From NCBI RefSeq assembly GCF_032444005.1, contig NC_091284.1, positions 195,052,001-195,116,000 of the forward strand: a stretch of DNA of 64,000 nucleotides, read 5' to 3'. This DNA is from Ranitomeya imitator (lineage: Eukaryota). A program made the translations under genes and the position numbers. This document shows, piece by piece, positions 1 to 64,000 of the stretch; positions within the stretch are counted from its first letter, which is position 1, and every line of letters begins with the position of its first letter. Below the pieces are notes generated by a model. That model was not told the DNA's origin, did no database searches, and saw nothing but the letters and a program-made list of their open reading frames with translations.

Positions 1-156
1 TTTAATTTTTTAATTTCTTTTCGGCCTGGTTAGAGAAACAGCAAGGCTTATGCTCTGATCTGGATATTTACCAAACCTCAGGAGAGATCTAACACTGACT
101 GTACCATTCTAACCCTTCAAAATTTTGGAGGAATACTGGACACCAAAGAATTGAAG

Positions 157-227
157 AATATCCCAAGTATGGACTGGCACCACACCCCTGTCCACCCCGG
201 GGAGTGCCAGTCCATACTTGGGATATT
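157..227. repeat. Perfect 24-bp inverted repeat with 23-nt spacer
   Basis: aatatcccaagtatggactggcac (157-180) is the exact reverse complement of gtgccagtccatacttgggatatt (204-227). Confidence 0.9.
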
Positions 228-1647
228 TCCACACTAACCGGTATGTATATACTATATATTGTGTATGGGTGTTTTTACAACATTATGGACTGTATTGTTC
301 TTTATATATAGCCACACTTGGTCAGTCCTGCACAACTATTGATTCCCTTTGAGTCTTTTTGTATGGTTAGTAACTGTACTTTTGTGTACTGGAGGCACCT
401 ATCCCCTGCCCGCTTAGGTGCATGCTATGTGTAGCGCGGGGATTGTCTTCCCTTTGTCATGTTTTTATCTGGTATAATTATTAATAAAGTTTTTTGCATA
501 TTTACATATATTTGGACTGTTTGCTGCTTCTTTTCTTTGGTTGGTTTTGGTCTTTAAGTATCGCAGTTTGTCCACTATGGTCCTATCCTTCGTCCCATTT
601 TTTCCAAATATGAGTATACCCTATTTGGGTTAAATTAACGATGCTGGTGACCTTGCTTTCTTCCACATTATTATTCTGCTTAATTATAACATATATGCTG
701 CATCTTCAAAACCAACCTGCCGCTGTCTTTAGCTGATTCTAGCACAGTTTCAGTCCTGCACTGCCATCTTGTAATTCGCACATTTGACTGACCAGAAATC
801 AATGATAATGGTCACAAGCTCTCAATGTAAGTCTATGAGAGCCTTCTTATGGCTATCATAGACGTACATTTAGTTGTGTTTCTGTATCGTCCAGCAATTG
901 CTGGAGCGATCCGACAGCTAAAAACCTGAAGAAGATGACAGGACTGGCTTCAATACCAAATGCAGACATCAGCTGCTAAGTATAGGGCTAGGGCAGGTAA
1001 CTTACATTAGTGACACCACTCCAGTAGTAAATTTAATGAAAATACTGGAGGATTGGAACTTTAAAGCAAACACACAGATCATAGTGACAATTGTGTATTG
1101 TGACTGGACTTTAATGCTACAGGCACACCAAGCAAATGAACCTCTGCCATGTATCAGTGAATCTTTCTAAGGATTGTGAATATCTGTGAAAGTGCAGTTT
1201 TATAAGCAAAAACTACTCAGACATTAACACTCCTTTAAAAGCTGTTCTGGAATAGTTTGTAGCTACATTAAAGTGATTGCTCACTAAAAGAAAACCCATT
1301 TTAATGCTCCCAGTGTGCTGAGTAAAATACAAAAGCATACTAACCTCCTGGACCATTCCTCTTAGCACTTGTGTCATCTGGTGATCTCATGATATTGTTT
1401 ATGTCACATAAGAGCTGTAGACTATTAGAGGCTGCCTATGCTCTGCAGCCTTCCCGAGGGGCACTTCAATCCTTTATTATAGGCCCCCTGACTGGTGTGC
1501 CCCATTTACAAGGAGTTAAATCTTGTGTCCCAATGTTCCCTGCTTCTCCTATCTCATCCCTTCCTGTTTGTCATTATGTCAACTTCCCCCTTTTCCTCCC
1601 AATCTGCTCCTCTTTATAAAGGATGTCCCAGCATCTTCCTGCCTGGG

Positions 1648-2106
1648 ACACAATCAGTGATGGTTTGGGGAGCCATGTCATCTGCTGGTATAGGTACGCT
1701 GTGTTTTATCAAGACCAAAGTCAGCACAGCCATGTACAAGTTAATTTTAGAGCATTTCATGTTTCCCTCTGCAGACAAGCTTTTTGGAGAGGGAAATTTA
1801 AATCTCCAGCAGGATTTGGCGCCTGTCCACACTGCCAAAAGTACCAATACCTGGTTTAGAAACAACAATATCACTGTGCTTGATTGGCCAGCAAACTCGT
1901 CTGACCTTAACCCCATAGAGAATCTATGGGGTATTGTCAAGATGAAGATGAGAGACACCAGACCCAACAATGTAGACGAGCTGAAGGCTGCTATCAAAGC
2001 AACCTGGGCTTCCATAACTCCTCAGCAGTGCCACAGGCTGATCGCCTCCATGCCATGCCACATTGATGCAGTAATTGATGCAAATGGAGCCCCGACCAAG
2101 TATTGA
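1648..2106 (+). pseudogene. Tc1 DD34E transposase C-terminal fragment
   Basis: Motifs VMVWGAMS, QQDLAPVH, WPANSSDLNPIENLW and GAPTKY*. The first ~50 aa of the track ORF 1495-2106 are unrelated flank. Confidence 0.9.
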
Positions 2107-2383
2107 ATGAATTTACTGAACATACATTTCAAAAGGCCAATATTTCAGATTTTAAAATAATTTTTTCAAGCTGGTGTTATAAAGTATTCTAATTTACTGA
2201 GATAATGACTTTTGGGTTTTCATTGTCTGTAAGCCATAATCATCAACATTAACAGAAATAAACACTTGAATTACATCACTCTATTTGTAATGACTCTATC
2301 TAATATATGAGTTTCACTTTTTGTATTGAATACCTGAAATAAGATAACTTTTTATGATATTCTAATTTTCTGAGATGCACCTG
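1648..2383 (+). mobile_element. Tc1/mariner transposon, 3' part (5'-truncated) with right TIR
   Basis: Transposase C-terminal half, then a TIR ending ...ttttctgagatgcacctg followed by TA at 2384-2385. Confidence 0.9.
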
Positions 2384-3191
2384 TATGTGACAAGTCAAAA
2401 GAGGGAGGATGAGCAGGCAGCAGGAAACCAGTGTGCAGCAAGAAATTGATTAGTGAGTCTTTTGGTTTCTAAGTTCTATGACACCTGAGGATGATGTTGA
2501 AATTTTTTTTAAATCTTTAACAGTACAGTTCCAAAAAGCTCCAAATCACCATTGGGTCTTTATGAAGTGAACCTTAAACTTTTGGAGGTGGGTGTGGAAA
2601 CCAGGAGTTATAGGGAAAATAATTTTTGAGGTGTGGTGTTGTGGGGGCTATACTTTTCATGTTTTTCTAAAGAAAAAACTTTTCAAGCAGAGATCTGTTT
2701 ATCAGCCAGAAGAATTGTATACTGGCAAGATTGGTAGTCCAAGGGAGTAAACCACCTTTATTACTCCTTATGGTGGTATTCAGCCCCTCAGAATAATTTT
2801 AAGAAATGTTCTCTTTTTTGTGAGCACCTTTTTCACCTTCAGTTAGTGGGTATATAGGTTGGTTTATTTAAAACGTAATAAAAGTTGTATTTTAGAAAAG
2901 TTTTTTTTAGTAAGCTGAGGTGGGTATGGAACCAAATGGCTCCACTGCCATCTTTCAGTTTCTGGATAAGTGGAAACTATATGGGTTGCATGTCATCCAA
3001 TACAGGAACCTGTTTGTTGGGCTCTCCATGCATGTATTGTGCCTGTCACACAGCCGCGAAACATGCAGCTGTGGCAGAAGTTGGTGGAAACTGGGTTCCC
3101 TCTGCAGCTTATTTGGCAAGCTCTATAGCTTGCCGAATAAGAGGGAACCCAAGCAATATCACTCATCTCCAGTTATGAGCCTACAATTTAA

Positions 3192-3836
3192 CCTTCCTCT
3201 AGTGTTAGCTTTCTGTTACTCTTTCTTATGTTGACGGGTCAGTTTTGACCCGTGTCTTAAATCACCCCTAGGATACCCTAAAAACATTTATGATCCAATT
3301 TGTTTCTTACCTCTTAGTTACCTTGTTAGCTTTTCTCATTCATAGAAGGATTGATTTTAATGTTTTTGTTGTGGCCCCCTGGGCCTTTCATTTGAGAGCA
3401 TACCCTTCATATTCAATATAAAAATATTGTCAAATGAACCTCAAGAGAATAATATAAACTATACTCTGCAAAGTACCAACTCTAAGCTGATTTGGCCATA
3501 CATGCCTGGACCTGTTCCTAACTCAAGTTGTTGGAGGTAGAGCTGGCTGTGGGCTGTTGGTTTATATTGTGTTCATGAGCTCAGTTTTGGGACTTATTAT
3601 TGTTTTTTTACTCTTATATTAGACCTGGGTGGAAATTGACCCCAACAACACAAATGTTATAATTTTAATAAGAGCATTTTACAATTTATTAAAATAGCTT
3701 TATTTTATTGTATTTTGTTTAACAATAAGTTCCTGAAAAAGTCAAAAAGTCTTGATGCAATAAACAAATGTATGTAGAATTTGTATGCATTTAAAACCTA
3801 AAACGGGTCGGTCACGACCCTAACACTAGAGGAAGG
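3192..3836. mobile_element. TTAA-flanked MITE (piggyBac-like), 645 bp
   Basis: Perfect 17-bp TIR ccttcctctagtgttag / ctaacactagaggaagg. TTAA at 3188-3191 and 3837-3840. Subterminal cgggtc..gaccc palindromes. Confidence 0.85.
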
Positions 3837-4719
3837 TTAAATGTGAAAGTAGAAGTGATTATAATCACCTGCAGGTTAATGGGAGGAGTGCAGCGTCAGG
3901 CTGGAAGCAGTCACACCTCGCACAGTAAAATATAAAGGAAAACCTGACCAGCACCTTCTAAGTGTGAATAGGTGCCAGCTGCGATGTCTGTGTTATATTT
4001 AAAAAGGAAACCCAGCAGCACTCTAAATGAGCCAAGATATATGCAAACACTGAAAACATTAAATCTAAACTATGTTACTACTCAATAAGATGTACTTACA
4101 CACAATGACGGTTCATAGCACATAAATTGGTCAATTCATGTATGCCCATCAACCACGGCAAGGAGACCTACAATTTAAATGGGCTAATTGATATAAAGTT
4201 TCAATGTATGTGACATTTGTAATGCAACTTTTGATAAAAAAAAGTCAGAAAAATGTCTAATGACAGAAAAAAAGGACCATATTTTGTACAGTATGCCAAA
4301 TTTGTGAACTGCCTTGGCCGTTTTTGGAAATTGGGTGCAATAAACGTCAGCAAAAATTACAAGACAAAAAAAGAAAAGTGGCTTAAAAAAAGTAGAAATG
4401 ATGAATAAAGCCTTAGTGCGATAAACAGACAGGCATAAAAAGACAATCAGACAGAGAGAGATGGTCTCTATATTCAATAATTATTTAAAAAGAAATACCG
4501 TATATACTCGAGTATAAGCGGACCCGAGTATAAGCCAACCCCCCTAATTTTGCCACACAAAACTGGGAAAACGTAATGACTCGAGTATAAGCCTAGGGTG
4601 AGAAATGCAGCAGCTACCCTACCAGTAAATGTCAAAAGTAAAAATAGATACCAATAAAAGTAAAATTAATTGAGACATCAGTAGGTTAAGTGTTTTTGAA
4701 TATCCATATTGAATCAGGA

Positions 4720-5435
4720 GCCCCATATAATGCTTCATACAGTTTATGATGGCCCCATAAGATGATCCATATTAAAATATGCCCCATATAAACCTGCATA
4801 AAGGTAAATAATGGCCCCATAAGATGCTCCATAGACACATTTGCCCAATATAATGCTGCACAAATGTTGATTATGGCCCCATAAGATGCTCCATAAAGAT
4901 ATTTGCCCCATATAGTGCTGCACAAATGTTGATCATGGCTCCATACAGACGCTTGCCCCATATAGTGCTGCACAAATATTATGGCCCCCTACAGACACTT
5001 GCCCCATATAGTGCTGCACAAACATTATGGCCCCATAGAGACACTTGCCCCATATAGTGCTGCACAAACATTATGGCCCCATACAGACACTTGCCCCATA
5101 TAGTACTGCACAAACGTTATGGCCCCATACAGACACTTGCCCCATATAGTGCTGCACAAATGTTATGGCCCCATACAGTGCTGCACAAACATTATGGCCA
5201 CTTATAATGCTGCACAAACGTTATGGCCCCATATAGTGCTGCACAAACGTTTTGGCCCCATACAGTGCTGCACAAACATTATAGCCCCATATAGTGCTGC
5301 ACAAATATTATGGCCCCATATAGTGCTCCACAAATGTTATGGCCCCATATAGTGCTGCACAAATGTTATGGTCCCATATAATGCTGCACAAACTTTATGG
5401 CCCCATAAGATGCTGCATTCAGACACTTGCCCCAT
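4720..5435. repeat. Minisatellite (~27-39 bp units) inside the Tc2-like element
   Basis: Repeated ggccccatatagtgctgcacaaacatta, with and without a cagacacttg insert. Confidence 0.85.
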
Positions 5436-5695
5436 TTGCTGTTGCTGCGATAAAAAAATAAAAAAATCACATACTCACCTCTCCGTCGCTCAGGCCCACG
5501 GCACTTTCAATATTCACCTGCTCTTCGTTCCGTCGCCGCTCCATCTTCAGTGTCTCCTGCACTGACGTTCATGCAGAGGGTGCGCACTAACCACGTCATC
5601 GCGCCTTCTGACCTGAGCATCAAAGCTGAAGACGGAGCGGCGCCGGAACGAAGAGAAGGTGAATATCGTGCAGTGCAGCGCTCCCCTCCTCGTTA

Positions 5696-5938
5696 TACTC
5701 ACCTGGTCCTGGCGCTGTGCAGTCCCTGCTTCCCCGTGCCGGCAGCTTCTTCCTGTACTGAGCGGTCACCGTTGCCACTCATTACAGTAATGAATATGCG
5801 GCTCCACCTCTATAAGAGGTGGAGCCGCATATTCATTACTGTAATGAGCGGTACCATGTGACCGCTCAGTACAGGTAGAAGCTGCCGGCGCCGGGGAAGC
5901 AGGGACCTGCAGGGACCGCACCAGGAGTAGGTGAGTAT
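5696..5938. repeat. Long imperfect palindrome inside the Tc2-like element
   Basis: Arms ...ctcattacagtaatgaatatgcggctccacctct / agaggtggagccgcatattcattactgtaatgag..., centre at 5812-5814. Confidence 0.85.
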
Positions 5939-7805
5939 TATTAGACAGCTCCCACTCCCCTGCCGACCCTGGGTATGACTCGAGTATAAGCCGAGAGGGG
6001 GACTTTCAGCCCAAACAAATGGGCTGAAAATCTCGGCTTATACTCGAGTATATACGGTAATTCATACTTGCTCCATATTTTTAACACCTACTTTATTTGT
6101 AGCAAATTTACATAGTATAATTGCTCTGCAGATGTATCTGCATCTATTTTTAAAATAACATCTAAAGTAACATTGTACACACATTTTTTTCTGATGACAG
6201 TGTTGGTCACGATTAATCTGCTAAGAAATATAATGCATTTCACAATAGCTTCAAAACCTAAATATTTGAAATCAGCATTTCATAGTCACAAATTATTATA
6301 ACATATGTTGGCTAAATATGCCTTTAGTTATAAAGGGGTCATCTCTCTGACTTAAAAAAGTTACAAAAGCAAAGAATGTAGAAAATTACAAAATGATTAT
6401 GTACTTGATGTACTCATGTAATGATTATGATTAGGCAAATCAATTCCATTTGAATCATTTCAAATATTATAGAAGGTTGCATCAGCCAGAAAAGCTCACA
6501 TAAACTCAGCAGTGGCTGAGTGCGCTTCCCTGTAATGCATTGCAAACATCACAGCGAATTAGAAGGAACTGTCATAGCCTGTATAAAAGCTATTACAATG
6601 AACGCAGCAGCCAATTTGTGTTGAATCTTGATCATAAGAGAATATCACAGCTCACAGCTTCACAATAGAGATAAGGAGAGTTAGATATAAAACAATGCAT
6701 AAACATTACATATGGTGTATGACAGCACAGCATTGAAGAACAGTTACCATCAGTTTACAAATATTATACGTATGTTGAGGCCATTTTGACACTACAAAGA
6801 CGGTGTTTGCATTAAAGATCTTGAAAGGGGTTGGATACAGTCCAAAGCACCTCCGCATATTATACACATATTTTCAGGATAACTAGAGTACTTTAATTTA
6901 TGAGAAAAATTTGGCAAACCTTAGAAATTTGAGTTTCAAAAGAATTGCCCGTCTTTACACATAAATAATGATTTGCAGTAAACTAGTTAACACTTCAATT
7001 AAATGATAACACAAGGGACTTTAAGTATAATCTCCTTAAAGGAGTTGTCTGAAAAATTACTAAAGAAAAAGACAGGTAAAAATTATAATAAAATGGTGCA
7101 TAATCACCACATTCTAAATCTTGTGGCTCAAGATCATTTAGTATCATGAATGGACGCAGCAGTCAGGTGCCTGAAAGGGCACATCATCAGAAGTACATAA
7201 AAAATAAATTATTCTTTTGATTTTGGACACCTCCACATGTCCAATGGAAAGGTTTTTTGTATTAAGTTAGTCTTGGTTTGTGTTTGTTAATTAGTGTTAA
7301 TTAAAAATATTATTTACTTTAAAATTTACTTCAAAATTACTTAATCAGATGATTTTTACATTATGTGTTAGGTAGTTCATTACCTAAATGAGAGTTTAAT
7401 TTTATAGATTATTTTTTCTATAATCAATGGATTGTGTTCACTTGAATTGTGTTCCTTCATCTCTTGATGTCAGAGAGCAAAATTTACAAATGTTCTACAG
7501 CTTAGTTTGCCATTTGACATGTGTTTTATGTAGTTTTTAATCAAACATGATAAACCTAATGCATAAGAAAGAGCAATCAATATATATTTCCATGGCAGTA
7601 TGACTCATGCCCACACCGTACAAGCAACAACTAGAGTCCTAATTACACAGCTCATCCTGACATAAAAAATATAATGAAACCTGTAAAAACCATCATCAAT
7701 CCCTAAAATGCCCTTAATTATACTTTAAACCCTATTTTATGATTTGTATTTACATATTACAATGAAATGATGTTGTATACACTATGTCCTGTTGTGACAG
7801 ATTAT

Positions 7806-8108
7806 GCAAAAAAGAAAAGGTTGTTCCAGCTTCTGGCAAAATATGAAACTTTAATCCATCATGATTAAAATCAAGATTACTCCTGGGACATCACCATAAC
7901 ACTGGTGAGAAAAGCAACACGTTTCGACCGACACAGCGGTCTTTGTCACAGCTTTGTCAGAGCTGTGACAAAGACCGCTGTGTCGGTCGAAACGCGTCGC
8001 TTTCCTCACCAGTGTTATGGTGATGTCCCAGGAGTAATCTTGATTTTAATCATGATGGATTAAAGTTTTATATTTTACCAGAAGCTTGAACAACCTTTTC
8101 TTTTTTGC
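7806..8108. repeat. ~148-bp-arm inverted repeat; probable inverted Penelope-like pLTR remnant with a hammerhead-like motif in each arm
   Basis: 7806-7953 and 7961-8108 are near-perfect reverse complements around a 7-nt loop. The right arm reads tgacaaa-gaccg-ctgtgt-cggtc-gaaacgcgtc. Family assignment is inference. Confidence 0.75.
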
Positions 8109-8642
8109 GGAGTCTTCACTACGTCTCATCAGGACAGAGTTCCGGGCTTCTCCCACTAATCGGTGAGCTGGCTCCTTTTGTTTTTTCATGACAGATTATG
8201 TAGGAGATACTTTGCAGGTAAGGTTCTTCTCCCGATTTGCAGTTTAAAATACCACCAAAATATAATGATGAAATATGTGAATTTGGCATTTTTGCACCCT
8301 TATTGTTATGACTAATGTGGGTTCCTGCAGCCAGACCACCCAAATCAGGAAACTGAATCATGTCTAAGAGACTTGTCATTTCTGGCTGTAACTTGAAAGT
8401 TTGTAAACTGTGTAATCATGGTATACATTTCTTTCTAAGGTTTGCATTGTAAATACCTTATGTACACCACACGCAAAAGCTGGTCACATCCATTTAACTC
8501 AGCACTTGTCTGTCAGATGCAGGATGACAGAGGCATAAAAAATGTTAAAGTCCATTAAATGTGATACAAGTTGCATCTCTAAAGACTAAAGTTCCTTTAA
8601 GAACCTTAGTTTTATACCAATTATATTCCCATGAACAAAGTA

Positions 8643-9050
8643 CCATATTTTGCAGACTATAAGATGCACGTGACCATAAGGCGCACCACAAATTTTGAGG
8701 AGGAAAACAGGAAAAAAGCCTAGATTCGAGATCGATGAGCTGAGATCTCAATCTGTTCATGTGCCACCTCCAGCGGCCATTTTTCTAAAGCCCACCACCA
8801 GGAGAGCAATGTGTAGAGCAGGGACTCAGCTCCTGTCTGCATGCTGACATTTTCATGAAGCCCATCACCAGCACACCCTCTTCTCCCAGCCCAGTGCTGC
8901 CAACTTCCTGCCGCATAAAACTTTGCTTTCTGTGACCACGTTCTACCGCTGCCACCCCCCTGGAAAGCTACATTTGGACTAAAAGATGCACCCACATATT
9001 CCTCCAAAATTTGGGAGGAAAACGTGAATGTTATAGTTTTCAAAATATGG
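8643..9050. mobile_element. Tc2/pogo-like MITE, 408 bp
   Basis: Imperfect TIR ccatattttgcagactataa / ttatagttttcaaaatatgg. TA at 8641-8642 and 9051-9052. Confidence 0.75.
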
Positions 9051-9119
9051 TACATTTTAATGAATAGATCTTGCAATAAAAATAAGTTCCACAATTGGAT
9101 GTTTTATAAAATGTTCCTG

Positions 9120-9451
9120 AGTTGAGATAATCTTATAAATGTGCCCCTCCTATGTACTGTGTAAGGGCTATTTCTGACCATCCAGAGCCATGGTCTTAAC
9201 ATACTACAGCTAATGGCAGGGAAGGAAGCAATAGAGGGTATACATACTGCACAATACAGCATGGGATCACAGCTGCTGTTTGTATGAGATAAAACATGTA
9301 CAAAGTAAGAAAATGCTTTACCTCATAAACCTTTCTTTGGCTTCCTCCCCAGGAAGGACATGTTGTATGTCCAGACCATGTTCCTGGAAAGTAAGACACA
9401 GCCGTTGCACAGTACATAGCAGGGGCACATTTATCAAATTATCTCAGCACT
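9120..9451. mobile_element. Degenerate MITE with ~75-bp inverted arms
   Basis: gagataatcttataaatgtgcccctcctatgtactgtg... pairs with ...cacagtacatagcaggggcacatttatcaaattatctc. Termini are eroded. Confidence 0.6.
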
Positions 9452-9643
9452 GGTAAAATAAATTCGTACATCCAATTATGGTACTTTTTTAAATTTTATT
9501 CCAAGATTTATTGATTAAAATGCACTTTGTTTGTGGGAATGCCAATATAAGCCCTACTGTTAAATTTAAATTGATAAGAAAAAAGTGACCTTTACAGGAA
9601 GGTTTTTCCTGGACAAACCTTCATCAACAGCTTCGCTCTGCAG

Positions 9644-12600
9644 GGGGCGTGGTTTGCAGGGGACAGGAGCAGACATGCCGTTACAGAGCTCCTGAATAAT
9701 CCACTATATTGAGCTACTTTTGGCTTCCAAAAAGTGGAACTTATAGATCTATAGGCTTGGAAAACCTTTGGTCCTTATTTACAACAAATAAAATGAAGAA
9801 TATAGCGGATATTACAAGGACAACAAGCACTAATGCTTCTCACCCTGTAACAAGGCCTCCAATCAAGATGGTCGCCACACAGGCAAACATGAGAGGAAAG
9901 TCCTTCAGGGTTTCTGTCACCCATGGAATAGAAAGAGCTGGAGCCAAGAAGTTTCCGGTAAAAGATGTGAGAAAAGTCCCATTTGCTCCTGTGTTGGGGG
10001 GACCTCAGATGTTCCCCTAGACAACAGGGATTCAAGATAGAAGAATACCAACGGCTGTGTTGAATCGCCGTCAGCTGTTGCGGAGGTGATATGCCAGACA
10101 ACGTCAGTGCTGCCACCAGCAAAGAACCTTGCACTCCCCATGGCACCGCTACCCGCTTAAAAGAATGAGAAGAAGAGCTGGGAGTTTGCTGTGAGTTTGG
10201 TAGCCGCGACGCTGCGGAAGGAAGGACCCCAGGACTTGTCCCTTACCTTAACACCAGGCAAGTGCTTCAGGACCAACTCGGTCCAGTAGGGGCTGGAAAG
10301 CAAGGCCCGATGCGGCCCGGTGATTCCTCCGCCGGCCGCTTGAGATGTCACCGCATGCAGAGTGACTGATGCAGCGGCGGTGAGGGAAGAGGGAGTCCCG
10401 CCACTGCAAGGTGTTCAGCTGTGTTGTGAAGCAGCGAATGGTACACCACCACTACTATATAGCGCCACTCAGCCTCTTAGTGCTTCAGAGAGGTGTGCTA
10501 CCTTTATCCTTCATATATTTGGCCAAAAATCTCAGGGGAAATTGACAATTACCCAAACAATAAGGGGCAATCATGCAGAAGCTACACTACAGAAGGTGAA
10601 GTGGCTGATGCGGCAAGAGTTAGAGAGGAGAGAGTCTTGCCACTACAAAGTGGTGGAATAGCGTTTGGAACACCGCTACAGTTATATAATGCTTCACAAC
10701 CTCTTCTTATATTGAGGAGAGGTGCCACCCTTAAACCTTCTTTTGATACCCCTAAAATCAAAGGGGAAACTCATGAAAACCCTGACAATAATGGCAACTA
10801 TGTAGAAGCCCATCTGTTAAAGGGATTTTATCAACAAATTGGAATGGCTGTAACCAGTCCTCTGACACATCAGAAAGTGACACCTTTAAACAAATACGGT
10901 CACAACAAAAATCTATACTAGAAGAAACCAGGCTTCTTTGTATTAAAAGCTTTGAAGAAATAATCCAAAAACTACTTCCTAATTTGACCTCTACTATGGA
11001 ATCAGCCGACAAAAAAAATAGCGACACAGTAGATCAAAATGAACAGCTGGATGTAAACTATGATACAGATAATTCTTCTAATTCATCAGAGGGGCTAGAA
11101 AGTGTCCACTCAGAAGAATTTACCAAAATGATGGATACCATTCTGACAAAAATTCATCCCAACATTCCTCCTCAGAGAGTTCTACTGAATACGAGACTTA
11201 TGAGCCCATAGGAAAATTCCTATTCCAGCCAAATAAAATTAATCTTGGGTCAAGAGAAATCGGATGCAGGGCCTGAGCACCATATCTCTAATGTTTATTT
11301 AATAGATAATATACCAGCTTCTGAAGACTACCCATCTGAGAGCTTTATGATCAATATCTGCAGAGCCTTTTTAACATCTGCAAACATCTTGGAAAAGAGT
11401 ACTAATACACGTAGATACGAATCTAAAATATCCGACCTTCAACAATCAAACACAGTAAAAGCCTCTGAAACTTTTATCAAAAAGCTATTTAAAGATACAC
11501 TACATTTTATAGTCAAAGACTCTAATTTAAATTCTACCAAGGTCCCTAATGCCCCTCTTCAAGACTCAAAAATAACAGACTTTCTAGACAAAAACTACCG
11601 GATCCTGCCCTCTATCCATGCTCATAGTCCACAAATACTCTCAGACTCTCTGGAGAGGATCCAAAAAGACATCAACTACTTTAGAGACTACTTGGCTAAT
11701 TATGAAGACTTCAAAAGGAAAAATAACATAAAAATTAGAGGAATGCCGGAGTCGGTCCAGCCCTCTCAGTTAAAAAATTATATTTCTTCAATGATCTCTC
11801 ACTTATTACCCAAAAACAAAGGAAAAAATCTGATCAAGAAGGTTTTCAGAATCCAAAGGCCACTCTCTCTCCCTACAAACATTGCTCGAGACGTCATGGT
11901 GTCCCTCTATCCTACAGGGGTAAAGAATGATCTCCTTATGCTGACAAGAGACTCAAAACACCTTCCATCTCTGTACAGCAACTTATCTTTTTTCAAGGAC
12001 TTGTCTAAAGATACCCTACAAAAACGAAAATCATTCATTCAAACCACTCGGGAACTTTTATGCACCGGAATACCGTACCAATGGAAAAAGACTTCCAATC
12101 TATAAGTGAAATTTGCTTCAAAATTGTTCACACTCTCATCTCCGGAGGAAGGAATTAACTTTCCGAAAAGAACAGGATTGACATCTTCTGCTGTTTCTTC
12201 CGATACCTCCTCTCTGTGTACATCAAATATACATCCTACTTGAAAAGACCTTTATTTCACTTGTTATTTTACTAAAAAGAACCGAACATTGCCCTCCAAC
12301 CAGTCTTACGGTCACCTTAAGGTGTTCCCAGACTTGAGAGGTTTTCATACTTTACATAATATATACTGACTTTTATTTTCAGACGCTGATATTTAGCAAC
12401 ATTTAATTTGATGTCATATGAAATTGTATATGTGTACTGTTTGAGTTTCTATTTCAGGTGCTGATATTAAGCGGCAGTTGTGTTGTATAAACCTACGTGA
12501 ATGTCTGTATGTATACCTGTCTTTTTTCCCTTTTCCCTATATTATATGGGGTTTTTCCTTTTTTTCCCCTGCACCTTGCTCTCCCTTATTCTTTACCCTT

Positions 12601-12644
12601 CCCCGTTATAAAATTTATAAAACCAATAAAGATTATTGGAAAAG
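9644..12644 (+). mobile_element. L1-derived ORF1-only (HAL1-like) retroelement, 3.0 kb, TSD-flanked
   Basis: 16-bp direct repeat cagcttcgctctgcag at 9628-9643 and 12645-12660. G-rich 5' start ggggcgtgg. L1 ORF1 homology, then a ~400-bp T-rich 3' UTR with AATAAA at 12625-12630 and a short A-rich end. No ORF2. Confidence 0.8.
10362..12243 (+). pseudogene. Disrupted long ORF1p: duplicated N-terminal module, acidic linker, L1 ORF1 coiled-coil end/RRM/CTD
   Basis: L1 ORF1 motifs YEDFKRKNNIKIRGMPE, FRIQRP...ARDV, FKDLSKDTLQKRK and IPYQW. Reading past the stop at 12103-12105 gives FTLSSPEEG and ends at TGA 12241-12243. ORFs 10984-11211 and 11245-12105 share a frame. Confidence 0.75.
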
Positions 12645-13399
12645 CAGCTTCGCTCTGCAGCATAAAATATCTCACAAAAAGGTATAGCATTGGCAAAAAG
12701 AACTTGAGCTAAAACTGTTTCTCTGTCCCAAAGGAGTGTTTCTAGTATGTAAGGATGCCTTTTGAGTTAAAAGGAGCCCTTTCTACATTTTAAAGGGAAA
12801 TGTTAAAAATATTGAGCTTCTGCAGAAATATGCAGTGGCTTTTTTGGATAACATCATCCTTTTGAGACCAAATTGAAAAATCCATTTAAATCAGGTTCAG
12901 ACTATTCTATAAACATTTAGAGAAGCTGGGTTTACTATAAATATAAAAAAAGTGTGCAATAAGTATAGAACAGCCAAAACATGTGGGCAACATTTTAGAA
13001 AGAGGCATGATTAAGCCCAAAATAAATAAGGTAGAGTAAATACAGGGTTGGCCATGGCAGCTCACTAAAAAGCAAGTAAGGCCGTGATGAACCTGCACCT
13101 TGCCACCCCGCCTGACATCGCTATTACATCAGAAGAATCATGCAGTGTGGTCTCCCCACTTGCACCAGGTTTCTCATACCCTGGGGACATGTAAGGACTG
13201 CTTGGTACAGTTTTACACAGTCACCCCTGTCTACACGGGACCATGGAGGCATGGGGAGTGAGATGTGGCCCATGCAATCATTGCTGTGGCACCAGACTCG
13301 CTCACAATCTTGAGAGTATGAGAGGCCCTTTTCACTAGCACTGGTGAAACAGAGCTCTGCCAGCCAAGTAGGATTGCCACCAGTTCCTCGTTAGATATA

Positions 13400-13860
13400 C
13401 AGTTGTGTGAAAAAGTGTTTGTTTCCTTCCTGATTTTCTATTCTTTTGCCTGTCTGTCACACGTAATTGTTTTCAGATCACAAAACAAATGTAAATATTA
13501 GACAAAAATAACACAACTAAACACAAAATGAAGTTTTTAAATGAAAGTCTTTATTATTAAGGGAAAAAGAAATGCAAACCTACAGGGCCCTGTGTCAAAA
13601 AGTGATTTCCTCCCTACACCTAATAACTGGTTGGGCCACGTTTAGGAGCAACAACTGCAATCAAGCATTTACAATAACTGGTCTTTTATGATGCTCTGGA
13701 GGAATATTGCCCACTCACCTTTGCAGAATTGTTGTAATTCAGTCACATAGGAGGTTCTCCAAACTTGAACCACCTTTTTAAGGTCATGCCACAGCATCTC
13801 AATAAGATTAAGGTTAAGACTTTGACAAGGCCACTCCAATGGCTTAATTTTGCTTATTAA
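13400..13860 (-). mobile_element. Tc1 transposon 3' fragment with TIR
   Basis: TA at 13398-13399, then TIR cagttgtgtgaaaaagtgtttg. Minus-strand LEWPCQSLNLNLIEMLWHDLKK...ELQQFCKGEW is a decayed WPSQSPDLNPIE region. Confidence 0.8.
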
Positions 13861-14370
13861 CACATCCATTAATGGGATTATATTGGGCCTTAAACCAGCC
13901 CTGGTAGCATGGAAAGCTAAACCGAGAATACGGACGTGTGGATTTGTGGATTGAGATAAGAAAGCAGCCTTATGTTAAATTATATATTTAATCACCTTAT
14001 CGGCACGCTAGACAATTCCGTACACACAATGGTTATACAAACAGTATATAATAGTCAGATATCCAAATATAAACAGTGGTAGTGCAAAAGATGTAAGCAG
14101 ATGGATAATTTCAATTACCCATTTAATGTTTGACCATGTGTGTGCAGGGCCGCAGGGGGCATAGGCTGTCAGCTGGTTCCTAGTTCCTTCACAGCACATT
14201 ACTTAACATGGCCCCCACTTTCAAAATGAGCATTAAAGTGAGAGACCACATGGCCTTACACTAGCCTTTATCTACTTTTGTCAGTCCCCTCCTGCATTCT
14301 AGGCTGAACTTAAATCCCCTCCCCTTGCCTCTAGCAGCTAAAAACTCCAAAACCTAAGATGGGTCATAAC

Positions 14371-15145
14371 TAGTGTTGAGCGATACCGTCCGATACTTGA
14401 AAGTATCGGTATCGGATAGTATCGGCCGATACCCGAAAAATATCGGATATCGCCGATACCGATATCCGATACCAATACAAGTCAATGGGACATCAAGTAT
14501 CGGAAGGTATCCTCATGGATCCCAGGGTCTGAAGGAGAGGAAACTCTCCTTCAGGCCCTGGGATCCATATTAAAGTGTAAAATAAAGAATTAAAATAAAA
14601 AATATTGTTATATTCACCTCTCCGGCGGCCCCTGGACATCAGCGGGAGGATCCGGCGTCCGGCACGGCTTCTTTCTTCAAAATGCGCGCCTTCAGGACCT
14701 GTGGAATGACGTCCCGGCTTCTGATTGGTCGCGTGCCGCCCATGTGACCGCCACGCGACCAATCAGAAGCCGCGACGTCATTCCTCAGGTCCTAGAAGGC
14801 GCTCATTCTAGGACTTTAGCTGAGGAATGACGTCGCGGCTTCTGATTGGTCGCGTGGCGGTCACATGGGCGGCACGCGACCAATCAGAAGCCGGGACGTC
14901 ATTCCACAGGTCCTGAAGGCGCGCATTTTGAAGAAAGAAGCCGTGCCGGACGCCGGATCCTCCCGCTGATGTCCAGGGGCCGCCGGAGAGGTGAATATAA
15001 CAATATTTTTTATTTTAATTCTTTATTTTACACTTCCGATACCGATACCCGATATCACAAAAATATCGGATCTCGGTATCGGAATTCCGATACCGCAAGT
15101 ATCGGCCGATACCCGATACTTGCGGTATCGGAATGCTCAACACTA
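14371..15145. mobile_element. hAT MITE, 775 bp, palindromic overall
   Basis: TIR tagtgttgagc / gctcaacacta. 8-bp TSD gtcataac at 14363-14370 and 15146-15153. Internal arms mirror about ~14810. Confidence 0.92.
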
Positions 15146-15199
15146 GTCATAACTCCTTAATTGATGATCCTAGAGAGGTGGTTTTGGTGCCATAGGATC

Positions 15200-15675
15200 T
15201 GGCTGGGACCCTACTATGTGTTCATTCCAAACACACCTCCTACTAGCCATTCTATGTATCTCCCTTTCCTGTGGTGCTAGAACGGAACGATACCCTGGAA
15301 TGCATTTGGTCTATTTCAGAGATCTCGAAAATGTAACTGGAGGGTGACTAGGACATACAATAAGCTCATTTTCTCCATATGATATTCTAGTAGTCTGGAC
15401 ATAGAAGTTAGACTGTATGGTATCCACATTGCAAGCAAAACATTTGCTCTGAGCTTTGCTGGCTCAAGGTGTGAGATCTGTCACTCATAGTTTTTTGAGA
15501 CTTGACCGCTGACTAAGCTAGGTTTCTCCACAAAGGCCAATTTTCTCCAATTTTCTCCACAAAGGCCTTTTGCTTTCTTGGGCATTGCGGGTTTCTGTCA
15601 ATGTTTCGTATCTAATTTTACCAGTATTACAGCTCCTTTGTCAGACACTACCAAAGAAAAAGAAATTAGCAATTG
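15200..15675 (+). pseudogene. Old Gypsy pol fragment (RT end/connection), left part
   Basis: 15572-15660 translates AFLGIAGFCQCFVSNFTSITAPLSDTTKE, matching the FLG..GYYRRFI.NFS.IAAPLT.L motif. The left boundary is approximate. Confidence 0.6.
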
Positions 15676-17128
15676 TTAACTCCTTAATCCCATATGACGT
15701 ACTATCCCGTCGAGGTGCCCTGGGACTTAATTCCCAGTGACGGGATAGTACGTCATAGGCGATCGGCCACGCTCACGGGGGGAGCGCGGCCGATCGCGGC
15801 CGGGTGTTAGCTGACTGTCGCAGCTGACATCCGGCACTATGTGCCAGGAGCGGTCACGGACCGCTCCCGGCACATTAACCCCTGGCACACCGTGATCAAA
15901 CATGATCGCGATGTGCCGGCGGTACAGGGAAGCATCGCGCAGGGAGGGGGCTCCCTGCGGGCTTCCCTGAGACGATCGGTACACGGTGATGTACTCATCG
16001 TGTACCGAGCGTCTTCTCCCTGCAGTCCCCGGATCCAAAATGGCCGTGGGGCTGCATCCGGGTCCTGCAGGGAGCACTTCCGGGTCGCCTGCAGGCACTT
16101 GGTAACGCTGCAGCGATGAATGAGATCGCCGATCTTACAGAGTGCTGTGCAAACTGTAAGGTCAGCGATCTGTGATGTCCCCCCTGGGACAAAGTAAAAA
16201 AGTTAAAAAAAAAAATTTCCACATGTGTAAAAAAATAATAAATACTAAATAAATAAAAAAAATATTATTCCCATAAATACATTTCTTTATCTAAAAAAAA
16301 AAAAAAAAACAATAAATGTACACATATTTAGTATCGCCGCGTCCGTAACGACCCAACCTATAAAACTGTCCCACTAGTTAACCCCTTCAGTGAACACCGT
16401 AAGAAAAAAAAAAAAAAAAACAAGCCAAAAAACAACGCTTTATTATCATAACCGCCAAACAAAAAGTGGAATAACACGCGATCAAAAAGATGGATATAAA
16501 TAAACATGATACCGCTGAAAACATCATCTTGTCCCGCAAAAAACGAGCCACCACAAAGCACAATAAGCAAAAAAATAAAAAAGTTATAGTCCTGAGAATA
16601 AAGCGATGCCAAAATAATTATTTTTTCTATAAAATAGCTTTTATCGTATAAAAGCGCCAAAACATAAAAAAATGATATAAATGAGGTATCGCTGTAATCG
16701 TACTGACCCAACGAATAAAACTGCTTCATCCACTTTACCAAACGCGGAACGGTATAAACGCCTCCCCCAAAAGAAATTCATGAATAGCTGGTTTTTGGTC
16801 ATTCTGCCTCACAAAAATCGGAATAAAAAGTGATCAAAAACTGTCACGTGTCCAAAAATGTTACCAATAAAAACGTCAACTCATCCCGCAAAAAACAAGA
16901 CCTCACACGACTGTGGACCAAAATATGGAAAAATTATAGGTCTCAAAATGTGGAGATGCAAAAACTTTTTTGCTATAAAAAAAGCGTATTTTAGTGTGTG
17001 ACGGCTGCCAATCATAAAAATCCGATATAAAAAACGCTATAAAAGTAAATCAACCCCCCCTTCATCACCCCCTTAGTAAGGGAAAAATAATAAAATAAAA
17101 AAAATGTATTTATTTCCATTTTCCCATC

Positions 17129-17545
17129 AGGGCTAGGGTTAGGGCTAGGGTTAGGGCTAGGGTTAGGGCTAGGGTTGGGGCTAGGGTTGGGGCTAGGGTT
17201 AGGGCTAGGGTTAGGGCTAGGGTTGGGGCTAGGGTTGGGGCTAGGGTTGGGGTTGGGGCTAGGGTTAGGGCTAGGGTTAGGGCTAGGGTTGGGGCTAGAG
17301 TTGGGGCTAGGGTTGGGGTTGGGGTTAGGGTTGGAGCTAAAGTTAGGGTTAGGGTTGGGGCTAAAGTTAGGGTTAGCTTTGGGGCTAAAGTTAGGGTTAG
17401 GGTTGGGGCTAAAGTTAGGGTTAGGGTTTGGATTATATTTATGGTTGGGATTAGGGTTGGGATTAGAATTAGGGGTACGTCAGGGTTAGGGGTGTGATTA
17501 GGGTTACTGTTGGGATTAGGGTTAGGGGTGTGTTAGGGTTAGGGT
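17129..17545 (+). repeat. Telomere-like array (TTAGGG/CTAGGG/TTGGGG variants)
   Basis: Direct reading: (gggttagggcta)n grading into gggttggggcta and degenerate ttaggg. Confidence 0.95.
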
Positions 17546-17578
17546 TTCAGGTAGAATTGGGGAGTTTCCACTGTGCAG

Positions 17579-19380
17579 GCACATCAGGGGCTCTCCAAAC
17601 GCGACATGGCGTCCGATCTCAATTCCAGCCAATTCTGCGTTGAAAAAGTAAAACAGTGCTACTTCCCTTCCGAGCTCTCCGGTGCGCCCAAACAGGGGTT
17701 TACCCCAACATATGGGGTATCAGCGTACTCAGGACAAATTGGACAACAACTTTTGGGGTCCAAGTTCTCTTGTTATCCTTGGGAAAATAAAAATGTGGGG
17801 GGCTAAAAATCATTTTTGTGGGAAAAATAAGATTTTTTTTATTTTTGCGGCTCTGCGTTGTAAACTGCAGTGAAACACTTGGGGGTTCAAAGTTCTCACA
17901 ACACATCTAGATAGGTTCCTTGGGAGGTCTAGTTTCCAATATGGGGTCAATTGTGGGGGGTTTGTACTGTTTGGGTACATCAGGGGCTCTGCAAATGCAA
18001 CGTGACGCCTGCAGACCAATCCATCTAAGTCTGTATTCCAAATGGCGCTCCTTCCCTTCCGAGCTCTGCCATGCGCCCAAACAGTGCTTCCCCCCACATA
18101 TGGGGTATCAGCGTACTCAAGACAAATTGGACAACAACTTTTGGGGTCCAATTTATCCTGTTACCCTTGTGAAAATACAAAACTGGGGACTAAAAAATCA
18201 TTTTTGTGAAAAAAAAAAAGAATTTTTATTTTCATGGCTTTGCGTTATAAACTGTAGTGAAACACTTGGGGGCTCAAAGCTCTCAAAACACATCTAGATA
18301 AGTTCCTTAGGGGGTCTACTTTCCAAAATGGTGTCACTTTTGGGTGGTTTCAATGTTTAGGCACATCAGGGGCTCTCCAAACGCAACATGGCGTCCCATC
18401 TCAATTCCAGTCAATTTTGCATTGAAAAGTCACATGGCACTCCTTCCCTTCCGAGCTCTGCCATGCGCCCAAACAATGGTTTACACCCACATATGGTGTA
18501 TCAGCGTACTCAGGACAAATTGCACAACAACTTTTGTCATCTAATTTCTTCTCTTACCCTTGGGAAAATAAAAAATTGGGGGCAAAAAGATCATTTTTGT
18601 GAAAAAATATGATTTTTTATTTTTACGGCTCTGCATTATAAACTTCTATGAAGCACTTGGTGGGTCAAAGTGCTCACCACACATCTAGATAAGTTCCTTA
18701 AGGGGTCTACTTTCCAAAATGGTGTCACTTGTGGGGGGTTTCAATGTTTAGGCACATCAGGGGCTCTCCAAACGCAACATGGCGTTCCATCTCAATTCCA
18801 GTCAATTTTGCATTGAAAAGTCAAATGGCGCTCCTTCCCTTCCGAGCTCTGCCATGCGCCCAAACAGTGGTTTATCCCCACATATGGGGTATCAGCGTAC
18901 TCAGGACAAATTGCACAACAACTTTTGTGGTCTAATTTCTTCTCTTACCCTTGGGAAAATAAAAAATTGGGGGCAAAAAGATCATTTTTGTGAAAAAATA
19001 TGATTTTTTATTTTTACGGCTCTGCATTATAAACTTCTATGAAGCACTTGGTGGGCCAAAGTGCTCACCACACATCTAGATAAGTTCCTTATGGGGTCTA
19101 CTTTCCAAAATGGTGTCACTTGTGGGGGGTTTCAATGTTTAGGCACATCAGGGGCTCTCCAAACGCAACATGGCGTCCCATCTCAATTCCAGTCAATTTT
19201 GCATTGAAAAGTCAAATGGCGCTCCTTTCCTTCTGAGCTCTGCCATGCGCCCAAACAGTGGTTTATCCCCACATATGGGGTATCAACGTACTCAGGACAA
19301 ATTGTACAACAACTTTTGGGATCCATTTTCTCCTGTTACCCTTGGTAAAATAAAACAAATTGGAGCTGAAATAAATTTTG
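17579..19380. repeat. Tandem ~390-bp unit, 4 full copies plus a partial fifth
   Basis: gcacatcaggggctctcc anchors at 17579, ~17975, 18361, 18752 and 19143 (spacing 386-396). Confidence 0.9.
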
Positions 19381-20002
19381 TGTGAAAAAAAGTTAAATGT
19401 ATATTTTTATTTAAACATTCCAAAAATTCCTGTAAAACACCTGAAGGGTTAGTAAACTTCTTGAATGTGGTTTTGAGCACCTTGAGGGGTGCAGTTTTTA
19501 GAATGGTGTCACACTTGGGTATTTTCCATCATATAGACCCCTCAAAATGACTTCAAATGAGATGTGGTCCCTAAAAAAAAAATGTTGTTGCAAAAATGAG
19601 AAATTGCTGGTCAACTTTTAACTCTTATAACTCCCTAACAAAAAAAAATTTTGGTTCCAAAATTGTGCTCATGTAAAGTAGACATGTGGGAAATGTTACT
19701 TATTAAGCATTTTGCATGACATATCTCTGTGATTTAAGGGTATAAAAATTCAAAGTTGGAAAATTGCGAAATTTTTAAAATTTTTGCCAAATTTCCAATT
19801 TTTTCACAAATAATCGCAGGTTATATCAAATAAATTTTACCACTATCATGAAGTACAATACGTCATGAGAAAACAGTGTCCGAATCGCCAAGATCCGTTG
19901 AAGCGTTCCAGAGTTATAACCTCATAAATGGACAGTGGTCAGAATTGTGAAAATTGGCCCGGTCATTAACGTGCAAACCACCCTCGGGGCTTAAGGGGTT
20001 AA

Positions 20003-20320
20003 ACGTTTACAAGGGGCAGAAAAATATTTTAAAGAGCTGAAAATGCAATGGTGTAGACAGATGGTGTTGGTTGTTGATAGCACCAAATTTCTTCAAAGAA
20101 TTTGTGGTACAAACATATGTATCAGATGTTGGTCTAAGGCTCTATTGTGTCAAGAAATGAATTAACAAGAGCATTCAGCTATGTATATAAACAGAAACTG
20201 TAACTATTGTGAAAAAAAATTCTATTATAGAATGAGAGTATCTAGCACTAAAGTGGGTACTAGTGTTGTTCGATACCACCTGATGGGTAGAAAGTTCAGG
20301 CTTTTCTCAGTAGCAGATAA
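20003..20320 (+). pseudogene. Old Gypsy pol fragment (RNase H), right part
   Basis: Frameshifted translation AEKYFKELK...FFKEFVVQTYVSDVGL...EHSAMY...EYLALKWVL...HLMGRKFRL resembles Gypsy RNase H. Confidence 0.65.
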
Positions 20321-21262
20321 GTCAGAACAAGAAAAAAAAATGCTACGATAGCATGCTGGTTTCTGGCATTACATTGATTTTGCAGTAGATCATAGACCAG
20401 TAAAATTAAATGTTAATGCAGATGCAGATGCATTGTCAATGTTACACTGGTGACTGAAAATGTCAAACCCCATGGCTTAGAGCAGATAGGAGGTAAATGT
20501 AAACATTCAGAAGGTAAGATTGCATATGGAAGGTATATGTCGCTGAGGCTTATTGCTTCTGTGATGTAAATCCTGTAAATGTTATGACCAGTAGTTTATT
20601 AACTAAAGGTTAAGCCCAGGTGTTAGGACTGGCGGAACGCACCAAGACAGGTGACAAAGATGCGTTCGCAGTCCGGGGTCCACCGTGCAGGTGAGAACCT
20701 GCTGCTAGCAATTTGCAGACTATATAGCGGTACACTAAAGTAAACACGCGTGGGTTAAACCTCACCCAGCGTGAGGAAAGCGATCCTGTTAATTCACAGG
20801 ACCGCAATACCGCACTAGAGTGCGAGCAAGTGGCCAGCGGACTTAACCCCAGAAGGGATTGAAGCCCGATTAGGCCCTTGCTGGCACAACACCGCAACTG
20901 GGTGTGTAGAGAACCTTCAGAAATATAAGCGCACAAGTGCGCGAGCGATGCCGCACTAACGGACGCCACTAACCACCCAGACTTGGGTATGGAAAGCGCA
21001 AGGCAGGCGCACGGCGCCGTACTGGCAGGCACAGCTACAGGACGCTGTGATGTGTGTTTAGTGTAGTAGGCTAAGTCGGGCGCTAGATAGCAGCCGTACA
21101 CCTTCCGCGAACAGACATTCAATAGGGAAGGGGTAACCAAGAACGACTTGCACTCACACATACACACATATCAATTGTAAGACAATACTAGCGCATGGCC
21201 GTGCGGTCATGCGCAGTTTATATAGCTGCAGCACAGGAAATGGCTATAGAACTTTTGCCCTT

Positions 21263-24200
21263 CTAGGACCTGCCAAAAGGACCAATGGAATGTGCCGCAG
21301 AGCCTGAGCACATGACCCTCGATCTCCAACGGGAGATCTTGCCCTGGGCATGCTCAGTGTGTGCAGATAAGGACTTAGTCCCAGAGAAGTCCGCTCGCTG
21401 CTGACCAGAATAGGCTTCAAAGGCAGAAGCTGGAGAAGCAGCAATAACTCTTCTCACAGAGTCAGACTGAGCGAGACGCTGGGATCGACGTCCCTGCTGA
21501 GCAGACTCCACTGCGGCTGGAGGGGAATGGGAGACCGCAGCGGAGACGGATCGAGATTCCCCCTGTGCAGCAGAGGAAACTCGACTCCTAACATTACCCC
21601 CCCTCCTAGGGCCCCCCCCTCCTTGGGCCTCGCCACGCTCGAAGGCAGCAATGAGCTGTGGGGCCCGAATGTTTTCAGCAGGCTCCCAAGACCTGTCCTC
21701 TGGACCATAACCCTTCCAATCCACCAAATAAAACTTTTTGCCGCGTACCACCTTGCACCCCAAAATAGCGTTCACCTCGTAATCGTCCGTAGACGAACCC
21801 GATGTCCCGGCAGATGACTCGGAAAACCGGGACATGTATACGGGTTTCAAGAGGGACACATGAAAGGTGTCGGTGATACCCAAGCGTGGAGGAAGAGCCA
21901 GGCGGTAGACCACGGGATTAACCTGCTCGAGGACCTTGAATGGGCCCAAGTAGCGAGGAGCAAACTTAGTGGACTCAACTCGCAGCCTGATGTTACGGGC
22001 GGAGAGCCACACCAAGTCACCAGGAGCAAAGGCCGGGGCAGGGCGCCGATGTGCATCGGCGGAGGACCTCATTCTCTCCTTCGAGGCCCGAATGGCATCC
22101 TGAGTGCGGTCCCAAATGTCCCGTGCCTCCACTGCCCAGTCTGCCACCCTGGAGTCAGCAGAGGACACGGGCATAGGCACAGGAACCCGCGGATGCTGGC
22201 CGTAATTAAGGAGGAAAGGAGTCTGACCGGTGGAATCGGCTACAGCGTTATTAAGGGCGAACTCTGCCCATGGTAATAAAGATGCCCAGTCATCCTGCCT
22301 GGCAGAAACAAAATGTCGCAGATATGTGACCAGAGTCTGATTGGCCCTCTCTACCAACCCATTCGTCTCGGGATGATATGCGGAAGAGAGATTTAACTCA
22401 ATGCTGAGAAGACGACAAAGCTCTCTCCAGAACCGAGACGCAAACTGGGGACCCCGGTCACTGACAATTTTGTCTGGCATGCCGTGTAGGCGGAAGATGT
22501 GTCTTATGAACAATGCTGCCAAGGCCCGTGCAGAAGGTAACCGTGGGAGCGGCACCAAGTGCACCATTTTCGAGAAATGATCGGTAATTACCCAAATGGC
22601 GGTACAGCCGCGAGACTTGGGCAAACCCACTACAAAGTCCATCCCGACCATCTCCCAGGGCCTGTCTGCCACCGGCAAGGGATAGAGTAACCCAGACGGC
22701 CGTTGTCGAGGAGACTTATTTTTGGCGCATGAGACACACGCCAGAACGTAATCCCTGACATCTCGCAGCATATGCGGCCACCAGTACGTCCTCGCCAGCA
22801 GCTCAGATGTCCTTTTAGTCCCAAAGTGTCCACCCACCCTGGAGGAATGAGCCCAAGAGAGAACCTCCGGTCGCAAATTTATGGGCACAAAAGTCTTGCC
22901 CGGAGGCACAGACTCAAGCGACACCGGAGCCACGGTTCTCAAGCTCTCAGAAGGAACAATAAGCCGAGGCTCTCCTTCCTCCTCCTCAGATGACACAACA
23001 GAGCGAGAAAGAGCATCAGCTCGAATGTTCTTCTCCCCAGCGACATAATGGAGGGTGAAGTGGAATCGGGAGAAGAATAAGGACCATCTGGCCTGGCGAG
23101 AATTTAGCCTCTGGGCTGTTTGCAAATATAGCAAATTTTTATGGTCTGTAAATACTTGAAAGGGAAAACGAGCCCCCTCCAAGAGATGTCTCCACTCAGA
23201 GAAAGCCAATTTCATCGCTAGCAACTCCCTGTCCCCGATGGAATAATTCCTCTCCGCTGGTGTGAAGGTCTTGGAGAAGAAAAAGCACGGATGCTTCCGA
23301 CCTTGAGCATCCTTCTGGAAGAGGACTGCTCCAGCACCAACGGAAGAGGCATCCACCTCCATTATAAACGGCTTATCGACATCGGGACGATGTAGGATGG
23401 GAGCGCTAGCAAAATGAGACTTAGTAGAAGAAAAGGCCCTGGAGACCTCTTCAGACCACACTTTGGGATTTGCTCCCTTCTTGGTGAGGGCTACCAAGGG
23501 AGCTACCAAAGTTGAGAAATGGGGGATGAACTGGCGGTAATAATTAATGAACCCCATAAAGCGCTGCACCGCTTTAAGTGAATGGGGTTCTTGCCAGTCC
23601 ATCACAGCCTGTAGTTTGGCAGGATCCATAGCCAATCCTTGGGCAGAGATGATATAGCCCAGGAAAGGTAAAGACTCCTGCTCAAACACACACTTCTCCA
23701 ACTTTGCGTAAAGAGAGTTTGCCCGTAAGAGGTCGAAGACTCTGCCAACATCTCTCCGGTGGGAGTCAATATCTGGAGAGAAGATGAGAATATCATCCAG
23801 ATAGACTACGACCGAGGTGGAAAGCATATCCCGGAAGATGTCGTTGACAAAGTCTTGGAAAACGGCTGGGGCATTACAGAGCCCGAAGGGCATCACCAGA
23901 TACTCATAATGCCCATCTCTGGTGTTAAACGCCGTCTTCCATTCGTCCCCCTCACGAATGCGAATCAGGTTATAAGCTCCCCGCAGGTCTAATTTGGTAA
24001 ATACCTTAGCTCCCCGTAGCCTATCAAAAAGCTCAGAAATCAGGGGCAGCGGGTACTTATTTTTAACGGTGATGGCGTTAAGACCCCTGTAGTCTATGCA
24101 AGGACGCAACTCTCCATTCTTCTTCTGTACGAAGAAGAACCCTGCCCCAGCTGGTGACACTGACTTCCTAATAAATCCTCTTGCCAAATTCTCCTGGATG

Positions 24201-25735
24201 TATTGGGACATAGCCTCCGTTTCCGGGAGAGAGAGGGGATAGACACGTCCCCGAGGAGGTTCTGCTCCAGGCAAGAGATCTATAGGACAGTCATAGGGAC
24301 GGTGAGGCGGAAGGGTCTCCGCGGCTTTTTTGGAAAAGACGTCTGCATAAGACCAATAGTGTTTGGGGAGAGTAGAGAGATCTGCGGGTATCTCAGTGGT
24401 GGAAACCTGAACGCACTCTTTCACACATCTGCCCTTGCAGGATTCACTCCAACCCAATATCCTCCCAGAGGTCCACTCAATATGTGGGGAGTGGAAACGA
24501 AGCCAGGGCATTCCCAGCAGAATCTCATCCATTCCCTCGGGAAGGACAAGAAGGGAAATAGTCTCCTGGTGGGATGGGGACATGGCTAACGTGAAAGGGA
24601 CAGTCTGATGTGTGATCTGTAATGGAAGTGTCGACCCATTCACCACTCTCACGGTTACTGGTTTGGCTAGCATAGCCAGAGGTATTGCGTGGCGCTGAGC
24701 AAAAGCAGAAGACATAAAATTTCCCTCTGCTCCTGAGTCCACACAAAGCTCTACTGTAAGAGTGGATGTGCCTAACAGGATTGTCCCTTTAAAGGACAAT
24801 TTTGAGGAAAATGCCGCGGTGTCCAGTGAACCTCCTCCAATGGACACTAGACGCGATCGTTTTCCCGACCGCCGTGGACATTTATTAGCGAAATGTCCCG
24901 GTTGCTGGCAATTTTTACATAGCACAGGTACTCGAGCGGTCTGAGACCTAGATCCCGCTCGAGAAACCTCCATGGCCTCATGGGAGTCGGACGCCATAAC
25001 AGGAGATTCTAGAGGTTTGGCAAAGATGGGAGCCAGCCGAAACCTCTGCCTACACTGGGTCCGCTCCAACCTCCGCTCGTTAAAACGGAGATCGATGCGG
25101 GTAGCTATAGTAATAAGCTCCTCCAGTGTGGCGGGAATCTCCCTGGTGGCCAAGGCGTCCTTCACATGATCTGCCAGTCCTTTCCAGAACACCGGAATAA
25201 GGACTTTATCCGGCCATTCCAGCTCAGAAGCTAGAGTCCGGAATAGGATGGCAAACTGGCTGACCATGGACGAAGCCTGAGTAATTGCCAACAATTGGAG
25301 CGCGGTATCGTGGGTGACACGAGGTCCCAGAAAGACCTGCCTCAGAGCGTCCAGGAAGATAGGAGCACTCTGCACCACACGATCACCACGTTCCCAAAGC
25401 GGCGTTGCCCACTCCAACGCCCTGCCCGACAAGAGAGATATAATGAATCCCACTTTCGCCCGTTCCGTAGGAAAACGTGCAGCCAGCAGCTCGAGATGTA
25501 TGGAGCACTGGCTCACGAATCCCCGACATGGCTTACTGTCGCCAGCAAACTTGTCTGGAAGCGGGAGACGGGATAAGGTCGGAGCAGGGGTGGCAGCGGA
25601 CAAACTGGCTGCAGCTGCACTTGCAGCCTGAACAGCAACAGCAGTAACGTCCACAGCTGAGGTTGTGCGCTCAAGAGCCGCCAACCTACCCTCCAGCTGC
25701 TGGATGTACTGCTGTAGACGCTGACCGTCTGCCAT
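21263..25735 (-). CDS. Gag-Pol polyprotein, 1490 aa, intact (Gag, CCHC knuckle, PR, RT, RNase H, IN, chromodomain)
   Basis: [49 protein letters not shown], and chromodomain [34 protein letters not shown]. The last ~110 codons lie in the 3' LTR. Confidence 0.97.
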
Positions 25736-25752
25736 TTACTAGCCAGACCCTG

Positions 25753-25763
25753 GCGCTAGTATT
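25753..25763 (-). promoter_or_regulatory. Self-priming PBS of element A
   Basis: Plus-strand gcgctagtatt is the reverse complement of LTR aatactagcgc (26328-26338), which starts 30 nt downstream of TATATAAA (26361-26368, minus strand). Confidence 0.85.
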
Positions 25764-26852
25764 ATGTTAGGACTGGCGGAACGCACCAAGACAGGTGACA
25801 AAGATGCGTTCGCAGTCCGGGGTCCACCGTGCAGGTGAGAACCTGCTGCTAGCAATTTGCAGACTATATAGCGGTACACTAAAGTAAACACGCGTGGGTT
25901 AAACCTCACCCAGCGTGAGGAAAGCGATCCTGTTAATTCACAGGACCGCAATACCGCACTAGAGTGCGAGCAAGTGGCCAGCGGACTTAACCCCAGAAGG
26001 GATTGAAGCCCGATTAGGCCCTTGCTGGCACAACACCGCAACTGGGTGTGTAGAGAACCTTCAGAAATATAAGCGCACAAGTGCGCGAGCGATGCCGCAC
26101 TAACGGACGCCACTAACCACCCAGACTTGGGTATGGAAAGCGCAAGGCATGCGCACGGCGCCGTACTGGCAGGCACAGCTACAGGACGCTGTGATGTGTG
26201 TTTAGTGTAGTAGGCTAAGTCGGGCGCTAGATAGCAGCCGTACACCTTCCGCGAACAGACATTCAATAGGGAAGGGGTAACCAAGAACGACTTGCACTCA
26301 CACATACACACATATCAATTGTAAGACAATACTAGCGCATGGCCGTGCGGTCATGCGCAGTTTATATAGCTGCAGCACAGGAAATGGCTATAGAACTTTT
26401 GCCCTTCTAGGACCTGCCAAAAGGACCAATGGAATGTGCCGCAGAGCCTGAGCACATGACCCTCGATCTCCAACGGGAGATCTTGCCCTGGGCATGCTCA
26501 GTGTGTGCAGATAAGGACTTAGTCCCAGAGAAGTCCGCTCGCTGCTGACCAGAATAGGCTTCAAAGGCAGAAGCTGGAGAAGCAGCAATAACTCTTCTCA
26601 CAGAGTCAGACTGAGCGAGACGCTGGGATCGACGTCCCTGCTGAGCAGACTCCACTGCGGCTGGAGGGGAATGGGAGACCGCAGCGGAGACGGATCGAGA
26701 TTCCCCCTGTGCAGCAGAGGAAACTCGACTCCTAACACCAGGTTTTTTAGAAGTGACTGAAAAGTCTGATTGGATGGGCACTCTCATTCAAAATTCCACA
26801 TCTTTTTTTACTGACCAAAAGACAAAGATTGAAATAATTATAACTGATTTAA

Positions 26853-28591
26853 CCCCTTAGTGACGGAGCCAATTTGCAGCTTAATGACCAGGTTAATTTT
26901 TACAATTCTGACCACTGTCAATTTATGATGCTATAACTCTGGAATGCTTTAATAAATCCCACTGTTACTGAGAAAGTTTTTTCTTGAAATATTGTACTTC
27001 ATGATAGTGGTAAAAATTTTTCGATATTACTTGCGTTTATTTATAAAAATGAAAATATGGGGAAAATTTTTAAAATGTTGCCATTTTCAAATTTTGAATT
27101 TTTATGCCCTTAAATCACAGAGATATGTTACACAAAATAGATAACAAATGACATTTCCCACATGTCTACATTACATCAGCACAATTATGGAAACAATGTT
27201 TTTTTTGTTAGGAAGTTTTAAGGGTTAAAAGTTGACCAGCGATTTCTCATTTTTACAACATAATTTACAAAACCATTTTATTAGGGACCATCTCACATTT
27301 GAAGTCACTTTGAGGGGTGTGCATGACAGAAAATACCCAAAAGTGACATCAGTCTAAAAACTACACCCCTCAGGGTGCTCAAAACCACATTCAAGAAGTT
27401 TATTAACCTTTTTGTGCTTCACAGAAACTGAATCAATATGGAAGGAAAAAATTAACATTTAACTTTTTTTATAAACATTTTACTTCAAAACCAATTTTTT
27501 TATTTTTACAAGGGAAAAAAGAGAAAATTAATCACAAAATTTGTTGAGCAATTTCTCCTGAATATGCCAATACCCCATATGTGGGGGTAAACCATTGTTT
27601 TGGCGCACTGCAGAGTTTGGAAGAGAGGAAGTTCCGTTTGACTTTTTCAATACAGAATTGGCTCGAATTGAGATCGGACGCCATGTCGCTTTTGGAGAGC
27701 CCCTGATGTGCCTAAACAGTAGAAACCCCGCACAAGTGACACCATTTTGGAAACTAGACCCCTTACGGAGCTTACCTAGTTGTGTGGTGAGAAATTTTAA
27801 TCCCCAGTTGCTTCACAGAAGTTTATAACGTATAGCCCTGAAAATAAAAAATCTTACTTTTTTCCACAAAAATTATGATTTCATCCCCCAATATTTATTT
27901 TCACAAGGGTAACAGGAGAAATTAGACCACAAAAGTTGTTGTGCAATTTGTCCTGATTATGATGATACCTCATATGCTAGGGCGCACGACAGAGCTCGGA
28001 AGGGAAGCAGCGCCATTTGACTTTTTCAAAGCGGAATTTGCGGGAATTGAGATCAGATGCCATGTCGCGTTTGGAGAGCCCCTGATGTGCCTTAAAAGTT
28101 GAAAACGCCAACAAGTGACAACATTTTGGAATCTAGACCTCTAAAGGAACTTTTCTAGATGTGTGGTGAGCACTTTGAACCCTCATTTGCTTCACAGAAG
28201 TTTATAACACAGAGCCGTGAAAATAAAAAATCATTTTTTTCCACAAAAATGATTTTTTAGCCCCAATTTTGTATCTTCACAAAAGTAACAGGAGAAATTG
28301 GATCCCAAACGTTGTTGTGCAATTTGTCCTGGGTATGCTGATACCCCATATGTGGGAGAAATCTACTCTTTGGGCACACGTCAGGGCTCGTAAGGGAAGT
28401 AGTGATGATTTGGAATGCAGATGGAATGGTCTGCCGGTGTAATGCTGTTTTTGCAGAGCCCCTCATGTGCCTAAACAGTTGAAACACCCCACAAGTGACC
28501 CCATTTTGGAAACTATATCCCCAAGGAGCTTATCTAAAGTTGTTGTCCAGTTTGTCCTGAGGTTGCTGATGCCCCATATGATTGGGAGCAC
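26853..28591. mobile_element. TTAA-targeting element copy 2 (reverse orientation), part left of Gypsy B
   Basis: TTAA at 26849-26852, then cccctt. Diverged reverse complement of the right end of 15680-19998, including ~390-bp units. Confidence 0.85.
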
Positions 28592-29369
28592 TGTTATGAC
28601 CTGGTGGTTAGGAACACCCGACCTGATAGTTAAACTCATACAGGACGAGCTCTGGGATGTGGGAGCTCTGCTGACCGCAAGCCCTAATCCTATCGCACAC
28701 ACTAGAAATAGCCGTGGAGCACTCCTGACGCTCCCTATGCGCCTCGTCACAGCCTAAGAGCTAGCTAGCCCTAGAGAAGAAAATAAAGCCTACCTTGCCT
28801 CAGAGAAATTCCCCAAAGGAATAGGCAGCCCCCCACATGTAATGACTGTGAGTAAAGATGAAAGTCACAAACGCAGAAATGAGATAGGTTTCAGCAAAGG
28901 GAGGCACGACTTACTAAATAGACAGAGGATAGGAAAGGAATCTTTGCGGTCAGCACAAAAACCTACAAAAGACCACGCAGAGTGTGCAAAAGGGTCCTCC
29001 GCACCGACTCACGGTGCGGGGGTGCCACCCTGCATCCCAGAGCTTCCAGCTAGCAAGACAAAATCAAGAAAACCAGCTGGACAAAGAAACAAGAACAATA
29101 ATAACAATCAGGAACTTAGCTTCTGCAGGAGAAGACAGGACACCAGACAGATCCAGGAGCGAACTGAACCAATGCTAAAATATTGACAGCTGGCATGGAG
29201 AAACGATCTGAGTGGAGTTAAATAGAGAAGCCAACCAAAGGATAAACCACGTCACCTGTGTAAGGAACCTCAGAAGCAGCAGCTCCACTCACAGCCACCA
29301 GAGGGAGCCCACGGACCGAACTCACCGAAGTACCATTCATGACCACAGGAGGGAGCTCGACAACAGAAT

Positions 29370-32300
29370 TCACAACAGTACCCCCCCTTGAGGAGGGGTC
29401 ACCGAACCCTCACCAGAGCCCCCAGGCCGATCAGGATGAGCCAAATGAAAGGCACGAACTAGATCGGCAGCATGAACATCAGAGGCAAAAACCCAGGAAT
29501 TATCCTCCTGACCATAACCCCTCCACTTGACCAGGTACTGGAGTTTCCGTCTCGAAACACGAGAACCCAAGATCTTTTCCACCACATACTCCAACTCCCC
29601 CTCAACCAACACCGGGGCAGGAGGATCAACGGAGGGAACCATAGGCGCCACGTATCTCCGCAACAACGACCTATGGAACACATTATGGATGGCAAAAGAA
29701 GCTGGGAGGTCCAAACGAAATGACACAGGATTAAGAATTTCAGAAATCTTATATGGCCCAATGAAACGAGGCTTAAACTTAGGAGAGGAAACCTTCATAG
29801 GAACATGACGAGATGACAACCAAACCAAATCCCCAACCCGAAGTCGGGGACCAACACAGCGCCGGCGGTTAGCGAAACGTTGAGCCTTCTCCTGGGACAA
29901 TGCCAAATTGTCCACCACATGAGTCCAAATCTGCCGCAACCTGTCCACCACAGTATCCACACCAGGACAGTCCGAAGGCTCAACCTGCCCTGAAGAGAAA
30001 CGAGGATGGAAACTAGAATTGCAGAAAAAAGGAGAAACCAAAGTAGCCGAGCTGGCCCGATTATTAAGGGCGAACTCAGCCAAAGGCAAAAAGGACACCC
30101 AATCATCCTGATCAGCAGAAACAAAGCATCTCAGATATGTCTCCAAAGTCTGATTAGTTCGTTCGGTTTGGCCATTAGTCTGAGGATGGAAAGCCGAAGA
30201 AAAAGACAAATCAATGCCCATCTTAGCACAAAAGGACCGCCAAAACCTTGAAACAAACTGGGAACCCCTGTCCGAGACGATGTTCTCCGGAATGTCATGC
30301 AAGCGAACCACATGCTGGAAAAACAATGGCACCAAGTCAGAGGAGGAAGGCAATTTAGACAAGGGTACCAAATGGACCATCTTAGAGAAGCGATCACAAA
30401 CCAACCAAATGACCGACATCCTTTGAGAAACAGGGAGATCAGAAATAAAATCCATGGAAATATGCGTCCAGGGCCTCTTCGGGACCGGCAAGGGCAAAAG
30501 CAACCCACTGGCACGAGAACAGCAGGGCTTAGCCCGAGCACAATTCCCACAGGACTGCACAAAAGAAAGCACATCCCGTGACAAAGAAGGCCACCAAAAG
30601 GATCTAGCCACCAAATCTCTGGTACCAAAGATTCCAGGATGACCAGCCAACACCGAACAATGAACCTCAGAGATAACTCTACTAGTCCATCTATCAGGGA
30701 CAAACAGTTTCTTCGCTGGACAACGGTCAGGTCTATCAGCCTGAAACTTCTGCAGCACACGCCGCAAATCAGGGGAGATGGCAGACAAAATTACCCCCTC
30801 TTTAAGAATACCCGCCGGCTCCGGAACACCCGGAGAGTCAGGCACAAAACTCCTTGACAGGGCATCAGCCTTCACATTCTTAGATCCCGGAAGGTATGAA
30901 ACCACAAAATCAAAACGGGAGAAAAAGAGCGACCATCGAGCCTGTCTAGGATTCAACCGTTTGGCAGACTCGAGATAAGTCAAATTCTTGTGATCCGTCA
31001 AGACCACCACGCGATGTTTAGCTCCTTCAAGCCAATGTCGCCACTCCTCGAATGCCCATTTCATGGCCAACAACTCTCGATTGCCAACATCATAATTGCG
31101 CTCAGCAGGTGAGAATTTTCTAGAAAAGAAGGCACATGGTTTCATCACCGAGCCATCAGAACTTCTTTGCGACAAAACAGCCCCTGCTCCAATCTCAGAA
31201 GCATCAACCTCGACCTGAAACGGAAGCGAAACATCTGGCTGGCACAGCACAGGGGCAGAAGAAAAACGATGCTTCAACTCCTGAAAAGCCTCTACAGCCG
31301 CAGAGGACCAATTGACCACATTAGCACCTTTCTTGGTCAAATCAGTCAATGGTTTAGCAACACTAGAAAAATTAGCGATGAAGCGACGGTAAAAATTAGC
31401 AAAGCCCAGGAACTTCTGTAGGCTCTTCACAGATGTCGGCTGAGTCCAATCATAAATGGCCTGGACCTTAACAGGGTCCATCTCGATAGTAGAAGGGGAA
31501 AAAATGAAACCCAAAAATGAAACCTTCTGAACTCCAAAGAGACACTTAGACCCCTTCACAAACAAGGAATTAGCACAAAGAACCTGGATCACCATTCTGA
31601 CCTGCTTCACATGAGACTCCCAATTATCCGAAAAGACCAAAATGTCATCCAAATATACAATCATGAATCTATCCAGGTACTCTCGGAAGATGTCATGCAT
31701 AAAGGACTGAAACACAGATGGAGCATTAGAAAGCCCAAATGGCATAACCAGGTACTCAAAATGGCCCTCGGGCGTATTAAATGCTGTTTTCCATTCATCG
31801 CCCTGTTTAATTCGCACCAGATTATACGCCCCTCGAAGATCTATCTTGGTGAACCAACTAGCCCCCTTAATTCGAGCAAACAGATCAGACATCAGCGGCA
31901 AAGGATACTGAAATTTGACTGTGATCTTATTAAGAAGGCGGTAATCAATACAAGGTCTTAAAGAGCCATCCTTCTTGGCCACAAAAAAGAACCCTGCTCC
32001 CAATGTTGACGACGACGGGCGAATATGACCCTTCTCCAAGGATTCCTTTATATAACTCCGCATAGCAGCGTGCTCTGGCACAGATAGATTAAACAGTCGG
32101 CCCTTAGGAAACTTACTACCGGGAATCAAATTAATAGCACAATCGCAGTCCCTATGAGGAGGTAGGGCATCGGATTTGGGCTCCTCAAATACATCCCGGT
32201 AATCTGATAAAAACTCAGGGACTTCAGAAGGAGTGGAAGGCGAAATTGACAACAATGGAACATCACCATGTACCCCCTGACAACCCCAGCTGGACACAGA

Positions 32301-33437
32301 CATAGATTTCCAATCAAACACTGGATTATGGACCTGTAGCCATGGCAACCCCAAAACGACCACATCATGCAGATTATGCAACACCAAAAAGCGAATATCC
32401 TCCTGATGTGCAGGAGCCATGCACATGGTCAATTGCGTCCAGTATTGAGGTTTATTCTTGGCCAAAGGCGTAGCATCAATTCCTCTCAATGGAATAGGAT
32501 GCTGCAAGGGCTCCAAGGAAAAACCACAGCGCCTGGCAAACTCCAAGTCCATCAAATTCAGGGCAGCGCCTGAATCCACAAATGCCATAACAGAATATGA
32601 TGACAGAGAGCAAATCAGAGTAACGGACAAAAGAAATTTTGACTGTACCGTACCAATGGTGGCAGACCTAGCGAACCGCTTAGTGCGCTTAGGACAATCG
32701 GAGATAGCATGAGTGGAGTCACCACAGTAAAAACACAGTCCATTCTGACGTCTGTGTTCTTGCCGTTCAGCTCTGGTCAAAGTTCTATCACACTGCATAG
32801 GCTCAGGCCTATTCTCAGAGAACACCGCCAAATGGTGCACAGCTTTGCGCTCACGCAAGCGCCGATCGATCTGAATGGCCAATGACATAGACTCATTCAG
32901 ACCAGCAGGCGTGGGAAATCCCACCATGGCATCCTTAAGGTCTTCAGAAAGACCCTTTCTGAAAATTGCCGCCAGGGCACATTCATTCCACTGAGTAAGC
33001 ACAGACCACTTTCTAAACTTCTGACAGTACACCTCCGCCTCATCCTGACCCTGACACAAAGCCAGCAAGATTTTCTCTGCCTGATCCACGGAATTTGGTT
33101 CATCATAAAGCAATCCTAGCACCAGAAAAAACGCATCAACATCACGCAATGCAGGATCTCCTGGCGCAAGGGAAAATGCCCAGTCTTGAGGGTCACCACG
33201 TAATAAAGAAATAATGATTTTTACTTGTTGAGCGGGGTCACCAGAGGAGCGTGGTTTCAAAGCTAGAAACAGTTTACAATTATTTTTGAAATTCAGAAAC
33301 TTAGATCTATTTCCAGAAAATAAATCAGGAGTAGGAATTCTAGGCTCTAACATCGGATTCTGAACCACAAAATCTTGAATGTTTTGTACCCTTGCAGTGA
33401 GATGATCCACACAAGAGGACAGACCTTGAATGTCCAT
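29370..33437 (-). CDS. Gag-Pol polyprotein with chromodomain, intact; ~1355 aa from the likely start MDIQGL
   Basis: CFYCGDSTHAISDC, VDSGA, YLDD, EVDAS, HCSVLAGH..CGNC, and YVVEKILGSRVSRRKLQYLVKWRGYG. The track ORF extends to 33551. Confidence 0.95.
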   Translation of the reverse strand: MDIQGLSSCVDHLTARVQNIQDFVVQNPMLEPRIPTPDLFSGNRSKFLNFKNNCKLFLALKPRSSGDPAQQVKIIISLLRGDPQDWAFSLAPGDPALRDVDAFFLVLGLLYDEPNSVDQAEKILLALCQGQDEAEVYCQKFRKWSVLTQWNECALAAIFRKGLSEDLKDAMVGFPTPAGLNESMSLAIQIDRRLRERKAVHHLAVFSENRPEPMQCDRTLTRAERQEHRRQNGLCFYCGDSTHAISDCPKRTKRFARSATIGTVQSKFLLSVTLICSLSSYSVMAFVDSGAALNLMDLEFARRCGFSLEPLQHPIPLRGIDATPLAKNKPQYWTQLTMCMAPAHQEDIRFLVLHNLHDVVVLGLPWLQVHNPVFDWKSMSVSSWGCQGVHGDVPLLSISPSTPSEVPEFLSDYRDVFEEPKSDALPPHRDCDCAINLIPGSKFPKGRLFNLSVPEHAAMRSYIKESLEKGHIRPSSSTLGAGFFFVAKKDGSLRPCIDYRLLNKITVKFQYPLPLMSDLFARIKGASWFTKIDLRGAYNLVRIKQGDEWKTAFNTPEGHFEYLVMPFGLSNAPSVFQSFMHDIFREYLDRFMIVYLDDILVFSDNWESHVKQVRMVIQVLCANSLFVKGSKCLFGVQKVSFLGFIFSPSTIEMDPVKVQAIYDWTQPTSVKSLQKFLGFANFYRRFIANFSSVAKPLTDLTKKGANVVNWSSAAVEAFQELKHRFSSAPVLCQPDVSLPFQVEVDASEIGAGAVLSQRSSDGSVMKPCAFFSRKFSPAERNYDVGNRELLAMKWAFEEWRHWLEGAKHRVVVLTDHKNLTYLESAKRLNPRQARWSLFFSRFDFVVSYLPGSKNVKADALSRSFVPDSPGVPEPAGILKEGVILSAISPDLRRVLQKFQADRPDRCPAKKLFVPDRWTSRVISEVHCSVLAGHPGIFGTRDLVARSFWWPSLSRDVLSFVQSCGNCARAKPCCSRASGLLLPLPVPKRPWTHISMDFISDLPVSQRMSVIWLVCDRFSKMVHLVPLSKLPSSSDLVPLFFQHVVRLHDIPENIVSDRGSQFVSRFWRSFCAKMGIDLSFSSAFHPQTNGQTERTNQTLETYLRCFVSADQDDWVSFLPLAEFALNNRASSATLVSPFFCNSSFHPRFSSGQVEPSDCPGVDTVVDRLRQIWTHVVDNLALSQEKAQRFANRRRCVGPRLRVGDLVWLSSRHVPMKVSSPKFKPRFIGPYKISEILNPVSFRLDLPASFAIHNVFHRSLLRRYVAPMVPSVDPPAPVLVEGELEYVVEKILGSRVSRRKLQYLVKWRGYGQEDNSWVFASDVHAADLVRAFHLAHPDRPGGSGEGSVTPPQGGVLL

Positions 33438-33562
33438 CTCTACACCTGTGTCCTGAACCACCCAAAGGTCTAGGGGAAAAGAAAGACAAAACACAATGCA
33501 AAGAAAAAAAAATGGTTTCAGAACTTCTCTTATCCCTCTATTGAGATGCATTAATACTTTGG

Positions 33563-33571
33563 GCCAGCTGT
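33563..33571 (-). promoter_or_regulatory. Self-priming PBS of element B
   Basis: Plus-strand gccagctgt is the reverse complement of LTR acagctggc (34130-34138), 30 nt downstream of TATTTAA (34162-34168, minus strand). Confidence 0.75.
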
Positions 33572-34321
33572 ACTGTTATGACCTGGTGGTTAGGAGCACC
33601 CGACCTGATAGTTAAACTCATACAGGACGAGCTCTGGGATGTGGGAGCTCTGCTGACCGCAAGTCCTAATCCTATCGCACACACTAGAAATAGCCGTGGA
33701 GCGCTCCTGACGCTCCCTATGCGCCTCGTCACAGCCTAAGAGCTAGCTAGCCCTAGAGAAGAAAATAAAGCCTACCTTGCCTCAGAGAAATTCCCCAAAG
33801 GAATAGGCAGCCCCCCACATGTAATGACTGTGAGTAAAGATGAAAGTCACAAACGCAGAAATGAGATAGACGATAGGAAAGGAATCTTTGCGGTCAGCAC
33901 AAAAACCTACAAAAGACCACGCAGAGTGTGCAAAAGGGTCCTCCGCACCGACTCACGGTGCGGGGGTGCCACCCTGCATTCCAGAGCTTCCAGCTAGCAA
34001 GACAAAATCAAGAAAACCAGCTGGACAAAGAAACAAGAACAATAATAACAATCAGGAACTTAGCTTCTGCAGGAGAAGACAGGACACCAGACAGATCCAG
34101 GAGCGAACTGAACCAATGCTAAAACATTGACAGCTGGCATGGAGAAACGATCTGAGTGGAGTTAAATAGAGAAGCCAACCAAAGGATAAACCACGTCACC
34201 TGTGTAAGGAACCTCAGAAGCAGCAGCTCCACTCACAGCCACCAGAGGGAGCCCACGGACCGAACTCACCGAAGTACCATTCATGACCACAGGAGGGAGC
34301 TCGACAACAGAATTCACAACA

Positions 34322-35590
34322 GAGCACGGCAGAGCTCAGAATGGATGGAGCACCATTTGACTTTTCAAAAGCAAAATTAGCAGGAATCAATGGTGGAGCC
34401 ATGTTGCGTTTGGAGACCTCCTGATGTACATAAACAGTGGAAACACCCCTAACCCTAATCCCAACCCTATCCATAATCCTTATCACAACCCTAACCCCAA
34501 CACAACCCTAACCCTAATCCCAATAATAATCATAACCCTAATCAAAACCCTAACCCCAACATACCCCTAACCCTAATCTCAACCCTATCCATAACCCTCA
34601 ATTAAAACCCTAACCCCAACACTACCCTAACCCTTATCCCAACCCTAATCATTACACTAACCACAAACCTAACCCTAATCCCAATTCTAATCCCAATACA
34701 TCCTTAACCCTAATCCCAACCCTAACCATAACCCTAATTCCAAACCTAACCCTAATCCCAAACCTAACCTTAATCGCAAACATACCCCTAATCCAAACCC
34801 TAACTCTAGCCCAACTCACTTTAGCCCATCTTTAACTCTAATTGGAAAATGGAAACAAATACATTTTCTTTATTTTATTATTTTTTCCTAACTAAGGGGG
34901 TGATAAAGGGGGGTTATTTATTTTTTTTTTATTTTGATCACTGTGATAGGGTTTATCATGGTGACCAAAATGAACAAATAGGAAAAATCTTCCTGATGTT
35001 GCCGGGTGCCGGCTGGCAGATCTTGGCTGGTGCACTGCGCATGTGCCCGCCATTTTCTCCAGGAAGAAGAAGCAGGAGGCACAGGAGACTTCAGGGGGCC
35101 ATGGAGGGACAACAGAGGTACCAGGGGATTGGGGACTCTATTTCTTTCTCCTCTGTTGTGCGATGGCACATCTGACTTTTTTTTGCAGACGCCGTTACAT
35201 GATTATTAACGGCGATCGTAAAACAGGGGTCAGTAAAAACTGACCCGAATTATGTTTTTTGGGGTCTCAGATATCCCTGGCAACTGAGACCCCGAGATCT
35301 GCTGGGTGACGGACGGCAGATTCGGCAGGTGCACTGCACATGCGCCTGCCATTTTCTTCCTGGGAGAAGATGGCGGCGCCCATGGAGGGAAGCACGAGGG
35401 CCAAAGAGCACCGAGTGGTACCGAGGAGGGATCGGAGACCCTATTTCTCTGTCCTCTGATGTCCGATTACATCTGAGGACAGAGAAATTAAATGGCAAAC
35501 CGCGCTATTTTTTGGTGTCGCCGGTAAATGGTTAATACCGGCAAGTGCATCCTGGGGGTCAGTAAAAACTGACCCGAATCATGTTCGCTC
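34322..35590. mobile_element. TTAA-targeting element copy 2, part right of Gypsy B (far end not found)
   Basis: Resumes the unit (gcacggcagagctc), followed by the CCCTAA array and the AT-rich taagggggtgataaaggggg block that mirrors ~17050-17120. Confidence 0.75.
34447..34830 (-). repeat. Degenerate telomere-like (CCCTAA)n array
   Basis: Repeated ccctaa / aaccctaatccc variants, more decayed than 17129-17545. Confidence 0.9.
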
Positions 35591-35699
35591 TTTTCCAAAG
35601 CAATTTTGTTCCTATGGAAGCCCCTTTGTTTTCCCATGCATTAAGGTACCCCTTTCATTTCCCAATAAACTATGATGTCAACAAAAGTGCCCATTCAAA

Positions 35700-36401
35700 C
35701 ACAGTATGATACCTCAACAGTAAATTTATCCACAGTACCTTCTACACACAGTATGATGACCTTTCAATATCTCCCTCAAAGTATGACACCCTGACTCTGT
35801 CCCCAACACAGTATGATGCCCCCGCAGTGACCACAACACAGTTTGATGGCCCCACAGTCTGTCACACACAGTGTAGTGGCCCTATCCACAATAGGATTGT
35901 CCAGATACAGTCCTCCCACACAGCATGAGGCCCCCACACCACTCCATACTGTATGATGGACCCCTAATTAACCTTCAAACAGTAAAATGGCCTGCCAAAT
36001 AACCATATAAACAGTACTACTGACCCCCACACAACGTTTCAAACAGTATACTGACCATCACACATGCCACCACACAGTTTAATGCCCTCTATATAGCCCC
36101 GCAAATAGTATAATGTCCCACATAGCTCTCCAAACAGTATTATAGCCCCACACAAAGGGCTCCAAGTGCAATGGCCCTACACAGCACTCCAAATAGTATA
36201 ATGGACCCCCACTTAGCCCTCCAAATAGTATAATGGTTCCCATATAACCATTAAAATAGTATAATGGCCCTAATATAGCCCTCCAAATGGTATCAATGCC
36301 CCCAAATAACCCTTCAAATGGTACAAAAGGCTCAACAAAGTCTTCCAAATAGTAAAATGGCTCCCATATAGACCTCCAAATAGTCTAATGACCATCCATA
36401 G
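35700..36401. repeat. Degenerate ~30-bp minisatellite, split by Gypsy C and resuming at 42524-~42760
   Basis: Repeated ccccacatagccctccaaatagtataatgg-like units on both sides of element C. Confidence 0.7.
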
Positions 36402-36902
36402 TGTTAGGGCTAGCGGAATGCACCAAATAATAAGACTGATAGTGTACGGTGCGTTCGTAGCCCGGGGTCCACCGTGCAGAGATGGAACCTGCTGCTGAGT
36501 AATGACGGACTATATGGTGGTACTCATAAGTATACTCGCGTGGGTTAAACTTCACCCAACGTGAAGGAAGCGATCCTGTTGCGTCACAGGATCGCGGTAC
36601 CGCACATAGAAGGCGAGCAAGCAGTCAGCGAACTTAACCCCAACTAGGATTGAAGTCCGATTAGACCACTTGCTGACACAACACCGCAACAGGGTGTGTT
36701 AGGCAAATCTTATAATTAGAGCACCGAAGTGCGAACTGTGCCGTGCTGGCAGGCACCACTAAGCACCCAGACGTGGGTCAGGAAGCGCACTACTGGCGCG
36801 TGGCGCCGCACTAGCGGTCACAGCAATAGACGCTGATACGTGTGTGACACGTTGAGTGATTTGTCGGGCGCTAGATAGCAGCCATACTCCATATGCGAAC
36901 AG

Positions 36903-39900
36903 TCATACAATAGGGTAGGGGTATTTAATGAACGACTTGCACTCACAACAAACACACGTATTCAAATGTACACTAGCGCATGGCCGTGCGGTCATGCGCA
37001 GTTTATATAATTGCAGGACAGGAAGTGGCCACAGAAACTTTGCCCTTCCAGGGCCTGCCAAGAGGACCAATGGAATGCGCTGCAGAGCCAGAGCACATGA
37101 TCCTCGATCTCCAACGGGAGATCTTGCTCTGGGCATGCTCAGTGTGCGCAAACAAGGACTTAGTCCCAGGGAAGTCCGCTCGCCGCTGACCAGCACTGAC
37201 TTTAATAGCAGGAGCTGAAGAAGCAGCAGTAACTCTCTGTACAGAGTGAGAGCGAGCAAGACACTGGGAGCGACGTCCCTGCTGAGCAGACTCCACTGCG
37301 GCTGGAGGAGAATGGGAGACCGCAGCGGAGACGGATCGAGATTCCCCCTGTGCAGCAGAGGAAACTCGACTCCTAACATTACCCCCCCTCCTAGGGCCCC
37401 CCCTCCTTGGGCCTCGCTACGCTCGAAGGCAGCAATGAGCTGTGGGGCCCGAATGTTTTCAGCAGGCTCCCAAGACCTGTCCTCTGGACCATAACCCTTC
37501 CAATCCACCAAATAAAACTTTTTGCCGCGTACCACCTTGCACCCCAAAATAGCGTTCACCTCGTAATCGTCCGTAGACGAACCCGATGTCCCGGCAGATG
37601 ACTCGGAAAACCAGAACATGTATACGGGTTTCAAGAGGGACACATGAAAGGTGTCGGTGATACCCAAGCGTGGAGGAAGAGCCAGGCGGTAGACAACAGG
37701 ATTAACCTGTTCGAGAACCTTGAAGGGACCCAAGTAGCGAGGAGCAAACTTAGTGGACTCAACTCGCAGCCTGATGTTACGGGCGGAGAGCCACACCAAG
37801 TCGCCAGGGGCAAAAGTCGGAGCGGGGCGCCGATGAACATCGGCGGAGGACCTCATTCTCTCCTTGGAAGCCCGAATGGCATCCTGCGTGCGATCCCAAA
37901 TGTCCCGTGCCTCCACAGCCCAGTCTGCCACCCTGGGATCAGCGGAAGACACAGGCATGGGCACAGGAACATGCGGATGCTGGCCGTAATTTAAGAGGAA
38001 TGGAGTCTGACCGGTAGAGTCGGCTACGGCATTGTTAAGTGCAAACTCTGCCCACGGTAGCAAGGATGCCCAGTCATCCTGTCTGGCAGAAACAAAATGT
38101 CGCAGATATGTGACCAAGGTCTGGTTGGCCCTTTCTACCAACCCATTCGTCTCGGGATGATATGCCGAAGAGAGATTTAACTCAATACTGAGTAGACGAC
38201 ATAGCTCCCTCCAGAATCGAGACGCAAACTGGGGACCCCGGTCACTAACAATTTTGTCTGGCATACCGTGTAAGCGAAAGATATGCTTGATAAACAAGAC
38301 AGCCAACGCCCGTGCAGATGGTAGCCGTGGAAGAGGCACCAAATGCACCATTTTGGAAAAATGATCGGTTATCACCCAGATAATGGTGCAATTACGAGAC
38401 TTGGGTAAGCCAACCACAAAGTCCATCCCGACCATCTCCCAGGGCCTGTCAGCCTCGGGCAGAGGATAAAGCAACCCAGCTGGCCATTGCCGAGGAGTCT
38501 TGCTCCTGGCGCAAGAGACACACGCCCGAACGTACTCCGCGACATCACGAGCCATATGCGGCCACCAGTATGTCCTCGCCAGTAACTCTGATGTCCTTTT
38601 AGTACCAAAATGTCCACCCACCCTGGACGAGTGCGCCCAAGAGAGAACCTCCGGTTGCAAACTAGATGGAACAAAAGTCTTGCCCGGGGGCACAGACTCC
38701 AGCGAAACCAGGGCCACGGTTCTCAAACTCTCAGTGGGGACAATAAGCCGAGGCTCCTCCTCCTCCTCCGCAGATGACACAACGGAGCGAGAGAGAGCGT
38801 CGGCCCGAATGTTCTTCTCCCCAGAAAGGAAATGGAGGGTGAAATGAAACCGGGAGAAGAACAAGGACCATCTGGCCTGGCGAGAATTCAACCGCTGAGC
38901 TGTCTGCAGATACACCAAATTTTTGTGATCTGTGAAGACTTGGAAGGGAAAACGTGCTCCCTCCAAGAGATGTCTCCACTCCGAGAAAGCCAACTTCATG
39001 GCTAGCAACTCCCTGTCCCCGATGGAATAATTCCTCTCTGCTGGTGCGAAGGTCTTGGAGAAAAAGAAGCAAGGATGCTTCCGACCTTGAGCATCCTTTT
39101 GGAAGAGGACTGCTCCAGCACCAACAGAAGAGGCATCCACCTCCATGATAAATGGCTTATCAACATCGGGGCGATGAAGAATGGGAGCGCTAGCGAAGTG
39201 TGACATTATAGAGATAAAAGCCTTGGAGACCTCCTCAGACCACAATTTGGGATTCGCCCCCTTCTTGGTGAGGGCAACCAAGGGAGCTACCAAAGTTGAG
39301 AAATGCGGGATGAACTGGCGATAATAATTGATGAACCCCATAAAGCGCTGCACCGCTTTAAGAGAATGGGGTTCCTGCCAGTCCATCACAGCCTGTAGTT
39401 TGGCAGGATCCATAGCCAATCCCTGGGCTGAGATGATGTAGCCTAGGAAAGGTAAGGACTCCTGCTCAAACATACATTTCTCCAACTTGGCATAGAGGGA
39501 GTTTGCCCGTAGGAGGTCGAAGACTTTGCAAACATCTCTCCGGTGGGAGTCAATATCTGGAGAGTAGATGAGAATATCATCCAGATAGATTACAACCGAG
39601 GTGGAAAGCATATCCCGGAAGATATCGTTTACAAAGTCTTGGAAAGCGGCTGGGGCATTACAGAGCCCAAAGGGCATCATCAGATATTCATAGTGCCCAT
39701 CCCTGGTGTTAAAGCCATCTTCCATTTGTCCCCCTCACGGATGCGAATCAGGTTGTAAGCACCCCGCAGATCTAATTTAGTAAATACCCTTGCTCCCCGA
39801 AGCCTATCGAACAGTTCAGATATCAAAGGCAAAGGGTATTTATTCTTAACGGTGATGGCGTTAAGACCCCTGTAGTCTATGCATGGACGCAATTCCCCAC

Positions 39901-41521
39901 TCTTCTTCTGCACGAAGAAGAACCCTGCCCCAGCAGGTGACACTGGCTTCCTGATGAACCCTCTTGCCAGATTTTCCTGGATGTACTGTGACATTGCCTC
40001 CGTCTCCGGGAGAGATAGCGGATAGACTCGACCCTGGGGAGGCTCAGCACCAGGCAAGAGGTCAATAGGACAGTCATAGGGGCGATGGGGCGGAAGGATC
40101 TCCGCCGCCTTTTTGGAGAATACGTCTGCATACGACCAATACTGCTTGGGGAGAGAGGAAAGATCTGCGGGTACCTCAGTTGTAGCTACCTGAACGCACT
40201 CCCTCTGACACCTACCCCCACAAGATTCACCCCATCCCAGAATTCTGCCTGAGGACCACTCGATATGAGGAGAGTGGTACCGTAGCCAAGGTATTTCCAA
40301 CAGGACTTCATCAATTCCCTCTGGAATGACGAGCAGGGAAATAATCTCCTGATGAGATGGCGACATGGACAGAGTAAAAGGGATGGTCTGGTGAGTTATC
40401 TGTGAGGGCAGAGTCGACCCATTCACCACTCGTACCGTTACAGGTTGAGCTAGCATAACCAGAGGTATTGCGTGGCGTTGGGCGAAGGCAGAAGACATAA
40501 AATTGCCCTCCGCCCCAGAATCCACGTAGAGCTCTACCGAGTGGGAGAATGAGCCTATAGTAATTGTCCCCTTAAAGGACAATTTAGAGGCAAACGTCGC
40601 CGTGTCTAGTGTACCTCCACCTACGACCACTAGACGCTGACGTTTCCTCGACCGCTGAGGACATCTGGTGGCTAAATGTCCAGACTGCTGGCAAACATGA
40701 CAGACCCTGAGTGCACAAGCGGTCAGGGACTTAGGTCCCGCTTGTGACACTTCCCTGGCCTCATGTGACTCAGGAACCAGGACCGGAGATTCCAGAGGTT
40801 TGGCGAAAGTAGGAGCCAGCCGAAACCTCTGCCTACACTGGGCTCGCTCTAACCTCCGCTCGTTAAAACGGAGGTCAATTCGAGTGGAGACTGTTATTAA
40901 CTCCTCCAGTGTGGCAGGAATCTCCCTAGTGGCCAGAGCGTCCTTTACATGGTCAGCCAAGCCCCTCCAAAATATGGGGATAAGAGCTTTATCCGACCAT
41001 TCCAGCTCAGATGCTAAAGTGCGGAATTGGACAGCAAAATGACTGACCAAGGACTCACCCTGAGTTAATGCCAGCAGTTGGAGCGCAGTGTCATGGGTGA
41101 CTTGAGGTCCTAAAAAGACCTGTTTTAAAGTGCTCAAAAACAGAGGAGCACTCTGCACCACATGATCGCCACGCTCCCACAGCGGCGTAGCCCATTCCAA
41201 CGCCCTGTCCGACAATAGAGACACAATAAATCCCACCTTAGCCCGCTCTGTGGGGAAACGTGCAGCCAGAAGCTCGAGATGAATAGAGCACTGACTCACG
41301 AATCCCCTACAAAATTTGCTATTACCAGAAAATTTTCCTGGCAGCGGGAGGCGAGAAAATGTCGGAACAGGGGTGGCAATGGACAAAGTTGCTGCAGCCA
41401 CGCTGGCAGCCTGTACAGCAACTGCGGTAACATCCACAGCTGAGGTTGCGCTCTCGAGAGCCACCAACCTACCCTCCAGCTGCTGTATATACCGCAGGGA
41501 TTGCTGTTTGTCCGTCATCAC
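36903..41521 (-). pseudogene. Gag-Pol of element C with a 1-bp frameshift in RT (ORFs 39680-41521 and 36903-39725)
   Basis: C reads gttaaagccatcttcc at ~39710 where A reads gttaaacgccgtcttcc, so one base is missing in the KTAFN codons. Confidence 0.93.
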
Positions 41522-41534
41522 TAGCCAGACCCTG

Positions 41535-41545
41535 GCGCTAGTGTA
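41535..41545 (-). promoter_or_regulatory. Self-priming PBS of element C
   Basis: Plus-strand gcgctagtgta is the reverse complement of LTR tacactagcgc (42114-42124), 30 nt downstream of TATATAAA (42147-42154, minus strand). Confidence 0.85.
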
Positions 41546-44013
41546 ATGTTAGGGCTAGCGGAATGCACCAAATAATAAGACTGATAGTGTACGGTGCGTT
41601 CGTAGCCCGGGGTCCACCGTGCAGAGATGGAACCTGCTGCTGAGTAATGACGGACTATATGGCGGTACTCATAAGTATACTCGCGTGGGTTAAACTTCAC
41701 CCAACGTGAAGGAAGCGATCCTGTTGCGTCACAGGATCGCGGTACCGCACATAGAAGGCGAGCAAGCAGTCAGCGAACTTAACCCCAACTACGATTGAAG
41801 TCCGATTAGACCACTTGCTGACACAACACCGCAACAGGGTGTGTTAGGCAAATCTTATAATTAGAGCACCGAAGTGCGAACTGTGCCGTGCTGGCAGGCA
41901 CCACTAAGCACCCAGACGTGGGTCAGGAAGCGCACTACTGGCGCGTGGCGCCGCACTAGCGGTCACAGCAATAGACGCTGATACGTGTGTGACACGTTGA
42001 GTGATTTGTCGGGCGCTAGATAGCAGCCATACTCCATACGCGAACAGTCATACAATAGGGTAGGGGTATTTAATGAACGACTTGCACTCACAACAAACAC
42101 ACGTATTCAAATGTACACTAGCGCATGGCCGTGCGGTCATGCGCAGTTTATATAATTGCAGGACAGGAAGTGGCCACAGAAACTTTGCCCTTCCAGGGCC
42201 TGCCAAGAGGACCAATGGAATGCGCTGCAGAGCCAGAGCACATGATCCTCGATCTCCAACGGGAGATCTTGCTCTGGGCATGCTCAGTGTGCGCAAACAA
42301 GGACTTAGTCCCAGGGAAGTCCGCTCGCCGCTGACCAGCACTGACTTTAATAGCAGGAGCTGAAGAAGCAGCAGTAACTCTCTGTACAGAGTGAGAGCGA
42401 GCAAGACACTGGGAGCGACGTCCCTGCTGAGCAGACTCCACTGCGGCTGGAGGAGAATGGGAGACCGCAGCGGAGACGGATCGAGATTCCCCCTGTGCAG
42501 CAGAGGAAACTCGACTCCTAACACATAGCCCTCCAAATAGTATGCTGACACTCACATAGCTCTTTAAATAATATAATGACCCCCACATAGCCCTCCAAAT
42601 AGTATTATGGACCTCCACATAGCTCTCCAAATATTAAAATTGACCCCACATAGCCCTTAAAACAGTATAGCAGCCCCCACACCTCACTCTAAATAGAATA
42701 ATGGCCCATAATATAGCCCTAACAAATGTATGATGTCACCCAACGTAGTCCCCCAAACAGCATAATTGTTCCCTGCTCCACCATTGCTTTCAACTGTATC
42801 TGCATTCTGTATGCAGATACAGTTGAAATTGAGCTACTGAGTGGGTGAGGGGCTGTTGTTGGCACTATCACAGGGACCCCCTGACTCACGGGCCCCCTAG
42901 TGACCATGTGGTCTTCTGCTATTAGCGGTATGCATCTGACTTTCATGATGCATCTTTTGTAAGGTGCATCTCTTTAAATCAACACCTACAGGTTAGAGAT
43001 TATTTTTGCATTGCATTGCTGTTGTATAAATAGAGCCTATATTATTTAACATTATTTAACTGTTCATTGATTATTGCACAAACATTAATAGCAGATTTTA
43101 AAAAATGCCTTTTTTTTAAATTCTGATATTACTATTGCATAAAACATGTTCTTTAATTTTTAGGCAGTGTTATAAAATAGATATATGCACAAATGCACAC
43201 ACAAAAATAAAGAAATGTAATACTTTTTAAAGAATTGACTCTACAATGAGTAGAAGTGTGGATGAATGATAAAGCTGGGCATTTGCCAGACAAACAGAAA
43301 TAAAACCTTTTCTTATTATCGCATTAATACATCATAAAATGTAGTAAGGTAAAATATGGAAATTATTATAAGCATATTGCAGCGCATAAAATCCCTAGCA
43401 AGTGCATTATTCCTAATGATGTCCTGATTCGTTTTCCAGGGCAGAGCACAGTTTTGGCTCTGTGCGCAGTCAGACTTTTCCGTTAGTGTTGTGCTAGGCT
43501 CTTGTCAAGAAATATTTTGTCAGTAATTTGTTATAGATGCTTCATGTGGTCTCTTTAAGGGAAATGCTTGTCCCACAATGGATTTATATAATAACATTTT
43601 TGCTAACAATGCAACTAAAGAAACTGTCACTTAGATCAGCAAGGAGTGGCTTATTCATTTTCCCCAGACTGTACACTCATCATTTCAGGAGCATTAGTGT
43701 TGGATAGCTCCATTTATAACACAGAGTTTAGGAGCAAAGAGACAGGCACTGAAAAACTAAGCACATCAGCATAGCGTAAGTGTAAAGCAAAAACCACTTA
43801 TGTGTCAAGGAACATTATGTGGATATAATTCTTTAAAGCTTCCATTTTCCTTAATGTTTTCAGCAAACTGCTCCTTTTATTTTACTATTCCCAGTGCAGA
43901 GTCAAAGGTGCAGTTTTAACCACGACTCATTTACTCAGTAAATGTACTGTTTTCAAGTCTTGGTTGTTGTCTACTCTGTGTTTACTATATCAATACTTGA
44001 AAAGTATAATTGT

Positions 44014-44324
44014 TAGTGATGAGCGAATATACTCGTTACTCGAGATTTTCCGAGCACGCTCGCGTGTTCTCCGAGTATTTTTTAGTGCTCGGAAATTTAG
44101 TTTTTATTGCCGCAGCTGAATGATTTACATCTGTTAGCCAGCATAAGTATATGTGGGGGTTGCCTGGTTGCTAAGGAATCCCCACATGTACTTATGCTGG
44201 CTAACAGATGTAAATCATTCAGCTGCGGCAAGAAAAACTAAATCTATGAGCACTAAATAATACTTGGAGGACACCCAAGCGTGCTCGGGAAATCTCGAGT
44301 AATGAGTATATTCGCTCATCACTA
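44014..44324. mobile_element. hAT MITE, 311 bp, palindromic
   Basis: TIR tagtgatgagcgaatatactc / gagtatattcgctcatcacta. 8-bp TSD ataattgt at 44006-44013 and 44325-44332. Confidence 0.93.
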
Positions 44325-45083
44325 ATAATTGTGATATTTTTTCAAAAAATTGGATATTGTACACTTGTTACTCTGAATATAGTAGTATAGCAGTTGAGAT
44401 AACTAGATCTGATGAGATTTAAATTGACTAAAACAAGCTGATTTTACCAAGAAATTCAAATTATTAGAAACCTAACAAAAGCTAAAACAAGTAAGATGCA
44501 GATAAAAAGAAGCAACTACTACTAACCTCTGCACTCACTTCTGCTGCTCACTGTTCCCCATATGATTATTGGTGCATTATCTTACCATGCATGCATAGGG
44601 TCATTCAAGGCCTCATCACAGCCAGAACTCCTCACCTAGAGTGATAATGTAATGCATGGCGGCAGTAGGAAGATGAGGAAGATGTTCCTAGAGCCCCAAA
44701 GGGAAGAGCAATCAGAAGAGATGTTTGGAGAGGTGATTGCTGATTGATAGCTTTTTTTAAGCTAGTGCCAACCCTCTATGACTCATCAGAATGGTTACCA
44801 GCTAATCCCTACTTAGCTGAACTTTTGAAGAATGTACTGCTGAAAAAAATCATTCTGTACTATACAATTCTTCCAAATATTTCAAGTAGACTTCAACTAT
44901 ATTCAAATAAATTTGCCCTGCTCTAGCTCTAAGGCTTTCTGAAAATAAACCCACCCAGTGAAGTCATGAGTTTTGTTGGGAACAGATTTACAGTAGATAC
45001 ATATGCCAGAATTTCATATCAATTTGAGTAAAAACAAAAATACTAGTGTACATGACATGCACAACATTAATATTTTGTTTTAA

Positions 45084-46694
45084 CCCCTTTCTGACATCAG
45101 ACGTAATAATACATCTGTGTGACCTGGGCCTATTTGACCAGGGAGTATTACAATTTTTGACTGTTGACACCCTACACTAAGTGCCAGGAGCGGTCACAGA
45201 CCACTCCCGGCACTTTAACCCACCCAAAATGCTGCGTTCAAACAAGATCACAGCATACCAGAGGGCTGACAGCCTTTCTGCCTTTGAATCGGAGACCTTG
45301 CAGTGTGTCGTGGTGTCCTGATTGTTGGCATAGTGACCTGATGTCATCTGTGTCACCAGAGCTAGGAAATTTGCTGATAGTGCACTGTGCATGATCAGCA
45401 ACTTTCCACGTCAGTTTAGAGCTAATAGTTTATGCAGCATGGGGATGCTGCTGCATCCCAATGCTGTACAAGTGATTAGCCTGCAAAAAATGATAGTCCC
45501 AAACTGGGACAAAGTAAAAAAGTAAAAAAAAAAGATTTACATAATTATAAAAATATTTTTGAAAAACTAAAAAATAATAAGAAATCAAAAGATATTATAT
45601 TTATAAATAAATATTTGAATTAAAAAAAAATAAACAATAAAAGTTCACATATTTGGTATCGCTGTGGATGTTTTTAGGTGACTAAATACTTATTTTCCAC
45701 CATGATGTGCAAAATAAATCTTGCCAAATCTGACAAGGTGATTTCTGGATTTGTTTTCTCATTTTGACTCTCATAGTTGTGGTCTACCTATGATGTTAAA
45801 TACAGGCCTCTCTCATCTTTTTAAGTGGGAGAACTTGCACGATTGGTGGCTGACTAAATACTTTTTTCCCCACTGTAATGTACTGGTGTCCACAATGTAT
45901 TGGTCACTACTGTGTACTGGTCACTACAACGGTAGTTTGCAATTTTCACATTTTCACTCAGTAACATTGATTGCTGCTTGTTTTTGGAAAATACCTATTG
46001 AGTCAAAATTGTCACTACACCTGTAGATAAATTTCCCAAGTGGTATAGTTCCCAAAATGGGGTTACTTGAGGGGGGGATTCTGCTTTTCTAGCGATGAGG
46101 GGCTCTGTATATGGAGTCCACAAACTGTTCTAGGAAAATCTGCGCTCCAGGAGGCAAATAGAGCTCCGTTCCTCCAGAGTCTCTCCCTATGGTTAAATAG
46201 TACTGTACACCCACGTATGGGGTATTGCCCCATTCAGTACAATTTGTGGGAAAAATGTTGCTGCCATTTTTAAGCACTTTTTTTTCTACTTTCCAAAATT
46301 CCTGGAAGCACCTGAATGGTTAAAAAAAAACTTCTTGAATGTGGTTTTGAACACCTTTAAGGGTGCAGTTTTTAGAATGATGTCACATTTGGAAATGGTA
46401 TTTATTAACTATTTTGTGTGACATAGCTCTGTGATTTAAGGGCATGAAAATTCAAAGTTGGAAAATAGCGAAATTTTCTAAATTTTCTCCAAATTTTCAT
46501 TTTTTTTTCACAAATAAATGCAAGTCATACCAAAGAAATTTTACCACTATCATGAAGTACACTATGTCAAGAAAAAAACATTTCAGTATCACCAGGATCT
46601 GTTCCAGTCTTATAACCTCATAAAGTGACAGTGTTCAGAACGGTAAAAATTGGCCCGGTCATTAACGTGCAAACCATCTTCGGGGGTAAAGAGG
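45084..46694. mobile_element. TTAA-targeting element copy 3 (internally deleted, no telomere array)
   Basis: TTAA at 45080-45083 and 46695-46698. Termini cccctt / agagg. The right end matches 19870-19998 (ggcccggtcattaacgtgcaaacc). Confidence 0.8.
45680..45875. mobile_element. Tc1-like terminal fragment nested in copy 3
   Basis: tgactaaatactt direct repeats and a terminus ...ttttttccccactg followed by TA at 45876-45877. Confidence 0.6.
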
Positions 46695-46796
46695 TTAAAC
46701 AATCTGACAGGTGGTATTTTTATATACCGGTTAGAAAAAAAATATTTGTGACGTATATGTTATAAAAGATCTACCTTTTAAAAGTACAATGTTTTT

Positions 46797-47061
46797 ATAT
46801 ATTGGTAGGTACTGAACAATGAAAATTGAGGGTGGAAGGATGGTGAGGGAGTTACGAAATAAAGATTATAGGCACAACGGTACAGCAGATGGCACTCTAA
46901 TAGGCATCTTTCATGATGTTTATCTTTCAGAATGTTTTTTACATATTGGTAGGTAATGAACTGTCAAAATTGGGGATTGAAGGATGGTGAGGGAGTTACT
47001 AAAGATTACAGGCACAAAGGCACAGTGGATGGCACTCTAATAGGCATCTTTCATAATGTTT
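46797..47061. repeat. Diverged tandem duplication, ~144-bp period
   Basis: attggtaggta...gaaggatggtgagggagttac...gatggcactctaataggcatctttcat occurs twice (46801 and 46945). Confidence 0.8.
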
Positions 47062-49009
47062 TACACTGCCCATTCCCGCATTACTTTGGCTTCAGCCGAG
47101 GTAGTGTTACTGACAGATTTTCTTTAGATATAACAGATTAATTTTATTAGTTTCATTAGTAATGATGAGAAAGCAAATAGAAAAAAAGATTTTAAGATCT
47201 AAACTGTCAAATTAATCTCATACGTTTCCAAGCTTTTGGAAATCTATTAAATTAATTTGACAGATTAGAGTCAAAATAAATAAATAACCTTAGGCATTTT
47301 AAGGTTACATTGATATAAGGCAGCGATTTATTAACAAACAACAATGTCAATACTTTATTTTTGGATAGTTCACCAATACACGGACCATAGGCTCAATATG
47401 TGGCGTCTATTTTTGGATAGTTGGCTCATCCTATTTTGCTTGCTGTGTTTCCATGGTAACATTGTTCTTTTTACTGAATGACAGTGTGCATCTTACAGCA
47501 TTAGATCAGATTCTTTGCAGCAGATTAACCTCACATAGACCATAAGCATTAACTGTGCACCAGTGCATTTCATTTATGGTTAAATGTGTAACAATGTATG
47601 ACAACAATGAAGCAGAAAATGTAGCAAACATTTGCAGAACATCTATATACTTGGAACTTAGAGTTTGCATTTTAAAGTGCTACTTTCTTTTTCTGACATA
47701 TTGCAGTTTGGTATGGTTGCTTAATAATTAATATTAATAAATGTGTTTTTATTTCATTTTCTATTTAAAATAATTAAGATAAAATTATTATTTAGAATAC
47801 ATATCTGTTTTACCTTCAACCAGTCAGCTGCACAAATTATAGTAAAATTCTATGCCCTCTGAACTGATAGGACAGGTGGTAATTTTAGTTGACGCCTAAA
47901 AACTATATATGAGGCTACAAATTACACCACTTTGTATATTTTTAATTTTTCATTAGCAGGCTGACTAGGAAGGAAGCTTTGTGCTTCCATGAAGACCACT
48001 GCTGAGTTTCTTGCTAAGGTCATTTGGATTTTAAGCATTTTCAGATTATACATGAACTTAACTGAAGGGTGCCAGAAACTTTTGTCGATTGCAGGTTCTC
48101 CTATTTCTCTGACCAGATTCTTTGAACAAACTGGACTGTTACTCCACAATAAAAAAGAAAAGGGTTGCCCACTTTATTTTTATTTCAACAAATGTATTGA
48201 GGAGATGATTTTGTAGAACATCCTAATATATAGGTATTAAAGGCTCTTGTAACTTAAGAAAGTCCAACTTACTCACCAAAAGGTGCACAGAACACACCGA
48301 CAATGTGTAACCTCAGGAGTAATGACACATTCAATACCAATGATACAATAATATTCTTGTTTGGCTTATTCACCAAAGAGGATAGAGACAAAGACACAAG
48401 AACAATAATTTTCAGTTCCAATGCAATGACCAGATTTTATCACAGAACCATAAGAGATTGAATTATAATGAGCTCTTTGACTCCAAACGTACTATATACT
48501 GTTCATGCACAGGGGCCCTCTTCTGTATGTGACCCCCACCCCCTGTGTTGAAGAACAACACCAGTGAAGAAGATTAGAAGATTAATTAATCTATAGTTTG
48601 TGAAGAACATAATTCAGATATTCAATTGATAGGGAAAGGCAGAAAGAAATAGTAAAACTGACAGTGATTAATTACAGAGATGATAGTTCAGCTGTTGTTG
48701 CTGCTTCTGCTGTTGCATTTCATTTACATTGTTTTAATAATCAAGGCAGAAGCAAGCCAACAATATTGCTGAAAGAAATAAAAATCCAGCTCATTGTCTG
48801 CTGCACAAAGTGCGCACGTCACAAACTGCTGTTGTGAGTTGTTGAATACCTGTTGCAATAGTTTAATTTGACATACATACATGCCACATTACTACTGCTG
48901 CCTAGGTTGTAATTGTGGTTGAACACAGTTAATCTTAGAGTAGTAAACAATGAGTGATAAAAGAAAAAGTGGCAAAGGAGGGGTAAAGTAAACTAAAAAA
49001 TAAAGTAAG

Positions 49010-49827
49010 TGTGAGGACTGTACTGAGGATACTAAGGGGTGGACCCACTGGACTGTGACAACGATCCTCCCACAGGCGAGCTGACCAGATGGACCACCCC
49101 CTATACAGGGAGCATTAGTGGCAGACTTGCGGGAGACTATTGCCACGGCAGCTGGTAGGCTTGGATGGACAGGAAGGCGACTCACGGAAACACGGAGTGG
49201 GCGGAGGAAGAGAACTGACAGTCTGGGGACAGGAACATGGGCAGGGCGGAGGTAACGAGCTGGCAGGCAGGACACTGGGGGGAACGGACAGGATGGAGAA
49301 CAAAGACTGGATGGAAATACGGACAGGATGGAGTATGAGAACTGACAGGCTGGAGACAGGAACAAGGGCAAGAAAAGGACACCAACGGGCAGGCAGGACA
49401 CTGAAGAACAGACAGGACAGAGAACGAGGGCTGGATCTAAGGAGAGAATAGGCATAAGAACAAAGTCAGATAACAGGGAACGCTGAACAGGCGTGCGGCC
49501 AGAATCACTTGTAAACACAAATGAGAAACAGGCAAAGCAAAGTGGAAGAGGCAGAGTAATAAGGGCAGCACCGCGCAGTACTTCTGGGTAGGAGTCCTCC
49601 TGGATGATAGAGAGGTCAAGTGAGAGGAAGGCCTGGAGAACTCAGAAGTGTGCGCGCACAGCACAGAACTCAGTGCGCGTGTGCACCCAATAGGGGCAGA
49701 TGCCGGGCGGGAGCACCGAGAAGCAGAGAGCCTGCGAGGATCGACAGCTGCGGAGGCGCACCGAGACGCTGAAGGGAGTTAAGTATGGGAGGAGTCGGGA
49801 GGCAGTGGCAGCAGCGGTGATGTGACA
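49010..49827 (-). mobile_element. Solo LTR (Gypsy-type), 818 bp
   Basis: TGT...ACA termini and 5-bp TSD gtaag at 49005-49009 and 49828-49832. Orientation is inferred. Confidence 0.8.
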
Positions 49828-50328
49828 GTAAGAGTCAAGAGTTGCAACACAACCACTGGCACCAGCTGTACCAGCAGTAGCATTATCCAATAAATACAAA
49901 GGAAAGAAAAAAGACACTGCTACAAAGTTGCACACCACCCGATATATAAACAAATTACAAAAAACACTTTATTGGCAAAACAATAAAAACAATTAAAAAC
50001 ACTATATCACCACAGACCACCTGGATACAAAAATACATGTTCATATATTTAAACAATAATACAGTCTGTCACCAAGCCCATAGGATATACTAAGCATATA
50101 TAACAATACTATCCTACCTAATGGCTCATGGGGAATCTAAGAGTAACCAGGAGGGTAACTCACAAACCCTCAAGATGAATAAGGCCAAATAGCCACAAGA
50201 CACCCATATGAACCGATGGAGACAGAAAATCCCAATCATAGGTCAAAAGAGCATAATACCTGTAATCGAACACGAGCCAAACTATATACTGGCAAGCCAA
50301 AGTATCCAGGGGACTTGGTGGACCATAG

Positions 50329-50368
50329 CCCCACGCGTATCGCCTCCCAAATGAGGCTTCGTCAGGGG
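50329..50368 (-). ncRNA. Degenerate minimal type I hammerhead ribozyme motif (PLE type)
   Basis: Minus strand reads ccc CTGACGA a gcctc atttgg gaggc GATA cgcgt g ggg. It has GATA instead of GAAA, and G at the cleavage position. Confidence 0.6.
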
Positions 50369-52203
50369 AAGTATGTGCCCAGCCAATAAACGGGTGTTTA
50401 TATAGAACCACAATTATGTCTAGAGCTCTTACCGGTGTATGTATGCGTCTGGCCATGAGAGCTGCAGCGCCACCTCCAAAACCGGAAGCGGAAATGACAG
50501 AACTAGAGGCTCGAAAGCCCGGCATGTAGAATAACCGCAGGATGCACATGAACCGCGCGTGCGCAGTAATGTCCAAAGCAGCCCCGTAGCAACAGGAGCT
50601 GCGATCACCCCCAAGCCATTAACAGCGCACCCAAGCAATCACAAAGACCGGCGCACTAAGCGCCCACATATAAGCACAAAAGTGCACACAAGGCACACCT
50701 GCATAATATAATAATATGCAGTATTTACAAAAGGGGCGCAGTCAGGAAGAAAACTGCAGTCTCCCTCAAACCGAGAACAGCACACCTGGAGGACTACACG
50801 GCCCAGCGTGCCCAGCACCGCCTAAAGGCAAAGGGTGCATGGGCCACGCATGCACCATAGTACTAGAAAAAATACAATCAAAATACAGAAACGCCTGTAT
50901 AGTATAAGCGCCTGTATAAGAATTAGCACCATAGTGCAGAAACCATGTAAATAAATAAACTAGCGCGCGTCCGCGACTAGTATCAAACAGATATCCCTCT
51001 TAATGTATGCCAATAGACATGAGTCCCTCCCTGCGTATGCCCGGGAAATATTCCCGAGCCGGCGCAGACAGGTTACAAAAATAAATAGAAAGGAAGAACA
51101 AGGGCCCAGGTAGAGGAGAAAAGAAGAGAGTGTAAAGCACTACAATCCCCCACAGATATATAGAAGCCAAAAGAGCGATCGAACCTACAAACCAGGGGGC
51201 AAGATATATCTCACTTACACATGGATACCAATCCACACCTATAGACTCAAGGGACCACATATACAATCACATACACAATCAACCCATATAGAAACCATCC
51301 ATGTAAGGGGTCTCACACATACCCATACATACAACACAACACATGACAACTATACCTACACAAAACAACCCATATATACAACATGTATACATAGCAAAAC
51401 CTCACATATCCCATAATGCCTAAAGGGGGGGAAAAAAAAAAAAAAAAAGGGGGGGGGGGAAGGGAGGGAAAAGGTGGAGGTGGACGGGGAAGGGGAAAAA
51501 AGGACATACAACAAATCACCACACTAAAACAATAATAATAATAAACAAATAACACAATAATTAAATATTTATTGTATATGATATATAATGTAATGTATCT
51601 TAATTAGACACTAGTCCAAGAATAGGTATATCTAAGGCCACAAGAGGGAATAATAATGTGGGACCAGCCCATCCCTAATAAGACTATATATGCTTCGAAA
51701 GGCCTACCTAAAAAACTACTATCCCACGTATCCAAGCACCATACCACGAACCCCCCCACACGTACTACCATATGCATAAACCACAAGCCCGTACCCATGA
51801 GCCAACCTAAATCTCCAATACTACCCCCATGAGCCAAACAAGCATATATTATATAATAAATGGCACAATATCCAAGGGGGAAGGACAAAATCAGTATTGG
51901 GGAAAAAGAAAATCACTATTATTTTTAATCCCACGGTAGCCTAGAATCCAAAAATGGGAATGATATCCAAATGAAGAGCCGTCCATGATATATGCTTCAT
52001 TCTCATCCTAGATTCCATATATGTAGCATCTTTTCTCTGACTCCACAGGAGGGCAACTTAGGAATCATAACCAAATGAAGAACCATCCATGATGTATGCT
52101 TCATGCTCATCCTAGATTCCATATATGTAGCATCTTTTCTCCGACTCCACAAAAGGGCAAGAAGAAGGAAAGGACACAGTCCAATAGTCCACATGTGCGT
52201 AGA

Positions 52204-52937
52204 TTAGCCAAGGAATCCGGTGAATAGCAGCTCCTCATTCAAACCTGTAGGAGCAACAGATCTCAAATTAAAAATCCACCGTGACTCTACTTGGAGTAGG
52301 CGTTTTGTGGGGGAGCCCCCCCTCTCCGACATAAAGATCTTTTCTAATCCAATCACCCGTATATTCATGGTACTCCCAGAATGGTGTGTTAGGAAGTGGG
52401 CCGCCACCGAGGTCAGGGTCCTCCCCTTATCACTATCACTTCTTGCCAGATTGATAGTAGAGAAGTGTTTTTGGACCCTCCGTCGCAATTCCTGAGAGGT
52501 CTGGCCCACATAGACCATCTTGCAAGGACAGATAAGAGCATAAATGACATATCTTGTCCTGCAGTTGATATACCCCCCAAGCTTATATGTCACACCAGCG
52601 ACGGGATTTTGAAAAAATTCCCTAGTTGGACCCATGTGGGGACAGATGTTACAGTCCCCACAGGGAAAAGACCCCCTAAGCCTCACCCCACGATTAAGCC
52701 GGGTAGTCTGTCGTTTGTAATGACTTTTAACCAGGAGGTCCCTCAAATTGGGTGCCCTCCTGGCTACCAAGAGAGGCCGTTCACCAACAATATTAGAGGT
52801 ATTCAAATCCGTGGTGAGAATGCCCCAATGCCTACGTAAGATGCCCCCCAATTGTGACCAATGCGTGTTATAATTGGTTATAAACCTGGGAACATTGTCC
52901 CGTACCTTGCGTGTCGAGTTCAATAAAGACTCCTGTG
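52204..52937 (-). pseudogene. PLE ORF C-terminus: RT thumb/linker, CxxC and GIY-YIG endonuclease
   Basis: PNLRDLLV, CGDCNIC, INCRTRYVIYALICPCKMVYVGQT..LRRRVQKH, and ESRWIFNL...PTGLNEE. The N-terminal MAHGESK...TLK comes from the inverted repeat. Confidence 0.9.
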
Positions 52938-53198
52938 TCTTGAGGGTTTGTGAGTTACCCTCCTGGTTACTCTTAGATTCCCCATGAGCCATTAGGTAGG
53001 ATAGTATTGTTATATATGCTTAGTATATCCTATGGGCTTGGTGACAGACTGTATTATTGTTTAAATATATGAACATGTATTTTTGTATCCAGGTGGTCTG
53101 TGGTGATATAGTGTTTTTAATTGTTTTTATTGTTTTGCCAATAAAGTGTTTTTTGTAATTTGTTTATATATCGGGTGGTGTGCAACTTTGTAGCAGTG

Positions 53199-53232
<34 letters not shown>

Positions 53233-53559
53233 CTTTCCTTTGTATATGTTATTTTCTGCTACATGCACCCCCTGTTCATATGTGACTGCTATGGTTGTGC
53301 GCCTACACCCCCTTTTTGTTCTCGCATTATCCAATAAAGTCACAATTAAGCAAGCAGATTATTCAAGAGGAAAACTAGGACCTCCTGGAATTTAAAATAT
53401 ATTACTTATCTTAGAGCAGTTTAAATCAGTGCTCTACACATTCCTTGATTGTGGACTATTAATTTTATTAATTACATCTCTTTCTTTTCTAACCCCTTTT
53501 TCCCTAAGCCACAGTGCTCAGTGAGCCAAGGAATTAATTTAACAAAAACTTCTAACATT

Positions 53560-53900
53560 TAATTTATTGATTTGGATGAACAGTCGGAATTAGGACTTAG
53601 ATTAGATGGGATAAGGACAAAGAAGTAGGTGGCCATAACTCAAATTCATAGCACGAACAGATACAGTGGTAAGAGAATTAAGAGGTATGTTAGTTTGACT
53701 AAGCCATGACAAATTTAGAGATGTAAATCAGAAGTAGGGCAAGGAGCTTAGGACATTTCCCACCCTGAGAAAACTGTCTGCTGATTCAGGGATGATGATG
53801 TTTGTATGGAGGATAGCACATAGGAAATATAACTGTGCGACAAGGAAGTGATGTCTACAGAGGAGGCCAGTAGTGGTATCAACAAAAAATAGCAGAGCTG
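53560..53900 (-). mobile_element. Possible decayed L2 3' fragment
   Basis: Only patchy resemblance to the L2 ORF2 C-terminus (actactggcctcct, atccctgaatcagcag). Confidence 0.3.
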
Positions 53901-55589
53901 ATTTTCACAAATGATTTTCTAAGGCCATATGGACTTCTCTTGCAGTCAGCTAACAAGCAGTTGAGGCCTCAACTGGTGTTGGTGGAGGAGGCTCAAAAGC
54001 ACATGAAAGCTCTGGTGTTATGGCAATATGCAATAAACGTTTTCACCACCACGACGATAATCAATCTATCACAGTCTGCAGGCTTTGCAGCCACAAAATG
54101 GATGTGGACATCACCTCACATATTGACTAGAATCTTTAGCTCTCCATTAGAACATAAAGTGGCATATCTTGGGAAAAGAAAATTAACTAGCAATATGAAC
54201 AAGGCACTAGCACTAGCTATCCTCCTTATGATTCTGATTTTGTGCACACATGTTTTAGTAATACAATTTTACATTCTTAAACATGAAACAATATTGCAGC
54301 CTGTTATTGCTGCTGATTTTTGGATGTCAACATATGATTTCTTGTTCAGTCCTTTTTGGGAAGTGATAAATTGTGTTTAAAAACAGTGAAAAAAGTTAAA
54401 CATACTATAGTAAAAATAAATGGCAAAAGGTAAAGTGGCAATAGCAATGAACGCAGTAATATAAAAAAAATCATACTGTGGCATCAGGCAATAAGGCAAC
54501 AAGAATGCGGAAATAGTACTGTCAGTTGGTCATAATTGGCCTCCTTTACCTTCTAATGGTAAGGAGAAAGCAGAGGACATTTTTAATACATAGCACATCA
54601 CTCATGTGAGCCACATTGGGATGACGTTACCTCTGACAGTGACACTGTCAGTTTGAGTCAGTGTTCTTCATAGACCTCTTACTCTGATCACTAATAAGAT
54701 AAAGAAAAAAAGTGTTATTCTTTAAGCTTGATCAAATTTCAGCACCTGGTTTGAAATTCTATTCTTGTATTTTTTCATTTTTAACTAAGAGGCAAATGTA
54801 CCAGCTGAAATTCCAGAGAAAGGAATTGAAGACCCTGGCCTAACCATGAGCTATTTATTTGAAATGTGTTTTAGGGACAGGCATGACAATATTTTTCAAC
54901 AATTTTTTGGTTTGACTTTTTTGATAAAACTTTAGCCATACACATTATTTTGTTGCCATGTTTTCATTACTTTATGACAATTCTATTTTATACAATAAAA
55001 TACTAAAATGATTCTGTCAGACCCATAATAAGACAATAGTATCAGTCAGAATCTATAACAAAATTAATCAAAACATATCATCACATCCATCAAACCAAAC
55101 CCAAACCATAACCATCCAGTAAAATAAATTACGGTAATTGCCAAACTAAGCTAAAACATTATGATAACATTTGAGCAAGACACAAAACAAAATGTAATAC
55201 AGCCTGTGATTCAATTTGGAGGAAAATAGTTGTATTCCTTTTATTTGAACATATACGGCAAAGTCTAAATAATACTATGCTCCGTTTATTCATTCATGTT
55301 ACATTAAAATGAATCATTATGTAAAGTTTATTTTTATTGGCACATGTCTACATATTAAACACTATATAAATATGATGTAATTGAGGGGATTGTCACACAT
55401 AGATTTGCTGTGGATTTTCCCTTTGTATTTTATCTGCTGTTGGGAGTATTTCCTAAAATTTAGAAACATCCTTAGGGGTGAACGCATGTGGGGGTGCAAG
55501 CGAGCATCATAGAAGCAAAGCATCCCGAAGATAAGCATCGAGATAATGCAGTTATTCCATGGCAGTTAGTCAGGGCAGGAGTCATGTAA

Positions 55590-56406
55590 CCAACACTCTC
55601 CTCTCTCTTCTATCCATGTGCTTTATTCCTGTCCTCCTATGTTCCCTTGCCATACACATCCACCGCTCCATCCCTCCTACATCATTACTCATATTCATCA
55701 GCTCCTCTATCTTTCCCTCTCCCATGTACAGCTTCCATGCACTTCTCACGTTCCTGAAAAACCTCAGCCGATCTTGCCCAAACACATTGCACACTATTTG
55801 CTGTTTATCCTCCTACTCCTTCTGATCCCAGGGAATATTTCCCCCAACCCAGGTCCACCATCCCCCAACTTCAACCCCTATCCTACCTTGTATTATAACC
55901 ACACTAATCTTATTAATATTACTTGCACTCCTTCATATCCTTCTTTTAATTGTGCCTTTTGGAATCCATGGTCTGTTTCTGAACAATTACTTTCTGAACA
56001 ACTCTCTGAATCTGTTGGCCCTCACTGAAACCTGGATTCAGGATTCTGACACGGTCTCCCCTGCTGCCATGGTGGCCTACAATTCTCCCATTCCCATAAA
56101 CAGACATGGTTATGGAGTCGGCATACTCCTGTTCCCACAATGCACCTTCCAGGTCATCCCCCCAGTTCCATCACTCTCATTTCCTTCTTTTGAGGTCCAC
56201 ACCATCAGGCTCTTTCGTCCCCTCTCCCTCAAAGCAGCAGTCATATATCGGCCCCCAGGCTTGTGCACCCAGTTTCTTGACCACTTCTCAGACAGGCTGC
56301 CACACTTCATGTCCTCAGAACTCCCAACCCTTACCCTGGGAGACTTCAACATCCCCATAAACAACCCCACTTCCACATATGCATCCCAGCTTCTATCACT
56401 AACCAC
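55590..56406 (+). mobile_element. L2/CR1-clade LINE fragment: 2A-like motif and AP endonuclease, interrupted by the hAT element
   Basis: LLLLLIPGNISPNPGP, NCAFWNP, LALTETWI, GVGILL, VIYRPPG and LGDFNI, with frameshifts. Confidence 0.85.
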
Positions 56407-57589
56407 TAGAGTTGAGCGACCTTGACCTTTTTAGAGTCGAGCCGGGTTTCGCGAAACCCGACTATCTCAAAAGTCGGGTCGAGTGAAATCGGCCGATTAT
56501 GACGTAAAGTCGGGATCGACCGAAACACGAAACCCAATGCAAGTCAATGGGGCAGCATAGTCGGCAGTGAGTGGGGGCCAGGAAAACACCTAGAGTGCCC
56601 ATTTTAATGTCAAAACCATCCATTCTTCTTAATGAAGCTTGTCAAGCGTAATTTACCTTATAATAATTGGAAGGCATTTGAAATTGGGGTTCATTTGGCT
56701 AAAGTTGTGGTGGGTAGGGCTGGTTCAAGTAATTAGTGGGCCCAGGAAATCTGGACCACGTCACTGCAGTGGTGCAGGGAGAGGTAAGTATTTCAACTTT
56801 GCAAGTGCTGTGAACCTGAGCAAGCAGGGGGGGCCCACTCGTTGGCATTGGCACTGGCACAGGGCCCCTCAAAGTACAGCAGTGTGTTTGCACGGCGGGG
56901 GCGCCTCCCACCGGCAGCAACACTTTTGCGTACTATGAGAGGCCCTGTGCCAGTGACGTCGCCAACTAGTATTCCTCCCCCCACCTGATGAAGGAACCTG
57001 CACTTTCATCTGCACCTTCCTGTTTGTCCCCGTGTAAGGTGGTATGGTATGCGGGAAGGGGGACCTGACTTTCAGCAGGGTCACAATCTTGCAGTGTAGC
57101 GTGCACGGGAAATGTTGCGTTATGGGTCAATGTACCAGCAGACTCATCTATCACTGGCTGGGCAATGGGCAGGATGAGGAGGAAACACAGATATAGGCCC
57201 AAATAATAAAGTGGGCTAAATGCAGTTCAAAATTGGTAACACAGGACTAATCAGGGGGCATTGCAGTGGAGGACAACTGGAATGAGAGGCTGACACAGAG
57301 AGTAGGCCCAAATCAGTAAGTAGTCGAAATGCAGTTCAAAATTGGCAACAGTAGTAAACAGGCGGCACAGCTTTGTTCAGTGGAGGAGAACAGCAAGGAG
57401 TGGCAGACACCGATAGTAGGCCCCAACCCAACTAGTAGGCCAAATGCAGTCTAACAATAACAACTACTTAACGAGCGCCTGAAAACAGAATTTCAGGACA
57501 GGAAACCAGCAGAACAGCAAGGAGTGGCAGACACCGATAGTAGGCCCCAAACCAACTAGTACGCCAAATGCAGTTGTTCCGTTTAACCA

Positions 57590-58990
57590 CAATTTAATGA
57601 GAGCCTGAAGATAGAAGTTCAGGAAAGGCAACCTGGAGAACACCTTGGAGTGGAACACACCATCTCTCTACACCCCATACCCAATTTGTAGGTCTAATGC
57701 AGCGTAGTTTCCAACAACTACTAAACGAGAGCATGATGATCGAAGCATTGGCGAGGAAACCTGGGGAACACCTTGGAGTGGAACACACCATCTCTCTACA
57801 CCCCATACCCAATTTGTAGGCCTAATGCAGCGTAGTTTCCAACAACTACTAAACGAGAGCCGGAAGATCGAAGCTCAGGAAAGGCAACCTGGAGAACACC
57901 TTGGAGTGGAACACACCATCTCTCTACACCCCATACCCAATTTGTAGGCCTAATGCAGTGTAGTTTCCAAGAACTACTTAACGAGAGTCGGAAGATCGGA
58001 GCTCAGGAAAGGCAACCTGGAGAACACCTTGGAGTGGAACACACCATCTCTCTACACCCCATACCCAATTTGTAGGCCCAATGCAGCGTAGTTTCCAACA
58101 ACTACTAAACGAGAGCATGATGATCGAAGCATTGGCGAGGAAACCTGGGGAACACCTTGGAGTGGAACACACCATCTCTCTACAGTGGAACACACCATCT
58201 CTCTACACCCCATACCCAATTTGTAGGCCTAATGCAGCGTAGTTTCCAACAACTACTAAATGAGAGCCGGAAGATCGAAGCTCAGGAAAGGCAACCTGGA
58301 GAACACCTTGGAGTGGAACACACCATCTCTCTACACCCCATACCCAATTTGTAGGCCTAATGCAGTGTAGTTTCCAAGAACTACTAAACGAGAGCCGGAA
58401 GATCGAAGCTCAGGAAAGGCAACCTGGAGAACACCTTGGAGTGGAACACACCATCTCTCTACACCCCATACCCAATTTGTAGGCCCAATGCAGCGTAGTT
58501 TCCAACAACTACTAAACGAGAGCATGATGATCGAAGCATTGGCAAGGAAACCTGGGGAACACCTTGGAGTGGAACACACCATCTCTCTACACCCCATACC
58601 CAATTTGTAGGCCTAATGCAGCGTAGTTTCCAACAACTACTAAACGAGAGCATGATGATCGAAGCATTGGCGAGGAAACCTGGGGAACACCTTGGAGTGG
58701 AACACACCATCTCTCTACAGTGGAACACACCATCTCTCTACACCCCATACCCAATTTGTAGGCCTAATGCAGCGTAGTTTCCAACAACTACTAAACGAGA
58801 GCCGGAAGATCGAAGCTCAGGAAAGGCAACCTGGAGAACACCTTGGAGTGGAACACACCATCTCTCTACACCCCATACCCAATTTGTAGGCCTAATGCAG
58901 CGTAGTTTCCAACAACTACTAAACGAGAGCCGGAAGATCGAAGCTCAGGAAAGGCAACCTGGGGAACACCTTGGAGTGTAACAAACCCTC
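57590..58990. repeat. 128-bp minisatellite, ~11 copies, two unit variants and two 23-bp internal duplications
   Basis: caccttggagtg anchors at 57641, 57769, 57897, 58025, 58153, 58304, 58432, 58560, 58688, 58839 and 58967. Confidence 0.92.
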
Positions 58991-59452
58991 TCTCTACACC
59001 ACGGAAGGGCTGATTCTTAGGAAGGAAGGCTGTTGGAAAGAAGCAGGGCGCGTCCGAGGTTGATTATATTCTTATTAGGTATATACTCACCCTCGGACGT
59101 GCCCTGCTTCTTTATTTGTAATGAATGTTTATTTGCAATGTGGTTTTGACTTACTCTATTTTTTTGGTAAATAATGATTTTATTATTTTCATTGTTTTGC
59201 ATCTTCTTGGCAATAATATAAAGAAGACGCGACAGGACAACACTCGGTGGATGCCATATCTGTGTTTAAAATTGAAAAAACCTTTCAGTTAACTACTTGC
59301 AGGAGAAAGTTATTGTAGCTGGTGGCCATTTTTAGTACTGTACCAGATTTTTGTTGTATGTGTTTGTTTTTAATGTTAAAATGTCTGCATTTGATATCTC
59401 TCCAGTATTTTCTTTTTTATAAGCAAAATACTTATTTTTATATTTTCTGATG

Positions 59453-60846
59453 TTGGTTCCAGGGGTACACGGGCAGCAGTGGTGTGGTCAGTGGAGGCCT
59501 AGTGGAAGGAGTGACCGCAGACAGGCATCGAAGGCCTAAAATAATAACACATGGCTGTAGGCAATTTTAAATTGGTTCCAGGGGTACACGGGCAGCAGTG
59601 GTGTGGTCAGTGGAGGCCTAGTGGAAGGAGTGACCGCAGACAGGCATCGAAGGCCTAAAATAATAACACATGGCTGTAGGCAATTTTAAATTGGTTCCAG
59701 GGGTACACGGGCAGCAGTGGTGTGGTCAGTGGAGGCCTAGTGGAAGGAGTGACTGCAGACAGGCATCGAAGGCCTAAAATAATAACACATGGCTGTAGGC
59801 AATTTTAAATTGGTTCCAGGGGTACACGGGCAGCAGTGGTGTGGTCAGTGGAGGCCTAGTGGAAGGAGTGACCGCAGACAGGCATCGAAGGCCTAAAATA
59901 ATAACACATGGCTGTAGGCAATTTTAAATTGGTTCCAGGGGTACACGGGCAGCAGTGGTGTGGTCAGTGGAGGCCTAGTGGAAGGAGTGACCGCAGACAG
60001 GCATCGAAGGCCTAAAATAATAACACATGGCTGTAGGCAATTTTAAATTGGTTCCAGGGGTACACGGGCAGCAGTGGTGTGGTCAGTGGAGGCCTAGTGG
60101 AAAGAGTGACCGCAGACAGGCATCGAAGGCCTAAAATAATAACACATGGCTGTAGGCAATTTTAAATTGGTTCCAGGGGTACACGGGCAGCAGTGGTGTG
60201 GTCAGTGGAGGCCTAGTGGAAGGAGTGACCGCAGACAGGCATCGAAGGCCTAAAATAATAACACATGGCTGTAGGCAATTTTAAATTGGTTCCAGGGGTA
60301 CACGGGCAGCAGTGGTGTGGTCAGTGGAGGCCTAGTGGAAGGAGTGACCGCAGACAGGCATCGAAGGCCTAAAATAATAACACATGGCTGTAGGCAATTT
60401 TAAATTGGTTCCAGGGGTACACGGGCAGCAGTGGTGTGGTCAGTGGAGGCCTAGTGGAAGGAGTGACCGCAGACAGGCATCGAAGGCCTAAAATAATAAC
60501 ATATGGCTGTAGGCAATTTTAAATTGGTTCCAGGGGTACACGGGCAGCAGTGGTGTGGTCAGTGGAGGCCTAGTGGAAAGAGTGACCGCAGACAGGCATC
60601 GAAGGCCTAAAATAATAACACATGGCTGTAGGCAATTTTAAATTGGTTCCAGGGGTACACGGGCAGCAGTGGTGTGGTCAGTGGAGGCCTAGTGGAAGGA
60701 GTGACCGCAGACAGGCATCAAAGGCCTAAAATAATAACACATGGCTGTAGGCAATTTTAAATTGGTTACAGGGGTACACGGGCAGCAGTGGTGTGGTCAG
60801 TGGAGGCCTAGTGGAAAGAGTGACCACAGACAGGCATCGAAGGCCC
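59453..60846. repeat. 119-bp minisatellite, ~11.7 near-identical copies
   Basis: ttggttccaggggtacacgggcagc... recurs every 119 bp from 59453 to 60762. Confidence 0.95.
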
Positions 60847-61314
60847 AACAAAACAAAAATGTCAATACAATGGTATTGTCAGTGGCAGGCATTGAAGGAT
60901 GTCAGCGCATAGACTAAACATTGGTGGAGCTGTGAGATAATTTTGCAAGTGGTAGAGCACTGTTTGAGCTGGGGGGGGAACTGTCTTGTGGCCGGCGGTA
61001 CAGGCCCAGGGCCCCTCATATTACAACGGTGTGTCTGACGTTGGGTGCGCACCACCACCGCCAGAGACACTTTATTGTACTGGGAGGGACCCAGTGGCAG
61101 TGCCGTCGACCAAAAGCGGGCACACCCTCCTCTTCAGACAAACTGCACTCTCACGGGTGCTGTCGCCAAGGGTCGATACCACGGCCCCGTGTGGGGAGTT
61201 TGGCCATTTAGTGAGGTGTAAACATGTCGTATGCTGGACAATCAGGTGCAGAAAATTACGAGGCTGGAAAAGGCATTCAGAATAGTCCACAGGCAAGACC
61301 TTTTCATAGGAAAG

Positions 61315-63999
61315 CTAGGTGTCAGCCGGGCAAGGTGGGGCAAAAGATTTCGAAATCCAGTTGTGGTTCATTTTAATGAAGGTTAGATCATCTACATTTT
61401 GGGTAGCCAGACGAGTCCTTTTTTCTGTTAGTATTGAACCTGCAGCACTGAATACTCTTTCTGATAGGACACTAGCTGCCGGGCAAGCAAGCTCCTGCAA
61501 TGCATATTCTGCCAATTCTGGCCAGGTGTCTAATTTTGATGACCAGTAATCAAATGGGAATGACGGTTGAGGGAGAACATCGATAAGGGATGAAAAATAG
61601 TTTGTAACCATACTGGACAATGTTGTCTCCTGTCACTTTGAATTGATGCTGCAGTACCTGTCCTGTCTGCGGTCATAGCAAAATCACTCCACAACCTGGT
61701 CAGAAAACCCCTCTGGCCAACGCCACTTCTGATTTCTGCCCCTCTAACTCCTCTGGTCTGCTGGCCCCTGCAGCTCGTGTGAGAACGATCACGGGCGCTG
61801 TGTGCAGGGAATGCCAGAAGCAAACGGTCAACAAGAGTTGATTGTTTGGTTGCTAATATTAGTTCCAAGTTCTCATGTGGCATTATATTTTGCAATTTGC
61901 CTTTATAGCGAGGATCAAGGAGGCAGGCCAACCAGCAATCGTCATCATTCATCATTTTAGTTATGCGTGTGTCCCTTTTGAGGATACGTAAGGCATAATC
62001 CGCCATATGGGCCAAAGTTCCAGTTCTCAAATCTGCGGTTGTGCTTGGTTGAGGGGCAGTTTCAGGCAAATCCACGTCACTTGTGTCCCTCCAAAAACCA
62101 GAACCCGGCCTTGCCGTGCCACCAATTTCCAGTGGCCCCGGAAAAGCTTCCTCATTAAAAATATAATCATCCCCATCATCCTCCTCGTCCTCCTCCTCCT
62201 CTTTGCCCGCTAACTCGTCCTGTACACTGCCCTGGCCAGACAATGGCTGACTGTCATCAAGGCTTTCCTCTTCCTCAGCTGCAGATGCCTGATCCTTTAT
62301 GTGCGTCAAACTTTGCATCAGCAGACGCATTAGGGGGATGCTCATGCTTATTATGGCATTGTCTGCACTAACCAGCCGTGTGCATTCCTCAAAACACTGA
62401 AGGACTTGACACATGTCTTGAATCTTCGACCACTGCACACCTGACAACTCCATGTCTGCCATCCTACTGCCTGCCCGTGTATGTGTATCCTCCCACAAAA
62501 AACATAACAGCCCGCCTCTGTTCGCACAGTCTCTGAAGCATGTGCAGTGTTGAGTTCCACCTTGTTGCAACGTCTATGATTAGGCGATGCTGGGGAAGGT
62601 TCAAAGAACGCTGATAGGTCTGCATACGGCTGGAGTGTACGGGCGAACGGCGGATATGTGAGCAAAGTCCACGCACTTTGAGGAGCAGGTCGGATAACCC
62701 CGGATAACTTTTCAGGAAGCACTGCACCACCAGGTTTAAGGTGTGAGCCAGGCAAGGAATGTGTTTCAGTTGGGAAAGGGAGATGGCAGCCATGAAATTC
62801 CTTCCGTTATCACTCACTACCTTGCCTGCCTCAAGATCTACAGTGCCCAGCCACGACTGCGTTTCTTTCTGCAAGAACTCGGACAGAACTTCCGCGGTGT
62901 GTCTGTTGTCGCCCAAACACTTCATAGCCAATACAGCCTGCTGACGTTTGCCAGTAGCTGCCCCATAATGGGAGACCTGGTGTGCAACAGTGGCAGCTGC
63001 GGATGGAGTGGTTGTGCGACTGCGGTCTGTGGACGAGCTCTCGCTTCTGCAGGAGGACGAAGAGGAGGAGGAGGGGGTGCGAACGGCTACAGCCAATTGT
63101 TTCCTAGACCGTGGGCTAGGCAGAACTGTCCCAAACTTGCTGTCCCCTGTGGACCCTGCATCCACCATATTTACCCAGTGTGCCGTGATGGACACGTAAC
63201 GTCCCTGGCCATGCCTACTGGTCCATGCATCTGTTGTCAGGTGCACCTTTGTGCTCACAGATTGCCTGAGTGCATGGACGATGCGCTCTTTAACATGCTG
63301 GTGGAGAGCTGGGATGGCTTTTCTGGAAAAAAAGTGTCGACTGGGTAGCTCGTAGCGTGGTACAGCGTAGTCCATCAGGGCTTTGAAAGCTTCGCTTTCA
63401 ACTAACCGGTAGGGCATCATCTCTAACGAGATTAGTCTAGCTATGTGTGCGTTCAAACCCTGTGTACGCGGATGCGAGGCTAAGTACTTCCTTTTTCTAA
63501 CCATAGTCTCATGTAGGGTGAGCTGGACTGGAGAGTTGGAGATCGTGGAACTAGCGGGGGTGCCGGTGGACATGGCAGACTGAGAGACGGTGGGAGATGG
63601 TATTGTTGCCGCCGGTGCCCTAGATGCAGTGTTTCCTACTACGAAACTGGTGATTCCCTGACCATGACTGCTTTGGCCTGGCAAAGAAACCTGCGCAGAT
63701 ACTGCAGGTGGTGCGGAAAATGGTGGCCCTACACTGCCGGAAGGGATGTTGCGTTGCTGATTAGCTTCATTGGCCGAGGGTGCTACAACCTTAAGGGACG
63801 TTTGGTAGTTAGTCCAGGCTTGCAAATGCATGGTGGTTAAATGTCTATGCATGCAACTTGTATTGAGACTTTTCAGATTCTGTCCTCTGCTTAAGGTAGT
63901 TGAACATTTTTGACAGATGACTTTGCGCTGATCAATTGGATGTTGTTTAAAAAAATGCCAGACTGCACTCTTTCTAGCATCGGATACCTTTTCAGGCAT
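61315..63999 (-). pseudogene. hAT transposase with BED finger, catalytic DDE and C-terminal dimerisation domain; two frameshifts
   Basis: AVWHFF..CQKC..HLTTMH, TTDAWTS, VSDNG, PCLAHTLNL, DVATRWNST, CLLDPRYK and PAASVLSERVFSAAG..RTRL. Split across ORFs 62464-63999, 61530-62570 and 61315-61620. The start codon may lie beyond the window. Confidence 0.93.
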
Positions 64000-64000
64000 T

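What the first reader, a model, noticed from the sequence alone, without database searches (positions are those of the whole stretch)
9628..12660. ORF1-only L1-derived retroelement with an unrecognised protein module: candidate novel HAL1-type family
Seen: a 3.0-kb unit bounded by a 16-bp TSD. It has an L1-like G-rich 5' end, a long disrupted ORF ending in L1 ORF1p RRM/CTD (ancestral stop at 12241-12243), then directly a T-rich 3' UTR, AATAAA and a short A-rich tail, with no ORF2. Established: half-L1 (HAL1) elements encode only ORF1 and borrow ORF2p in trans. Inferred: this unit retrotransposed as is, and its ORF1p (at least ~600 codons, possibly from ATG 9868) is much longer than a typical L1 ORF1p, with N-terminal sequence I do not recognise.
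Basis: partly seen in the sequence, partly recalled or inferred. Interest (0 to 1): 0.72.

Follow-up and report, generated by a model that had tools for sequence, protein, structure and literature searches.

The report
Decayed frog half-L1 retroelement copy
This is a dead 3-kb copy of a frog jumping gene that keeps only the RNA-binding gene (ORF1) of an L1 element and none of its copying enzyme; the gene is unusually long because of a floppy, repeat-built front part rather than a new folded module.

Summary
A perfect 16-bp target-site duplication (9628-9643 / 12645-12660) brackets a 3,001-bp unit: a G-rich 5' end, a broken ORF, a 401-bp T-rich 3' UTR, AATAAA and a tail of only four A's. There is no room for an ORF2.

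Pfam sees nothing. An exhaustive HMMER search found 512 relatives, and a profile built from them hits human L1 ORF1p at E 1.4e-25. The predicted fold also matches the human ORF1p trimer.

The nearest relatives are two Ranitomeya imitator proteins of 625 and 678 aa. With the window copy they form a separate, well-supported clade among frog ORF1ps of 300-470 aa.

The conserved core (ATG 10996 to stop 12241) is 415 codons with two in-frame stops. A further ~275 codons upstream (10169-10995) are far more open than chance and include two ~239-bp tandem units. The ~600+-codon reading is therefore plausible; a start at ATG 9868 is not.

In the intact relative the extension is predicted to be disordered, not a folded module.

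I could not test whether this is a family that spread without ORF2, because the tools that read other genome copies were closed. The scan has already noted look-alike ORF1-only elements elsewhere in this genome.

The parts
9628..9643 (.). 5' copy of the 16-bp target-site duplication CAGCTTCGCTCTGCAG
   Evidence: 100% identical to 12645-12660
9644..10168 (+). 5' UTR-like leader with a G-rich start (GGGGCGTGG...); not coding by the openness test
   Evidence: many stops in all frames. The 51-codon ORF from ATG 9868 has no significant similarity to the relatives' N-termini
10044..10443 (+). CpG-rich, GC-rich patch (GC 56-60%, CpG o/e ~0.7, against 0.2-0.27 in the flanks); candidate internal promoter island and/or GC-rich start of the ORF
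10169..10995 (+). Probable decayed N-terminal extension of ORF1. It is a chain of overlapping open stretches (10169-10366, 10344-10658, 10481-10918, 10792-...) that needs 3 frameshifts. Candidate ATGs at 10310 and 10355
   Evidence: 3 defects against 8.0 +/- 1.6 in dinucleotide shuffles (2/500), 5 on the minus strand, 8-11 in flanking DNA. ATG positions
10361..10809 (+). Two tandem ~239-bp units (10361-10582 and 10600-10809), 65% identical. Both are open in the same unit-relative frame
   Evidence: 0 stops in the shared frame against 4-10 in the other frames; 46% aa identity. No third unit upstream or downstream
10996..12243 (+). Conserved ORF1 core, 415 codons from ATG 10996. In-frame stops at 11209-11211 (TAG) and 12103-12105 (TAA); ancestral stop at 12241-12243
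   Evidence: P0151 residues 256-637 align to 10978-12102 (E 1e-44); P0001 aligns through to 12201
11338..11529 (+). Three predicted helices (residues 43-106 of the 11212 piece), upstream part of the coiled-coil region. A disordered linker follows (11539-11613)
   Evidence: pLDDT 80-91. Ordinary frog ORF1ps align from query residue 61-73 on
11626..11715 (+). 30-residue helix with a heptad pattern directly before the RRM (coiled-coil stub)
   Evidence: The equivalent helix of P0001 (430-460) forms the three-chain interface
11725..11997 (+). RRM domain of L1-type ORF1p
   Evidence: 2w7a TM 0.73; 2yko/2ykp E about 1e-6
12007..12240 (+). C-terminal domain (CTD) of L1-type ORF1p, interrupted by the TAA at 12103
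   Evidence: the A1 profile matches 2ldy, 2jrb and the L1TD1 CTD entry 2lr6; alignment to P0001 through the stop; CTD strands in the P0001 model
12244..12624 (+). T-rich 3' UTR (40% T over 12244-12644) with a sense-strand polypyrimidine tract around 12519-12606 and a 38-nt imperfect repeat (12367-12404 / 12442-12479). No ORF2 remnant detected
   Evidence: No LINE-type RT among the window's ORFs of 170 aa or more. No Rfam family
12625..12630 (+). AATAAA polyadenylation signal, 14 nt before the end of the element
12640..12644 (+). Very short tail, AAAAG
12645..12660 (.). 3' copy of the target-site duplication

Best explanation
The stretch is a decayed copy of a non-autonomous, L1-derived retrotransposon that encodes only ORF1p. 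It is HAL1-like, but it arose within frog L1s, not from mammalian HAL1. It belongs to a poison-frog lineage whose ORF1p is about twice the usual length.

Inferred life cycle:
- An internal promoter in the leader or CpG-rich patch drives a ~3-kb polyadenylated RNA.
- The RNA is translated into an ORF1p made of a long disordered N-terminal region, a short trimerising coiled coil, an RRM and a CTD.
- ORF1p coats its own RNA.
- The ribonucleoprotein borrows the endonuclease and reverse transcriptase (ORF2p) of an autonomous L1 in trans. Target-primed reverse transcription then makes the 16-bp duplication.

Shown here: the anatomy, the L1-ORF1p homology and fold, the absence of ORF2 at this locus, and the long-ORF1 clade.

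Inferred: transcription, cis-binding, use of ORF2p in trans, and that the source RNA already lacked ORF2.

The N-terminal extension most likely arose by the ORF spreading 5'-wards into GC-rich, tandemly repeated leader sequence. It would act as an intrinsically disordered region.
For: - Perfect TSD exactly at the ends of the unit.
- 512 HMMER relatives, all named ones from frogs.
- Profile A1 hits human and mouse L1 ORF1p: 2ykp E 1.4e-25, 2ldy 1e-20, 2jrb 4e-9.
- The AF2 model has the human ORF1p trimer as its best Foldseek matches.
- Only 401 bp of T-rich, ORF-less sequence lie between the ancestral stop and the tail.
- WINDOW + P0001 (625 aa) + P0151 (678 aa) form a clade with SH-aLRT 99 on a long stem, among ORF1ps of 300-470 aa.
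- P0001 and P0151 are collinear over 94% of their length at 54% identity, N-termini included.
- The upstream 828 bp are far more open than shuffles, and both tandem units are open in the same frame.
- The N-terminal 314 aa of P0001 are predicted disordered.
- Three copies of P0001 425-625 are modelled as a trimer through helix 430-460. Score 0.62, best of 3 controls 0.35. The mark was reached by 21 of 30 proteins solved as pairs of one chain and by 0 of 23 solved as single chains. The runs agree in at least 86% of contacts and the partner's pLDDT is at least 78. The human ORF1p trimer is solved, so the pass may come from memory.
- Leads only: earlier notes of this scan list several other ~2.9-3.0-kb ORF1-only units in the same genome.
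Against: - No second copy of this element could be read, so neither 'family' nor 'moved without ORF2' is shown.
- The tail is only four A's, and the target site (TCATCAA|CAGC) is not the TT|AAAA of mammalian L1 endonuclease.
- Pfam's L1 ORF1 model does not hit this copy or its nearest relatives.
- Sequence similarity between the upstream 10169-10995 stretch and the relatives' N-termini is not significant.
- Codon-position bias between the two tandem units is weak: 29/30/39 differences.
- No autonomous partner with a shared 3' end was identified.
Confidence: 0.68

Rival explanations
1. Processed pseudogene (retrocopy) of a host gene that was itself domesticated from L1 ORF1, analogous to mammalian L1TD1. 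The mRNA of an ORF1-derived cellular gene was reverse-transcribed once by L1 machinery.
For: - The anatomy is exactly that of a retrocopy: leader, ORF, 3' UTR, AATAAA, short tail, TSD.
- The closest intact relative is annotated as a gene, 'mucin-3A-like', with two transcript records in R. imitator.
- Few intact relatives are in the protein databases.
Against: - At least three or four mutually divergent (33-54% identity) members exist in R. imitator. Some are broken by a Gypsy insertion or fused to unrelated exons. That looks like an old, diversified repeat lineage, not one conserved gene.
- This copy is only 40-46% identical to them.
- Earlier scan notes (leads only) describe several ORF1-only units in this genome.
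Confidence: 0.15
2. One-off product. A full-length L1 lost ORF2 by internal deletion or template switching, during or after insertion, and this shape never propagated.
For: A TSD survives post-insertion internal deletions, so the TSD alone cannot exclude this reading. No other copy was read here.
Against: - The break would have to fall exactly at the ancestral ORF1 stop and leave no ORF2 remnant in 401 bp.
- The ORF1 belongs to a distinct long-ORF1 clade.
- Earlier notes (leads only) report similar ~3-kb units elsewhere.
Confidence: 0.12
3. The 5' half (about 9700-10900) is an unrelated nested insertion, so the 'long ORF1' is an artefact.
For: There is a sharp GC shift (up to 59% at 10100-10400, against 35-39% in the core). 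No significant similarity to the relatives lies upstream of 10978.
Against: - No internal TSD or terminal repeats bracket the region. The only candidate pair (9831 / 10687) is at chance level.
- The open-frame chain runs without a gap into the core ORF.
- The intact relatives also carry 300-350 N-terminal residues rich in GC-encoded amino acids, with ~74-residue repeats.
Confidence: 0.04

Closest known systems
Mammalian HAL1 (half-L1) elements (Smit 1999; Bao & Jurka 2010, as cited in PMC5753468)
   Same: L1-derived and non-autonomous. Encodes ORF1p only and is presumed to use ORF2p in trans. Per PMC5753468, HAL1 families arose independently several times.
   Different: This one sits inside frog ORF1p diversity, so it is an independent origin in an amphibian. 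Its ORF1 lineage is 625-678 aa with a ~300-aa disordered extension. Its tail is very short. Multi-copy status was not shown here. No paper in the held library links HAL1 with frogs.
Human/mouse L1 ORF1p (PDB 2ykp, 2yko, 2ldy, 2w7a, 2jrb)
   Same: Coiled coil - RRM - CTD order. Profile E 1.4e-25. Fold match TM 0.56-0.73 by target length. Trimer modelled through the helix before the RRM.
   Different: About 18-20% identity. The continuous coiled coil is only ~30 residues, with further helices behind a disordered linker. The N-terminal region is far longer. The Pfam Transposase_22 model misses it.
Ranitomeya imitator XP_069614618.1 'mucin-3A-like' (P0001, 625 aa) and XP_069609349.1 (P0151, 678 aa)
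   Same: Nearest relatives: 40-46% identity over the core, the same C-terminal end, and the same domain order.
   Different: P0001 is intact, whereas the window copy has 2 stops and probably 3 frameshifts. P0001 carries a PAM2-like TLNYNAPVFIP motif (Pfam PF07145 E 0.7, below threshold), which the window copy does not keep. P0151 is cut off by a Gypsy gag junction, which it shares with P0023.
Mouse L1 5' tandem monomers (established knowledge); CR1 monomer arrays noted earlier in this genome (s1-271767)
   Same: Tandem ~0.2-kb units near the 5' end of a LINE-type element.
   Different: There are only two units, 65% identical, and both are open in the same frame and apparently part of the ORF. 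That fits a coding repeat better than promoter monomers.
L1TD1 (domesticated L1 ORF1 gene of mammals; PMC4161310)
   Same: An ORF1-derived protein without ORF2. The A1 profile also hits the L1TD1 CTD entry (2lr6/3soo, E 0.003).
   Different: L1TD1 is a single-copy host gene with duplicated RRM-CTD. Here there is one RRM-CTD, retroelement ends and a TSD.

Membership tests
L1-type (Type II) ORF1p | RRM domain homologous to L1 ORF1p | tested here: met
   Profile A1 against the PDB: 2ykp E 1.4e-25, 2w7a 8e-10. Foldseek: 2yko/2ykp/2ykq E about 1e-6, 2w7a TM 0.73.
L1-type (Type II) ORF1p | C-terminal domain (CTD) after the RRM | tested here: met
   The A1 profile matches 2ldy (RRM-CTD) at 1e-20 and 2jrb (mouse CTD) at 4e-9. 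The window aligns to the P0001 CTD through 12201, across the stop at 12103.
L1-type (Type II) ORF1p | Trimerising coiled coil N-terminal to the RRM | tested here: inconclusive
   A 30-residue helix with an a/d heptad pattern is predicted in the window copy. The intact relative P0001 425-625 x3 is modelled as a trimer: score 0.62 against best control 0.35. The mark was reached by 21 of 30 proteins solved as pairs of one chain and 0 of 23 solved as single chains. The pass may come from memory of the human trimer. The window copy itself was not tested.
L1-type (Type II) ORF1p | Match to Pfam Transposase_22 (PF02994) | tested here: not met
   No hit for the window pieces even at E 10, nor for P0001/P0151. 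A more distant frog relative, P0134, does hit (E 1.3e-5, above the cut-off). I read this as a sensitivity limit of a mammal-centred model.
HAL1-type (ORF1-only L1 derivative) | Encodes ORF1 but no ORF2 (no endonuclease or reverse transcriptase) | tested here: met
   401 bp of T-rich sequence without a long ORF lie between stop 12241-12243 and the tail.
HAL1-type (ORF1-only L1 derivative) | Insertion hallmarks of L1-type target-primed reverse transcription (TSD, poly(A) signal and tail) | tested here: inconclusive
   A perfect 16-bp TSD and AATAAA are present. The tail is only AAAAG, and the target is not TT|AAAA.
HAL1-type (ORF1-only L1 derivative) | Multi-copy family whose members share the ORF1-to-3'UTR junction and have different TSDs | not testable with these tools
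There is no other copy in the 64-kb window, and none in viral or metagenome contigs. Earlier scan notes are leads only.
HAL1-type (ORF1-only L1 derivative) | Descent from the mammalian HAL1 lineage | tested here: not met
   All named relatives are anuran, and the clade nests among frog ORF1ps. The element is HAL1-like by convergence, not a member of Repbase HAL1.
PAM2-bearing proteins (PABP MLLE ligands) | PAM2 motif LNxxAxxFxP | tested here: not met
   P0001 233-246 hits PF07145 at only E 0.7, 10.2 bits against a cut-off of 20. P0151 has no hit. In the window the aligned place reads LDVNYD + a 15-aa insert + SEEFTK.

The most novel reading that the evidence does not exclude
Poison frogs may harbour an independently evolved, ORF1-only L1 parasite whose ORF1 grew to twice the normal size by translating its own GC-rich, tandemly repeated 5' leader. 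That would create a long disordered arm. In intact members the arm carries a PABP-docking (PAM2-like) peptide. The arm would help the RNP condense on its poly(A) RNA and capture ORF2p from autonomous L1s in trans.
Probability: 0.15. Interest if true: 0.75.

Novelty: new variant of a known kind. Interest (0 to 1): 0.48.

Why it matters
In the literature I could search, HAL1-type elements are described only from mammals. An amphibian lineage that independently shed ORF2 while doubling ORF1 would show that 'half-L1' parasitism recurs across tetrapods.

It would also give a natural experiment on what ORF1p alone contributes to mobilisation in trans, including the role of a long disordered N-terminal region.

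Practically, intact members are annotated as host genes ('mucin-3A-like') and fragments are fused into gene models in frog genomes. Recognising the family would improve annotation of the very repeat-rich dendrobatid assemblies.

This particular locus is only a dead copy.

Tried and rejected
- Pfam on six ORF pieces, and again at E 10: nothing relevant.
- Word-indexed protein search with the 297-aa piece: no hit.
No copy-number, junction or context test was therefore possible.
- blastn and tblastn of the element against the window: no second copy.
- The search for related loci: nothing in viral contigs or metagenome contigs. The first metagenome try failed for lack of a conserved stretch.
- Frameshift-aware protein-to-DNA alignment of P0151, P0001 and P0014: homology does not extend upstream of about 11026. 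Shuffle tests of the N-terminal peptides were not significant.
- A third tandem unit was sought upstream and downstream; none found.
- TRF finds no array. Rfam finds nothing.
- ESM Atlas on P0001 1-430: no usable hit.
- Bao & Jurka 2010 (PMC2923044) is not held, so it is cited only through PMC5753468 and PMC4161310.
Full report
**Observation**

CAGCTTCGCTCTGCAG occurs at 9628-9643 and again at 12645-12660, 16 of 16 identical. By my arithmetic about 0.002 such pairs are expected by chance in the 4.3 kb searched. The pair also sits exactly outside a G-rich start (GGGGCGTGGTTTGCAGGGG..., 9644) and just after AATAAA (12625-12630) plus 14 nt ending in AAAAG.

The body is 3,001 bp. One frame (that of 9646) is open over 10792-11208, 11212-12102 and 12106-12240. 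It has single in-frame stops at 11209-11211 and 12103-12105 and a final stop at 12241-12243. The remaining 401 bp are 40% T with no long ORF. No other copy lies in the 64-kb window.

**What the ORF is**

Pfam gives nothing, even at E 10. A single-sequence search of the PDB gives human L1 ORF1p only at E 0.15, and the word-indexed protein search gives nothing.

The exhaustive HMMER search of 1.84 billion representatives gives 512 hits, 108 of them below 1e-10. A 44-sequence alignment of these (A1), used as a profile, hits:
- human L1 ORF1p 2ykp at E 1.4e-25;
- the RRM-CTD entry 2ldy at 1e-20;
- the RRM entry 2w7a at 8e-10;
- the mouse CTD 2jrb at 4e-9;
- the L1TD1 CTD entry (2lr6) at 0.003.

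An AlphaFold2 model of the 297-aa piece (mean pLDDT 79) shows a 30-residue helix, an RRM and the start of the CTD. Its 11 best Foldseek matches in the PDB are all human L1 ORF1p entries (E 1.6e-6 and weaker, TM by target 0.43-0.73).

One more distant frog relative (P0134) passes Pfam's Transposase_22 cut-off. I therefore read the Pfam blank as a sensitivity limit. The protein is an L1-type (Type II) ORF1p.

**Its lineage**

Every named relative is from a frog: Ranitomeya imitator, Bombina bombina, Pseudophryne corroboree or Pelodytes ibericus. Many are ORF1 fragments swallowed into gene models.

The best hit is P0001, R. imitator XP_069614618.1, annotated 'mucin-3A-like': 625 aa, E 1e-36. A second R. 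imitator protein, P0151 (678 aa), is 54% identical to P0001 over 94% of its length, the N-terminus included.

In a quick maximum-likelihood tree of 120 RRM-CTD cores, the window copy, P0001 and P0151 form a clade with SH-aLRT 99 on a long stem. The other complete proteins are 300-470 aa (this is the quick search, not the finished careful one).

P0001 ends ...SNGPT*, and this copy ends ...SNIHPT* at 12241-12243, so that stop is ancestral. P0151 and P0023 share a junction into Gypsy gag right after the CTD's start, so P0151 is itself an interrupted copy.

**How long was the ORF?**

Homology to P0151 reaches upstream to 10978 (E 1e-44, read across the stop at 11209). From ATG 10996 the conserved core is 415 codons, which is ordinary for frog ORF1ps.

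Upstream, three staggered open stretches overlap one another and the core: 10169-10366, 10344-10658 and 10481-10918. The 828 bp from 10169 to 10996 can be crossed with 3 frame defects. That compares with 8.0 +/- 1.6 in dinucleotide shuffles (2 of 500 reach 3), 5 on the minus strand and 8-11 in flanking DNA.

Inside this stretch are two tandem ~239-bp units (10361-10582 and 10600-10809), 65% identical:
- both are open in the same unit-relative frame, while the other frames hold 4-10 stops;
- the peptides are 46% identical;
- the excess of third-position differences is weak, 29/30/39;
- there is no third unit.

P0151 and P0001 also show ~74-residue repeats marked by REE..TPPT.PPT. However, direct similarity between the window's upstream peptides and those N-termini is not significant.

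I conclude that an ancestral ORF of about 640-690 codons, with candidate ATGs at 10310 or 10355, is likely, at roughly 70%. A start at ATG 9868 is not supported, because 9868-10169 adds three more defects.

**What is the 'unrecognised module'?**

In the intact relative P0001, residues 1-314 are rich in P, A, T, S, G and R, with net charge +18. They have no Pfam family and no Atlas look-alike. AlphaFold2 models them without any secondary structure at pLDDT about 40. The alignment is shallow there, so this is consistent with disorder rather than proof of it.

The order after that is:
- two helices (320-351, 367-381);
- an acidic serine-rich linker;
- a 25-residue helix (436-460);
- the RRM and the CTD.

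In the window copy the corresponding helices (11338-11529) align with the coiled-coil region of ordinary frog ORF1ps, whose alignments start at query residues 61-73. So there is no new folded domain. The novelty is an expanded, repeat-built, probably disordered N-terminal region, encoded by the GC- and CpG-rich part of the element (10044-10443: GC 56-60%, CpG o/e about 0.7).

Three copies of P0001 425-625 are modelled as a trimer through helix 430-460:
- score 0.62, best of 3 controls 0.35;
- the mark was reached by 21 of 30 proteins solved as pairs of one chain and by 0 of 23 solved as single chains;
- the runs agree in at least 86% of contacts, and the partner's pLDDT is at least 78;
- the human ORF1p trimer is solved, so the pass may come from memory and shows likeness only.

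**The PAM2 lead**

P0001 does carry TLNYNAPVFIP at 235-245, but Pfam PF07145 scores it at E 0.7, 10.2 bits, against a cut-off of 20. P0151 gives no hit. In this window the aligned place reads LDVNYD, then a 15-residue S/N-rich insert, then SEEFTK. The motif is not a feature of this copy. No paper in the held library links ORF1p with PAM2.

**Mechanism**

The best-supported reading is a HAL1-like life cycle. A ~3-kb polyadenylated RNA encodes ORF1p only. The protein binds that RNA, and an autonomous L1's ORF2p inserts it by target-primed reverse transcription, which leaves the 16-bp duplication.

Shown here: the anatomy, the homology and the absence of ORF2. Inferred: everything dynamic.

Two details are not textbook L1. 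The tail has only four A's, and the target (TCATCAA|CAGC) is not TT|AAAA.

**What could not be done**

The decisive test is other genomic copies sharing the ORF1-stop-to-3'UTR junction with different TSDs. Viral and metagenome contigs hold no relative.

The scan's earlier notes on this genome, which they call a poison frog, list other ORF1-only 'half-L1' units of 2.9-3.0 kb and one followed-up 'multi-copy' case. These are leads, not evidence. I could not compare their sequences, and the look-up by sequence was blank.

The rivals therefore stay open: a retrocopy of a domesticated ORF1 gene (about 0.15), a one-off loss of ORF2 (about 0.12) and a nested insertion in the 5' half (about 0.04).

Breaks are described by position only.

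**Comparison and verdict**

The element works like mammalian HAL1, which is described as a non-autonomous L1 derivative encoding only ORF1p that arose several times in mammals (PMC5753468, citing Smit 1999 and Bao & Jurka 2010). It is not a member of that lineage. I found no paper in the held library linking HAL1 with frogs, and no mention of HAL1 or ORF1 in the one poison-frog genome paper I read.

As a locus it is a dead copy. As a representative of a frog long-ORF1 half-L1 lineage it is a new variant of a known kind, already flagged elsewhere in this genome by this scan.

Noticed in passing
window 9030-9545: A ~490-bp foldback (long imperfect palindrome) lies 96 bp upstream of the insertion site. 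Arms 9116-9235 / 9334-9453 and 9043-9102 / 9468-9532. Single-strand DNA fold -100 kcal/mol, z -10.4. It looks like a MITE or foldback element.
   Followed up: partly
window 21266-25735, 29373-33551, 36906-41521 (minus strand): Three Ty3/Gypsy-type elements with long open gag-pol reading frames (1490 aa, 1393 aa, and 940 + 613 aa). Domains found: protease, RT, RNase H, integrase and chromodomain. They lie inside the region of another first-stage finding.
   Followed up: no
window 1495-2103 and 62467-63999: A Tc1-type DDE_3 transposase fragment on the + strand, and a 511-aa ORF with a zf-BED domain on the - strand, possibly hAT-like and running to the window end.
   Followed up: no
window 18400-18522, 18791-18913, 19182-19304: The translated first tandem unit of the element (10341-10658) gives weak tblastn matches (E 4e-4 to 7e-3) to three sites spaced 391 bp apart. 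These sites appear to be a tandem array in the neighbouring finding's region. The matches could be chance or composition.
   Followed up: no
P0001 (R. imitator XP_069614618.1) residues 235-245; window ~11047-11127: P0001 has a PAM2-like peptide, TLNYNAPVFIP, in its disordered N-terminal region (Pfam PF07145 E 0.7, below the cut-off). The motif is degenerate in P0151 (TLRYDAAPFTP) and broken by a 15-aa insert in the window copy.
   Followed up: partly
P0014, P0023, P0033, P0068, P0078, P0084, P0111, P0134, P0148: Frog gene models in public annotations contain L1 ORF1 fragments fused to unrelated domains: ion channel, KRAB-zinc-finger arrays, TAF1C, DCST1, a kinase, Gypsy gag. These are likely annotation chimeras caused by unmasked ORF1 sequences.
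   Followed up: partly
window 12519-12606: A sense-strand polypyrimidine (T/C) tract of ~90 nt sits in the 3' UTR just before AATAAA. From memory, mammalian L1 3' UTRs carry a polypurine tract instead (not checked here). Significance unknown.
   Followed up: no
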